Part shown: in pieces, positions 1 to 52,288 of the stretch | Layout: each line of letters opens with the position of its first letter | Numbering within the stretch: position 1 is the first letter of the stretch | Assembly (NCBI GenBank): GCA_031409335.1 | Contig: JANNWY010000014.1 | Span: 1 to 52,288 of the forward strand | DNA length: 52,288 nt | Reading direction: 5' to 3' | Source of the DNA: Chthoniobacteraceae bacterium | GTDB taxonomy: Bacteria; Verrucomicrobiota; Verrucomicrobiia; Chthoniobacterales; Chthoniobacteraceae | Position numbers and translations under genes: made by a program | Notes under the pieces: model-generated | Database searches by the model: none | Seen by the model: only the letters and a program-made list of their open reading frames with translations | What the model was told of the DNA's origin: nothing

Positions 1-1062
1 CCGCACCTCGCGAAGCAGGTGGATGACATGGCGTTTCTCATGGCCATGCAGTCGAAGTCGAACGTCCACGGTCCGGCTTCCTATTTGCAGACGAGCGGTT
101 TCCTCTTGCCGGGATTTCCGTGTGCGGGCGCGTGGATCTCGTATGCGCTCGGCAGCCTCGCGGACAATGTGCCCGCCTTTGTCGCACTGCCGGATGCGCG
201 CGGCCTGCCTTACAATGGACGCAGCGCGTTCACGTCGGGATTTCTCCCCGCGAATCATCAAGGCACGGTCATCAACGCCGCTGCGCCACAGCCCATCACG
301 CATCTGCGCCCGCCTGCGAATGCCACGCACATCACGCCCGCGAGCCGCGCCGATGGCCTCGCACTGCTACGTGAAATGAACACCGCCCATGCCGCCGAAC
401 GCCCCGGCGATTCAAGGCTCACCGCCCGCATCGAGAGCTACGAACTCGCCGCGCGGCTGCAACTTTCCGCACCGGAACTCCTCGACCTCACAGGCGAAAC
501 GGACGCGACGAAAAACCACTACGGCCTCGACCAGCCGGAGACCGCCGACTTTGGCAAACGCTGCCTGCTCGCCCGGCGCATGGTCGAGCGCGGGGTGCGC
601 TTCGTGCAGGTGTGGAGCGGCCACGGCGGAGGGCAGGGGAATTGGGACAACCACGGCGACATCGCCAAAGAACTCGGCAGCGCCGCCCGCAGCATGGACC
701 AGCCCGCCGCCGCGCTGCTCACCGACTTGAAAGCGCGCGGTCTGCTCGATGACACGCTGCTCGTCTGGACCACAGAGTTTGGACGGATGCCCTTCAGCCA
801 AGGCGGCACGGGTCGCGACCACAATGGCGGCACCTTTGTTTCGTGGTTCGCAGGCGCGGGCGTGAAGCCCGGCACCGCGCTCGGTCAGAGCGATGAGTGG
901 TCGTGGAAAGCGGTCGAGGGGGTGGCGACGAGTTATGATTTTCACGCGACGATTCTCCATCTGCTCGGCATCGATCATGAAAAACTCAGCCTCCGCCACA
1001 GCGGCATCGACCGTCGGCTGACGGATGTTCACGGGCACGTCATCCGGGAGGTGGTGGCGTGA
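1..1062 (+). CDS. DUF1501 family protein (sulfatase-like), 5' truncated by window edge
   Basis: Frame is open from base 1. Typical DUF1501 motifs: LLARRMVERGVRFVQV, WDNH, LKARGLLDDTLLVWTTEFGRMP, GRDHN, HATILHLLGIDHEKL, RLTDVHG. Confidence 0.9.
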   Translation, partial: PHLAKQVDDMAFLMAMQSKSNVHGPASYLQTSGFLLPGFPCAGAWISYALGSLADNVPAFVALPDARGLPYNGRSAFTSGFLPANHQGTVINAAAPQPITHLRPPANATHITPASRADGLALLREMNTAHAAERPGDSRLTARIESYELAARLQLSAPELLDLTGETDATKNHYGLDQPETADFGKRCLLARRMVERGVRFVQVWSGHGGGQGNWDNHGDIAKELGSAARSMDQPAAALLTDLKARGLLDDTLLVWTTEFGRMPFSQGGTGRDHNGGTFVSWFAGAGVKPGTALGQSDEWSWKAVEGVATSYDFHATILHLLGIDHEKLSLRHSGIDRRLTDVHGHVIREVVA

Positions 1063-2228
1063 TCCCAAGAAGCTTAAACTTAGTTCACCTGATCGCGCTG
1101 GCTGTGTGGCTCGCTGCATTTCATTCGCACGGCGTTGAGGGCAAGGCGGACGGCGTTCAGGCGGTCGCTTACTATTTTCCCGACTGGACTCGTCCGCCGG
1201 GTAACAAGGACCGCGTCTTTGCTGAGTGGTGGTATCTGGAAAATGCCTTCCCGCGTTTCCCCGGCCACGACCAGCCGAAGAAGCCTGTCTGGGGCTATGA
1301 AGATGAGTCCGACCCTGCGGTGATGGCGAAGAAGGTGGCGGTGGCGGCGGAGCACGGGCTGAGCGCATTTGTCTTCTGCTGGTATTATCACGCACAGGGG
1401 CCCTACATTGAGCGGGCGCTGCACGAGGGCTATCTGAAGGCGACGAACCGCGCACGGCTGCCTTTCGCCATCCCATGGGCGAACCATGACATCGCGGCGC
1501 TGGGTCGCACGGGAGCGGTGACGCCGGAGGTCTTCGACAAGATGACCGACCTCATCGTGCGCGACTATTTTAGTCAGCCGGAATACTGGCGCATCAACGG
1601 GCGCTGTTACTTCAGCATTTACCAGCCGATGACCTTCATCAATGGCATGGGCGGAGTCGCCCCGGCGCGGGCGGCCTTGGATGCCTTTCGCAAGAAAGCC
1701 GAGGCCGCTGGCTGCGGGGGCCTGCATCTCAATCTCGTGGATTTTGAACTCAACCAACAACCCAACGCGATGGTGCCCGTATGGGACCTCGCCGCCGACA
1801 GCGTGACGAGCTATGTGTGGATTCACGCACCCGCCGCCTATGAGCGGATGACGTTTCCCAAAGCCGACTTCGACGAGGTAAAGACCGCCTATTTCGCGAG
1901 CTGGGACAAATGGTGGGGACGCACGGGAATCCACTTTCCCCACGTCACGATGGGCTGGGACCCCACGCCCCGGCTGCGCCGCGACCAGCCACACACAGGC
2001 GCTGGCTATCCCGACACGCCCGTCCTCACTGGAAACACGCCGGAGCGATTCAAGGCCGCTCTGCTCGAAGCCAAAGCCCGCGCCGGGAAACTGCCGGCAG
2101 GCCAGCGAATCGTCAGCATCTATGCCTGGAACGAGTGGAGCGAAGGCGGCTATCTCGAACCCGAGGAGCGAACGGGAAATGCCTATCTGGAAGCGATCAA
2201 GGATGTCTTCGCGCCGAAACATCCATGA
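1059..2228 (+). CDS. Secreted glycoside hydrolase family 99-like / WbsX domain protein (copy 1)
   Basis: GTGA overlap with the upstream stop; N-terminal signal peptide; motifs VAYYFPDW, PVWGYEDESDP, FVFCWY, WANH, GWDPTPR, YAWNEWSEGGYLEP. Confidence 0.85.
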   Translation: MIPRSLNLVHLIALAVWLAAFHSHGVEGKADGVQAVAYYFPDWTRPPGNKDRVFAEWWYLENAFPRFPGHDQPKKPVWGYEDESDPAVMAKKVAVAAEHGLSAFVFCWYYHAQGPYIERALHEGYLKATNRARLPFAIPWANHDIAALGRTGAVTPEVFDKMTDLIVRDYFSQPEYWRINGRCYFSIYQPMTFINGMGGVAPARAALDAFRKKAEAAGCGGLHLNLVDFELNQQPNAMVPVWDLAADSVTSYVWIHAPAAYERMTFPKADFDEVKTAYFASWDKWWGRTGIHFPHVTMGWDPTPRLRRDQPHTGAGYPDTPVLTGNTPERFKAALLEAKARAGKLPAGQRIVSIYAWNEWSEGGYLEPEERTGNAYLEAIKDVFAPKHP

Positions 2229-5200
2229 ACTCCCGCAGATTTTCTTCTAGTGACCGTGAGGCGTGTGGGTCGGATTTTAGACAGAAAAATTTTAGACAAA
2301 AAATGGATGAAAAGACATCAAATCACGGCGCGGAGTGGGCGTGGCTGCGCTTCATCCTGCTCCCCATTTTGCTGTCTTCCATCTTTCAGTCTTCCTCCGC
2401 TGCGGCGGAAGATGCGGTGGCGCATTTTGAAGCAAAGATTCGCCCCGTGCTCATTGAGCGTTGCATCGAGTGTCATGGCGCGGAGAAGCAGAAGGGCGGG
2501 CTGCGGCTGGACTCGCGCGAGGGGTGGATGAAGGGCGGGGATTCCGGCGCGACCATCGTGCCGGGAGAGGTGGAGAAGAGCGTGCTCATCAAGGCGCTGC
2601 GTTACACGGATGTGGATTTGAAAATGCCGCCGGAGAAGAAGGGCGGGAAACTTTCTGCGCGGGAGGTCGCGGACTTTGAGGCGTGGGTGAAGGCGGGTGC
2701 GCACGATCCGCGGGTGGTGGCGGCGAAGATTGGCGGGATGAACGCGGCGGACGCGAAGACTTGGTGGGCGTTTCAGCCGATTGCCGAGCCGCCTGTGCCG
2801 ATGCCCAAAGACATTGACCGTTTCATCAGCGCGCGGTTGGAGGGCGCGGGGCTGGAGACGGCACCGCTGGCGGAACGCCGCACGCTCATTCGCCGGGCGA
2901 CGTATGACTTGACGGGACTGCCGCCCACGCCGGAGGAGGTCGAGGCTTTTGTCGGCGACGCCGCGCCGGATGCGTTTGCGAAGGTCGTCGAGCGGCTGCT
3001 GGCCTCACCGCGTTATGGCGAAAAATGGGGCCGCCACTGGCTCGATGTGGCGCGTTATGCCGACACCGCTGGCGAAAATACCGACCGTCCGCTGCCGCAC
3101 ATCTGGCGGTATCGCAACTGGGTCTTCGAGGCGTTCAATCGCGATCTGCCGTTCGATGAATTCGTGCGGCTGCAACTTGCCGGTGACGTGCTGCGGGCCG
3201 GTGAAAGTGGCGCGGCGCACGCGGAGGGCATCGTCGCCACGGGCTATCTCGCGGTCGCCCGCCGGTTCGGCCACGACAGCGACAAGGACGTGCATCTCAT
3301 GCACGAGGACGTGATCGACAATGTGGGCAAAGCCTTCCTCGGTCTCTCCATCGCCTGCGCCCGCTGCCACGATCACAAATTCGACCCCGTGACGGCGCAG
3401 GATTATTACGCGCTCTACGGAATGTTCGCGAGCAGCCGGTTCTCGTTTCCGGGTTGCGAGGCGAAAGGCCAGCCGCGCGATCTCGCGACGATGCTCACTC
3501 CGGCGGAAGTCGTGACTTTCAAAAAAACGTGGAGCGATCGCCTCGCGCAGAGCGAGCCGCGGCTGAAGGAAATCACGGCGCAAGCGCAACCGGTTCGCAC
3601 GCAATTGAAGCAGGACATGACCGCCGCGAAGCGCGTGCTGGCGGCGGCGAAGGTGGGCGAAGGCGGCTCGGTGACTTTCGGCGAGGGAGAAAAACTGGCG
3701 CTGGATCGCATCGCGGTGCGGCAGGGGGAAATCCTGCAACTCGTCGTGGACCCGCGCGCCAGTCACGGCGAGGACAGCACGCTGGTGGAATGGGAAATAA
3801 CCGAACTCGGCGGCGCGGCGCGGCGCTGGAGTTTGCGCGACCTCCTTCCCACGCTGCTCGCGGGCAATCCCGCTGCGGACAGTCCGTGGTGCTTTCTCGA
3901 CATGAAGGACGGCCCGGCATTTCTCGGCGAAAAAGTGGAGGCGATGGAGGGCCGCGCCGAACTCCAATCGTGGCGCAGCGGTGCTGCCCCGCTGGTTTTT
4001 GTGAACACCTCCGACCAACCCGTGGCCGTGTGGACGAGTCTGCCGCCGCGCAGCTTCTTCGTGCATCCGGGGCCGCAGGGCGCGGTGGCCGTGGCGTGGG
4101 TGAGTCCGGGCGATTGCGAAATCGCGGTCGCGGGCTGCGTGGCGGATGCGCATCCCGGCGGGGGCGATGGCGTGGCGTTTTCGCTGGAGCACATCGCGGC
4201 GGCGGGCGGCGGCCCGGCGCTGGCGGGCCTCGGCGCGCTCGCCCGCGAAGAGTCGGAAATCATTCGCGTGCGCGATGCCGAGGCCGGGCCGGAGCCGGTC
4301 GCGCCGGTGGCCTTCGCCGTGGTGGAGGCGGTGCCGGTGAATGTCCGCCTGCACCTGCGCGGCGACCCGGAGAAGCCTGGCGAGGAAGTGCCCCGGCGCT
4401 GGCTCTCCATCTTCGGCGGCGAGGCGGTGCCGCCCGGCGCGGGCAGTGGACGCCGCGAACTCGCGGACTGGATCGTGCGCTCGCCGCTCAGCACGCGCGT
4501 GATGGTGAACCGCATCTGGCAGGGACATTTCGGCCACGGCCTCGTCCGCACGCCGAATGATTTCGGCTCGCGCGGCGAGCGTCCGACGCATCCCGAATTG
4601 CTCGAATGGCTGTGCGCCCGTTTTGAAAAAGACGGCCGCAGCATCAAGGCGCTGCACCGGCTCATCATGGCCAGCGCCGCCTACCAGCGCGCCAACACGG
4701 TGAGCGAAATGGCCGCGACGCGCGATGTGGACAATCGCCTGCTCTCGCACTTCACCCGCCGCCGCCTCACCGCCGAGGAGCTGCGCGACAGCCTGCTCGC
4801 CGCGGGCGGCAACCTCGATCTCACGCCCGGCGAGGCGCATCCTTTTCCGCCGGAAAAAACGTGGAGCTTCACGCAGCACACGCCGTTCAACGCCCTCTAC
4901 GACGACACGAAACGCACCGCCTATCAAATGGTGCAGCGGCAGCGCAGCCATCCCTTCCTCACGCTCTTCGACGGCGCGGACCCGAACACCAGCACCGCCG
5001 AGCGCCACCTCACGACCGTGCCGACGCAGGCGCTCTATTTCCTGAACGACCCGTTTTTCCACGCCCAAGCCGCCCGCCTCGCCGCCTCCCTCACCGCGCT
5101 GCCGGACGACGCCGCGCGACTCCGCCGCGCCTTCCGCACCGCGCTCCAGCGCGAGCCTGCCGACGACGAGCAGACTTGGGCGGCGGACTTTCTAAAAAGC

Positions 5201-5281
5201 TATCCCGGCACGCCGGAAGAAAAATGGGCCGCCTGCTCGCGCGTGCTGCTCACGGGGAATGAATTCATCCACGTCGAATAA
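2225..5281 (+). CDS. PSD1 / planctomycete cytochrome c protein (PSCyt1 + DUF1549 + DUF1553)
   Basis: Haem motifs CIECH and CARCHDH; RRATYDLTGLPPT, RHWLDVARYADT, RVMVNRIWQGHFGHGLVRTPNDFG, TTVPTQAL. Start is 2225 (ATGA-coupled) or 2303; the track's 1910 start overlaps the previous gene and is not credible. Confidence 0.9.
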   Translation: MNSRRFSSSDREACGSDFRQKNFRQKMDEKTSNHGAEWAWLRFILLPILLSSIFQSSSAAAEDAVAHFEAKIRPVLIERCIECHGAEKQKGGLRLDSREGWMKGGDSGATIVPGEVEKSVLIKALRYTDVDLKMPPEKKGGKLSAREVADFEAWVKAGAHDPRVVAAKIGGMNAADAKTWWAFQPIAEPPVPMPKDIDRFISARLEGAGLETAPLAERRTLIRRATYDLTGLPPTPEEVEAFVGDAAPDAFAKVVERLLASPRYGEKWGRHWLDVARYADTAGENTDRPLPHIWRYRNWVFEAFNRDLPFDEFVRLQLAGDVLRAGESGAAHAEGIVATGYLAVARRFGHDSDKDVHLMHEDVIDNVGKAFLGLSIACARCHDHKFDPVTAQDYYALYGMFASSRFSFPGCEAKGQPRDLATMLTPAEVVTFKKTWSDRLAQSEPRLKEITAQAQPVRTQLKQDMTAAKRVLAAAKVGEGGSVTFGEGEKLALDRIAVRQGEILQLVVDPRASHGEDSTLVEWEITELGGAARRWSLRDLLPTLLAGNPAADSPWCFLDMKDGPAFLGEKVEAMEGRAELQSWRSGAAPLVFVNTSDQPVAVWTSLPPRSFFVHPGPQGAVAVAWVSPGDCEIAVAGCVADAHPGGGDGVAFSLEHIAAAGGGPALAGLGALAREESEIIRVRDAEAGPEPVAPVAFAVVEAVPVNVRLHLRGDPEKPGEEVPRRWLSIFGGEAVPPGAGSGRRELADWIVRSPLSTRVMVNRIWQGHFGHGLVRTPNDFGSRGERPTHPELLEWLCARFEKDGRSIKALHRLIMASAAYQRANTVSEMAATRDVDNRLLSHFTRRRLTAEELRDSLLAAGGNLDLTPGEAHPFPPEKTWSFTQHTPFNALYDDTKRTAYQMVQRQRSHPFLTLFDGADPNTSTAERHLTTVPTQALYFLNDPFFHAQAARLAASLTALPDDAARLRRAFRTALQREPADDEQTWAADFLKSYPGTPEEKWAACSRVLLTGNEFIHVE
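2279..2392. repeat. Imperfect palindromic (REP-like) element, copy A, in frame in the PSD1 gene 5' end
   Basis: Left arm AGACAGAAAAATTTTAGACAAAAAATGG (2279-2306); right arm CCATTTTGCTGTCTTCCATCTTTCAGTCT (2364-2392), whose reverse complement is AGACTGAAAGATGGAAGACAGCAAAATGG. Confidence 0.6.
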
Positions 5282-5285
5282 TTCC

Positions 5286-6680
5286 ATGAACGACTGCACC
5301 ACCTGCTCACGCCGCCACTTCCTCCGCTCCGCCGTCGCGGGGAGCGCGCTTTTTTCCGGCATCCTCCAGCAGCTCATGGCCGACGATGGCGATCCGCTCG
5401 CCGCGCACGCGCCGCATTTTCCGGCGAAGGCGAAGCGCGTCATCTTCCTTTTTATGACCGGCGGCGTGTCGCACATCGACAGCTTCGATCCGAAGCCCGC
5501 GCTCATCCGCGACCACGGCAAGGAGCTGAAGCTCGACCACCCGGAAATCAAAGACCGTCCCGGCTTCGAGCATATTTATTTGAAAAGGCCGCAGTGGGAA
5601 TTCGCCGCGCACGGCCAGTCCGGCACGGAGGTCAGCACGCTCTTTCCGCACATGGCGAAATGCGTGGACGACCTCGCGCTCATCCGCTCGATGCACACGT
5701 CGCACTCGAACCACTACAACGCGACGCTCGGCATGCACACCGGCTCCTTTACGCAGTCGCGCCCGAGCATCGGCGCGTGGACGAGCTACGGCCTCGGGTC
5801 GTCAAATCGCAATCTGCCGTCCTTCGTCGTGCTCGCGCCCGCGCAGACCTATGCGGGCACGCAGGTGTATGCGAGCGACTTCCTGCCCGGCGCGCATCAG
5901 GGCACGCTCGTCGTGCCCGGCGCCACGCCGGTCGCAAATGTCGCGCCGTGCATCCCCGCCGACCGGCAGGCGCTCGAACTCGCCGCGCTGCGTTCGCTCG
6001 ATGAACGCCACCTCGCCGCGCATCAGCGCGATGGGCTGCTGGCCGCGCGGCTGCATTCTTTCGAGACCGCTTTCGGGATGCAGATGGCGGTGCCGGAGGT
6101 CTTCGATTTCAGCCGGGAAAACGACGCGACTCTCGCCGACTACCGCTTGCAGCGCGGGCAGACGACCGGCTTCGGCTGGCAGTGTCTGGCGGCGCGTCGC
6201 CTGGCGGAACGCGGCGTGCGTTTCATCGAACTGATCGACACCGGCTCGTCGGGAAATTGGGACGCCCACGGCGATATGCTGACGCACGAACCGCTCGCGA
6301 AGAACGTGGACCAGCCCATCGCCGCGCTGCTGCGCGACCTCAAACAGCGCGGGATGCTCGAAGACACGCTCGTCGTGTGGACCACCGAGTTTGGCCGCAC
6401 GCCTTTCAACAACACCGCCGATGCGAAAGGTCGCGAGCATCATCCGTGGGCCTTCAGCTCATGGTTCGCCGGGGCGGGCGTGAAGCCCGGCATCGTCCAC
6501 GGAGCCACCGACGAACACGGCCTGCGCGCCGTCGAAAATCCCGTCCACGTCCACGACTTTCACGCCACCATTCTCCATCTCCTCGGCTTCGACCACGAGC
6601 GCCTCACCTACCGCCACGCCGGCCGCGACTACCGGCTCACGGATGTGGAGGGGCGCGTCATCCGGGAGGTGCTGTCATGA
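5286..6680 (+). CDS. DUF1501 family protein with Tat signal
   Basis: SRRHFLR twin-arginine motif; AKAKRVIFLFMTGGVSHIDSFDPKP; EFGRTP; same C-terminal motifs as the first DUF1501. An alternative in-frame ATG lies at 5259. Confidence 0.9.
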   Translation: MNDCTTCSRRHFLRSAVAGSALFSGILQQLMADDGDPLAAHAPHFPAKAKRVIFLFMTGGVSHIDSFDPKPALIRDHGKELKLDHPEIKDRPGFEHIYLKRPQWEFAAHGQSGTEVSTLFPHMAKCVDDLALIRSMHTSHSNHYNATLGMHTGSFTQSRPSIGAWTSYGLGSSNRNLPSFVVLAPAQTYAGTQVYASDFLPGAHQGTLVVPGATPVANVAPCIPADRQALELAALRSLDERHLAAHQRDGLLAARLHSFETAFGMQMAVPEVFDFSRENDATLADYRLQRGQTTGFGWQCLAARRLAERGVRFIELIDTGSSGNWDAHGDMLTHEPLAKNVDQPIAALLRDLKQRGMLEDTLVVWTTEFGRTPFNNTADAKGREHHPWAFSSWFAGAGVKPGIVHGATDEHGLRAVENPVHVHDFHATILHLLGFDHERLTYRHAGRDYRLTDVEGRVIREVLS

Positions 6681-8568
6681 AGCTCAAGAATTTGAAACTC
6701 GTATCTCTACTACTACTACTGTGGCCTGCCTCCTCTCCCGCGCCCGCCGCTGAGCCAAGGCGGACGCGGTGCAGGCGGTTGCTTATTATTTCCCGGACTG
6801 GACGCGGCCACCGGGCAACAAGGAACGGGTCTTCGCCGAGTGGTGGTATATGGAAAATGCCATTCCACGTTTCCCCGGCCATGAACAGCCGAAGAAGCCG
6901 CTCTGGGGCTATGAAGACGAGTCCGACCCGGCGGTCATGGCGAAGAAAGTGGCGGTGGCGGCGGAGCACGGGCTGAGTGCCTTCGTCTTCTGCTGGTATT
7001 ATCACGCGCAGGGGAGCTACTTGGAGCGGGCTTTGCATGAGGGCTATCTGAAGGCGACCAATCGCGCGCGGATGCCCTTCGCCATCATGTGGGCGAACCA
7101 TGACATCGCGGCCCTCGGTCGCATGGGTGCGGTGACGCCGGAGGTCTTTGATAAGATGACCGACGTCATCGTGCGCGACTATTTTAGTCAGCCGGAATAC
7201 TGGCGCATCAATGGCCGTTGTTACTTCAGCATCTATCAGCCGATGACCTTCATCGATGGCATGGGAGGGACGGCTGCGGCTCGGGCGGCGTTGGATGCTT
7301 TTCGCAAGAAAGCTGAGGCCGCCGGGGCTGGAGGATTGCACCTCAATCTCGTGGACTTTGAACTCAACAAACAACCCAACGCGATGGTGCCCGTCCGCGA
7401 CCTCGCCGCCGACAGCGTGACGAGCTACGTGTGGATTCACGCCCCCGCCGCCTATGAAAAACTGACGTTCCCCAAGGCCGACTTTGACGAGGTGAAAGCC
7501 GCCTACTTTGCGAGCTGGGACAAATGGTGGGGCCGCACGGGTCTTCACTTTCCCCACGTCACCATGGGCTGGGATCCCACGCCCCGGCTGCGTCGCGACC
7601 AGCCGCACACGGGCGCTGGCTACCCGGACACACCCGTCATCACGGGCAACTCGCCGGAGAAGTTTAAGACCGCTCTGCTCGAAGCCAAAGCCCGCGCCGC
7701 AAAACTGCCTGCCGGTCAACGCATCGTCAGCATCTACGCATGGAACGAGTGGAGCGAAGGCGGCTATCTCGAACCCGAAGCCCGCGCTGGAAATGCCTAT
7801 CTGGATGCGGTGAAAGACGTGTTTGGTGCTCCTGCCATCACCCCACAAGTTCACCAGCAGGCTCCCGTGGATTACAATCATCCGCCGCGTGAATACATCG
7901 CGCACCGGCTGCACGGCTGGGAGGTGCTGGTGGAAAAGCAGCTCGCCGATGAGGATGCCGTGACCGCGAAGGCGACGCTCGGGCGGGTGGAAAAAAAGCT
8001 GGAGGAAATAGCGGCGCTGCTTCCGCCTGCGACGCTCCCGGATTTGCGGAAATCGAAAGTGTTCATCCTCTACGGAACGAAGGCGAAGGCGGGCGGGCGC
8101 AGCAACGGGCTGGAGTATTTCCCTGCGGACGCACCGGCCCATCACGACTGGCTGGATGCGCGCATGGGCCGGAGCATCGTGATTTTCGACGCGGCCAATT
8201 ATTGCAAGCTCTCAGACGCGTGGGCGCTCAAGGCGCTCGTCCACGAGTTCGGCCACGCGCAACATCTGGAGCACTGGCCGGAGGACTATCCGGACATCCG
8301 CCAGACGTGGCAGGCCGCAATGAAGGCGGGCCGCTATCAAGTCGTGCGCGACGAGGACAAGGGCACGCACTTTCCAAACTACGCCGCGATGAATCATCTC
8401 GAATACTTCGCGGAACTGACGGCGATGTATTTTGTTGGAGCGAATTATTTTCCTAAAGACCGAGCGGGGCTGAAGGCCTACGACCCGGCGGGCCACGCGC
8501 TCATCGAAAAACTCTGGGGCATTCAAGCGCCGCCACCGCCCTCGGCACGCGCCGGAGAAAACGAATGA
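6677..8568 (+). pseudogene. GH99/WbsX-like protein (copy 2) fused to a C-terminal HEXXH zinc metallopeptidase; 1-nt frameshift after the signal peptide (or an assembly error)
   Basis: ATG 6677 (ATGA-coupled) encodes the signal peptide MKLKNLKLVSLLLLLWPASSPAPAAE, out of frame with the body ORF 6769-8568. Copy 1 reads GAG GGC AAG GCG GAC; copy 2 reads GAG CC AAG GCG GAC. HEFGH at 8242-8256 and a downstream EYFAE motif. Confidence 0.75.
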
Positions 8569-9437
8569 ACTCACGCGCCGCTCTCGTTTCCCTGCACTTC
8601 GCCGTGCTGCTCTTCGGCCTCTCGGGGCTGATTGGCAAAGCCGTCCACAGTCCGGCGCTGGTCGTGACGTGCCTGCGCTCGCTGGTGGGCACACTCGCGC
8701 TCGCGGCCATGCTCGCCTTGCGACGCGAACGGCTCGCGGCGGCTTGGCGCGGACGGCGCGGCGCGCTGCTCTCCGGCGGTGCGTTGCTCGCCGCGCATTG
8801 GTGGCTGTTCTTCGCCGCCATTCAGCAAAGCACCGTCGCGCTGGGACTGCTGACGTATGCGAGCTATCCGCTGTTCGTCACGCTGCTCGGCTGGCTGCTG
8901 CTGCGCGAACGTCCGCGCCGCGTGGACTTGTGCGCGTGTGCGCTCGTGGTCGCCGGACTCGTGCTGGTGGTGCCGGACTGGAACTTCGGCTCGCGAGTCG
9001 GTCTCGCCACGGCGCTGGGTCTGGCCTCCGGCTTCACGTTCGCCGCGCTCACGCTGCTCAACCGCCGGCTGACCGCCGTCATGTCTCCGCTGCCGCTCGT
9101 GACGGCGCAAACCGGCGTCGCTGGCCTGCTCCTGTTGCCGCTGGCCGCCACGCAGTTACCCGCCGTGCCCGCGCGCGACTGGGCGTGGCTCATCTTGCTC
9201 GGCATTGTTTTCACCGGACTGGCGCACGCCTGTTTCACCGCATCACTCCAGCGCGTGCGTGTGGCCGTGGTCGCCGTAGTGGCGGCGTTGGAGCCGGTCT
9301 ATGGCATCGCCGCCGCGTGGATGATTTTCGGAGACACTCCCTCGCCGGCCATGCTCGCGGGCGGAGCACTCATCATCGGTGCCAGTTTCCTGAGCCTGCT
9401 GCCATCGTCCGTGCCACCACTCGGCGTGACACCGTGA
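8565..9437 (+). CDS. EamA / DMT family transporter
   Basis: About 10 hydrophobic segments in two repeats; motifs AAHWWLFFAAIQ, PLFVTLL, GIVFTGLAH, ALEPVYGI. Confidence 0.9.
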   Translation: MNSRAALVSLHFAVLLFGLSGLIGKAVHSPALVVTCLRSLVGTLALAAMLALRRERLAAAWRGRRGALLSGGALLAAHWWLFFAAIQQSTVALGLLTYASYPLFVTLLGWLLLRERPRRVDLCACALVVAGLVLVVPDWNFGSRVGLATALGLASGFTFAALTLLNRRLTAVMSPLPLVTAQTGVAGLLLLPLAATQLPAVPARDWAWLILLGIVFTGLAHACFTASLQRVRVAVVAVVAALEPVYGIAAAWMIFGDTPSPAMLAGGALIIGASFLSLLPSSVPPLGVTP

Positions 9438-9516
9438 GACTTAGCGATACCGCGACTCATTTCCTCCCGTAAAAAGCTCCAGCACAGCAAATGAGACACC
9501 TGCTAACTATCTGCCT

Positions 9517-12500
9517 ATGCCAAAGCACTTAGCTATGAAGTTACTCACTACCCTTCTCCTATGCGCTCTCGTAGCGATGTCTGCTGCCATCGAGCCAGCG
9601 GCGCCCGGTTACACGCCCACCCTGCGGCTGGATGCGAAGGATGTGGGCGTCATCCTGCGTCATGGCGATGGGCCGAATCAGTGCGACATCAATGGGGCTC
9701 GCGAGCCGACGCTCATCGTGGAAGACGGTAAGTATTTCCTCTTTTACGACGGCGGCGGACCAAAGGGTTGGCTCGCTTGTTTGGCGACGAGCAGCGATTT
9801 GAAAACGTGGACGAAGCACGGCGCGGTGCTGGATTTCGGGAAGCCCGGCGAGCCGGATGCGGGTTCTGCGCTCAGTCCGTGGTTCATCAAAGAGGGCGAC
9901 ACTTGGCACATGTATTACGTCACGGCGGCGGGCACTACCGGGCCTCCGGGCTTTGTCGCGGCGGGGCCTTACAATTCAGGCCATGCCAGCAGTAAATCGC
10001 TCATGGGGCCGTGGGTCAAAACGAAGGGCTACATCCCGGTGAAGCCGAAGCCACCCGGTGCGGGCTACCCGCAGACGATGGCGTATCCCGGCCACATCGT
10101 GAAGAAACCGGATGGCGAATTCCTGATGTTCTTCGGCTCGCCCGGAGCCATCGGCATCGCCCGGACTCGCGACTTGCTCGGCGATTGGAAGCCGGACGCC
10201 GCGCCACTGTTCGACAAGCATTTCGACTTGGAAAACTCGTCGCTCTACTTCGAGCCGGAAAACAAGACGTGGTTTCTGTTCGTCAATCACATCAAGGCCA
10301 CGCCGCCGATGTTCACCGATGCCACTTGGGTGTTCTGGACGAAAGACCTTGAGCGCTGGTCGTCGGCAAATCGCGCCATCGCGCTCGACGGCGTGAATTG
10401 CACATGGAGCAAACGCTGCATCGGCATGGCGACGGTGACGAAAGTCGGCAACCGTCTCGCGATGGTCTATGACGCGGCGGGAGGCGAAAGCATCGACCAC
10501 CTTGGCCGCGACATCGGCCTCGCATGGTATGGCCTGCCGCTCGCGCCGCCGCCGACCGCCGACTTGCTCGTGCTCATGCACGACAGCGGGAAGGTGGAGC
10601 GGTATGATGCGGAGGGGAAACATCTGGGCACATTTATCAGCGGGCTGCCTGCTCCGAATGCGCTGATGGAAGGGCCGGATGGGCGGCTCTATGTTTCCAC
10701 GGGCGTGCCGGGGCAGAATGGGACGGTGGAGCGGTTCGATGCGAAGACGGGGCTGCGGCTCGGGACGTTCATCAATCTTCCGGCGGGACAGCCGGGGCAT
10801 CTGGCGCGGGCGACGGGGATGACTTGGCATGAGGGCGATTTGCTGGTGGCGAGTCAGGGCGATGGAATCGTGAAGCGGTTCGATGGGAAGACGGGCGCTT
10901 GGAAGGCGGATGTGGCGAAGGCTTCGCCCGGCGGCTTCACGCAAATCGCGATGCAGGGAGGGCGGTTGTTTCTCACGGATTTTATCACGCACATGATTCG
11001 TGTGTCCGACTTGAAAGGCACCGAGGCGATGGCTCCGGCGTGGACGCACAGCGACGGGGATGCGGCTTGGGGCTTGGTTTTCGATGCGGAGGGGCGGGCG
11101 TTTTGGAGCACGGGACGGCAGCGGATTCTGCGGTTCGATGGGAAGGAGAATGTCGAGTGGGCGCACGGACTGGCGACGCCGGTGTGGTTGTCGCGGGGGC
11201 CGGATGGATTGCTCTACGCGGTGAATCACACTGGTCCAAACGTGACGGTGTGGAAAGCGAACGAGCCGAATCCCGCCGGGCCGCTGCGGGTCATCGGCGG
11301 GCCGGAGATGAAGCTGCCCATTGCCGTGGCGTTCACCGCGCATCCGTTTGAGCCGCCGGTGCAGATTGGAAACTTCACGCCGAAACCGTCGAACACGGGC
11401 CGGGATTGGACGCCGGACGGCACGGCGATTTATAATCTGCGGGCGATGAAAGGCGTGGCGGCCATCTCGGATTTCGGACTCGATACCGAGGGCGGCGACC
11501 GCGCTAAATTGAATCTGCTGAAGGAGCCGATGCGGATGATTTTCACGATGAAAGACGGCTCGCGGCTGGAGTCATCGCACGTCGCGGCGACGAGCGAAAT
11601 CGGGGCCCAGCGGGTGAAGTATGCGTTCAGCCCGGCGGAGGGAATCAGCGCGGAATGGGTGCTGTGGCTCGATGGGCAAAACCTGCGGATGAGCTTTGCG
11701 GCGAGCGGCCCGAACTTCGCGAAAGCGGAACTGCTCATCCCTTTCGACCCACGGGCGATGGGCACGACGGTGCTAGCGGAGGAATGGGGCGCGGAAACTA
11801 TCGTGAAAGCACCGCTCATCATCAGTGCGCTCGACATGGGGCAGCTCCACCTCCGCAACGACGGCGCGGACCCACGGCTCGACTGCACTTTCATCGGTAG
11901 CCGGCACCGTAAACGGATAGACCTCCGCGTCGAAGTCCTGAGCGGCACCACGCTCGCACGCAGCCTCGTCTTTGCTCCCGCACGACTGGAGAAACCAAAC
12001 GCCAGCCTTACCGATGCGGAGTGGGCGAAGATTCGGCGCGGCTTGATTTCGCTGCTGCAAGTCACGCCCTACATGGTGCCGTTTGAAGACGGCTCCGGCT
12101 GGCTCGGCTCGCCCGGCGGCATCCTCGGCAATAACGTGATTTCCGACCCCGTGACGTGCAACATGGACCGCAATCTCCAGTGGCTCGCGGGCATTGGCGA
12201 CAAGGCCACGGTGATGGGTATCAACCTGAATCGCATCGCCAAACGCACCATCGAGTTTTGGCTAAACCACCGGATGAACGAGGACGGCTCGCTCGACTAC
12301 GTGCTGCAAAAAGGGAACATCTCCGCTGACTCGAACACGGGCGTGCTCAACTCCGCGACCGACTATTTTCTCACGACCGGCGACACCGCGTTCGTCCGCG
12401 ACAACAAGGCCGTGCTGCTCAAAGCCGTGAACTATTTCATCGCCCGCGACCTCGACGACGACGGCCTCATCGAGACCTTCCGCGATGGCAATGGGAACAA

Positions 12501-13347
12501 TCAGTTCGGCGACACGGGCTACGACACCATCAGCTCTGGCTGGAAAAACGCGTTGGTGAATGGGCAAGCCTACAAGTCGTTTCTCGGCGTGGCCAAGATG
12601 ATGGAAAGCATCGGCGACAATGCGCTGGCAAAGGACTTCCGCCAACGCGCTGTGCGGCTGCGGAAGGCTTACAACAAGACCTTCTACGATGCCGAGAAGG
12701 GCCGCTACATTTGGTGGATTGGCAAAGACGGGAAGCGTCACGATTACTCGAATCCCCTCATCCAAGCGAACGCCGTGCTCTACGGTATCGCCGCGTGTCT
12801 GGAGCAAGACACCGGCCTCAAACGAAGCGACAAAGACGTGATGCAGGCATTGTGGGATGCGCTCGATGCCGCCGAGTATCGCGACACGGCGAAAGGCAAG
12901 ATGGTGGACTACATGGATGCCAAAAGCGGCAACTACACCGGCCTGTATTGGGGCATCCCCGGCAACCTCGAAGACGTGCCCGATGCCTACAACTTTCAGG
13001 ACTTCGGCTTGCACGAATTTCCCTACTACTGCAATGGCTGCATCTTCCCATCGGACACCGTGACGGCGATTACCGCCTTTACCAAAGCAGGCATGAAGGA
13101 CCAAGCCGCGATCATCCAGCGGCAGATATTCAAGCGACAGCACGAAGGCATTTTCCCCAACGGCAGTGGCTTCTACATGGGGGTCGTGAACGGCTCAGAA
13201 CCCGCCTACTCCATCCTGAAATGGGACGGCACGCCCACCGACTACGAAGGCATTATCTCCCGCGACTGCTCCTTCCTCCAAACCGCCCTGCTGACCGACG
13301 ACCCGGCACGGGAGTTATTCCAACAAGCCGCTGCCCAAAGACCTTGA
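9517..13347 (+). CDS. Large secreted multidomain glycoside-hydrolase-like protein (five-bladed propeller + NHL/Vgb-like propeller + (alpha/alpha)6 barrel)
   Basis: Signal peptide (start 9517 or 9535). N-terminal REPTLI..YFLFYDG..LATSSDLKTWTK is GH32/43/130-like; middle has repeated GPDGRLYV / VERFDAKTG units; C-terminal RDLDDDGLIE, NALVNGQAY, YNKTFYD are six-hairpin glycosidase-like. Confidence 0.65.
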   Translation: MPKHLAMKLLTTLLLCALVAMSAAIEPAAPGYTPTLRLDAKDVGVILRHGDGPNQCDINGAREPTLIVEDGKYFLFYDGGGPKGWLACLATSSDLKTWTKHGAVLDFGKPGEPDAGSALSPWFIKEGDTWHMYYVTAAGTTGPPGFVAAGPYNSGHASSKSLMGPWVKTKGYIPVKPKPPGAGYPQTMAYPGHIVKKPDGEFLMFFGSPGAIGIARTRDLLGDWKPDAAPLFDKHFDLENSSLYFEPENKTWFLFVNHIKATPPMFTDATWVFWTKDLERWSSANRAIALDGVNCTWSKRCIGMATVTKVGNRLAMVYDAAGGESIDHLGRDIGLAWYGLPLAPPPTADLLVLMHDSGKVERYDAEGKHLGTFISGLPAPNALMEGPDGRLYVSTGVPGQNGTVERFDAKTGLRLGTFINLPAGQPGHLARATGMTWHEGDLLVASQGDGIVKRFDGKTGAWKADVAKASPGGFTQIAMQGGRLFLTDFITHMIRVSDLKGTEAMAPAWTHSDGDAAWGLVFDAEGRAFWSTGRQRILRFDGKENVEWAHGLATPVWLSRGPDGLLYAVNHTGPNVTVWKANEPNPAGPLRVIGGPEMKLPIAVAFTAHPFEPPVQIGNFTPKPSNTGRDWTPDGTAIYNLRAMKGVAAISDFGLDTEGGDRAKLNLLKEPMRMIFTMKDGSRLESSHVAATSEIGAQRVKYAFSPAEGISAEWVLWLDGQNLRMSFAASGPNFAKAELLIPFDPRAMGTTVLAEEWGAETIVKAPLIISALDMGQLHLRNDGADPRLDCTFIGSRHRKRIDLRVEVLSGTTLARSLVFAPARLEKPNASLTDAEWAKIRRGLISLLQVTPYMVPFEDGSGWLGSPGGILGNNVISDPVTCNMDRNLQWLAGIGDKATVMGINLNRIAKRTIEFWLNHRMNEDGSLDYVLQKGNISADSNTGVLNSATDYFLTTGDTAFVRDNKAVLLKAVNYFIARDLDDDGLIETFRDGNGNNQFGDTGYDTISSGWKNALVNGQAYKSFLGVAKMMESIGDNALAKDFRQRAVRLRKAYNKTFYDAEKGRYIWWIGKDGKRHDYSNPLIQANAVLYGIAACLEQDTGLKRSDKDVMQALWDALDAAEYRDTAKGKMVDYMDAKSGNYTGLYWGIPGNLEDVPDAYNFQDFGLHEFPYYCNGCIFPSDTVTAITAFTKAGMKDQAAIIQRQIFKRQHEGIFPNGSGFYMGVVNGSEPAYSILKWDGTPTDYEGIISRDCSFLQTALLTDDPARELFQQAAAQRP

Positions 13348-13379
13348 GCGCCCTCCCCAGCCATCCAAGTCGCCGACCC

Positions 13380-14954
13380 ATGAAACTCGTCCACTACTTC
13401 CTGCTTCACTCCATTCTTGGCGGCATCGTTTTCGCCAAGGACCCGGTCAACGTCGGCGGGCGGCGCGAGTTGTTTTTGGACAATGTCATGGTCGAGCGCA
13501 TGGTGAGCGGTGCCCAACGGGTGTTTCATCGGCCAGTGCCGCGGGAGGTAGTCATCAAGTTCGACCAGCCGTGGGAGGGCAACGCCTGTGCGTTTGTCAC
13601 CGTCTTCAAGGACGGCGACCGCTACCGGATGTATTACCGCGCCGGGAACGAATCCGGAAGTTCCGGAGGCGAAAAACGGGGGAATCACTCCTTTGACTGC
13701 TATGCGGAAAGTCCCGATGGAATCCACTGGACGAGGCCTTCACTCGGGCTGGTGGAATTTCAGGGGTCGAAAGACAACAACATCATTCCGAAACCCGCTG
13801 TGCCGGAAGGGTGGCTTCTTTCCGAACTCAGCCCCTTCCTCGACGAGAACCCTGAAGCTGCGGCTGACGCGCGTTACAAGGCAGTGGCTCCCCGGACCCA
13901 TCCTTTCGAAGGGGGCGATTGGGTGAATGCCGACAAGGAACTGACAATCTGGAAGTCGCCCGACGGCATCCATTGGACGATGATGCGGGAGGAGGGCATC
14001 CTGACGCACAAAGGCCCCTCTGCCGCGATGGATTCGCATAATGTCGCGTTCTGGGATGCGAACATCAAAGCGTATCGAGTCTATCACCGGTGGTCGGGGG
14101 CGGTGCTCAGCGATTGGACTCCTTCAGGCCGTAACATCAAGGTTGTGACTTCACCGAACTTCACTGACTGGCCAGCAGCCAGTCATGCCGATACGAGTAA
14201 CCTTTTGAGGTATGTGAATCCGCCCTCGGCAGAGTTCTACACCAACGGCATACGCAACTACCACCGCGCCCCGCACATCTACATCGGCCTTCCCATGATG
14301 TATGCAGACCGTCCCTGGTCGCCCGCCATGGAGCAGTTGCCGGACACCGAGAAACGTCGCAAAAACATCGCGACATGGAAGCGTCCCGGCCCGCTCAGTG
14401 AAGTGCAGTTGATGTGGAGCCGCGACGGCAGCACCTTCGAGCTGGCCCCATCCACGTTCCTGCCGCCGGGGCCTGAGCGGTCAGGCACCTACACCTACGC
14501 CGATATGGTTGCGTGGCATTTGGTCGAAACAGCATCAGACTTGGAGGGAGCCGCCCCGGAACTCACGCTTTACCGCAACGAATTTTATGAAATTGGCGAC
14601 GTGCAACTCCGCCGCTACACGCTGCGGCTCGATGGCTTCGCCTCGATCCACGCGCCGATTGCCGGTGGCGAGTTGCTCACCCCTCCGCTGATTTTCAAAG
14701 GCTCCCAGCTCTCCATGAATTTCGCCAGTTCCGCGTTCGGCTCGCTCAGGGTGGAAATTCAGGACGCCGAGGGCAAACTCGTTCCCGGCTTCACGCTCGC
14801 AGACAGCATCGAACTCTACGGCGACACCGTCGCCCGGACGGCGATGTGGAAAGACAACCCGGACTTGAGTGTCCATGCCGGCAAACCCGTGCGCCTCCGC
14901 TTCGTGATGCGGGACGCGGACCTGTATTCGATCAAATTTGAAGAACGAAAATGA
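13380..14954 (+). CDS. Secreted five-bladed beta-propeller glycoside-hydrolase-like protein (PVC family)
   Basis: Start ATG 13380 (MKLVHYFLL); RRELFLD, PWEG, YRMYYR, Asp-box-like SPDGIHW twice, LRRYTLRLDGFAS, PVRLRFVMRDADLYS. Confidence 0.75.
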   Translation: MKLVHYFLLHSILGGIVFAKDPVNVGGRRELFLDNVMVERMVSGAQRVFHRPVPREVVIKFDQPWEGNACAFVTVFKDGDRYRMYYRAGNESGSSGGEKRGNHSFDCYAESPDGIHWTRPSLGLVEFQGSKDNNIIPKPAVPEGWLLSELSPFLDENPEAAADARYKAVAPRTHPFEGGDWVNADKELTIWKSPDGIHWTMMREEGILTHKGPSAAMDSHNVAFWDANIKAYRVYHRWSGAVLSDWTPSGRNIKVVTSPNFTDWPAASHADTSNLLRYVNPPSAEFYTNGIRNYHRAPHIYIGLPMMYADRPWSPAMEQLPDTEKRRKNIATWKRPGPLSEVQLMWSRDGSTFELAPSTFLPPGPERSGTYTYADMVAWHLVETASDLEGAAPELTLYRNEFYEIGDVQLRRYTLRLDGFASIHAPIAGGELLTPPLIFKGSQLSMNFASSAFGSLRVEIQDAEGKLVPGFTLADSIELYGDTVARTAMWKDNPDLSVHAGKPVRLRFVMRDADLYSIKFEERK

Positions 14955-15056
14955 AACATAGCTTCTCATCCGTGGCGCAAGTCCTCAGCCCCTCTTTCGC
15001 CCTCCATTGCTATACGGTCCTCCACAGCCGCCACCACGCCTCCGCCGAATTCGCGT

Positions 15057-17000
15057 ATGTGGACTAGCCGCTTCGTCCTCATACTGGCCCTCGCGTGCGC
15101 GGGCTTCGCGTCCCAGTGCTCCGCGCTGGAGCCGCGTCCCGTTTATCGACTCGATGTCTCGGGCTTGAATCAACTCGACCTGACGAATCCGACGGCGGCG
15201 CGGAAGGCGTGGGACACGCTTCATGCGGCGGCTTCGGTGCAGGGGATCGTGAATCGCGAGGGGGCGGTTCTTTTCCTCCGGCACATGCCGGAGACGGATG
15301 ATTTCTGGTGGGACTGGCTGCGGGCGGAGGGCCACTGGCTGCACGGGCGGCCGGTGATTGAGCTGCGGGATTTGGCGGACGCGGTGAAGACGTTTGCGCC
15401 GAAGCTGAAAGGCGTCGTGCTGTATGATTCGCAGGTCGCGGCGACGGCGTTGCTGGCCAGCACGATTGCCGGAGTCGAGAATCGGATGGCCCTTCGTCAC
15501 GACCCGGCGGCGGATGCTGTTTCCACGCAGTTAGCAAAGCTGCCGGAGTTTCCAAAGGACGTGGTGCGGCTCTTTCAGCCGGATGGCACTCCGTTGTTCA
15601 CGGGGAAGGGAAAGATTCCCGACACGACTCTGGACTCCACCGGCAGTGCGAAGAACGACGCCTATCTTTGGGCAAAGGCGCGGTATCTGGATGCGGGCAA
15701 GTGCAGCCGCGAATTCCTCGCCTACTACATGGACAGCCACTGGCTCACCAATCCCGCGCCTCCGAGCCAGGGGCCGAATCAGGGACTCTCCAACACCACG
15801 CTGGCGAACCATGATTTCTTCATTAGTCAGCGCGCGTTTTTCTTCGACCTCGGGGTGTGGCCGGAGGAGGCGCCGGTGGATGATCCCGGCCAAAGGCCCG
15901 GCACGGATGCGGTCACCCTCCGAGGCATCCTGCGCAGCATGTCGGAGCGGAGCCGGGGCGATATTTTCACCGTCGGTGGCATGGTGCCGTGGCTGTGGAA
16001 ATACAGCGGACCTTTGCCGGGCTGGGCGGGTTCCGGCGGCGGGCATCATCCGGTGCATAGCGAGTGGGAATTCGCGCGGCTCATCTCCGCCTACAATGGA
16101 ATGATGGACGCCGACGCGATGGGCGGCATGGCGAATGCCAGCTTCTACCAACACTATCCACTCAAAGAGCGCTACCCGCAGCAGAGGAAGCCGACGGAGG
16201 AGGACTTGAAGCAACGGGGACTTATCCAAGCCGATGGCACGGTGCGACCCGATGCCTACGTGGCGCTTTACATGGGCGACTACGATGCCGCCTCGTGGTT
16301 CCAGCAATACATCCCGAAATGGTGGGCCGACCCACAGCACGGGAAAGTCACTTGCAACTGGGCCTTCAATCCCATCCTCGACCGCCGCGCGCCACACGCT
16401 GTGGACTACGTGCGCACGCAAGCCGCCGCGACGGATTGGTTCATCAGCGGCGACAGTGGGATGGGTTATCTCAATCCCGGAATGCTCACCGCGCCGCGGC
16501 TCGACCCAGCCATCGGCGATGGGTGGGATGCGTGGACCAAGCGCAACGAAGCCTATTTACGGCGCTACGATTTGAGCATCGCGGGCTTCATCATCGAAGG
16601 CTTCGGCCCCTTCATGGGAAAGCGCGGATTGGATGCCTATGCGCGGTTCGCTCCCGATGGCATGATGCTGCAAACGTCGGAGCCATCGTTATCGCTGGTC
16701 GCGCTGCATGGCGCGCTCCCCATCATCGGCCATCGCATGGACCTCGACGGCGCGCCCGCGCAGGCCGGTGCAGCTTTGATGGCCCGCGTCACGGAGGAAA
16801 AGACAAGGTTCACCGGAGGGCCGCAGTTCCTCATGGCGCGAACCGTCTTGAAAAGCCCGACGTGGCACGCGGAAACCATCGCCGGGCTCCAAACCGCACC
16901 CGGCGGCGAGCGCGTTACTTTCCTCGATGCCTACAGCTTTTTCCTCCTGCTGAAGATGCACTTGACCCACGAAAAGCGATCGGAACCTGTAACGAAATGA
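15057..17000 (+). CDS. GxGYxYP domain putative glycoside hydrolase
   Basis: Signal peptide; VQGIVNR, YMGDYD, SGDSGMGYLNP (GxGYxYP motif). Confidence 0.8.
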   Translation: MWTSRFVLILALACAGFASQCSALEPRPVYRLDVSGLNQLDLTNPTAARKAWDTLHAAASVQGIVNREGAVLFLRHMPETDDFWWDWLRAEGHWLHGRPVIELRDLADAVKTFAPKLKGVVLYDSQVAATALLASTIAGVENRMALRHDPAADAVSTQLAKLPEFPKDVVRLFQPDGTPLFTGKGKIPDTTLDSTGSAKNDAYLWAKARYLDAGKCSREFLAYYMDSHWLTNPAPPSQGPNQGLSNTTLANHDFFISQRAFFFDLGVWPEEAPVDDPGQRPGTDAVTLRGILRSMSERSRGDIFTVGGMVPWLWKYSGPLPGWAGSGGGHHPVHSEWEFARLISAYNGMMDADAMGGMANASFYQHYPLKERYPQQRKPTEEDLKQRGLIQADGTVRPDAYVALYMGDYDAASWFQQYIPKWWADPQHGKVTCNWAFNPILDRRAPHAVDYVRTQAAATDWFISGDSGMGYLNPGMLTAPRLDPAIGDGWDAWTKRNEAYLRRYDLSIAGFIIEGFGPFMGKRGLDAYARFAPDGMMLQTSEPSLSLVALHGALPIIGHRMDLDGAPAQAGAALMARVTEEKTRFTGGPQFLMARTVLKSPTWHAETIAGLQTAPGGERVTFLDAYSFFLLLKMHLTHEKRSEPVTK

Positions 17001-17051
17001 GCACCTCCCAGCCCGTTCAGCAGCCGCTAATTCATCCACTACCGCTGACCT

Positions 17052-18668
17052 ATGAAACACACCACCTGCCCCGGCTCCATCGCACCAGCGTTCACACGAC
17101 GCGGCTTTCACCAGCAAGCCTTCACCGGGTTGGGCATGCTCGCGCTGTGCGTGCTGCTTTTCTGTCACCCCACCTGTGCGGCGCAAGGGTCGGGTATTAA
17201 CAATGCCGCTTTGATTCCCAAAGTAGTGCCGGACAACGAAGTGAAAATGGAGGGAATGTCGCCGGATTGGGTGAAGACGCTCATCATGGCGCAACTCCGC
17301 ATTGAAACAGCCACCCCGGAAGGAACGTTCGCGGCTGCGACGGGGGTTCTTGACCACTTTGCGGAACTGGGAGTGAACGGGTTGTGGATCAATCCCATCT
17401 ATGAGCGGGGCTCGAAGGGCAATGGCTATGGTAACTTTGGTCCGCATACCATCGAACCGCTGCTAACGGGCACCAGCGACCTTCCCGGTTCGTTTCAGGT
17501 CGTGAAGCATTTCGTGGATGAGGCTCACCGGAGAAATATCCGCGTCATCTTTGACATCGTCGTCTGGGGCACCACCGCGAATTCACCTCTGGTGGCTGCG
17601 CATCCGGAAATCTACTTAAAGGCGAATGGACAGTTCGCCGGGGCTTGGGGCGGATATGCGTTCGACTGGAACAGCAAGGACTTGAAGACGTGGTTCACGA
17701 AGGCGGCGGTCGAGTTGATCGAGAAGACGGGTGCCGACGGTTTCCGGGTGGATTTGGCGCCGGATATTTCCGGCCACTACTTCAAGGAAATCCGGGAGGC
17801 ACTCCATGCGATGGGTCGGAAAATCATCGTGGTTTCCGAGATGAACAGCCAACGAAGCGGCACGTTCGATTTCGAACAAGTGAGCGTTCACGGCTGGACG
17901 GAAGAAGGCGACCTCGTCACGCCGGGGAAGTGGGCCGAGCAGCAGCGGCGGTTTGGCAAACACAACGACTACTTGTTTCGCAGCAACCTCGTGGAGACGA
18001 TTCAAACCGGTGCTGGCATCGGAAAGGCATCTCCTCAGCAGGAAGGCCGCGGAGGCATGGACCGCTTCTACACTTCCAACCTTCTGCACCATGACGACAC
18101 GGTGCCTTTTGTAACAGGCAATCGCGTGCGCATGGCCTATTCCTCGATTCTCGCCCCGTTCATTCCGATGTGGTGGATCGGTGAGGAATGGGACAATCCC
18201 AAGGTGCCGCTGCCAGGCTCGGATGGAGCGATGTATTTCAACACCATCGACTGGTCACTTTTGGAACGACCGGCGAACCGCGCCTTTTTTGAGGACACCA
18301 AGCAAACCATCCGCATCCGACGCACCTACCCAGAAATCTTTGAGCATTTCCCGGAGAATGCTCGCGAGGCGAACATCGCCAAGCTCGACACGCGCAACAA
18401 CGGTGTCCCAAACAAACTCCAAGCTTACGCACGGTTCGGCGGCGGCAAGGCCGTGCTGGTGGTTCCAAACTATGGAGCTGTGGAGCGGACTCAGTTCATA
18501 GTCACTCCTGACTTTGCCGCCCTTCATTTGGGTTCGGCGGCGGCGTATCAGGCGACCGACTTGATGAGTGGCAAAGTCATCGCCTCGGAAAACGCAGCGG
18601 ACTTGAAGAGCTTTCCCGTAGAGATCGAAGGCGAGCATCTCGGCATCTATCTCGTTGAAATGAAATGA
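17052..18668 (+). CDS. Alpha-amylase family (GH13) glycoside hydrolase
   Basis: LGVNGLWINPI; nucleophile region ADGFRVDLA; acid/base VVSE; region IV LLHHDD; IPMWWIGEE. N-terminus has TRRGF plus a hydrophobic stretch. Confidence 0.8.
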   Translation: MKHTTCPGSIAPAFTRRGFHQQAFTGLGMLALCVLLFCHPTCAAQGSGINNAALIPKVVPDNEVKMEGMSPDWVKTLIMAQLRIETATPEGTFAAATGVLDHFAELGVNGLWINPIYERGSKGNGYGNFGPHTIEPLLTGTSDLPGSFQVVKHFVDEAHRRNIRVIFDIVVWGTTANSPLVAAHPEIYLKANGQFAGAWGGYAFDWNSKDLKTWFTKAAVELIEKTGADGFRVDLAPDISGHYFKEIREALHAMGRKIIVVSEMNSQRSGTFDFEQVSVHGWTEEGDLVTPGKWAEQQRRFGKHNDYLFRSNLVETIQTGAGIGKASPQQEGRGGMDRFYTSNLLHHDDTVPFVTGNRVRMAYSSILAPFIPMWWIGEEWDNPKVPLPGSDGAMYFNTIDWSLLERPANRAFFEDTKQTIRIRRTYPEIFEHFPENAREANIAKLDTRNNGVPNKLQAYARFGGGKAVLVVPNYGAVERTQFIVTPDFAALHLGSAAAYQATDLMSGKVIASENAADLKSFPVEIEGEHLGIYLVEMK

Positions 18669-18702
18669 CCCGGAATCAATCCAACCAAACAGTCGCCAAC
18701 GC

Positions 18703-20862
18703 ATGAAACACACGTCTCTCATTCGCGCACTAAATGGCAAAAAGATGGATGGCAGAACAAAGAAGATCTGCATCTTTCTGTCATCCATCTTTTTGTCGTC
18801 AACTCGGATGGTGGCGCGGCTCCGACTGGCGGGAGCGATGCTTCTACTCCTCATCGGCAGTGCTGTAGCTCAGACGGTGCCGCAGTTTTCCGTGCCGGGG
18901 CAGGAGGTGGAAATGCAGGCGCTCAATGAACTTCATGCGCTGCATGCGAAGACGGCGTTTTCGGACTGCACGCTGTGGGATATCTGGCTGCCACACGCGA
19001 CGCTTTGGACGGGGCAGGCGCCGCGGGAAAAGTATCGCGCTTCATTTTTGCAGCGGCGGATGGATGCGGAGGGTTACGTCTCGATGCAGCAGCATCGTGG
19101 CATGGCGCACAGCGAGGGCTGGCCGTTTCCGGCATGGCAGCAGAGCGGCGGGGCGGGGTTCTTTTTCTCCACGCACGATGAGGTGTATGGGCTGCAATAC
19201 TTCGCGCTGAAGGCACTGGCGAATACGGACGGATGGGAAATCGGCGGCGCGGAAGTGAGCGGCATTGACCCGGTGCGCGGGCTGCAACTGCGAGGCACGG
19301 GGGAGGTTATTCGCATCACCACGCCGCCGTTTCGATGTGGGACGATTGTGGCTCCGTTTCTCCGGCTGGAGTGGGGCGCGAAGGGGTTGCCAGCGGACTC
19401 GCAGCCGAACGTGCAGTGGATGTTTGAAGGCGAGACGGAATGGAAGCCGGAGCGGTCGGTGGCATTTGCGCCGCTGCGCGAGATGGACGGCGCGCAGTTT
19501 GCCAATGTGCCGCTGTATCGGCACGCGGGCTACGGCGGCGTGCTCACGCGCTACCGGCTCACGTTTCCTCGCGCGGCGGGGGCGGTGGTGGATTTGAAAT
19601 CGCTTATCTCAGCAATTGATACGCGCCATCCGATTACCAATCCGCACTTCGTTCGCGGGAGCACGGGATACTTCGCGTGGACGGGGGACGTGGAGTTTCT
19701 GCGGGCAAACATCGAGCGCATGAGAAAGGCGATGCGGTTTGCGTTGAGCGAGTTTTCCGTGCGCGAGCAGAAGCATGTAAAAGTGCCGTGGGTCGGGCAT
19801 GATGGACGCAGTGGATTGATCGTCGGAGCCGATGGAAAGAAGAGTCAGCGGCTCGGCGTGGGCGTGGGCGGGAACTACTGGGACTTGATTTCCTTCGGGG
19901 GCAGCGATGCTCCGGCGACTATCTATCTCTTTGACACGTTGCGTCACTTTGCGGACCTCGAACGCGCCATCGCAAAGCACCCCGAATGGAAAATCCCGGC
20001 GGCGGATGCGGACGATTTGGCGAAGCTCTCGGAGGAAGTGCGGACTGATTTTCAAAAGCGATTCTGGAACGCAGCGACCGGGCGTTTTGTCGGCTGGATT
20101 GATGTGACCGAGCGAGCCTACGACTTCGGATTCACGATGGTGAATACCGACGCCATTCACTACGGCCTCGCCTCGCCGGAGCAGGCGCAAAGCATCCTCG
20201 CGTGGCTGGACGGCAAACGGGAAATCGCCGGCGACACCTCGCACGGAGCGGACATTTACCACTGGCGGTTCGGTGCCCGCTCGACGACGCGCCGCAACAC
20301 GGACACTTACGTGTGGGCGTGGCCGAATGCGGAGACCATCCCGTGGGGTGGCCAAGTGCAGGACGGCGGCGCAGTGCTGGGGTTCAGCTACTTCGACATC
20401 ATGGCTCGGCTAAAAACGAACGGCCCCGAGGACGCATGGAAGCGCCTGCGCGAAGTCCTCGCGTGGTTCCGCGAAGTGCAGGCCGAAGGCGGCTACCGCG
20501 CCTACTATGCCAAGCCCGGACGCGGCACGATGCAAGGCGGCGGCCCGGCGGGCGGCCTCGGGATGGATCAAGAATTCTACGAAAGCGTGCTCGTGCCGCA
20601 GGTGATGCTCTACGGCTTCCTCGGCATCACGCCAGAAGCCACTGGCTTTGCCATCGCCCCACGCCTGCCAAAGGGCTGGCCCTCGCTCACTGTCTCACGA
20701 GTGCGGCTGCACGACCACGAAGTCGAACTCACCGCCGATGCCAGTGGCCGCGTGACCTTGAAGACGCTCGTGACCGGCACCGGCCCCGTTTTGATTCACA
20801 AAGGAACGGCGGAACTAACGCTTAAACCGGAAACGCCCGGCACCATCACCGAACTACCGTGA
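18703..20862 (+). CDS. Secreted six-hairpin glycosidase-like protein
   Basis: Signal peptide; YFAWTGDVEFLR, GGNYWD, FWNAATGRFVG, QVQDGG; C-terminal PRLPKGWPSLTV resembles a GH65/GH78-type tail. Confidence 0.6.
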   Translation: MKHTSLIRALNGKKMDGRTKKICIFLSSIFLSSTRMVARLRLAGAMLLLLIGSAVAQTVPQFSVPGQEVEMQALNELHALHAKTAFSDCTLWDIWLPHATLWTGQAPREKYRASFLQRRMDAEGYVSMQQHRGMAHSEGWPFPAWQQSGGAGFFFSTHDEVYGLQYFALKALANTDGWEIGGAEVSGIDPVRGLQLRGTGEVIRITTPPFRCGTIVAPFLRLEWGAKGLPADSQPNVQWMFEGETEWKPERSVAFAPLREMDGAQFANVPLYRHAGYGGVLTRYRLTFPRAAGAVVDLKSLISAIDTRHPITNPHFVRGSTGYFAWTGDVEFLRANIERMRKAMRFALSEFSVREQKHVKVPWVGHDGRSGLIVGADGKKSQRLGVGVGGNYWDLISFGGSDAPATIYLFDTLRHFADLERAIAKHPEWKIPAADADDLAKLSEEVRTDFQKRFWNAATGRFVGWIDVTERAYDFGFTMVNTDAIHYGLASPEQAQSILAWLDGKREIAGDTSHGADIYHWRFGARSTTRRNTDTYVWAWPNAETIPWGGQVQDGGAVLGFSYFDIMARLKTNGPEDAWKRLREVLAWFREVQAEGGYRAYYAKPGRGTMQGGGPAGGLGMDQEFYESVLVPQVMLYGFLGITPEATGFAIAPRLPKGWPSLTVSRVRLHDHEVELTADASGRVTLKTLVTGTGPVLIHKGTAELTLKPETPGTITELP
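18734..18799. repeat. Palindromic (REP-like) element, copy B, in frame in the gene 5' end
   Basis: ATGGCAAAAAGATGGATGGCAGAA (18734-18757) pairs with TTCTGTCATCCATCTTTTTGTCGT (18776-18799), with only G-T wobbles. Confidence 0.75.
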
Positions 20863-20930
20863 AGAAGGGGCACTCGCTCAATCCTTTCTGCCGCTCCTTT
20901 TGCCTGAAGACAATTTCTAACCCAATAATC

Positions 20931-23900
20931 ATGAACTACAGTCGAATCTGGACTCCGAATCAATACTGGTGGCGGAGCCTCGCACTCGCTTTCGCCCTGA
21001 TCTGCTCTGCTCTCCCCACCACGGTTGCCGCCGCTGCGAGCACCACGGACTTCCCGATTTGGATCGAGTTGGACAAACCCCAATTGGTGACGGTCGTCAT
21101 CGAAGACGCGGCGGGCCAGCGCGTGCGCAATCTGGTCGCGGAAACGCAGCTTCCAGCCGGGCGGAATCGGTTGAGCTGGGATGGATTTGATGACGGCCAG
21201 CGCAATGCCGGCGGCGACCTTATCCGCCAGCGCGTCGCTCCGGGAACCTACCGCGCCCGTGGTCTGAGTCACGACGGCATCAAGATCATTTACGAGTTCA
21301 CCGCTTACAGTGGAGGGAATCCGGCGTGGCCAACAAAGGAGCACACCGGGGGTTGGCTGGCGGACCACTCCATGCCCATGAGCGCGTTGTTTCTTCCCGC
21401 TGGCTCTGGCTCTCCGTATGGCGAGGGCAAGTCACAGGTTTTGTTCTCGGCGCTCGTGGCCGAGGCGGGTGCGCCGTTTGTGTGGGTGAGCACGGATGGC
21501 ACGACTTACCAGCGCAACTCGGTTTTCGGCTGGGATGGTGCCATTGCGCTGGCCCGCGATGCAGGCACCAAAGGTCGCGACGATGTTTATGCTTACGGTA
21601 TCATCGCCGGGGAGAAGTCCATCAAGCTGCGCGCCTTCAAACGCGACGGTCGCGGCCTGGAAATCCTGACCTACTCGCCCACCGTGGCGATGCCGCGTGA
21701 GCCGGGGACCATCGGCCTGTCGCTCGCGGTGTGCGATGGTCTGGCCGTCATCAGCGTTCCCCGCGAAGAGAAGCTGCTGTTTGTGGACACCATCGAAAAA
21801 AAGGTGCTGGGACTCACGGCGATGCCTTCGCCGCGTGGCCTGTTGTTTGATCATCAGGGACGGCTGCTGGTGGTGAGTGCGGGAAAAATCCAGCGCTTCA
21901 CGGTGAGCCGCAAGGATGCCGCTGCCACGCCGGTCTTGGGGGATGCCACCGTCCTTCCCGCGCAGGGTCTGGAAGATCCGCGCACCCTTGCCCTCAGTGC
22001 CGCCGGGGAGGAACTCTATGTGGCTGATTGGGGCCAGAGCCATCAGGTCAAAGTCTTCACGCCCGAGGGCAAGCCGCTTCGCACCATCGGCAAACCGGGC
22101 GGCCCGCAACTGGGTCTCTATGACGAAGGCCGCATGACCCGGCCGCAAGGGTTGGCCCTCGATGACAAAGGACAACTCTGGGTCGCTGAAGCGGATCATC
22201 TGCCCAAACGAATCAGCGTCTGGGCTGCGGCGACGGGCCAACTGGTGGACGCGCGTTATGGGCCGCCTCACTACGGCGGTGGCGGCACGATTGATCCGCT
22301 GGACAAGACGCGTTTCTTCTACGCCACGTTTGAAGGCGTCATGGAGTTCAAGCTCGATTGGGCCAAAGGCACTTCGCGCCTCCACGCGGTGGTTTGTCGG
22401 CAAAGTATCCAAGGCTTCGCCAAAATGCCGGGCGAGAACTGGCTGCCCGAGACGCCGCTGCGCGTGGGCGGGCGAACTTATTTGATCGGCGGCTATCAGG
22501 GCGGCCTGCGCGGCAACACTTACACCGCCACTTTCCTGTTGGATGAAACCACGCGCATCGCCCGGCCGGTCGCCTATGTCGGCAGTGATCGCTGGTGGCC
22601 GAATGTAGCCGCTGATAAATCCATCGTGGCGCTGGCTCCCGGTAAGAAGAACGAGCAATTCCTCGCGTGGTCGGACTTGAACAATGATGGCCAGCCGCAA
22701 CCCGCAGAGTTCACCTACCGCGTGTTCGACGAGACGTTCGTGGACCGAAATGGCGGGACGCGGAAGACCTTTGGCTATCGTGATTTCAACATCAACCCGG
22801 ACCTGTCGCTGCAAGGTTCCTGGGGCATCACCGTGCCTGCACCGCAGATTCGCGCCGACGGCGTGCCCATTTACGACCTCGCCAAAGCGCGCTTCGGACT
22901 CACTCCCACTCAGGAGTTAGCATCGGGTGAAGATGGCCACGATACCCGGCCGCTCCAAGATGGCAGTTCACTCGTCGGCCTGCTCTCCGCTTGGCGCAAA
23001 GACCAGCAGCTCTGGAGCTATCCCGAACGCCGGGGCGGACCGCCGCAGTTTCCCGGCGATGTCGTGGACCCCACCCGCTTGCTCGGCCCCGTCGTCACCG
23101 CCGCAAAAGGCGAGGCCGGACAGTGGTATGCCGTCAATGCGGAGAAGGGAAACATGTTCCTCTTCACCGCCGACGGCCTGTTCATCCAGGAACTCGGTGG
23201 CGACATGCGGGTCACATCGCTCATCCGCTTCCCCGAGGCCAAGCGTGGTCTGGTCATGGAGAACATCAGCTTTGAAGATGAGCATTTCCACCCGACCGTG
23301 ACGCAGACCAAGGACGGCGAAATTTATCTGGTCGCCGGCAAGGAACACTCGTCGATCTTTCGTTTGGATGGATTTGAAGCCATTCGCCGCCGCGACTTCG
23401 GCGAGGTTGTGTTGACCAGTGCGGCCATCGCTGCGCTACCCGAAACCCGCGTGACCAAAGCCCGCCAGCAGGGCCGGGCCACGACCTACGTGAACTTGCT
23501 GCCAGAACGTCCCAAGGTGGACGGCAAACTCGATGACTGGAGCGCGGGCACACGCTGGCAGGAGATCGGCGAAGCCGGACTCGCGGCCGTCACCGTCAGC
23601 GGCGACCGGCTTTACGCCGCCTTCAAAACCAGCGACCCGCGCCTGCTGGACAACGACGCGGTGAATCCCACGTTCATGTTCAAGAACGGCGGCTGTATTG
23701 ACCTCATGATCGGCACCGATGCCAGCGCTGATTCTAAACGCACCTCGCCGGTCCCAGGCGACCTGCGGCTCCTGGTCACGAAGGCCAAAGGCAAACCGGT
23801 CGCCATGCTGTATCGCGCGGTGGTGCCGGGGACGGCAGAGAAGGACCGCGTGCTGTTCGAGTCGCCCATCGGCAAGGTTTGGTTTGATCGCGTGGAGGAC

Positions 23901-24620
23901 ATCAGCGACCAGCTCCAGCTTGCCCAGGACGGCAGCCACGCCGAGTTCTCGGTGCCCCTGTCGGCGCTCAGTTTCTCGCCGAAAGCGGGCGAGAGTTTCC
24001 TGGCTGATTGCGGCATCCTGCGAGGCGACGGTGCCCAGACGATCCAACGTCTCTACTGGAACAGTCTCAATACGAGCATCGTGAGCGACATTCCGAGTGA
24101 AGCCCGGCTTCAGCCCGCCAACTGGGGACTCTGGACCTTCCGCGCCTTCGATTCCAAACTGCGTGAGCCTGATCCGGCGGCAGCCAAAGCGACCACACCC
24201 GGCCTGCGCTATGACCTGTTCAAACCCACGCGGAACTTTGAAGGCCGCGTCCCCGACTTCTCGAAGATGCCGCCGACCTCGAGCGGAATCGTTGATGCCT
24301 TTATCTTCCCAGCCAAAGCCGACAAACAGCCGGGCTTTCGATTCTCCGGTTTCATCACCGTTCCCCAGGACGGGCTATACTCCTTCTACCTGCGGTCGGA
24401 CGCAGAAAGCCGCCTCTACATCGGCGACCGCAAGCTCGTGCAGGGAAACCGCAACGAAGCCATCACCTACGACGGCGACATTCTGCTGAAGGCCGGCCAA
24501 CACGCGATCCGCGTCGAATACGTCAACGACTTCGCCCGCGCCCAACTCCAAGTTTCCTGGCAAGGACCGGGCTTGGAGAAGACGGAGATCAGCAAGAACT
24601 CGCTCTGGCGTGGACCGTGA
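20931..24620 (+). CDS. Large secreted protein: FlgD-type Ig domain, NHL repeats, CBM9/DOMON-like domain, C-terminal PA14
   Basis: VVIEDAAGQRVRNLV..WDGFDD; NHL units LYVADWG..VKVFTPEGK..IGKPGG; PKVDGKLDDW; RFSGFITVPQDGLYSFYLRSD..LKAGQHAIRVEY..WQGPG. An alternative coupled GTG lies at 20859. Confidence 0.75.
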   Translation: MNYSRIWTPNQYWWRSLALAFALICSALPTTVAAAASTTDFPIWIELDKPQLVTVVIEDAAGQRVRNLVAETQLPAGRNRLSWDGFDDGQRNAGGDLIRQRVAPGTYRARGLSHDGIKIIYEFTAYSGGNPAWPTKEHTGGWLADHSMPMSALFLPAGSGSPYGEGKSQVLFSALVAEAGAPFVWVSTDGTTYQRNSVFGWDGAIALARDAGTKGRDDVYAYGIIAGEKSIKLRAFKRDGRGLEILTYSPTVAMPREPGTIGLSLAVCDGLAVISVPREEKLLFVDTIEKKVLGLTAMPSPRGLLFDHQGRLLVVSAGKIQRFTVSRKDAAATPVLGDATVLPAQGLEDPRTLALSAAGEELYVADWGQSHQVKVFTPEGKPLRTIGKPGGPQLGLYDEGRMTRPQGLALDDKGQLWVAEADHLPKRISVWAAATGQLVDARYGPPHYGGGGTIDPLDKTRFFYATFEGVMEFKLDWAKGTSRLHAVVCRQSIQGFAKMPGENWLPETPLRVGGRTYLIGGYQGGLRGNTYTATFLLDETTRIARPVAYVGSDRWWPNVAADKSIVALAPGKKNEQFLAWSDLNNDGQPQPAEFTYRVFDETFVDRNGGTRKTFGYRDFNINPDLSLQGSWGITVPAPQIRADGVPIYDLAKARFGLTPTQELASGEDGHDTRPLQDGSSLVGLLSAWRKDQQLWSYPERRGGPPQFPGDVVDPTRLLGPVVTAAKGEAGQWYAVNAEKGNMFLFTADGLFIQELGGDMRVTSLIRFPEAKRGLVMENISFEDEHFHPTVTQTKDGEIYLVAGKEHSSIFRLDGFEAIRRRDFGEVVLTSAAIAALPETRVTKARQQGRATTYVNLLPERPKVDGKLDDWSAGTRWQEIGEAGLAAVTVSGDRLYAAFKTSDPRLLDNDAVNPTFMFKNGGCIDLMIGTDASADSKRTSPVPGDLRLLVTKAKGKPVAMLYRAVVPGTAEKDRVLFESPIGKVWFDRVEDISDQLQLAQDGSHAEFSVPLSALSFSPKAGESFLADCGILRGDGAQTIQRLYWNSLNTSIVSDIPSEARLQPANWGLWTFRAFDSKLREPDPAAAKATTPGLRYDLFKPTRNFEGRVPDFSKMPPTSSGIVDAFIFPAKADKQPGFRFSGFITVPQDGLYSFYLRSDAESRLYIGDRKLVQGNRNEAITYDGDILLKAGQHAIRVEYVNDFARAQLQVSWQGPGLEKTEISKNSLWRGP

Positions 24621-24668
24621 ACCGATGAAACGAAATTACCCATCAACACCTAAACGAAAAATTCATCC

Positions 24669-26003
24669 ATGAACCCATTCCAAATCACCCGCCGCAGTTT
24701 CTTCAAACGCAGCGCACTCGCCGCCGCCGCCACGGGCGTTCCGGCGTGGTTTCTTGAGCAATCGCTCGATGCGGCCGATTCGCCGATCCCCACGCTGGCC
24801 AATGACAAGCCGAACATCGCGCTCATCGGCTGCGGCGGGCAGGGGCGCTACGATGCAAAACTGGCGACCGCGTTCGCCAGCGTGGTCGCGGTCTGCGATG
24901 TAGATGCCAAGCGCGCCGGGGAAGCGGCGCAGCAATTTGGCGGCGCAAAAGTGTTCAGCGATTTCCGCCGCGTGCTGGAGATGAAAGACCTGCGCGCCAT
25001 CATCAACGGCACGCCGGATCATTGGCACACGCTCATCAACCTCGCAGCCTTGCGCGCGGGCAAGGATGTCTATTCCGAGAAGCCGCTGACGCTGACGATT
25101 GATGAAGGGCGGCGGCTTGTGGCGGCGGTGAAAGCATCGAAGGGCGTGCTGCAAACGGGTAGTCAGCAGCGCAGCGACGCACGCTTTCGCCTCGCGTGCG
25201 AACTCGTGCGCAACGGGCGCATCGGCAAGCTCCGGCACGTCACGGTGATCCTACCCTCGGGCTTGCACGGCGGACCGTTCGCGACCGCGCCGGTGCCGGC
25301 GGAGCTGGATTGGAACACTTGGCAGGGCCAGGTGCGGGAGACGGACTTTGTGCCGGAGCGCGGGCATAAAAAATTCCGCTACTGGCTCGACTACTCGGGT
25401 GGCACGATGACCGATTGGGGCGCGCATCACCACGACATCGCGCTCTGGGGCATGGGCCTCGACCGCAGCGGACCCGTCGCCATCGAGGGGAAGAGACTCA
25501 TCGAGGAAATTCCCGGCGGCTACGACGCGCCCAGCCAGTATCGGATCGAATACACCTATGCCAACGGCGTGACGCAGACAACCGAAAGCACCATGCGCAA
25601 CCGCTTCGATGGCTCGGTCGCGGAGGACCAAAGCAAGGAGTTGCCCGAGCACGGCGTGAAGTTTGCAGGGAGCGACGGTTGGATTTTCGTGACACGGGGG
25701 AAGATTGAGGCCAGCCGAAAAGAGCTGCTCGATGAGCCGCTCACGACTAGGACTGTGGAACTGTATGTCAGCAACGATCACATGGGCAATTTCTTCGACT
25801 GCATCCGCTCGCGGAAGGCGCCGATTTGCGAAGCCGAAATCGGGCATCGCTCCGTGAGTGTCTGCCATCTCGGCGTGGCGGCAATTCGATTGGGGCGCAA
25901 ACTCAACTGGAACCCCGAGCTGGAGCAGTTCGTGGATGACAAGGAAGCCGATAGCTACCTCGCCCGCGAGCAGCGCAAGCCATTTACTTACGACATGCTT
26001 TGA
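24669..26003 (+). CDS. Tat-exported Gfo/Idh/MocA family oxidoreductase
   Basis: TRRSFFK; IALIGCGGQG; TPDHWH; KDVYSEKPL; QTGSQQRS; DWGAHHHD. Confidence 0.92.
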   Translation: MNPFQITRRSFFKRSALAAAATGVPAWFLEQSLDAADSPIPTLANDKPNIALIGCGGQGRYDAKLATAFASVVAVCDVDAKRAGEAAQQFGGAKVFSDFRRVLEMKDLRAIINGTPDHWHTLINLAALRAGKDVYSEKPLTLTIDEGRRLVAAVKASKGVLQTGSQQRSDARFRLACELVRNGRIGKLRHVTVILPSGLHGGPFATAPVPAELDWNTWQGQVRETDFVPERGHKKFRYWLDYSGGTMTDWGAHHHDIALWGMGLDRSGPVAIEGKRLIEEIPGGYDAPSQYRIEYTYANGVTQTTESTMRNRFDGSVAEDQSKELPEHGVKFAGSDGWIFVTRGKIEASRKELLDEPLTTRTVELYVSNDHMGNFFDCIRSRKAPICEAEIGHRSVSVCHLGVAAIRLGRKLNWNPELEQFVDDKEADSYLAREQRKPFTYDML

Positions 26004-26004
26004 G

Positions 26005-26946
26005 ATGAAAAAACGATTGATCCTTACCCTCTTACTACTGGCTTGCGCAGCATTGCCTCACGGAGTCGCCGCGGAAACTCTGCGAGTCTATTTCATCGGC
26101 AACAGCGTCACGGACACGGTGCGCTATGGCGAACTGGCGAAACTGGTGGAAACGCGCGGGGTAAAACTCGACTGGGGCCGCACGATGATCCCCGGAGCGC
26201 CGCTCGAATGGATTTACACGCATCCAGACCAGGGTTTTCAGCATGAGCCTTATGGCACTTGGACGAAGGCGCTCAACGACTTCGCGTGGGATGCTGTTTC
26301 GCTCCAGCCCTTCGACCGGCAACTACACGGCAAGAACAAGGAAGGCCAAGACCTCGGCGACGTGGCGCTGATCCGGGAGTTCGCCGAGATGGCGGCGCGG
26401 AAGAATCCCGACGTGCTGATTTATATCTATGCGCGCTGGCCGCGTGTAACGAGCGGCGGAAAGGGCGCGGATTTCGACAAGAACGATTACGATCCGACCA
26501 AGCCGGGCAGCGGCAATGATTTGTCGAAGGTGGATGACTTTACGGCGCGCTGGGAGGCGAAGTATTCCGGCGGCTGGGATAACTCGAACGAGACGCGCGA
26601 TTACTTCGACACGCTGCTGGGCGAAGTGCGGAAGGCAACTTCGTTCCTGAAAAAGCCGCCGCTGCTGGTGCCCGTGGGCCACGTCATGAACGCGCTGCAC
26701 GCGCAGATGAAGGCGGGCCAGGTGCCGGGCTACACGAGCATCTATCAGTTCTACAAAGACGGCATTCACCTAAACGAAGCAGGCTCGTATCTCGTGGGTT
26801 GCACTTACTTCGCCACGCTGCTGAAACAGTCACCAGTGGGTTTGCCAACGGCTCCGTATGGGAAGATTGATCCGGCATTGGCAGAGACGATTCAGAAAAC
26901 CGTCTGGCAAATCGTGGCCTCGCATCCCGAGACGGGTGAGAAGTGA
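26005..26946 (+). CDS. Secreted SGNH/GDSL-like hydrolase (DUF4886-like)
   Basis: ATG 26005 with signal peptide; FIGNSVT block I; DGIHLN block V. Confidence 0.7.
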   Translation: MKKRLILTLLLLACAALPHGVAAETLRVYFIGNSVTDTVRYGELAKLVETRGVKLDWGRTMIPGAPLEWIYTHPDQGFQHEPYGTWTKALNDFAWDAVSLQPFDRQLHGKNKEGQDLGDVALIREFAEMAARKNPDVLIYIYARWPRVTSGGKGADFDKNDYDPTKPGSGNDLSKVDDFTARWEAKYSGGWDNSNETRDYFDTLLGEVRKATSFLKKPPLLVPVGHVMNALHAQMKAGQVPGYTSIYQFYKDGIHLNEAGSYLVGCTYFATLLKQSPVGLPTAPYGKIDPALAETIQKTVWQIVASHPETGEK

Positions 26947-26985
26947 GCGCGCGGCGGACCCAGCCTCGTCTCATAAAATAAACCG

Positions 26986-29277
26986 ATGTGTTCCCCTTTC
27001 CGTTTTACCCTGACCGCGACAGTGGCGCTGTTAGTCGCCGGCTCAGCGGGGCGGGCCGCTGACGCGCCGGCGAATGTCATCTTCGACACCGACATGGGCG
27101 GGGATTGCGATGATGTGGGGGCGCTGTTTATCTTGCACGGCGCGGTGGAGCGCGGGGAGGCGCGGCTGCTCGCCACGATGGGGGGCATTTCTTCGGAGGC
27201 CATCGCGCCGTGTCTGGACGCCATCAATACTTGGTTCGCGCGCCCGGAGATTCCGGTGGGCACGTTGAAGGACGCGGGCTTTCTCGCTGGTCCCGGATTT
27301 CCTGCGGAGTTGGTGAAACGCTTTCCGCATCGTCTTCCCGCCAGCGCGGACTACCCGGATGCGCTCGCGCTGTATCGTCAGGTTTTGGCGGCGCAGCCGG
27401 ATGGCAGCGTGGTCATCGTAGCCGTCGGGCCGCTGCGGAATCTGGCGAACCTGCTTAAATCCGACGCCGCGCTAGTTGCGAAAAAAATAAAGTGGCTGCA
27501 CGTCATGGGCGGGCACTATCCGCCGGAGTCCAATCGCAAAGACGCGGAGTATAACTTTCAGAAAGACGCGCCAGCGGCGGCGTTGGTGTGCGCGCAGTGG
27601 CCGACGCCGATTCTGTTCAACGGCGAGGGCGGATCGACCAGTTCCGGTCGGCGCGTGACTTATGAAATGCCGGAGCACAATCCGCTGACGATGGCCTACG
27701 CGGCTTATCCGCGCGTGGGTTTCGCGGGCGACCGGCTGAGTTGGGATCCCGTTTCGTGCCTTGTCGCGGTGCGCGGTGCGGCTCCGTGGTATGAGATCGT
27801 GAGCGACGGCAGGAATGTTGTGGACGCAACGACGGGATTGAATACGTGGCAACCCGGCAGTGGGCAGGGCCATTCGTATTTGGTGCTGAAAAAGGGAGCG
27901 AAGGCGGCGGTCGAGACGGCGCTGGAGGACATGATGGTGGCGGGCAAGGGACGCCCCGCGAATCTCACTTTCAACACCGCCTACTATGCTCAGGCCGGCC
28001 TGGCTCAAATCACGGCCAGCGGCGCAGCAAATGCGACGATGGCCGCGAGCAAAGCGTTCGACCGCGACGAGAAAACAGCGTGGCTGGACCAGGCCGCGTC
28101 GAGTTGGATTCAGTGCCAGTATGTTGACGGACGGCAATCGCGCGTGACTTCGTACGCCGTGGTCTGTCGGGAACGGGAACGCCTGCCGCGCACGCTGGAG
28201 CTGTCCGGTTCCAATGACGGCGGGAGCACTTGGACGCGATTGGATTTACAGGAATCTCCCGCCTTCACCGAGCAGGCGATGCGACGCGAGTTTCCCATCG
28301 CCCAGCCAGCGAAGTTCAACCGTTACCAACTACGCGTGACGGCGGCGGATGGAAAAGCGGGCGTGCAAATTTCCACGCTGGAACTCAACGAAGCCATCCA
28401 CTGTCGGCCCGCCGTCGCCGTCGCCAGCCTCGCCCTCGACCAGTCTTCCTTGCGCCTCGCGACCCACAACCGCGCCACGGTCAATGCCACCCTCATGCCA
28501 CTGGATACCTTCGAGCGTGAAGTTACTTGGAGCAGCTCGGACCCAGCCGTGGCGGAGGTGCGGCGCATCGGCGAGCAAGCATCCATCGTCGCCGCGAAGC
28601 AGCCCGGCACCTGCACCATCACCGCGACCATTGGCCAAGTGCGGCAGACCTGCGCGGTGACAGTCACGCCGACCACACTGCCCGCAGGCTGGAGCTATGA
28701 TGAACTCGGCACGCCACCCATTCCTGGCTCCGTGTCGGTGGCGGATGGTCGCTTTACCCTCACCGGCTGCGGTCATGCGATGACCGGCTTTTGGGAGCGA
28801 AGACGCGACCAAGGTGCCTATGTCAGCCAAGCGATCCCGGGCGAGGCCACGCTTTCCGCCCGTCTCATCAGTCTCGCTCCGAGCGTCGGCGGCCCCGCTT
28901 ACCAATGGGACTCCCGGCCATCCACCGCTTCGGGCCTGATGCTGCGCGAATCGCTCACCGAAGGCTGTGGCCGTTACGCGCTCGTGGAGGTCGAAGCCAC
29001 CGGCAAGCTCGTCTTCCGCTGGCGCGACGAGGTCGGGCCGGACGAAAGCCATGCGAAGGAACTCGGCCAAGTAACCTTGCCCACTCATCTGAAACTCACG
29101 CGGACGGAGCGGCAAATCCAAATCTTCACTTCCACTGACGGCCAGCATTGGGGCGAGCCGCTGATGACTCACACCGCCACTTTCGATGGCCAGAACCGCC
29201 TTGGTCTTTTCACCTGCTCCGGCAATACCTTTGCGTCCACGACGGCTGAATTTGAATCCGTCACGGTGAAGCGATGA
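26986..29277 (+). CDS. Secreted nucleoside-hydrolase-family protein fused to F5/8-type, Big_2 and ConA-like domains
   Basis: VIFDTDMGGDCDDVGAL, VGPLRNL, VMGG, SWD; KAFD..TAW..LSGSNDG..W; VTWSSSDPAVAEV; SGLMLRESL..STDGQHW. Confidence 0.75.
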   Translation: MCSPFRFTLTATVALLVAGSAGRAADAPANVIFDTDMGGDCDDVGALFILHGAVERGEARLLATMGGISSEAIAPCLDAINTWFARPEIPVGTLKDAGFLAGPGFPAELVKRFPHRLPASADYPDALALYRQVLAAQPDGSVVIVAVGPLRNLANLLKSDAALVAKKIKWLHVMGGHYPPESNRKDAEYNFQKDAPAAALVCAQWPTPILFNGEGGSTSSGRRVTYEMPEHNPLTMAYAAYPRVGFAGDRLSWDPVSCLVAVRGAAPWYEIVSDGRNVVDATTGLNTWQPGSGQGHSYLVLKKGAKAAVETALEDMMVAGKGRPANLTFNTAYYAQAGLAQITASGAANATMAASKAFDRDEKTAWLDQAASSWIQCQYVDGRQSRVTSYAVVCRERERLPRTLELSGSNDGGSTWTRLDLQESPAFTEQAMRREFPIAQPAKFNRYQLRVTAADGKAGVQISTLELNEAIHCRPAVAVASLALDQSSLRLATHNRATVNATLMPLDTFEREVTWSSSDPAVAEVRRIGEQASIVAAKQPGTCTITATIGQVRQTCAVTVTPTTLPAGWSYDELGTPPIPGSVSVADGRFTLTGCGHAMTGFWERRRDQGAYVSQAIPGEATLSARLISLAPSVGGPAYQWDSRPSTASGLMLRESLTEGCGRYALVEVEATGKLVFRWRDEVGPDESHAKELGQVTLPTHLKLTRTERQIQIFTSTDGQHWGEPLMTHTATFDGQNRLGLFTCSGNTFASTTAEFESVTVKR

Positions 29278-29366
29278 TTCGTTTGGTAAAGCACCACTTC
29301 AACCCAAGCGCGGATTTCGTGGGCCGTCGCATCCGCCAGCGTGCGTCAGCGTCAAAACATCCTTTT

Positions 29367-30797
29367 ATGAAAACATACTTGCTCATCGCGCTCCTGGCCC
29401 TGTCGCCAGTTCTCGCACTTGTCGCCGCTGAAGCTCCGTCGTATCCACCGGCAAAATTTCCCGATGCGGGCGGCTGGGGGCGCAACATCCAGCGCACGAT
29501 GCGCCTGCTCGCCACGAGCACGGCGGAGAAACGGAATACGGTTCGCATCCTGTTCTACGGGCAGTCCATCACCGAGCAGAGGTGGGCGAAGCTGGTGGAG
29601 GAAGATTTGCGGCAGCGTTTCCCGCACGCGAACCTCGTCATCGAGAATCGGGCGCTCGGCGGCTTCGCGTCGCAGATGCTCGTGAAGACGGCGGAGACGG
29701 ACCTGTATCCGTTCCAGCCTGACCTGCTGATCTTTCACGTCTATGGCGCGCACGACAAATACGAGGACATCATCCGCCGCACGCGCGAGCGGACCACCGC
29801 AGAAATTCTGATGCAGAACGATCACGTCACGAAACCCGCCGACCTCACCGAGGAAACCGACCCGGCGAAAGTGCCGATCCAGAGCGGGAAGTGGGACGCC
29901 TTCATGAATCACAACTGGCTGCCCTTGCTCGCGAAAAAATACGGCGCGGAGCTGTGCGATCAGCGCGCGATTTGGAAAACGTATCTCGCCGAAAACAAGC
30001 TGGAGCCGAAGGCGCTGCTGAAGGACGACGTGCATCTCAACGCGCACGGGGAATTCCTCATGGCGGAAATCGTGAAGGCGCATCTGCGGCGCGACGCATC
30101 GTTCGATCCCGCGCCCGCGGAGGCTTGGGTGAAGACGCTCGTGGTGGGAAAAGGCGTGCGCTTTGAAAATGGAAAACTGCGCGTGGAATTCGAGGGCAGC
30201 CGCGTGGACGTGGTGTGCCAGGCGGGCAGCGCCGCACCCGCTGCGGTGACGATCGACGGGCGCAAGCCGTCCGAATTTCCCGAGCTGTATGGCTGCACGC
30301 GCGCCGTCACCACGCCGCCGGGAAAGTGGCTGGTGAAGTGGCCCATCGTCGCACCCATCGGCTCGGAGAAACCGCTGCTGGTCGAGGACTGGATGCTCGA
30401 CGTAAAGCGCGCCGATCCCGCGAACGAAAAGCTGTTCACTTTCACCCTCACCGGCTCGAAAACCGGCGCGGACGGAGAAGGTCGCAGCGATCAAAAATTC
30501 GTCTCGAAGTCGGGCCGCATCGTCATCACGCCCGAGGATTGGAACGCCGCCTACGCGCTCGCGCTCGCCGGCATCAAGCCCGTGCCGGAGAGCTTCACCG
30601 TGAAGTGGAGCGTGGTGCCGCGCTTCGTGGATGTGTTCACCTCTCCCGGCGTGAAAGACGCGGCCATCGAGACGACCGTCACGCTCGCGCAAGGGCTCGC
30701 GAACACAAAGCACACGCTGGAAATCGCGGGCGGTGCGGAGACCATCGCCGCGCTCCGCGTGTATCGCCCGGCGCTCACCGCGCAGGACGCGAAGTAG
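29367..30797 (+). CDS. Secreted SGNH/GDSL hydrolase
   Basis: Signal peptide MKTYLL...; FYGQSIT; NRALGG; DDVHLN. An alternative coupled ATG lies at 29274. Confidence 0.75.
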   Translation: MKTYLLIALLALSPVLALVAAEAPSYPPAKFPDAGGWGRNIQRTMRLLATSTAEKRNTVRILFYGQSITEQRWAKLVEEDLRQRFPHANLVIENRALGGFASQMLVKTAETDLYPFQPDLLIFHVYGAHDKYEDIIRRTRERTTAEILMQNDHVTKPADLTEETDPAKVPIQSGKWDAFMNHNWLPLLAKKYGAELCDQRAIWKTYLAENKLEPKALLKDDVHLNAHGEFLMAEIVKAHLRRDASFDPAPAEAWVKTLVVGKGVRFENGKLRVEFEGSRVDVVCQAGSAAPAAVTIDGRKPSEFPELYGCTRAVTTPPGKWLVKWPIVAPIGSEKPLLVEDWMLDVKRADPANEKLFTFTLTGSKTGADGEGRSDQKFVSKSGRIVITPEDWNAAYALALAGIKPVPESFTVKWSVVPRFVDVFTSPGVKDAAIETTVTLAQGLANTKHTLEIAGGAETIAALRVYRPALTAQDAK

Positions 30798-30829
30798 GAC
30801 AGGAGGTTTTTACGGATCATCCAAGACAC

Positions 30830-31675
30830 ATGAAGCACCCAATTTTTTCCCAAATCCTCGCGCTGCTCGTTTTTTCCACGATGACGCAGGCGGGCGAAAA
30901 GAATCCGTTTTTTGCGATGGACACCATCGCCCGCGGCCAGCCAGAGACGGTCGTGCCGATGCTCCGCGAGCTTGGCTACGCGGGCCTCGGCGGCGCACCG
31001 GGCGATGCGGCGATGGCGCAGGCGCTCGCGGCGGCGGGGCTGCGCTATTTCAATGGCTACCATACGATCACTCTCGATGCCGCGCGGCCCGCGCTGGATG
31101 AACCGATGCGGAAAATGCTCGAGGCCATGCCCGGCGCGGCGCTGTGGCTGGCCGTGGCGCGCGTGCAGCGCGAGGGCGCACCTTTCCCAAACTCCTCCGC
31201 CGACGGCGACGAGATCGCGGTGGCGAAGCTGCGCGACATCGCCGCCTACGCCGCCCCGCGCGGGGTGAAAATCGCGCTCTATCCGCACGCCGGTTCGTGG
31301 CTGGAACGCGTGGAGGATGCCACCCGGCTCGCGGAGAAAGTGAACGACCCCGCCGTAGGCGTGACCTTTAATCTCTGCCATTGGCTGAAAGTGGAAGGCT
31401 CCGAGCGCGACCCCGCTCCCGTGCTGCGCGCGGCGCTGCCGCGGCTGATGTTTGTGACTATCAACGGGGCTGATACCGGCGACACGAAAACGATGGGTTG
31501 GGAGCGCCTCATCCGCCCGCTCGGCGAGGGCAGCTACGACGTGGGCGCATTTTTGAAAACGCTGCGCGCGACCGGCTACGAAGGCCCCATCGGGTTCCAA
31601 GGCTACGGCATCCCAGGCGACGCGCGCGCGGTCCTGGCGAAGACGATGGCCGCGTGGAAAGCCATGCAGCCTTGA
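30830..31675 (+). CDS. Sugar phosphate isomerase/epimerase-like TIM-barrel protein
   Basis: ATG 30830 with signal-like N-terminus; IALYPH, GVTFNLCHWL, PLGEGSYD, GYEGPIGFQ. Confidence 0.75.
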   Translation: MKHPIFSQILALLVFSTMTQAGEKNPFFAMDTIARGQPETVVPMLRELGYAGLGGAPGDAAMAQALAAAGLRYFNGYHTITLDAARPALDEPMRKMLEAMPGAALWLAVARVQREGAPFPNSSADGDEIAVAKLRDIAAYAAPRGVKIALYPHAGSWLERVEDATRLAEKVNDPAVGVTFNLCHWLKVEGSERDPAPVLRAALPRLMFVTINGADTGDTKTMGWERLIRPLGEGSYDVGAFLKTLRATGYEGPIGFQGYGIPGDARAVLAKTMAAWKAMQP

Positions 31676-31850
31676 AGCTTTTTGACCAGGCTCACGCGCT
31701 GGCGGATGTGGATTGCCACTTTTCCAATCGTTGGTTCGCCGCGCAAAAGCAGAACTGGCCGCTGGCGAATTTCCACGTCGCCGAAACCAAGTCGCGTCTT
31801 GAATGGGCGGTGCGCATCCGACCTGTGCGGAAGCTCACCAATGGACGCGC
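31672..31850 (+). pseudogene. Internal fragment of a conserved hypothetical protein gene
   Basis: Reads LKLFDQAHALADVDCHFSNRWFAAQKQNWPLANFHVAETKSRLEWAVRIRPVRK, resembling (from memory) a WFA..NWPLA.F...E family that normally has longer N- and C-termini. It degenerates into hairpin-rich DNA. Confidence 0.5.
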
Positions 31851-32056
31851 AGGCGCAGCGCCGAGCAGAAAGGAAACACCTTTCGCTCTCTTTCCCTAGC
31901 CCGCGCGGCAATGAGCGCGGGCGAGCGCCAGCGAGGCGGCACCTCCAAAACTTGGCCGACACGAAGCCTCCCCGGAATTCCCTCGGAGGCTGAGCAAAGG
32001 ATCAACTTACTTTCGCTGGGCGGAGGTTCGCACGAAACGTGACAGCTCCTCTGGAT

Positions 32057-32078
32057 CTTATGCCGATATCGGCATAAG
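32057..32078. repeat. Perfect 22-bp palindrome CTTATGCCGATATCGGCATAAG, probable RIT target/binding site
   Basis: Read directly. Built from the same TTATGCCG octamer as the RIT ends and abuts the left IR. Confidence 0.9.
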
Positions 32079-32109
32079 CGCCATTATGCCGCGATTCGGA
32101 TTATGCCGC
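32078..32109. repeat. RIT left terminal inverted repeat GCGCCATTATGCCGCGATTCGGATTATGCCGC
   Basis: Exact reverse complement of 35480-35511; contains two TTATGCCG octamers. Confidence 0.95.
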
Positions 32110-32165
32110 ACGGATGCGTGCGGCCTTGGCGTGGGCTTGTGCATCGGCGCGGCAAATCGGCATAA

Positions 32166-33161
32166 TCACAGGGCTTCCAGGAAGGCGAGCAGTTCTTCGG
32201 TGGGGTGATAACGTCCGGGGCTCATGTGAACTGGCTGAGTTTTCGCGAGGGCTGCTTCCTTCAGTTTGATGTCGGCGTGGATATAGATTTGGGTGGTTTC
32301 GATGGATTCATGGCCGAGCCACAGGGCGATCACGGTGCGGTCCACTCCGCTTTGCAGCAGTTGCATCGCGGCGGTGTGACGCAGGACATGCGGGGTAATG
32401 CGTTTTCCTTTTAACGTGGCGCATTGGTTGGCGGCGTTCATGGCGTGCTTGGCGACGAGGTGTTCGACGGCGTCCCGGCTGAGTCGGTCGCCGCGATTAC
32501 TGGGGAACAAGGGCGCGTCGTCGGGAGCGGCGGATTGTGCCAGCCAGGGACCGAGGGCTTGAATGCAGTCTTTGCGCAAGGGTGTGGTGCGTTCTTTGCG
32601 CCCCTTGCCCATGCAGCGAACGTGCGCGCCGGTGCCAAGGCTAACGTCACCGCAGTTGAGTTGGATGAGTTCGGAGACGCGGAGCCCTGTTTGCAGAGCA
32701 AGGATCAGCAGGGTTCGGTCGCGGCGTCCGCTCCACTTGGATGGGTCGGGCGCGGCGATGAGCGATTCGATTTCGTGGCGCTGCAAGTAGTCGATGCTGC
32801 GTTTCACATGCCGCTTGCACGGTATGGCGAGGATGCGCTGGCAGTGGTGCAGGAGTTGTGGTTCGCGGCAGGCGATGTGTTTGAAAAACGAGCGGATGGC
32901 CGCCAGGCGGGTGTTGCGGGTGCGGACGCTGTTGGCACGTTTCGTCTCCACGAAGCTGAGGAAGTCGCCGACAAGATCGGCGTCGATGTCGGCGACGTGC
33001 AGCGTGGTGGGTGTGCGTCCAAGTCGATCGGAGGCATAGTTGAGCAGGAGCCGGAAGGTGTCGCGATAACTCGCGATGGTGTTGGGACTGGCCGCAAGCT
33101 GAGTTGTCAGACGTTCCGTGAAGAACCGCTGCACATGGATGGGAAGCGGGTGCGCTTTCAT
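32166..33161 (-). CDS. ritC: Tyrosine recombinase RitC
   Basis: SPNTIASYRDTFRLLL, TGLRVSEL, GKGRK, HVLRH, LGH, TQIY; full catalytic set. Confidence 0.9.
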   Translation of the reverse strand: MKAHPLPIHVQRFFTERLTTQLAASPNTIASYRDTFRLLLNYASDRLGRTPTTLHVADIDADLVGDFLSFVETKRANSVRTRNTRLAAIRSFFKHIACREPQLLHHCQRILAIPCKRHVKRSIDYLQRHEIESLIAAPDPSKWSGRRDRTLLILALQTGLRVSELIQLNCGDVSLGTGAHVRCMGKGRKERTTPLRKDCIQALGPWLAQSAAPDDAPLFPSNRGDRLSRDAVEHLVAKHAMNAANQCATLKGKRITPHVLRHTAAMQLLQSGVDRTVIALWLGHESIETTQIYIHADIKLKEAALAKTQPVHMSPGRYHPTEELLAFLEAL

Positions 33162-34111
33162 GCTGCGTCTCCTCTTGCGGTCAGGGATTGCTCGGCGCGC
33201 TGACTGGCGAGTTGCAGCAGTTCAGGCACGGCTTCGATATACCAATAGGTGTGCTCCGGATCGGTATGGCCGAGATAGGTGCTCAACGTGTGCATCTCTC
33301 GATCGGGGGCCAGTCCCTTTCGATACCATTCCACGATGGTTCTGACCGCAAAGGTGTGCCTGAGATCATGCACCCGCGGACCGCGTCCGAGCTTGTAAAA
33401 AACGGTAACCGAGCGCAGGCCGATGCGCTGGCACACCAAGGCGAAGTTATAGCGGGCGGCGCAATCGGTCGGACGTGTGCCGTTTTCCGTGAGGAAGAAA
33501 GGCGCGTGACCGGTTTCCAAAAGGCGGTCACGTTCGGCGCGATATGCTTTGAGCCGCATGGCAACACTCGTCGAGACCGGCACGAGACGCTCTCGACCGT
33601 TCTTGCCATGCCGGATCACGAGCACGCATTCACGCAGATCGACATCCGCCTCATCCAATTTGATGGCTTCATTGATGCGCAGTCCGGTGGTGGCGATGAG
33701 CCCGAAGAGGGTCGCATAGGTCCATCCGCGCAACCCATAAGCGGAAGGCAGACGCGCGGCTTGCCCAACGATCCGCGCGATCTCGTCCGCACTATAGATG
33801 TAAGGGCGTGGTCGGCGCCGTTTTCCATGGATCAAACCCGACGGCGGCATCTCCGTCCGCGGATCGACACTCTGCAGCCAGCGGGCGAAGCCGCGCACCA
33901 TGCCCAGGCGCGCGCTCCAGGTAGTGCTGTTGGCCGAGCCAAAGTGCGCCTTCCAGCGCAGGAACAGATCGACCGTGACGTGGCTGACTCCCTCGCCATC
34001 GGCGAACTCGGCGAAGCGCCGCAACACCCGGCCGCTGTCGGCGAGATCGAAGCCAAAGCCGCGACGCACTGCGAGGTAGTTGGCCAGGCGGAGGGTGAGC
34101 GTTGGATTCAT
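33158..34111 (-). CDS. ritB: Tyrosine recombinase RitB
   Basis: ATG 34111 with AGGAGG SD and ATGA overlap; TGLRINEA, HDLRHTFAV, LSTYLGH, TYWY. Confidence 0.9.
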   Translation of the reverse strand: MNPTLTLRLANYLAVRRGFGFDLADSGRVLRRFAEFADGEGVSHVTVDLFLRWKAHFGSANSTTWSARLGMVRGFARWLQSVDPRTEMPPSGLIHGKRRRPRPYIYSADEIARIVGQAARLPSAYGLRGWTYATLFGLIATTGLRINEAIKLDEADVDLRECVLVIRHGKNGRERLVPVSTSVAMRLKAYRAERDRLLETGHAPFFLTENGTRPTDCAARYNFALVCQRIGLRSVTVFYKLGRGPRVHDLRHTFAVRTIVEWYRKGLAPDREMHTLSTYLGHTDPEHTYWYIEAVPELLQLASQRAEQSLTARGDAA

Positions 34112-35340
34112 TGCGCACCTCCTTCCGCCGGCCAGCACTGGGCGATCGAGCGCAGCGTTTCGAGGTCGCACTTCGCATAAATCGTGGTCGTCACTCGCGA
34201 TCGATGTCGCAGGACATGACCGATCTCCTCCAGCGATGCGCCACCACCCAGCATCGCGGTCGCCAGACTGTGGCGCAGGAGATGCGAGCCAATGTATTTC
34301 TGCGGCGGTTTCAGCCCGGTCTTCGCAAAGGCCTTCTGCAGCACGTCATTGATCGTCTGTGCGTCTTTGAACGGTTGGTGCGGCGCACGATGCGAGACGA
34401 ACAAAGCGCGTGAGTCACCAGCACGGCCATTTTGAATGTAGTCCACGATCGCCTCGCCCACTGCACTCGGCAGCGGCACGCGCTCATGCCGCCCGCCCTT
34501 GCCGCGAATCAAAATTTCGCCCGCGCGCCAGTCAATGTCCTCAAGCTGGATCGCCACCACCTCGGGAGCACGCAGCCCCAATCGCGCCAGCAGCAGTAAC
34601 ATCGCATGATCGCGTCGGCCCAACGCATCATCGGAGCGGGCTGCATCCACCAGTTGCTGCACCACCTCTGGCCGCACATAGCGCGGCAGATTCGCCGCGC
34701 GGCCATGCGCGACGCGGGGAATGCTCGTCGCCAGATTGTGCCGCGTCTTGCCGCTCCAAAACAGGAACTCAAACAAGTTCCGCAGATGCGAGGGCCATGC
34801 CTTGCATCGCAACTTGCGGCAGAACGCCACGATGCCCTCCGGCGTAATGGCATTCAAGTCACCCATGCCTTCATCGCCAAAACGGTCCGTCATGAACCGC
34901 TCGAAATTGTACAGGCAATGATTGATTGTGGACTCCCTCAATCCACGCTGCACACGCAGATAGCTGGTAAACTCCGCACGCAACACTTCACGTCGGGTTG
35001 GCTGGTGCGCGGCCGGCTGTGGCCGCGTTGCCACGCCAGCCTCAACGAGTGAGGCCACGAATTGATCCAGGCGATACGCCGCGTAGGTCGCATCGCTCGT
35101 AAAAGCGCCAGCCAGCACCACCGCGCGCACTCGCTCCAGCATCGCGCCGTCCAAATGTCGCCGCTCATTCGCGCAGCGTTCCATCGCCGCACAGAAGCGC
35201 TCGATCGTGCGCTCATAACGCCGTATGGAAAAAGCCGAGTAACCTCGGCTGGCAAGTCTCCCAAGAAAGGCGGCGCGGTGTGGCTCAATCCATTGGGCGG
35301 TTTCGGTGTGATGATGGTTCGGTTGATTTGATGATGTCAT
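34108..35340 (-). CDS. ritA: Tyrosine recombinase RitA
   Basis: ATG 35340 with AGGAG SD; RDHAMLLLLARLGLRAPEV, DIDWRAG, HLLRHSLAT, LRH, TTIYAK. Confidence 0.9.
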   Translation of the reverse strand: MTSSNQPNHHHTETAQWIEPHRAAFLGRLASRGYSAFSIRRYERTIERFCAAMERCANERRHLDGAMLERVRAVVLAGAFTSDATYAAYRLDQFVASLVEAGVATRPQPAAHQPTRREVLRAEFTSYLRVQRGLRESTINHCLYNFERFMTDRFGDEGMGDLNAITPEGIVAFCRKLRCKAWPSHLRNLFEFLFWSGKTRHNLATSIPRVAHGRAANLPRYVRPEVVQQLVDAARSDDALGRRDHAMLLLLARLGLRAPEVVAIQLEDIDWRAGEILIRGKGGRHERVPLPSAVGEAIVDYIQNGRAGDSRALFVSHRAPHQPFKDAQTINDVLQKAFAKTGLKPPQKYIGSHLLRHSLATAMLGGGASLEEIGHVLRHRSRVTTTIYAKCDLETLRSIAQCWPAEGGAQ

Positions 35341-35479
35341 GAATGCTCCTATCGGTCGGGCTGAGAGGAGCGCCCAGCGACAACCAGTCGCGTCAAACAG
35401 ATGGAACCATGCAGACGACCAAATTATGCCGACATCACCAGCCGCCTCCTTTGTATGAGCCAACGCTCCGCAGCCCCAC

Positions 35480-35511
35480 GCGGCATAATCCGAATCGCGG
35501 CATAATGGCGC
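35480..35511. repeat. RIT right terminal inverted repeat
   Basis: GCGGCATAATCCGAATCGCGGCATAATGGCGC. Confidence 0.95.
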
Positions 35512-35525
35512 GTTTCGTGAAACGA

Positions 35526-35733
35526 GGGAACGGCCCGGAGGATCGAACGATGATCTGCGCCGGCCGCAACGCAGCGTCAGGCCGTTCGCGGAGCGCAGCG
35601 CGGAGCGAGTAGGCCGGGAGCGCAGTGAGGGCGGCGCAGTTCATCCCGCCGCCCGCAAACTCGGGAGTCTGTGCTGCGGGCGTGGCGTCCCCGCCGACCG
35701 CTGCACAGTCTCCCCGGCGAAGCCGCATCAGGG
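35526..35733. repeat. ~205-bp structured direct repeat, copy 1
   Basis: Shares CGGCCCGGAGGATCG, CGATGATCTGCGC, a 27-nt exact block (35656-35682 = 36343-36369), GCACAGTCTCCC and AGCCGCATCA with copy 2. Confidence 0.88.
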
Positions 35734-35789
35734 CTTGATGGAGCAGGTCTGGCGTGACGGCGTGGAGAGTTTTCGCTTCAATGCCCCGG

Positions 35790-36167
35790 ATGAGTTTTTG
35801 CCACGCAAATTGTCCGCTTTGCGGTCGGGAGAATGAGTGCCAGTTCGCCACGACCTCTGCTTACAAAGGCAAGTGTTGGTGTGCCTCGGAGAACTTTTCT
35901 CCCGATCTGCTCGCGCGGATTCCCGAAGAAGAACGCAACGTCGTGTGCGTCTGCCGCCATTGCGTCGTTGCCGCTAATTTTGCCAAAGCGAAAGCACTCC
36001 CGCAGCCGCGCCCGTTAGCCGGAGATTTCTACATCGAGGGCGAGCATGTCGTCTTCACTGAGGAGTATCATCGTCGCCGCGGCTACTGCTGCGGCACCGG
36101 TTGCCGCCACTGCCCGTTCGATCCGCTGGAACGCGAAGTGGGCGCGCAAGGCTCGCTCACCGATTGA
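35790..36167 (+). CDS. Cysteine-rich CWC domain + DUF5522 fusion protein
   Basis: CPLCGRENEC..CWC..CVCRHC followed by DFY..VVFTEEYHRRRGYCCGTGCRHCPF. Start is 35781 or 35790. Confidence 0.8.
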   Translation: MSFCHANCPLCGRENECQFATTSAYKGKCWCASENFSPDLLARIPEEERNVVCVCRHCVVAANFAKAKALPQPRPLAGDFYIEGEHVVFTEEYHRRRGYCCGTGCRHCPFDPLEREVGAQGSLTD

Positions 36168-36214
36168 GTCGGTCGGATCATTTTCGCGAGATTCGCGGGC
36201 ATTGTTGCTGGTGG

Positions 36215-36418
36215 GGGAGCGGCCCGGAGGATCGTGCGATGATCTGCGCTGGCCGGAAGGCGCGGCCCGGCTTCCGCGCGGAATCATGGGCGGAAGGTCG
36301 GGAGCGCCGGGAGGACGGGCGCAGATGGTCGCTGCCTGCCCACAAACTCGGGAGTCTGTGCTGCGGGCGCGCGCAGCGAGTGGGAGGCACAGTCTCCCGC
36401 GGCGCAGCCGCATCAAGG
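36215..36418. repeat. ~205-bp structured direct repeat, copy 2
   Basis: See copy 1; same two stems with diverged loops. Confidence 0.88.
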
Positions 36419-36551
36419 AAGGCGTTACGGAAACCTCGGTTTCCGTTGAGAGGGGTGCGTCGGAGACGGTTCCTCCGGCTCCGACCAGGGGAGAGACTCT
36501 CCCCTCAAAAGAGCAAAGACTAATCACCGATGCATGGTAGGCTTTTCCCCG

Positions 36552-38558
36552 TCAAACCGTTCCGCCCGACTTAATCCAAGCGGCCGGGATAAGATATTCG
36601 TCGTGATTCTCACGCCAGTTTCCGACCAAATGCACATTCGGGATTCCGTGCCATGTGATTGATCCAGCGTGTTCGGTGACGATGATCTGAAATTGGTTTC
36701 CAACTGCTTCGAGAAAATGAGCGAGCGCTCGGAAAATTCTCCGAACGCCTTCAATGTCGGCTGAGCTATCGCCCTTTGACGTAGCCGTTGAAGCTTGATC
36801 CATAGTTGGCCAAGCCTCTGGGAAATAGACCTGGCTTGGCTGATCCACCAAAAGAAAACGGGGGACTGGATTGTGATTCAAACGGATGAAATGCTCATGA
36901 AGTGCCAACAAGCCAGCGATGTGATAACCGACCCAGTTCTGGCCACTGCCTACCTCCCAGAGAAAATCGGTTCGACCGGACAGCGGACTGAATTGAAGGG
37001 TAAGTTCCCGAATGTTGAGCCGGACATTTTCTGTCGCGTGCTCAAGGGTTAGCAAACGGGCGTACTCCGCCACTTTCGCTGAAACTGTATCAATAGCAGC
37101 GTTCAGCCGATCCCGTTGCGCGCTTGGATCAAGGTCTCGCTTTAAGACAGCGATCCTTTCCGCGAGGACTCTTACTTTCTCCCGCAGTTCGTCCACGTTG
37201 CGACTGACGGCAACATTCTCCAATGCCTGTTCTACGCGACCAACGAAAAGGTAAATCTGGCGGACACGCTGACGCTGGGCCGCTTGCGCGGAAGAACGGT
37301 TCTCCAAGTATTTCCGTTTCTGCCGCACTTTGGTGATCTCGGTCTCAAGCGAGCGAAGTTCCTGCCGCAACGCCGCCACTTCCTGGTCCAGCTTGGCGGG
37401 CGCTTCATGGACTGTTGCGGTAAGTGTTCTCAATTCAGTCGCGAGGGTTTTCAGTTCGGCCAGACGAGAATTGCCGTCGGTGTGAACCGCAGCGCAAACG
37501 GGACATTCGTGTGGGTTGCGTAGCTTCTGCTCAAACCAGCCGACACCTTGGAGGCGGTCTTCCTGCGCCGTCAGCGTCGCACCGTAGTCCCCGACAGACG
37601 ACGACAACTGGTCGAGCTTGCCCAAGCGTCGGCTAACCGAGCCTATTTGCTGTCCCAACTCATCCTCCTCGTTGATGAGGCGGGTAAGCTCTGCAACAGC
37701 CGCCTCGCCTGTTCCTTCCTGAACGTCGGGAAGGTCCATCGTCCGCACAGTCTCGGGAACTTTCTGTAGTTCCAGCATGTATTTATCGAGCGACCATCCT
37801 TGTTGCGGAGCCGGAGAGTCCGGGAGAAGTCCGAGCGTTCGCGCCTGTAAGTAGTAGCTTTCCACCTCGGCTTCCCATGCACGCGCTGCCGCGAGCCGAG
37901 CGTCAAGCTCCCGTCGCAGGCGATCATGTTCTCGCTCCGTATCTTTAAGTTCGCGCTGCTTGGCTAAAGTGCCGGCGTCGATGGCCCCAAGCACAAGCGG
38001 GAAGATGATTCGCAACTTTTCGCGATGCTCTGACGTGTCTGCTTTGAAAAAGAACGTGTAGGGATTGGCAACGATATGCTGTGGCTGAAAATTGAACGCT
38101 GCCATATCTCGACAGCTTGGCCGACCGCCGAAACCGACGTTGTCGTCGGTGGAAAAATCGAGGGCAGGTAGATGGGTGATTTGGTTGAGGCGGTTTTTAA
38201 GGTCTTCGACGCGGGCATTCTTTCTCACCACTGGCGGGACGTTCAGTTCCAATCCCTCGTCCCAATAGAGATCAGTAGTCGTCTGTTGATCTTCGGGATT
38301 TCGGCGAGCCACGATCATCTCAGTATTGGCCAGTTGGAGATGGAGGCCGAACCAACCAGTGACTTCACGGATCAATCCTACCGGAATCGAACATTTGTCG
38401 CTTCCGAGGCAATAATCGACGATCCAAGTCAAAGTTGATTTTCCCGTCGCGCTCTCGCCGGTAATGACGTTGATCTTGCCGGGAAGGAACTCGATGATGC
38501 GAGGATCGAGCGTCGAGTCTTTCGGCCAGAGGATGACTTTGAGGATCGCCAGTTTCAT
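36552..38558 (-). CDS. lmuB: Lamassu SMC-like ABC ATPase (DUF3732)
   Basis: Walker A GESATGKST; coiled coils around a CPVC zinc hook; signature GSGQNWVGYH; Walker B FLLVDQPSQVYFP; IIVTEHA. Confidence 0.9.
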   Translation of the reverse strand: MKLAILKVILWPKDSTLDPRIIEFLPGKINVITGESATGKSTLTWIVDYCLGSDKCSIPVGLIREVTGWFGLHLQLANTEMIVARRNPEDQQTTTDLYWDEGLELNVPPVVRKNARVEDLKNRLNQITHLPALDFSTDDNVGFGGRPSCRDMAAFNFQPQHIVANPYTFFFKADTSEHREKLRIIFPLVLGAIDAGTLAKQRELKDTEREHDRLRRELDARLAAARAWEAEVESYYLQARTLGLLPDSPAPQQGWSLDKYMLELQKVPETVRTMDLPDVQEGTGEAAVAELTRLINEEDELGQQIGSVSRRLGKLDQLSSSVGDYGATLTAQEDRLQGVGWFEQKLRNPHECPVCAAVHTDGNSRLAELKTLATELRTLTATVHEAPAKLDQEVAALRQELRSLETEITKVRQKRKYLENRSSAQAAQRQRVRQIYLFVGRVEQALENVAVSRNVDELREKVRVLAERIAVLKRDLDPSAQRDRLNAAIDTVSAKVAEYARLLTLEHATENVRLNIRELTLQFSPLSGRTDFLWEVGSGQNWVGYHIAGLLALHEHFIRLNHNPVPRFLLVDQPSQVYFPEAWPTMDQASTATSKGDSSADIEGVRRIFRALAHFLEAVGNQFQIIVTEHAGSITWHGIPNVHLVGNWRENHDEYLIPAAWIKSGGTV

Positions 38559-39047
38559 TTAGAATCGGATATTCAATTGGGTTGAGAGTTGGACAATGCT
38601 CATTTCCCCGAAAGCCTGCCCAACACGCTTCGCTGCGTTCAAGATTAACTTCACCTCGTCCGTGACGTGGGTCACGGGAGCTGTCTTCCTACCGGGAATG
38701 AGTTGGCGCTGATGATCCTGATCGAGCAGAAGCAATTCGGTCTGGAAGCCGATGGATAGTGCCTGAAAGGTGCGACTGGACATCGCTTCCATTCGCTCCT
38801 GGAGACCAACAGTGAGTTCCCGGTCGTCGCCAAGCGCCTTGTAGAGAGCGCCGGGTTGAGTTTTCGAAGCCAACACCGTGGCGGTCCGTTTATGGAACGT
38901 GAGGGGAAGGACGAGGAACGCCAATGGGAACGGCACACCTTCGGAGCGACCCCTGGCCTCGTGCGCCTCATGCACCGCCTGCCAAATCGCCTCCGCTGCG
39001 AGCCCCGTATTCTGAATCACTCGCTGCTCAAAGAGAATGTCAATCAT
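38559..39047 (-). CDS. lmuC: Lamassu / ABC-three-component middle component
   Basis: 162 aa, between effector and ATPase; PLAFLVLPLTFH..T and AAKRVG motifs. Confidence 0.82.
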   Translation of the reverse strand: MIDILFEQRVIQNTGLAAEAIWQAVHEAHEARGRSEGVPFPLAFLVLPLTFHKRTATVLASKTQPGALYKALGDDRELTVGLQERMEAMSSRTFQALSIGFQTELLLLDQDHQRQLIPGRKTAPVTHVTDEVKLILNAAKRVGQAFGEMSIVQLSTQLNIRF

Positions 39048-40231
39048 GGCTGGATCAGTTCGCGCATGAGTTGTTCAAACCGTGGATGCCATCCGATTTT
39101 CAGCAGTTCCGCCAGACGATGATAGGTTCCGGAAGTGAGATAGACCTGCTCCGTATCGCTGCCAGCAAGTTTCTCGCAGTGTGCTTCAGTAGTGTCGGTG
39201 AAAACCTCAAAACCAACGTCTTTCTCCGGCGCGCCGTGCCGCATTCGAGTGATGCGTGCGCGGATTTTATCCCAACGCGATAGCAATGTTGATTCAAACG
39301 ACAACCAGTCGTCGTCAGTGATGTTCCCTTCCGCTGACAGGCGAGCTTTCTCGATGTTGCAGCGGACAAATTCGCGGATCGAGGTATCCACGACACTGTC
39401 GTCATCGGTGATCAGATGAAGCTGCTTCACAAACAGGCTTTCCCTCTCTTCACCGATTCTGTCCTCGCCTACGGGAATGAGATGCTCGGCTCGTTCTCGG
39501 CTGATCCGTCTCTTCCGAAGATCAATAATCGCGTGAAGCTGGTTCACGAAATGATCGCGTCCAATCCAAGCCGGTTGTTTTTGTTGCCAGCTCGCCAAAG
39601 CAGTCCGGTGCATCCAGCCCAAAAGCTCGTCCGCGATGGAACCTGCATTACACGCACACCATACCGGCAACTGGAGATGTCCGATCGTTTTTGTTCGGAG
39701 CTCGTCCCCCGCTGTATCCGCCGAGGCATCCGCCAATCGGCAACGGTCGATCAACTTCCGCAAATTGGGGCGTGATGCAGGGTGCATAACGCGCTCGACA
39801 AGCGCCTTAATGCCGCCCGGAGGGGAGAGCGCCGCCAATTCGAGCGCGGTGACGCATGCCTCAATTTCCTCCTCCGAATTCGCCCGCCCAATCTTTTGGG
39901 CAATGCACTCGGGCAACGCTTTGTTCGTCACCATCATGAACAGCGTCTTCCCTGCAACGACTTCGCCAGCGTCCAACGCTTCGATCCAGATTTTTAGCGT
40001 ATTCCACAAATCTTTGGAGCGATTTCCGAAAGGCTCGGCGTCCTTTTGAATGGAGTGTTTGTCCTGCTCTAAAATCTGCGTCGCGTCACCTCCGCGGACG
40101 GCGACATCATCATCTGTTTCGACGCCGACTAGGCTGCCTGCCGAACTTTTGGCGAGGTAATACAACGCGCGTTCGAACTGAAAGCTGAAGCCCGCATTAC
40201 TCCCCGGCGCTGAATGGTCGGAAAGGCTCAT
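39044..40231 (-). CDS. lmuA: Lamassu effector: Cap4-like PD-(D/E)xK endonuclease + ABC-3C C-terminal domain
   Basis: GFSFQFERAL, VETDDDV, EQDKH, DLWNTLKIW; C-terminal GTYHRLA..IGWHP. Confidence 0.85.
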   Translation of the reverse strand: MSLSDHSAPGSNAGFSFQFERALYYLAKSSAGSLVGVETDDDVAVRGGDATQILEQDKHSIQKDAEPFGNRSKDLWNTLKIWIEALDAGEVVAGKTLFMMVTNKALPECIAQKIGRANSEEEIEACVTALELAALSPPGGIKALVERVMHPASRPNLRKLIDRCRLADASADTAGDELRTKTIGHLQLPVWCACNAGSIADELLGWMHRTALASWQQKQPAWIGRDHFVNQLHAIIDLRKRRISRERAEHLIPVGEDRIGEERESLFVKQLHLITDDDSVVDTSIREFVRCNIEKARLSAEGNITDDDWLSFESTLLSRWDKIRARITRMRHGAPEKDVGFEVFTDTTEAHCEKLAGSDTEQVYLTSGTYHRLAELLKIGWHPRFEQLMRELIQP

Positions 40232-40441
40232 CCGGGATTCGGCAGATTCCGCCGTGGCGGTGTGGCGACGCTTTCGACCGTCACGGTGAGTCGATCGAGC
40301 GTCGTAGCGGACTCCCGATGTGCGGCAGCCTTGCGATGGAATGGATTTAGCGAGAGAACTGCCATCGCCCTTGAGTTTAGAGAATCGTTCGCGAAAGCGC
40401 CAGCCTCGTGAGGCGATTGTCGCAAGACTTCGGCGGTTCTG

Positions 40442-40894
40442 TTAGCCGCTCACACTCAAGCCTTCTGCCAGAGCCACGCCGCGCTGGTTTTCATCGAAGC
40501 TCAACAGCTCTGTCGCGCCAAGTTGAAGCGCGAAGGCGAGGTGCAGAATATCCATCGCTCGCGCTCCATGTCGCGGCGTGTGGTCAAGCGCCAGCTTCTC
40601 CGCGCGGGTGACGACGCCTTCCCACTCCGACGAAACGACGGCCCACACGCTCTGCTCGACATCCAATTCAAAAGCCGCCAGCGCCGACTGCGCGACGGAT
40701 TCGCTCAAGCCGAGCGGCTGGCCTTGCGCGTGCAATTAGACCTTGAACCACACGGCGTGCTGAAACTCGTAGCGCACGAGCGAGGAAATCAGCGGCGCGT
40801 CCTGCAAGGATTCCATCTTCGCCACCGCCTGCTCGGAAACCGCGCGCGGGAAGTAGAAGGCGAAAAGGAAGCTCGTGTCCGCAAAGGCGCTCAC
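40442..40894 (-). pseudogene. vapC: VapC-like PIN toxin interrupted by in-frame TAA (40738-40736)
   Basis: GTG 40894 overlaps the antitoxin stop. Reads MSAFADTSFLF...VRYEF..WFKV*LHAQ...RAMDILH...LLSFDENQ; all four PIN acidic positions are present across the stop. Confidence 0.85.
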
Positions 40895-41163
40895 ACCGTC
40901 CGCTCGCGCCGAAGGTCCGCGAATTCCTCAGTCACGGAAACCTGACTGGCAAAGGCATCCGGCCCCCACATCTTCAAAAACCGGGCGCGGAAGTCGATGG
41001 GCGGCCACTTCGATGTCCCGCTGGGTTCCACGGTCGCCTTGCGCGGCACCCATTCAGCCACTTCGCGCCCGTCGCGCACGACCGCAACCGATTCACCCGA
41101 AGCCAGGTAGGGGTCGAGCTTATGCGGGTCGGCGTAGATGTCTTCGAGCGCGAGTGTTTTCAC
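40891..41163 (-). CDS. Phd/YefM-like antitoxin
   Basis: Likely GTG start at 41163: MKTLALEDIY...GESVAVVRDGREVAEWVP; directly upstream of the PIN gene. Confidence 0.75.
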   Translation of the reverse strand: MKTLALEDIYADPHKLDPYLASGESVAVVRDGREVAEWVPRKATVEPSGTSKWPPIDFRARFLKMWGPDAFASQVSVTEEFADLRRERTV

Positions 41164-41171
41164 GATGCGCT

Positions 41172-41197
41172 GACGATGCCAGAGTTTCGGCAGCGTC
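41172..41197. promoter_or_regulatory. Putative TA operator (imperfect palindrome) in the likely promoter
   Basis: GACGATGCC-agagtttc-GGCAGCGTC just upstream of the antitoxin start; on the - strand TTGCGA-17 nt-CATCGT is a weak promoter match. Confidence 0.4.
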
Positions 41198-41234
41198 GCA
41201 ACCGTCCCGATGGGAGTGCGCGGTGTCTTGAGGT

Positions 41235-44200
41235 TCATACTTTCATCGCTGGGGCCATATTCTTTTTCGCACGAAGGCTCTGCGTCGGCCTTTCTTCGGT
41301 GTCTTCGGTCGATTGCTCCGCACCTTCGTCGAGTTTGGCGGATGCTTGGTTCTTCGTAATGTCGAGCGCGGTGACGATTTCCTGCTGGCGTTTGCTCGCT
41401 GTCGTGAGCTTTTCCTCATGCTCGAAGGGATGGTCGAGTTGCTTGGTGAGGTCTTCGCTTTGCTTGCGATACTGCTGAAGATCCGTTTCCCGTTCGCGCA
41501 GTCGATCCGACATGCCTTCCAGTGCGTGCTCGACGGATGCGATGGTGCCCGCTGGGCTGTCGCTCACGTTGGCTTTGTATTCGCTCTTCCCGTGGATGAT
41601 AAGCGCCGCGCGCTCATCGAATTTGCTGAGCGTGATGGGGAAACCGCCGATGGTGCCGATGGTTTTCGTCGCTTGAAACGGCTTCAAGGCTGCCGCCATG
41701 AAGACGAGTGCGCGGCCCGCCTTCACGCGATCGGTGAAGGCTTCCTTTTGCACCGTCATCGAAAAGCTGTCCCCGCGCGTGCTCGTGCGGATGCGCAAAT
41801 CTTCGCGGACGTTCGCGATGTCGCGCTCGCACGTTTCCACACTGCCGACGAGGCTGCGGATGCGAGAGCGCATTTGGTAGAGGCTTTCCGCGTGCTGCTT
41901 TTTTAAGCGCGTGAGCCGCATCACTTCGGCATCGACCTGAGCCTTCTCGATGACGAGCGGATTGCCCGACGCGATGGCCTTCACCTCCGCATAAGTCAGC
42001 GCCGCCGAGTCCACGTCCTCGGCGCGGCGCACGGTCGCGTCGCCATTCATCACCTGCGCGATGAAGCGGCATTTCGTTTCGAGCGTCTGCCACATATAGG
42101 CGTCGAAACTGCCTTCGGTGACATAGCGGAAAATCTTCACATACTCGTTTTCATTTCCCTGCCGGAGAATGCGTCCCTCGCGCTGCTCGATGTCAGCGGG
42201 ACGCCACGGCGCATCAAGGTGGTGCAACGCGACGAGGCGCTTTTGGACGTTGGTTCCCTCCCCCATTTTCGCCGTGCTGCCGAGTAACACGCGGACTTTT
42301 CCCTCGCGCACATTTTTGAAAAGCGATGCCTTGCTGGTGTCGTCGTCGAAGTCCTGGATGAAAGCGATTTGGTCGGCGACAACTCCCCGTGCGATGAGCT
42401 TTGCGCGCACGTCGTCATAGACCGAGAATCCTTTGCCTCCGGCCTTCGGCGTCGAGAGGTCGCAGAAGACGAGCTGCGCGCCTTTGGTCTCCGCCGAGTC
42501 GAGCCAGATTTGATGAATCCTCTCGACGGCCTGATTGGTCTTGGAATCCGGGTTGTCGCGCACGCGCGGCAGCACGAGCCGAAGATCGAGCGCAGCTTTG
42601 CGCCCGTCCGTGGTGACGTTCAGCATGTTGTCTTCCCACGGCTCCACGTCGCCGTTCTTGATCGCCTCCACGCGCTTGATGAGGCTTTCGACGTATTTCT
42701 TCAACTCGGGACTCGTCGGCGCGCTGACGGTAAGCGGCCTGCCTTGGTCGAGTTTCGGCACCGGCAATTTCAGCATCTCCGCCGTCTGCACGTCGGCGGT
42801 TTGCCGAAATTGCTGCATGAGTTCCGGCACGTTCACAAAGCGCGCGAAGCGGCTGCGCAACCGATAGCCGCTGCCATCCGGGCTGAGTTCCATTGAAGTC
42901 ACCGTCTCGCCGAACGTGCCCGCCCAAGAATCGAAATGCTGGAGCTGATTGCGCCGCAGTGCGCTCATCTGCAAATACCGCTGCATGGTGAACATCTCGG
43001 CCATCGTATTGGAAATCGGCGTGCCCGTCGCGAAGACCACGCCGCCGCCTTTGTTGCGCGACTGGATGTGCTGCACCTTCAAGAACATATCGAAGGCGCG
43101 CTCCGAAGCCGTCTGCGGCAGACCCGCGACGCGGGTCATCTTCGTGACGTAGAAAAGGTTTTTGAACTTGTGCGCCTCGTCGATGAAAAGCCGGTCGATG
43201 CCGAGTTCTTCAAAGGTCAGCGTGTTGTCCTTCTTATGGTCGGCAGACAGACCTTCGAGCTTGGCCGTGAGCCGCTTTTCGATCCGCTCCAATTCCTTTA
43301 CGAGCCGCGTTCCGCGCTCGCTCCGCTGTTCGCGAATCGCTTGTTTGATTTCGTAAATCTGATCCTCGATGAACCTGCGCCGGGTTTCGATCGCGACAGG
43401 AATCTTCTCGAAACTCGAATGCGTCACGATCACGCCATCCCAATTCCCCGTCGCGATGCGGCTGAAAAGCCGCGCGCGTTTCGCCGCCGCGAAATCTTCC
43501 TTTCCGGCCACGAGAATGTTCGCGGTCGGATAGAGCATCAGTAACTCGGCGGAGAACTGGCCGAGCATGTGATTCGGCACCACGAACATCGGCTTCGTTG
43601 CCAGCCCCAGCCGCTTCAACTCAATGCCCGCCGCGACCATTGTGTAGGTCTTGCCCGCGCCAACGGCGTGCGCGAGCAGCGTGTTGTCGCTCTGCACGAT
43701 CCGCCAAACGCCGTTCTTTTGGTGCGGGCGCAGAATGATTTGCTGGCTGCTCGATGGCAGCGTGAGATGGCTGCCATTGAAGACGCGCAACCGCACGCTG
43801 TTGAAGTCGTCGTTGTATTTGCGGCAGAGCCGTTCGCGCCGCGCATCGGCCTCCCATATCCACGCCCGAAACCGCTCTTTGACCTTCTCCATCTTGTCCC
43901 GCGCGCCTTCGGTCTGCTGCACATTCACGACCGGCGCATCCGTCTTCGCATCGGTATCATAGACCGTCGGCGTTTTGAGATTCAGTGCGTCCTGAATCAG
44001 CTCAATCGCCGAGTAGCGTGTGGTGCCCCATTCCGTCGTATTCGCCACGGTGCCGCGGGCGGCGAAGTCCGCTTTGACAAACCAAGTCCCGACCGCCGCC
44101 GCGTGCGAAACCGTGATGCCTTCCGCACCAAGCAGCGACTTCGCGAACGCCTCGACATCCGCCGGCGGAATCCACACCGCACCAAGCCGCGCTTCGATCT

Positions 44201-46397
44201 CCGATGGTGTTAAATCAACTGGCTGCACCGCCTCCAATGCAGTGATGTTTTCGTGGTAAGCCGGATTGGCTGCGGCTGCGGCCCGCGCGTTCTCCAGCTT
44301 CACGCGCACATCGCCGGAAAGATATTCGTCGTCTGTTTCCCACTGCTCGGTTTGCGGATTCCGATAGATCAGCCCTTTCAACTCCGGCAAAAACTCCTCG
44401 GGCGGTTTGCGCAACAGCATCTCGATGCGCGCCAAATCCACGCGACCCATTTCGTTCAACGTAAGAACCAATGCGTCCTGCGGTGTCTCCGCGAGCAGCG
44501 CGGTCTTTGGCTGATGAATCGTCCGCTCGCGAAAGATCGCCATCTTCACGGCCCGTTTTGTCTCGTCGTTGTAGTCTTCCAACGAGCACAGCAGGGGCGC
44601 GTCTGGGTCGCTGCGAAACGCGCGCCGGTTGGCGTTGTCGTTGACCGCGCCAAAGCGAGAAACGAAATGATCGTATTGGAAATTAAGCTGGCGACGTGCA
44701 TCGAGAACCGCCTCGTCGCTCCAATCCTCAAGTTGCGTGCGGAGCGTGTGCCGCACAGCATCGCGCAGCTTAATCATCCCGCGAATCCGGCGTGCTGTTT
44801 CATCGGGGAGACCTTCCACCGGCGTCAGCGCCGGGCCGTCGCGCACCATGATCGTGCCCTCATGCAGCACGAAGGCATTTTCCTTCACGTAATCCGGCGC
44901 GAGGATTTCCACCCGTGCGGCGGCGCGCGAAGCGTTCGCGTGTTCCAACGCGCGGTAGATACCCTGCGGCAGCGCAGCGACAGCTTCGCGCAACGCATCC
45001 GCTAGTTCGCGGCCATCGGGAATTAGCGCCGGTTCGTTTGCGCGATACATCGAACTCTCGTGCGCCATCGTGCCGAGCATCATGCGTGGGTTTGCCGCGA
45101 AGTATTCATTGATCTGAAAAGCCGTGCCGTCCGCGTTGACGTGCTCGGCAAGATTCAACCACGCCGGGCCGGCCGCTCGCTCCCCTTCCGCGAGTTTGCG
45201 GAAGAAAACGATGTCGGTCGTGACCTCAGTATTCGCGTTCAGCTTGAACGCGGTATTCGGCAGACGGATTGCGCCGATGAAATCGGCCCGCTCGTGCAGG
45301 TAATCGCGAAGGTGGGAGTTCGCCTTGTCGAGTGTCCCTTTCGAGCTGATGAAAACCATCAATCCGCCGTCCCGCACCTTCTGAATGCCCTTCGCAAAGA
45401 AGTAATCGTGGACGAGAAAGTTCTGCTCGTTGAGCTGCGGATCGTGGAGCTTGTAATCGCCAAACGGGACGTTGGAAATCGCGAGGTCGAATGAGTTTTC
45501 CACGAGCGCAGCCGTCTCGAATCCTTGGCCGCGAATGTCGGCGTCGGGATAGAGCCTGCGCGCAATGTTCGCCGTCAGCGGATCGACCTCGATGCCCGTG
45601 ATCCGCGAACGCGCGCTCATTTCCTCCGGCATCAATCCGAAAAAATGCCCGGTGCCGAGCGCCGGTTCCAAAATGCGTCCGTCGGTGAAACCAAGCCGCT
45701 GCACGGCATCGAACATGGCCGTGACGACAACCGGGGCCGTGTAATGTGCGTTCAACGTCGAAGCCCGTGCCGTCTCGTATTCCGATTCCGTGAGCAGGCT
45801 TTTCAGCCGCTCACGTTCCGCATCCCACCCGCTCGACTCATGCCACGCGAAGACCTGCGGAATCCCACCCCATCCCACATACTTAACGAGCACGCGCTTT
45901 TCCTCGTCAGTCGCCGCGCGATTTTCTTCGTCGAGTTCGTGGACAAGTTCGATGACCGCAAAATTGTCGCGACACTTTTGTTTGAGCGAACCATCGCCCA
46001 ACGCATCCTCCGCCCGGATGCGATAGTTGCCGGTATTTAGACGCTCAGGCTCTCTTCCACTGGAAGGAGAATATACTTCTCCCGGATCATCTCCCACGCC
46101 TGGTCGTGCGCCTGCTGCGCCGTCAAGCCCTGCTCCCTCTCCAGCTTCCGCGTGAGCGTTTCCATTTCGTCCAGAGTCATTTCCTGCGCCTCGTAGAGGG
46201 CTTCCGTTAGCGTGCCCTTCGCCGTGAGTTCCTTCACCATTTGCGGACGGAATTCCGTCCAGTGGCGTTTCGCCATGAGGCCGTAGCCGGTTAGTGGGTA
46301 GGTGGTCATCGGATGTGTCCTTTCTGGATGGCAGGAAATCGAACAGACTCAACTGTTGTTCCGGCTGCGCCGTCGAATTTCCGTTGCGCTTTAGCAT
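41235..46397 (-). CDS. N6-adenine methyltransferase + SNF2/SF2 helicase fusion (DarB-like, ICE-associated)
   Basis: YVGWGG, NAHYT, ILEPALGTGHF (motif I), ISNVPF (motif IV); AHAVGAGKT, FIDEAH, ATGTP, QREGRILRQGN. Confidence 0.9.
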   Translation of the reverse strand: MLKRNGNSTAQPEQQLSLFDFLPSRKDTSDDHLPTNRLRPHGETPLDGIPSANGEGTHGEGHANGSPLRGAGNDSGRNGNAHAEAGEGAGLDGAAGARPGVGDDPGEVYSPSSGREPERLNTGNYRIRAEDALGDGSLKQKCRDNFAVIELVHELDEENRAATDEEKRVLVKYVGWGGIPQVFAWHESSGWDAERERLKSLLTESEYETARASTLNAHYTAPVVVTAMFDAVQRLGFTDGRILEPALGTGHFFGLMPEEMSARSRITGIEVDPLTANIARRLYPDADIRGQGFETAALVENSFDLAISNVPFGDYKLHDPQLNEQNFLVHDYFFAKGIQKVRDGGLMVFISSKGTLDKANSHLRDYLHERADFIGAIRLPNTAFKLNANTEVTTDIVFFRKLAEGERAAGPAWLNLAEHVNADGTAFQINEYFAANPRMMLGTMAHESSMYRANEPALIPDGRELADALREAVAALPQGIYRALEHANASRAAARVEILAPDYVKENAFVLHEGTIMVRDGPALTPVEGLPDETARRIRGMIKLRDAVRHTLRTQLEDWSDEAVLDARRQLNFQYDHFVSRFGAVNDNANRRAFRSDPDAPLLCSLEDYNDETKRAVKMAIFRERTIHQPKTALLAETPQDALVLTLNEMGRVDLARIEMLLRKPPEEFLPELKGLIYRNPQTEQWETDDEYLSGDVRVKLENARAAAAANPAYHENITALEAVQPVDLTPSEIEARLGAVWIPPADVEAFAKSLLGAEGITVSHAAAVGTWFVKADFAARGTVANTTEWGTTRYSAIELIQDALNLKTPTVYDTDAKTDAPVVNVQQTEGARDKMEKVKERFRAWIWEADARRERLCRKYNDDFNSVRLRVFNGSHLTLPSSSQQIILRPHQKNGVWRIVQSDNTLLAHAVGAGKTYTMVAAGIELKRLGLATKPMFVVPNHMLGQFSAELLMLYPTANILVAGKEDFAAAKRARLFSRIATGNWDGVIVTHSSFEKIPVAIETRRRFIEDQIYEIKQAIREQRSERGTRLVKELERIEKRLTAKLEGLSADHKKDNTLTFEELGIDRLFIDEAHKFKNLFYVTKMTRVAGLPQTASERAFDMFLKVQHIQSRNKGGGVVFATGTPISNTMAEMFTMQRYLQMSALRRNQLQHFDSWAGTFGETVTSMELSPDGSGYRLRSRFARFVNVPELMQQFRQTADVQTAEMLKLPVPKLDQGRPLTVSAPTSPELKKYVESLIKRVEAIKNGDVEPWEDNMLNVTTDGRKAALDLRLVLPRVRDNPDSKTNQAVERIHQIWLDSAETKGAQLVFCDLSTPKAGGKGFSVYDDVRAKLIARGVVADQIAFIQDFDDDTSKASLFKNVREGKVRVLLGSTAKMGEGTNVQKRLVALHHLDAPWRPADIEQREGRILRQGNENEYVKIFRYVTEGSFDAYMWQTLETKCRFIAQVMNGDATVRRAEDVDSAALTYAEVKAIASGNPLVIEKAQVDAEVMRLTRLKKQHAESLYQMRSRIRSLVGSVETCERDIANVREDLRIRTSTRGDSFSMTVQKEAFTDRVKAGRALVFMAAALKPFQATKTIGTIGGFPITLSKFDERAALIIHGKSEYKANVSDSPAGTIASVEHALEGMSDRLRERETDLQQYRKQSEDLTKQLDHPFEHEEKLTTASKRQQEIVTALDITKNQASAKLDEGAEQSTEDTEERPTQSLRAKKNMAPAMKV
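46037..46309 (-). CDS. TnpV-like small protein overprinted on the helicase N-terminal linker
   Basis: AGAAAGGA SD 8 nt before the ATG. Pattern YGLMAKRHWTEFRPQMVKELTAKGTL...AWEMIREKYI resembles the TnpV/DUF1896 group (from memory). Confidence 0.7.
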   Translation of the reverse strand: MTTYPLTGYGLMAKRHWTEFRPQMVKELTAKGTLTEALYEAQEMTLDEMETLTRKLEREQGLTAQQAHDQAWEMIREKYILLPVEESLSV

Positions 46398-46398
46398 A

Positions 46399-46722
46399 TC
46401 AAATCGTGAGCGACCGCGAACAGGTTTCTTGTCGCAGCGCCGTCTCCCGGCAGCGGTTCGCGATCACCTGCTCCCTTTTCAATTGGCACGCGACCGCGGC
46501 GACATGCACCGCGTCTCTGCTGAAACTCGGATTGTCGCGGAAGTAGGCTTCCACCCGCTTTTCAATCTCAGGATCGTTCAGAGCCTCGACGCCTGCCCCC
46601 AGCGCCTCCTTCAGTTTTTGGCGGTAGAAGTCATCTGGAATCTCCCCTGCCCGCGAAGGTGTCGCGCTGCCGCCGTCAGCTCTGGTCGAAAGATTGGCAA
46701 TTCGTCGAATCACAATCCCCAC
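46399..46722 (-). CDS. Hypothetical ICE protein (start uncertain)
   Basis: The 3' ~100 codons look protein-like (DDFYRQKLKEALG...VEAYFRDNPSF) and the stop lies 1 nt before the helicase ATG. The track's upstream extension runs through hairpin DNA. Confidence 0.45.
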   Translation of the reverse strand: MGIVIRRIANLSTRADGGSATPSRAGEIPDDFYRQKLKEALGAGVEALNDPEIEKRVEAYFRDNPSFSRDAVHVAAVACQLKREQVIANRCRETALRQETCSRSLTI

Positions 46723-46748
46723 GATGAACGAAAACGCCAATTGGACGG

Positions 46749-46919
46749 CTCCGCCGGTGGAGCAACTTTTACCGGCGGAGTCCGCCCCTCGATGTGGCCG
46801 CGCAACAGCGTGGAGCGGCGACATCATTTGCTTTGCGTGGCGGGCGGGGAACAAAGTCTTTCGCCTTTGGAGCAAGCCCGCGGCAGCGAAGGCGGCGCGG
46901 AAAAGGCGAAAGTCTTTGT
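46749..46919. other. Hairpin-rich intergenic region (candidate ssDNA-folding signal)
   Basis: CTCCGCCGGT/ACCGGCGGAG (46749-46780) and an 18-bp stem ACAAAGTCTTTCGCCTTT/AAAGGCGAAAGTCTTTGT (46851-46919) with one T-T mismatch. Confidence 0.65.
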
Positions 46920-46947
46920 GCGGCGGCGCGGCGTGGCCCGTCGAAGG

Positions 46948-47337
46948 TCAGACCTTCACGCCCGCTGCCGGAGTCTGCTTCGGCGCGGTCGCTCTCATCG
47001 TCTGGCGGGCAATGGAAATCATCGCCTTTTCCCGCTGCTCCTCGGGCATGTTTTTCACCATGTTCTGAATGCTCGCTTTCATCTCCGGGTTTTCGTCCAG
47101 CTTCCGCATGATGGATTTCTCCATCTTCTGCGTGCGGTCCTCCTTTTGGATTTCGGTGAGGACGAGCGCGCGGGCCATGCGATCAGGCGTCATGGATTGA
47201 ACGTAGTCCCAATACTTCGGATTGTTCTTAATGTAGTCGTCGATCTTGGCGTTGACCTGCGGGTTTTCCTTAAACTGCGGCTGCTGGCCGTCCTGCGCTG
47301 CGTCGCCGGGTTCTGCTTTTGGTTTTCCTTTGAGCAT
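46948..47337 (-). CDS. Hypothetical helical ICE protein
   Basis: Clean 129-aa ORF with protein-like composition, co-oriented with the operon. Confidence 0.7.
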   Translation of the reverse strand: MLKGKPKAEPGDAAQDGQQPQFKENPQVNAKIDDYIKNNPKYWDYVQSMTPDRMARALVLTEIQKEDRTQKMEKSIMRKLDENPEMKASIQNMVKNMPEEQREKAMISIARQTMRATAPKQTPAAGVKV

Positions 47338-47370
47338 AAGTAGTAGTTTCTTATTAAGTGTCGCGATGGG

Positions 47371-47589
47371 TTAGTGAGCTGCGGCGAGCAGTCCCGACGA
47401 ATGGAAGATCGTGGAACAGCAAATGTCGGCGAGGTCGATACCGTCCTCCTCGTTTTCGACGATGAGCGACATAAGGAACGGAATGCCCGGTGACTTACCG
47501 AGCCGCCGTGTGATCTCCTGATCCGCTTGAACATACATTTCGTATTTCTCCGCACTGACTTCGATGGTGATGTGGTGTGTGTCTTTCAT
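47371..47589 (-). CDS. Small hypothetical protein, possibly ribbon-helix-helix
   Basis: ATG 47589 after an A-rich leader; alternating strand HITIEVS followed by two helical segments. Confidence 0.55.
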   Translation of the reverse strand: MKDTHHITIEVSAEKYEMYVQADQEITRRLGKSPGIPFLMSLIVENEEDGIDLADICCSTIFHSSGLLAAAH

Positions 47590-47635
47590 GTTTTTGGTTT
47601 TGGTTTCTTTGACGCGAAAAGGCGGGCGATGAAAT

Positions 47636-48229
47636 TCACCACTCGGACTTTTCAAATTGTTCCGGCAGTCGCTTGGCCGGCGTTGCGGATGGTTTCGCGC
47701 GCAACTGTTCTTCCAGCGCATCGAGCCTTTGCCTGGCGGTATCGACCTCCTGTTTGAGTTGTGCGTTTTGCGCGGCGTTCTGTTGCGTCTGCTGGAGTTT
47801 TCCCGCCAGTTCCCCGAGCTTTTGCGTTACCGCTTGCCCACATTGCATCATGGCCTTGGTGGCTTCCTTCTGCTGGTTCAATTCCGCGACCAGCTCATCG
47901 CCAGCGGGCGAAAGCGTTCGGGCACTATCACGAACGCGAACCGGACCGAGCGGCACCGCGGTCGGCTCATTCGGATGCAGATTCCATTTCGCCGTAGTCT
48001 CCACGCGATAGATGCTGTGACCCTCGTGCATGATGCGCCGGTTGCTGGGATCGACGTAGCGGCCAAGTGGGTAGGCTTTGATGTTCTCGGCATAGCGCAC
48101 GCTCTCCATGCCATCGTTCGCGAACGTTGTTCCTGGCACAGCGCGAGCACTCATGTCCACGATACGGGCGGGCTTCGTCGCGCACGCGCCAAGCACGAAA
48201 GGCATTGAAATGAGCAGAGCGAGTTTCAT
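47636..48229 (-). CDS. Coiled-coil lipoprotein of the conjugation operon
   Basis: Lipobox LGAC; C-terminal Q/E-rich coiled coil; coupled to the virB10-like stop. Confidence 0.7.
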   Translation of the reverse strand: MKLALLISMPFVLGACATKPARIVDMSARAVPGTTFANDGMESVRYAENIKAYPLGRYVDPSNRRIMHEGHSIYRVETTAKWNLHPNEPTAVPLGPVRVRDSARTLSPAGDELVAELNQQKEATKAMMQCGQAVTQKLGELAGKLQQTQQNAAQNAQLKQEVDTARQRLDALEEQLRAKPSATPAKRLPEQFEKSEW

Positions 48230-49362
48230 CAGCGGGGAGTGGGTTGTGGAGTAACGATGCTCGGGAGCAGCGAACGGGGCGTACCGCCTGACTCCGAGTT
48301 AGGCACGGTGAGGCGTTGCAGATTCTTCCGCAGGCGCACCAACGGATCGTTCGGGTCTTCCTTTTCCTCCTCGGTGCCTTTGCTTGCGACGAGCCGGGTT
48401 CCGCCGATGATCGCCTCCGAGCGGTCAATCGTCTGCGTCACATAAAGGTAGAACTGTTTGCCTGCGGCCACCCGGACGTAGAAGCCATCGCGCTGGATCG
48501 TTTCGAGGATCTGTTTCGCATAGGTATTGAGCACTTGTTGCGCGCCAACGAGCGGCGCGTTTTGCAGCGAGGGCGCGGTCTGGCTGCCGAAGATAGTTTG
48601 CTCCTTCTCCGTCAGCCCGCTGGCTGCGCCGCTCAGGAAGCTCGCGGCGAAAAGTTTGATCTCCGCTAGGTCGTCGCTTTTGAGCAGCTCGCCGCGCAAG
48701 CCTGCGCTGCCATCCGTGATGCCCCATCCGTTGCCGTCCGCCTGTTTCTCGCGGTCGAGCGCGAGACCGTTCACGGTTAGTTCTTCACCGCCCTGCCACA
48801 CGAGCGTCCAATTTCCGCTGCTGGCGATCCGCTCGCGCACACGATCCACCTTCGCAGTGCCGTGGACTTCGGTGCCTGCGGGAATGATGAGTCGCCCGTT
48901 GTGCCAGATGTCATCGGTCACTAGGCCGATGATCGGCGTGTTGATTGAGGACGAATCGACAGTCACGATCAACTCGCACTGCACCAATCGGCCAAACGGC
49001 GCGTAGTCAGAGCCGAGTGTGTCCACCGTTTTGTCCGTGCTCACCGTTTCCGCGTAGAGGCTGATCGGCGGCAAGCCCGGCGGCGGTTCCGGCTTCTTTC
49101 GCTCGGGCAAAGGCGCTGGCGTTGCTGGTGGCGGCAGTTCCTTTGGCGGATTGAACGCGGTCATATCCCGCGTGACCGTTTCGACCACCTGGGCCTTTCG
49201 TTCCGTCTGCTCCGGGCCTTTGACGATGGGTTTCACCAGCGCACTCATATTCGGCACGCCGAACCCATTCACTAGATAGTAGCCGATACCCAAGAGCAGC
49301 AAAAAGAGCAGGAAGGCTCCCGTGCGACTGCGAAAGAAATTGATCGCACTGCGCGGACTCAT
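48229..49362 (-). CDS. virB10: TrbI/VirB10-family T4SS protein
   Basis: N-terminal TM, Pro-rich linker, APFGRLVQCEL..TVDSS..PIIGLVTDDIW..LIIPAGTEVHG, DGSAGLRG, YVRVAAG. Confidence 0.78.
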   Translation of the reverse strand: MSPRSAINFFRSRTGAFLLFLLLLGIGYYLVNGFGVPNMSALVKPIVKGPEQTERKAQVVETVTRDMTAFNPPKELPPPATPAPLPERKKPEPPPGLPPISLYAETVSTDKTVDTLGSDYAPFGRLVQCELIVTVDSSSINTPIIGLVTDDIWHNGRLIIPAGTEVHGTAKVDRVRERIASSGNWTLVWQGGEELTVNGLALDREKQADGNGWGITDGSAGLRGELLKSDDLAEIKLFAASFLSGAASGLTEKEQTIFGSQTAPSLQNAPLVGAQQVLNTYAKQILETIQRDGFYVRVAAGKQFYLYVTQTIDRSEAIIGGTRLVASKGTEEEKEDPNDPLVRLRKNLQRLTVPNSESGGTPRSLLPSIVTPQPTPR

Positions 49363-50267
49363 TTTGCGAATCCTCCCCGTTTGTCGCGTGGCACACTTTG
49401 CGCCGCCTTGGGTGTTGCCGCTTCGGCAGTGGTAAGCAGCACCGTGAAATCGTTCTTGGTCGAAACGTCGTTGCGCCCGCCGTTCGGTGTCCCTGTGATG
49501 GCGAAGTAAGCTGGCGTGTCGCTCTTCGGCGGCATCACGCCGCTCGCATCGCTAATGGACTGCGAAAAGAGACGTTCACCGACGCGCAGCGAAAACCCTT
49601 GCGGCTCGTAGTGAATCTCTTTGTCCGTCTTGTTTCGCAGCACGACGCGGAAGACGAGCGTATCCTGCGGATCGAAACGGAAAACCTCTTCCACGCGAAC
49701 TTCGTAAGCGTTGTAGTCCATTATTCGCGGCGTCTCGCCATAGGTCACGTAATCCACCTGCTCGACGGCTTCTGGATGGCTCGCCTTCAAAACGGGATAA
49801 GCCTTGGCCTTGTCGAGCAAGCCGACGAGCGAGCCGGGCGTAACCAACCTTTTTGCGAACGATGACTTCCCGGTATCCGTGGGATATTTGAAAATCACCG
49901 AGAGCTGCGGCGTGGTGCTGTCCTGCAATTCCAGCACGTAAGTCTTGTTATTCCAACGGACGTTGACGTTCGTCGTCGCGCCTTTGACCAGACTGCGCAC
50001 TGAGAAGAAGTAGGAGCCCGGTTTGTGCGCCAACGGAAACAAACCGGGCATCTTTCCGTCCGTCGTTACAAGGGCCGCATCAATCGCGGAAATCGGCCCC
50101 GGAAAGCTCACCGTAGTCACCCGCGAGAATGACACCGGCACTGCGCAAACGCTGTGCTCATCGAGGTCACGCTCTTGAATCTGCTTCGCCTCAACAGCCA
50201 GCGAATAAGCGTGGACAACGAGGAGGACTGCGAGCAAGAGGAGTGGAGACTTACCGTGCCGGTTCAT
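49359..50267 (-). CDS. VirB9/TraK-like secreted T4SS protein
   Basis: Signal peptide, VTTVSFPGPI, beta-rich; lies between the virB8-like and virB10-like genes. Confidence 0.55.
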   Translation of the reverse strand: MNRHGKSPLLLLAVLLVVHAYSLAVEAKQIQERDLDEHSVCAVPVSFSRVTTVSFPGPISAIDAALVTTDGKMPGLFPLAHKPGSYFFSVRSLVKGATTNVNVRWNNKTYVLELQDSTTPQLSVIFKYPTDTGKSSFAKRLVTPGSLVGLLDKAKAYPVLKASHPEAVEQVDYVTYGETPRIMDYNAYEVRVEEVFRFDPQDTLVFRVVLRNKTDKEIHYEPQGFSLRVGERLFSQSISDASGVMPPKSDTPAYFAITGTPNGGRNDVSTKNDFTVLLTTAEAATPKAAQSVPRDKRGGFAK

Positions 50268-50928
50268 ATTTGAAATCGCTCACCGCAGTTGGGAACCGCC
50301 CGTTCCTGGTCATGTCAGGATTTCGGCGCATCTTGAAGGACAGCTTGAACGGAATGGATTCGCTGAATGCCTTCTGCTCGAAAATGCCGGTGCGGATTAG
50401 TTGCCCGGTTACTTGCGTCATGACAAAGTCCTCCCGCGTTTCGAGGATGTCGATTTTTGCAACTTCGGGCTTTTGGTGAAGCTGCTTGGATTTCATCTCA
50501 TCCGTCTCAGTGAGAATTTGTTTCTGCGCCTTCTCGCAGGCGTATTTCAGGAATGCCTGTCTGAGCAGGTCGGGACTATCGAAGCCCTTCGGATTGCGCT
50601 CCAGAAATGCCATCGTTGCCAGCGTGCTTTGCTGCGCGTGAAAATCCTTTGCCTCCTGAAAATCCATCAACGGCGAAACAAAGTATGTGCCCGCCGGATC
50701 GACGATAACCACTCGCTCCCGTTGCTTGAGTTTCTGAATGAGAAAGTATGGCTGCGCCGCGGCGAAGATGATCGCCAGCACTGCGACGCAGAACCACAGG
50801 AAGGCCGTGCGGTCCTTGTCCACGAAAACGCGCGTTGGATTCGCAGTGCTGCGCGATAGCGATGCGGGATTGGTCTTCACCGGCGTTTCGCGGACAGGCT
50901 GTGGACTCGCTTCGCTCGCGCTGCTCAT
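50251..50928 (-). CDS. VirB8/TrbF-like T4SS protein
   Basis: Single N-terminal TM followed by RVVIVDPAG and an NTF2-like periplasmic domain ending RNPD...FPTAVSDF; synteny. Confidence 0.6.
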   Translation of the reverse strand: MSSASEASPQPVRETPVKTNPASLSRSTANPTRVFVDKDRTAFLWFCVAVLAIIFAAAQPYFLIQKLKQRERVVIVDPAGTYFVSPLMDFQEAKDFHAQQSTLATMAFLERNPKGFDSPDLLRQAFLKYACEKAQKQILTETDEMKSKQLHQKPEVAKIDILETREDFVMTQVTGQLIRTGIFEQKAFSESIPFKLSFKMRRNPDMTRNGRFPTAVSDFKYEPAR

Positions 50929-52079
50929 GCCTTGCCTCCACCCTGTTTGGATTGGTCGATCATATGCTGCACTTCACGGTCATTGCTGGCATCAGCAGCA
51001 TTGAAAGGCTTCGCCGCAGGGGCGGGCGTGCTGCTTTGCGCGCTGGCCTGGCTTTGTCCACCTCCACCGCCGCCGGATGATTTGCTGCTTCGCGGCAGAC
51101 TGTGGGCGAGTTGCTGCACCATCGAACCGCTCAAGGGCGAGCCTCCGCCTTGCATCGTCGAACCGGCGAGGCTCCCCGCCGCCGCCGCTCCGGCCCCCGC
51201 CAGCGCGCCCGTCGCGCCCGTGCCGGCGGTTGCCAGCGTAGCCGCCGCTCCCGCTCCCGCTGAGACGGCAGCCGCTCCGGCGGTCATCGCCCCACCAAGC
51301 AGCGCGCTCCCGATCTGCGCGCCGGAGGCAATGGCCAACTGGATGATGACCGGCGCAATGAGCGTTGTAACGATGATCCATCCCCCAACCGCGGCAGCGG
51401 CCAGCATAGTCTGAAGACCATAGACGTTCGTTAAGACCACGAGTCCTTGTTCGGTGGCCACGTCGATCAAGTTACTTGTCCCGATGGATGCCGCCGCCCA
51501 TCCGAGCGGCCACGCTAGAATGCCAACCGTGCCCATGATAAAGCGAAGACCAACAGTGCTCGTGGATCGCAGCGCCAGCATACTGAGAAAAATAGGTGCA
51601 AACGAGTAAGCCAGACCCGTCAAAAACTGCTGCACGATGTAGGCTGCCCAAATGATGAACTGCGCCAGCAAGCCGATGAGGGTGAGGATTCCCCAAAGCA
51701 GCGCCTCATAGAGCTGCGCCACGCTCGGCAGTCCGAACCAGCCTTCCTTCTCTTTCGGCTGTTCTTTCGAGACTAGAATATCGACGTATCGCTGCGCAGC
51801 CTGTTCCGGGTTCGCGTCCATCTTCGCAACCACAGTCTTGAAGGCTTCCTTAGCTTGGTCCGTCCAGCTACCCCACAGCGCGATTGACATGACAAGCATC
51901 ATGGTCGTGACGATCGGGCGCACCATTGAGCGGGGCGTTTGTGAGTGTTTCACCACGGCGATCAAGCCAGAGACGAGCAGCACTGCGGCAATAGGCAGGA
52001 GGATCGTGTAGAGCGTCGTGCATTGCGTCTGGAAGCTTGGGAACAGACGTTGAAATGTCGGAAGAGCAGCGAGGAACAT
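50925..52079 (-). CDS. VirB6/TrbL-like polytopic membrane protein
   Basis: Several TMs, APIFLSML, WPLGW, Gly/Ala-rich C-terminal tail typical of TrbL. Confidence 0.7.
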   Translation of the reverse strand: MFLAALPTFQRLFPSFQTQCTTLYTILLPIAAVLLVSGLIAVVKHSQTPRSMVRPIVTTMMLVMSIALWGSWTDQAKEAFKTVVAKMDANPEQAAQRYVDILVSKEQPKEKEGWFGLPSVAQLYEALLWGILTLIGLLAQFIIWAAYIVQQFLTGLAYSFAPIFLSMLALRSTSTVGLRFIMGTVGILAWPLGWAAASIGTSNLIDVATEQGLVVLTNVYGLQTMLAAAAVGGWIIVTTLIAPVIIQLAIASGAQIGSALLGGAMTAGAAAVSAGAGAAATLATAGTGATGALAGAGAAAAGSLAGSTMQGGGSPLSGSMVQQLAHSLPRSSKSSGGGGGGQSQASAQSSTPAPAAKPFNAADASNDREVQHMIDQSKQGGGKA

Positions 52080-52288
52080 CAGGGTGCGCTGGGTGTCGGC
52101 GTGGCCTGCGGCTTGCCAAAGCGCAGGTCGCTCGTGGTGTCCGGTTTCAGAAACTCGACGGTCTTTCTCAGCGCCTCATGTGTCGCGCGGGCGTGCTTGC
52201 GCTGCTCCGCTCGGTATGAAACCAACGCCCACACGCTTGCGGCGATGATCGCGAATGCCGCGAGCAGGAGCAAAAGACGAATTTGCCG
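52079..52288 (-). CDS. Small membrane protein upstream of the virB6-like gene (5' truncated by window edge); possibly entry exclusion
   Basis: Frame is open to the window edge with one TM segment; position matches eex-type genes. Confidence 0.45.
   Translation of the reverse strand, partial: RQIRLLLLLAAFAIIAASVWALVSYRAEQRKHARATHEALRKTVEFLKPDTTSDLRFGKPQATPTPSAP

Follow-up and report, generated by a model that had tools for sequence, protein, structure and literature searches.

Conservation in relatives indicates that one stretch of 273 bases in a likely conjugative element of a Chthoniobacteraceae bacterium almost certainly codes for two proteins, with both frames under selection. The main frame gives the linker in front of the methylase of a DarB-like methylase-helicase, and the +1 frame gives a complete small protein of the TnpV family. 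As to the role of this arrangement, we lean towards a reading in which the small protein is started internally, binds the domain behind the methylase and likely restrains the enzyme until it has reached a new cell.

The nested gene and its host

The window is the whole stretch of DNA analysed, 52,288 nucleotides from a Chthoniobacteraceae bacterium (GCA_031409335.1, contig JANNWY010000014.1, positions 1 to 52,288, forward strand). Its relevant features, with their basis in brackets, are the following.

46397-41235, minus strand: host gene, DarB-like N6-adenine methyltransferase plus SWI2/SNF2 ATPase with a short N-terminus (1720-aa ORF; Pfam, M.TaqI/M.BseCI-type matches, motifs)
46309-46037, minus strand: nested TnpV-family gene in the +1 frame, doubling as host linker aa 30-121 (90 aa, ATG to TAA; PF14198)
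46325-46318, minus strand: Shine-Dalgarno-like AGAAAGGA, 8 nt upstream of the nested ATG (sequence; duplex -5.3 kcal/mol)
46341-46355, minus strand: QLSLF, putative sliding-clamp-binding-type motif, host aa 15-19 (host-frame conservation)
44958-46037, minus strand: N6-adenine methyltransferase region, host aa about 121-480, end boundary approximate (model, fold and profile matches)
44796-44879, minus strand: predicted TnpV contact patch 1, host aa 507-534 (complex prediction, chain-1 residues 388-415)
44565-44636, minus strand: predicted TnpV contact patch 2, host aa 588-611, a conserved xRAFxxDP..P.L..LE stretch (complex prediction, chain-1 residues 469-492)
42156-43739, minus strand: SWI2/SNF2 ATPase region, host aa 887-1414 (Pfam stretches)
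46948-52079, minus strand: co-directional conjugation-type genes upstream, TrbI/VirB10-like, CagX/VirB9-like and unnamed neighbours (Pfam)

The initial annotation had described a 90-aa ORF inside a 1720-aa ORF, in another frame of the same strand, and both ORFs lie where it had placed them, the nested one running from the second base of host codon 30 to host codons 120-121. Its account of the host frame across the nested gene as open, Gly-rich and disordered also held, with 0 stops over the 273 nt, 20 Gly in host aa 30-120 and an AlphaFold2 model in which pLDDT is below 50 at aa 1-116 and mostly 70-95 from about aa 121. QLSLF upstream and NYRI...YVGWGG immediately after the nested stop codon are both read in the host frame, as it had said. 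Judged on the window alone, the open host frame is no more than modestly surprising (P about 0.064 by synonymous recoding), and it is the homologues that lift the finding above chance.

The small protein, which had been called helical and family-like, scored marginally above the PF14198 cut-off (28.9 bits against 27, E 1.2e-6, profile positions 20-94 of 111) and was modelled as an all-helical bundle with a mean pLDDT of 83.8. The codon-position GC of its frame (0.61/0.38/0.80) follows the normal pattern. Its homologues number 557. The protein is mildly acidic (median net charge -3), and H16, W17, W72, E73, R76, E77 and Y79 are invariant. A Foldseek search with the model returned 0 matches at E <= 0.001 in PDB or BFVD, the best VIA fold match had Z 5.9 (rmsd 2.4 over 55 residues), and an Atlas search returned only TnpV-like clusters; such failed fold matches do not establish a new fold.

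In the host protein, SNF2-rel_dom (26 bits, cut-off 24.9) and ResIII score above their Pfam cut-offs and Helicase_C slightly below. Fold and profile searches match the methylase region to the M.TaqI/M.BseCI type. This N6-adenine methyltransferase domain carries LEPALGTG at 243 and NVPF at 309, which we take to be its SAM-binding and catalytic motifs, and the SNF2-type ATPase C-terminal to it in the same chain carries AVGAGKT at 911 and DEAH at 1073, the composition of a DarB-like module. Long N-terminal parts exist in phage and Firmicutes relatives. The setting is that of a mobile element: the flanking TrbI is above its Pfam cut-off (63.7 bits) and CagX below, a VirB10-like match occurs in 29 of the 83 loci having at least 5.9 kb of upstream sequence, and the element is likely conjugative. 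Tyrosine recombinases lie in the window at 32166-35463.

Both frames in related loci

Among complete close loci, 100 of 100 have an unbroken host frame over the nested gene (101 examined, 1 incomplete). The same holds for 79 of the 80 genome loci kept as the best of 337, for 12 of the 12 viral-contig loci that matched the profile, for 7 of 7 annotated records and for the 18 phage-type loci; the one exception is a genome locus (L169) with a host-frame stop inside the overlap. The third frame is open in 0 of 99 loci (genome, viral-contig and annotated-record loci together). Four AT-rich Firmicutes plasmids have 0 host-frame stops against 10.3, 11.1, 14.1 and 11.2 expected, and a stand-alone TnpV has 7 stops in the corresponding frame. 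A stop-forming T was found at 0 of 1396 at-risk junctions in 97 loci, and at 0 of 440 in 30 representatives below 80% identity, where 70-75 were expected. The nested start codon is ATG or GTG in 100/101, 81/81 and 18/18 loci, and 174 of 176 loci have their methylase match in the host frame despite a spacing that ranges from -100 to +62 nt. The proposal of true dual coding is thereby supported, and homologues are stop-free in both frames in nearly all loci, as it had predicted. We conclude that a complete out-of-frame ORF is nested on the same strand in an unbroken host ORF, both being conserved. The genome scan covered nearly only Verrucomicrobiota-type loci; the sample of other phyla came solely from records of plasmids and phages. 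Locus scans relied on the narrower alignment A3, since the broad A2 had diverged too far for them, and three loci with no TnpV match (L099, L196, L197) were dropped.

Tree-based changes yielding host Cys numbered 0 of 16 against 405 of 1099 in the control (p 0.001), but counted per branch this avoidance (0/34, p 0.17) is not significant; changes yielding host Trp occurred on 0 of 111 branches against 6% in the control (p 0.002), with few columns underlying the result. These counts are unaffected by the filtering of the 61-locus set for an unbroken host frame, which makes its stop counts (0/98, 0/392, 0/388) circular; the latter were excluded as evidence. The strong suppression of synonymous change that had been predicted was absent: the overlap shows 10.4 against 14.2 changes per codon and a four-fold-site divergence of 0.53 against 0.60. 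Because suppression is this mild, the host linker is taken to be selected mainly to remain open. The direction of overprinting is probably the reverse of that in the heading of the initial annotation, which put a TnpV-like gene inside the linker, since TnpV is folded, has normal codon-position GC and also occurs alone; the linker would then be the derived reading.

The nested layout occurs in Verrucomicrobiota elements, Firmicutes plasmids and phages of Proteobacteria, with weaker cases on one actinobacterial plasmid and in one Bacteroides phage, and the gene retains its place just before the methylase in phage virion genes and conjugative elements alike. Of 28 plasmid matches to a Firmicutes TnpV member, 21 fall under an annotated SNF2, helicase or LPD25 CDS. 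Since 5 of 17 hand-picked DarB-like loci, P1 darB included, have no nested TnpV-like gene, the enzyme family can apparently do without it.

The host start and the QLxLF peptide, as far as sequence can tell, lie upstream of the nested gene in the host frame. Of 182 loci, 175 carry QL[SDN]LF in that frame, 1 in the third and 0 in the nested frame, and the motif was not found in the other 6. In the 101 close loci the variants are QLSLF (43), QLNLF (33) and QLDLF (7), and the third codon positions of QLSLF vary among loci. The strong Shine-Dalgarno sequence noted in the window is present there and, at dG <= -5, in 16 of 18 phage-type loci, but it does not stand as a general feature, being mostly absent from Verrucomicrobiota-type loci (found in 21% of 63 close loci with a located ATG and 10% of the best 80 of 337 genome loci).

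A predicted complex and competing explanations

Complex prediction of TnpV with the host protein, the ATPase being left out of the construct (host number = chain-1 residue +119), gave a median ipSAE of 0.65 (runs 0.73, 0.65 and 0.57) against 0.00 for the best of 3 controls. Of solved pairs, 116 of 157 attained the pass mark, as did 2 of 215 mismatched ones; these counts hold only roughly because the alignments were self-made. The runs share at least 77% of contacts, with a partner pLDDT of at least 83, and place TnpV on the two patches of the domain after the methylase, which include R591, R592 and R595. Sequence searches found no solved relatives of TnpV or of this domain, and a pass from a memorised structure is therefore unlikely. 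Residues of the predicted interface show no higher conservation than other positions (entropy 1.35 against 0.90 for TnpV, 1.39 against 1.26 for the host), the conserved host patch stretch also occurs in two loci without the nested gene (L216 and L210), and the invariant TnpV residues are not among the named contacts and may belong to the core or to a second surface. Taken together, these predictions make physical binding of TnpV to the enzyme fairly probable.

In the explanation we favour, folded TnpV would come from the +1 frame and the predicted-disordered linker from the main frame, TnpV being started independently from an internal start on the common mRNA and made in excess over the 1720-aa enzyme. 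Through its predicted contact with the domain directly after the methylase it may act as a chaperone-inhibitor while in the donor cell or while virions are assembled; upon release after transfer the enzyme would methylate and protect the incoming DNA, perhaps while anchored to the sliding clamp. Nesting would prevent separate loss or separate expression of enzyme and regulator, and TnpV is likely a co-encoded partner that restrains or escorts the enzyme. There is a precedent in GndA, which relocalises the host-frame product (10.64898/2026.10.22.760973). More tentatively, TnpV could be no transposon accessory at all but a cognate regulator concealed within DarB-like methylase-translocases as a family. 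Embedded in the linker of the enzyme it binds, it would form an inseparable enzyme-inhibitor unit in phages, conjugative plasmids and ICEs of several phyla, with stand-alone copies on mobilisable elements as escapees that disarm or redirect a helper's enzyme.

Provided that binding is real, restraint seems a better guess than activation. An activating or loading TnpV, acting as an adaptor to DNA, the conjugation machine or the virion, with stand-alone copies borrowing a helper's enzyme, is supported equally by the complex prediction; the invariant C-terminal residues could supply its second surface, and stand-alone TnpV occurs on a 6.8-kb plasmid and on mobilisable elements. We consider it unlikely: the acidity of TnpV and the three arginines of the host patch fit masking, and the TnpV-bearing elements of S. 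suis mostly insert into the helper's snf2 gene, which seems to fit conflict better. Slightly less likely still is a TnpV that is translated from its frame but independent of the host protein, for example as an excision helper, nesting serving co-expression only. The passed complex prediction speaks against it, as do the constant gene place before the methylase in phages and conjugative elements and an all-helical model unlike the winged-helix fold of Xis, whereas the interface without unusual conservation and the stand-alone copies on elements with serine recombinases suit it, and an Xis-like role was once postulated for TnpV of Tn4451 (PMC3158075).

Two further alternatives, which build on ones raised by the initial annotation, concern how the frames are read. 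A programmed frameshift might join them into fusion isoforms (TnpV-methylase-helicase by -1, or N-terminus-TnpV by +1), and we regard this as very improbable even though most Verrucomicrobiota-type loci have no more than a few codons between the nested stop and the methylase start and, in the PBC5 record, an annotated upstream gene runs into the TnpV frame. Slippery X_XXY_YYZ heptamers were found in 3 of 61 loci, none common by position and sequence, and the -1 fusion was rejected; such a fusion could do without an uninterrupted host frame along the full overlap and without a start and QLxLF further upstream in that frame, and the nested ORF has its own conserved start. The least credible alternative has the helicase starting at TTG46001, the upstream open frame being untranslated chance and T-ATG-CT (46398-46393) a -10 box for TnpV. 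GGAGG does precede TTG46001 (-9.5 kcal/mol), and the host ATG has no Shine-Dalgarno sequence and is overlaid by TAnnnT in 81 of 86 close loci. Only 7 of 61 aligned loci, however, have TTG in this column, which is mostly CTC, ATC or CTT, and the conserved NYRI lies upstream of it, so this start was rejected. A -10 box in place of the host start was also rejected as clade-limited, TAnnnT being found in 0 of 85 other loci, which still retain ATG and QLxLF. No sigma-70-type site was found in 45800-47800, a Shine-Dalgarno sequence is also missing at most neighbouring genes, and phage host frames typically continue upstream for over 700 codons without a stop. A dual role of T-ATG-CT as start and -10 box is possible in the close clade.

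Significance and relation to known systems

Our literature searches found no description of TnpV nested in a methylase-helicase. Few fully nested same-strand genes have been characterised in bacteria, two from before 2019 being named in PMC11230408; the TnpV case is kept across several phyla. Annotation displays only one of the two frames: the nested gene is annotated in 0 of 6 phage records checked, and an Enterococcus record has TnpV and a shortened SNF2 gene, though the host frame runs open through TnpV. Deletions of darB-like genes may take out two genes, and recoding of the host gene would abolish the inner one without anyone noticing. For a Pfam family with no assigned function, the predicted complex supplies a concrete target and an interface that can be tested, and it provides a handle on the control and delivery of DarB-like anti-restriction enzymes.

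The small protein resembles TnpV of Tn4451/Tn4453-type mobilisable transposons (PF14198) in its family score above cut-off, its small helical form and its mobile-element setting. Tn4451-type tnpV is a separate gene near a serine recombinase (PMC3158075), whereas the window copy is nested in a methylase-helicase and no serine recombinase family was found among the 40 scanned window ORFs. The host protein shares the order methylase then SNF2 ATPase, and the mobile element, with P1 DarB, which is delivered with DNA and protects against restriction, and with the N6-MTase plus SWI2/SNF2 modules of polyvalent proteins (PMC5512222). In P1 darB the N-terminus is short and a nested TnpV-like ORF is absent. 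In contrast to polyvalent proteins, the window protein carries nothing enzymatic ahead of its methylase, ResIII, SNF2-rel_dom and Helicase_C being its only Pfam domains. The main text of PMC5512222 makes no mention of TnpV, overlap, clamp or frameshift. The host N-terminus carries the exact sliding-clamp-binding consensus QL[S/D]LF (PMC12309361), conserved in frame within a predicted-disordered terminus (pLDDT in the 30s), and a targeted search found no description of a clamp motif in methylase-helicases of mobile elements.

Among nested genes there are pairs whose products work together, Rz and Rz1 making one spanin. Rz1 embedded in Rz (PMC9144972), like comS in srfA, rpmH in Thermus and gndA in gnd (PMC11230408; 10.64898/2026.10.22.760973), is a complete out-of-frame gene with its own start within a larger gene, as is the TnpV gene described here. 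GndA, however, is described as having a narrow distribution and a likely de novo origin, whereas TnpV represents an old family of folded proteins with stand-alone members, and its nested layout recurs across Verrucomicrobiota elements, Firmicutes plasmids and phages of Proteobacteria.

Two reading frames at one locus

On the minus strand of the window, a large ORF (the host) contains a much shorter one (the nested gene). The features discussed here are as follows.

46397-41235, minus strand: host ORF of 1720 codons, encoding an N6-adenine methylase and then a SNF2-type ATPase
46309-46037, minus strand: nested ORF of 90 codons, wholly within the host ORF, in the +1 frame
46398-46393, minus strand: T-ATG-CT at the host start
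40442-41238, minus strand: 115-aa ORF overlapping the helicase stop, then a PIN-domain ORF
36552-40231, minus strand: three genes with matches to an ABC-three-component defence system (CTD7, MC3, DUF3732/AAA_23), downstream of the helicase
32166-35463, minus strand: three tandem tyrosine-recombinase genes
19-31672, plus strand: long cluster of genes, all in one direction, of planctomycete-type cytochrome/DUF1501, glycosyltransferase and glycoside-hydrolase-like kinds

The nested protein matches the TnpV family (PF14198) with 28.9 bits against a Pfam cut-off of 27, and the Shine-Dalgarno-like stretch reported in the initial annotation, AGAAAGGA, was indeed found 8 nt 5' of its ATG. Within the overlap, GC content by codon position is 0.61/0.38/0.80 in the nested frame, resembling the helicase body (0.62/0.42/0.75), and 0.80/0.61/0.38 in the host frame. 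When the nested protein and the local codon use are taken as given, the probability of a chance open host frame is ~0.064, and dual coding is therefore not settled by the window alone.

The cluster at 19-31672 is a chromosomal host region, and the recombinase genes, arranged as in a recombinase-in-trio element, possibly form the left part of a mobile region. The 115-aa and PIN-domain ORFs are likely a toxin-antitoxin pair; the pair was not found in 83 related loci. Of 86 close loci, 81 match TAnnnT at the host start, against 0 of 85 others; if this were a promoter, a TnpV-only transcript would follow in the close clade.

Conservation of both frames among related loci

We gathered 102 close loci and dropped L099, which gave no match, leaving 101; one of these is the locus of the window itself, and some are duplicates. 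The host frame, claimed at the outset to stay open across the nested gene, was open in 100, closed in none and cut off in one. A QL[SDNG][LF][FL]-type motif lay upstream in the host frame at 96 loci, with an ATG ahead of the motif at 94; the methylase followed the nested gene in frame at 93, and open frame, motif, ATG and in-frame methylase occurred together at 88. Among the exceptions are contig ends and decayed copies, a frame shift upstream (L004), a stop ahead of the motif (L008) and shifts within or directly 3' of the nested gene (L007, L010 and L088), so that for L010 and L088 an open host frame says little. Host-frame stops in homologues were also sought in loci from a genome scan made with a wider alignment (the best 80 of 337 loci, with titles mostly from Verrucomicrobiota). 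In 79 of these 80 the host frame ran open into the methylase and in phase with it; L169 has a single stop within the overlap. Searched for regardless of frame, the motif fell in the host frame at 175 of 182 loci, as did the methylase match at 174 of 176. The distance from the nested stop to the methylase match ranged from -100 to +62 nt across loci, and the nested ORF started with ATG or GTG in 100/101, 81/81 and 18/18 loci.

A host-frame stop arises where a nested codon ending in T precedes AA, AG or GA. After four shifted or truncated loci were taken out, the remaining 97 (pairwise nucleotide identity at least 57%, median 73%) had a stop-forming T at 0 of 1396 at-risk sites, and 30 representatives below 80% identity had 0 of 440 where 70-75 were expected, counts that overstate the number of events because related loci are not independent. 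Use of T at other sites was normal (205 vs 192). Within the helicase body, which is single-coding, T was present at 402 of 3217 sites of this context, and 31 of 174 windows of 85 codons were open. Composition alone favours +1 overlaps, according to the part of PMC2542354 consulted; this bias accounts for the +1 phase but not for the stop avoidance.

Selection on the host frame was assessed in 61 loci filtered for an unbroken host frame, in which stop counts are circular and were not relied on. The suppression of synonymous change anticipated for the nested gene proved only mild (10.4 vs 14.2 changes per codon), with four-fold-site divergence of 0.53 vs 0.60. T endings giving host Cys were found at 0 of 73 sites (control 28%) and those giving host Trp at 2 of 81 (control 22%). 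Tree-based changes to host Cys numbered 0 of 16 (p 0.001), or 0 of 34 per branch (p 0.17), and those to host Trp 0 of 111 branches (p 0.002, from few columns). AlphaFold2 gave host residues 1-116 a pLDDT below 50. The mild synonymous constraint, the rarity of Cys and Trp and the low pLDDT together suggest that the host frame over the overlap is likely a translated, low-constraint linker.

We conclude that this is a fully nested, conserved gene, and that dual coding is very nearly certain. A frameshift fusion of the two frames is highly improbable, and an untranslated upstream host frame still less probable.

Distribution in phages, plasmids and DarB-like genes

A distant homologue had matches in 20 phage records from 11 phages, all beneath annotated, mostly DarB-like genes. 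In the six phage records examined, one plasmid record and 12 of the 14 viral-contig loci, the match lay in the +1 frame 5' of the methylase, and the host frame was open up to that domain; the other two viral-contig loci had no profile match. None of 99 loci had an open third frame. The 18 phage-type loci contained no host-frame stops (71 expected), and 16 had a Shine-Dalgarno sequence ahead of the ATG nearest the match. In phage PBC5 (L200, about 7700-8300) a one-base shift just 5' of the nested gene carries annotated gp22 into the TnpV frame, where it ends; the shift may be a sequencing error or reflect a real fusion. In Pseudomonas phage Itty13 (L203) an open DarB-like frame exceeds 4000 codons, and the three opposite-strand ORFs annotated across it are likely mis-annotations.

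A Firmicutes member scored 62.9 bits against PF14198 and matched 28 plasmid records, 21 beneath SNF2/helicase/LPD25 coding sequences, two labelled TnpV, one under another gene and four featureless. Four of five plasmid copies examined were nested, each with no host stops (10-14 expected); a stand-alone copy on a 6.8-kb plasmid had seven stops in the equivalent frame, and the TnpV sequence itself therefore does not force an open frame.

Conversely, among 17 DarB-like loci picked by hand, three clearly had a nested member of the family (L212, L220, L221), and seven had, in the corresponding position, a +1 ORF of at least roughly 100 codons whose profile score was weak or absent (L206, L207, L208, L211, L213, L214, L219); no nested TnpV-like gene was seen in five (P1 darB, L210, L215, L216, L218), and L209 and L217 were not classifiable. 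Judged by these sequences, nesting is widespread among DarB-like genes, not universal. L211, a Pseudomonas putida conjugative plasmid (NZ_CP039372, 1950-2700), shares the short start and has a QMTFDF motif and an open linker; the annotated gene beneath the linker encodes 101 aa and bears little resemblance to TnpV, and the frame shifts by one base after the nested stop. In Bacteroides phage BKO1-TP3 (L219, 2130-2441) a 103-codon +1 ORF without a TnpV score precedes the methylase and is possibly an unrelated nested gene. In Firmicutes and actinobacterial relatives (L212, L214, L218, L224, L225), QxxLF-like motifs also lie after the N-terminal part and before the methylase, which suggests that clamp tethering may be common in the family.

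Predicted complex and possible role of TnpV

The model of nested TnpV is a helical bundle (pLDDT 83.8), for which structure and sequence searches found no clear structural relative. Predicted with host residues 120-719 (61-row alignment each), it gave a median ipSAE of 0.65 (0.73, 0.65, 0.57), the best of three controls giving 0.00. Of 157 solved pairs 116 reached that ipSAE mark, as did 2 of 215 mismatched ones, a comparison that is approximate because our own alignments were used. The runs shared at least 77% of contacts, with partner pLDDT of at least 83. The domain that follows the methylase core is predicted to contact TnpV residues 3-15, 46-58 and 63-68 through host residues 507-534 and 588-611; a solved sequence relative covering this domain was not found. 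These results predict a physical link between the two products. The predicted contact residues are no more conserved than the rest of the proteins, and the most invariant TnpV residues fall outside them in this model, which lacks the ATPase half. An independent role for TnpV is unlikely. Several contact positions change in step between verrucomicrobial and phage sets (for example TnpV Y9/W with host G596/D and L600/W), as clade divergence alone could produce.

A published description of the nesting was not found among titles and abstracts, a search that did not cover subscription papers, the original Tn4451 paper or supplements. TnpV, overlap, clamp and frameshift had no matches in the text of PMC5512222 exclusive of its supplements, which could bear on nesting. 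Excerpts of PMC3158075, PMC11230408, PMC12309361 and 10.64898/2026.10.22.760973 were also drawn on.

We lean, by a modest margin, towards TnpV being a co-encoded binding partner: it would bind the methylase-helicase and likely restrain or escort the enzyme until the enzyme is delivered together with the DNA. An activating adaptor would fit the predicted complex equally, and is only slightly less unlikely than the independent role. In the sections of PMC9144972 consulted, the DarB-like protein of JC1 was detected in virions and no gene embedded in its gene is mentioned. We infer a restraining sign because small, mildly acidic TnpV is predicted to sit on a basic patch, because the internal start likely gives a molar excess of TnpV, and because, in the portions of PMC9815147 and PMC7168690 consulted, mobilisable elements of S. 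suis that carry TnpV insert into the snf2 gene of their helper.
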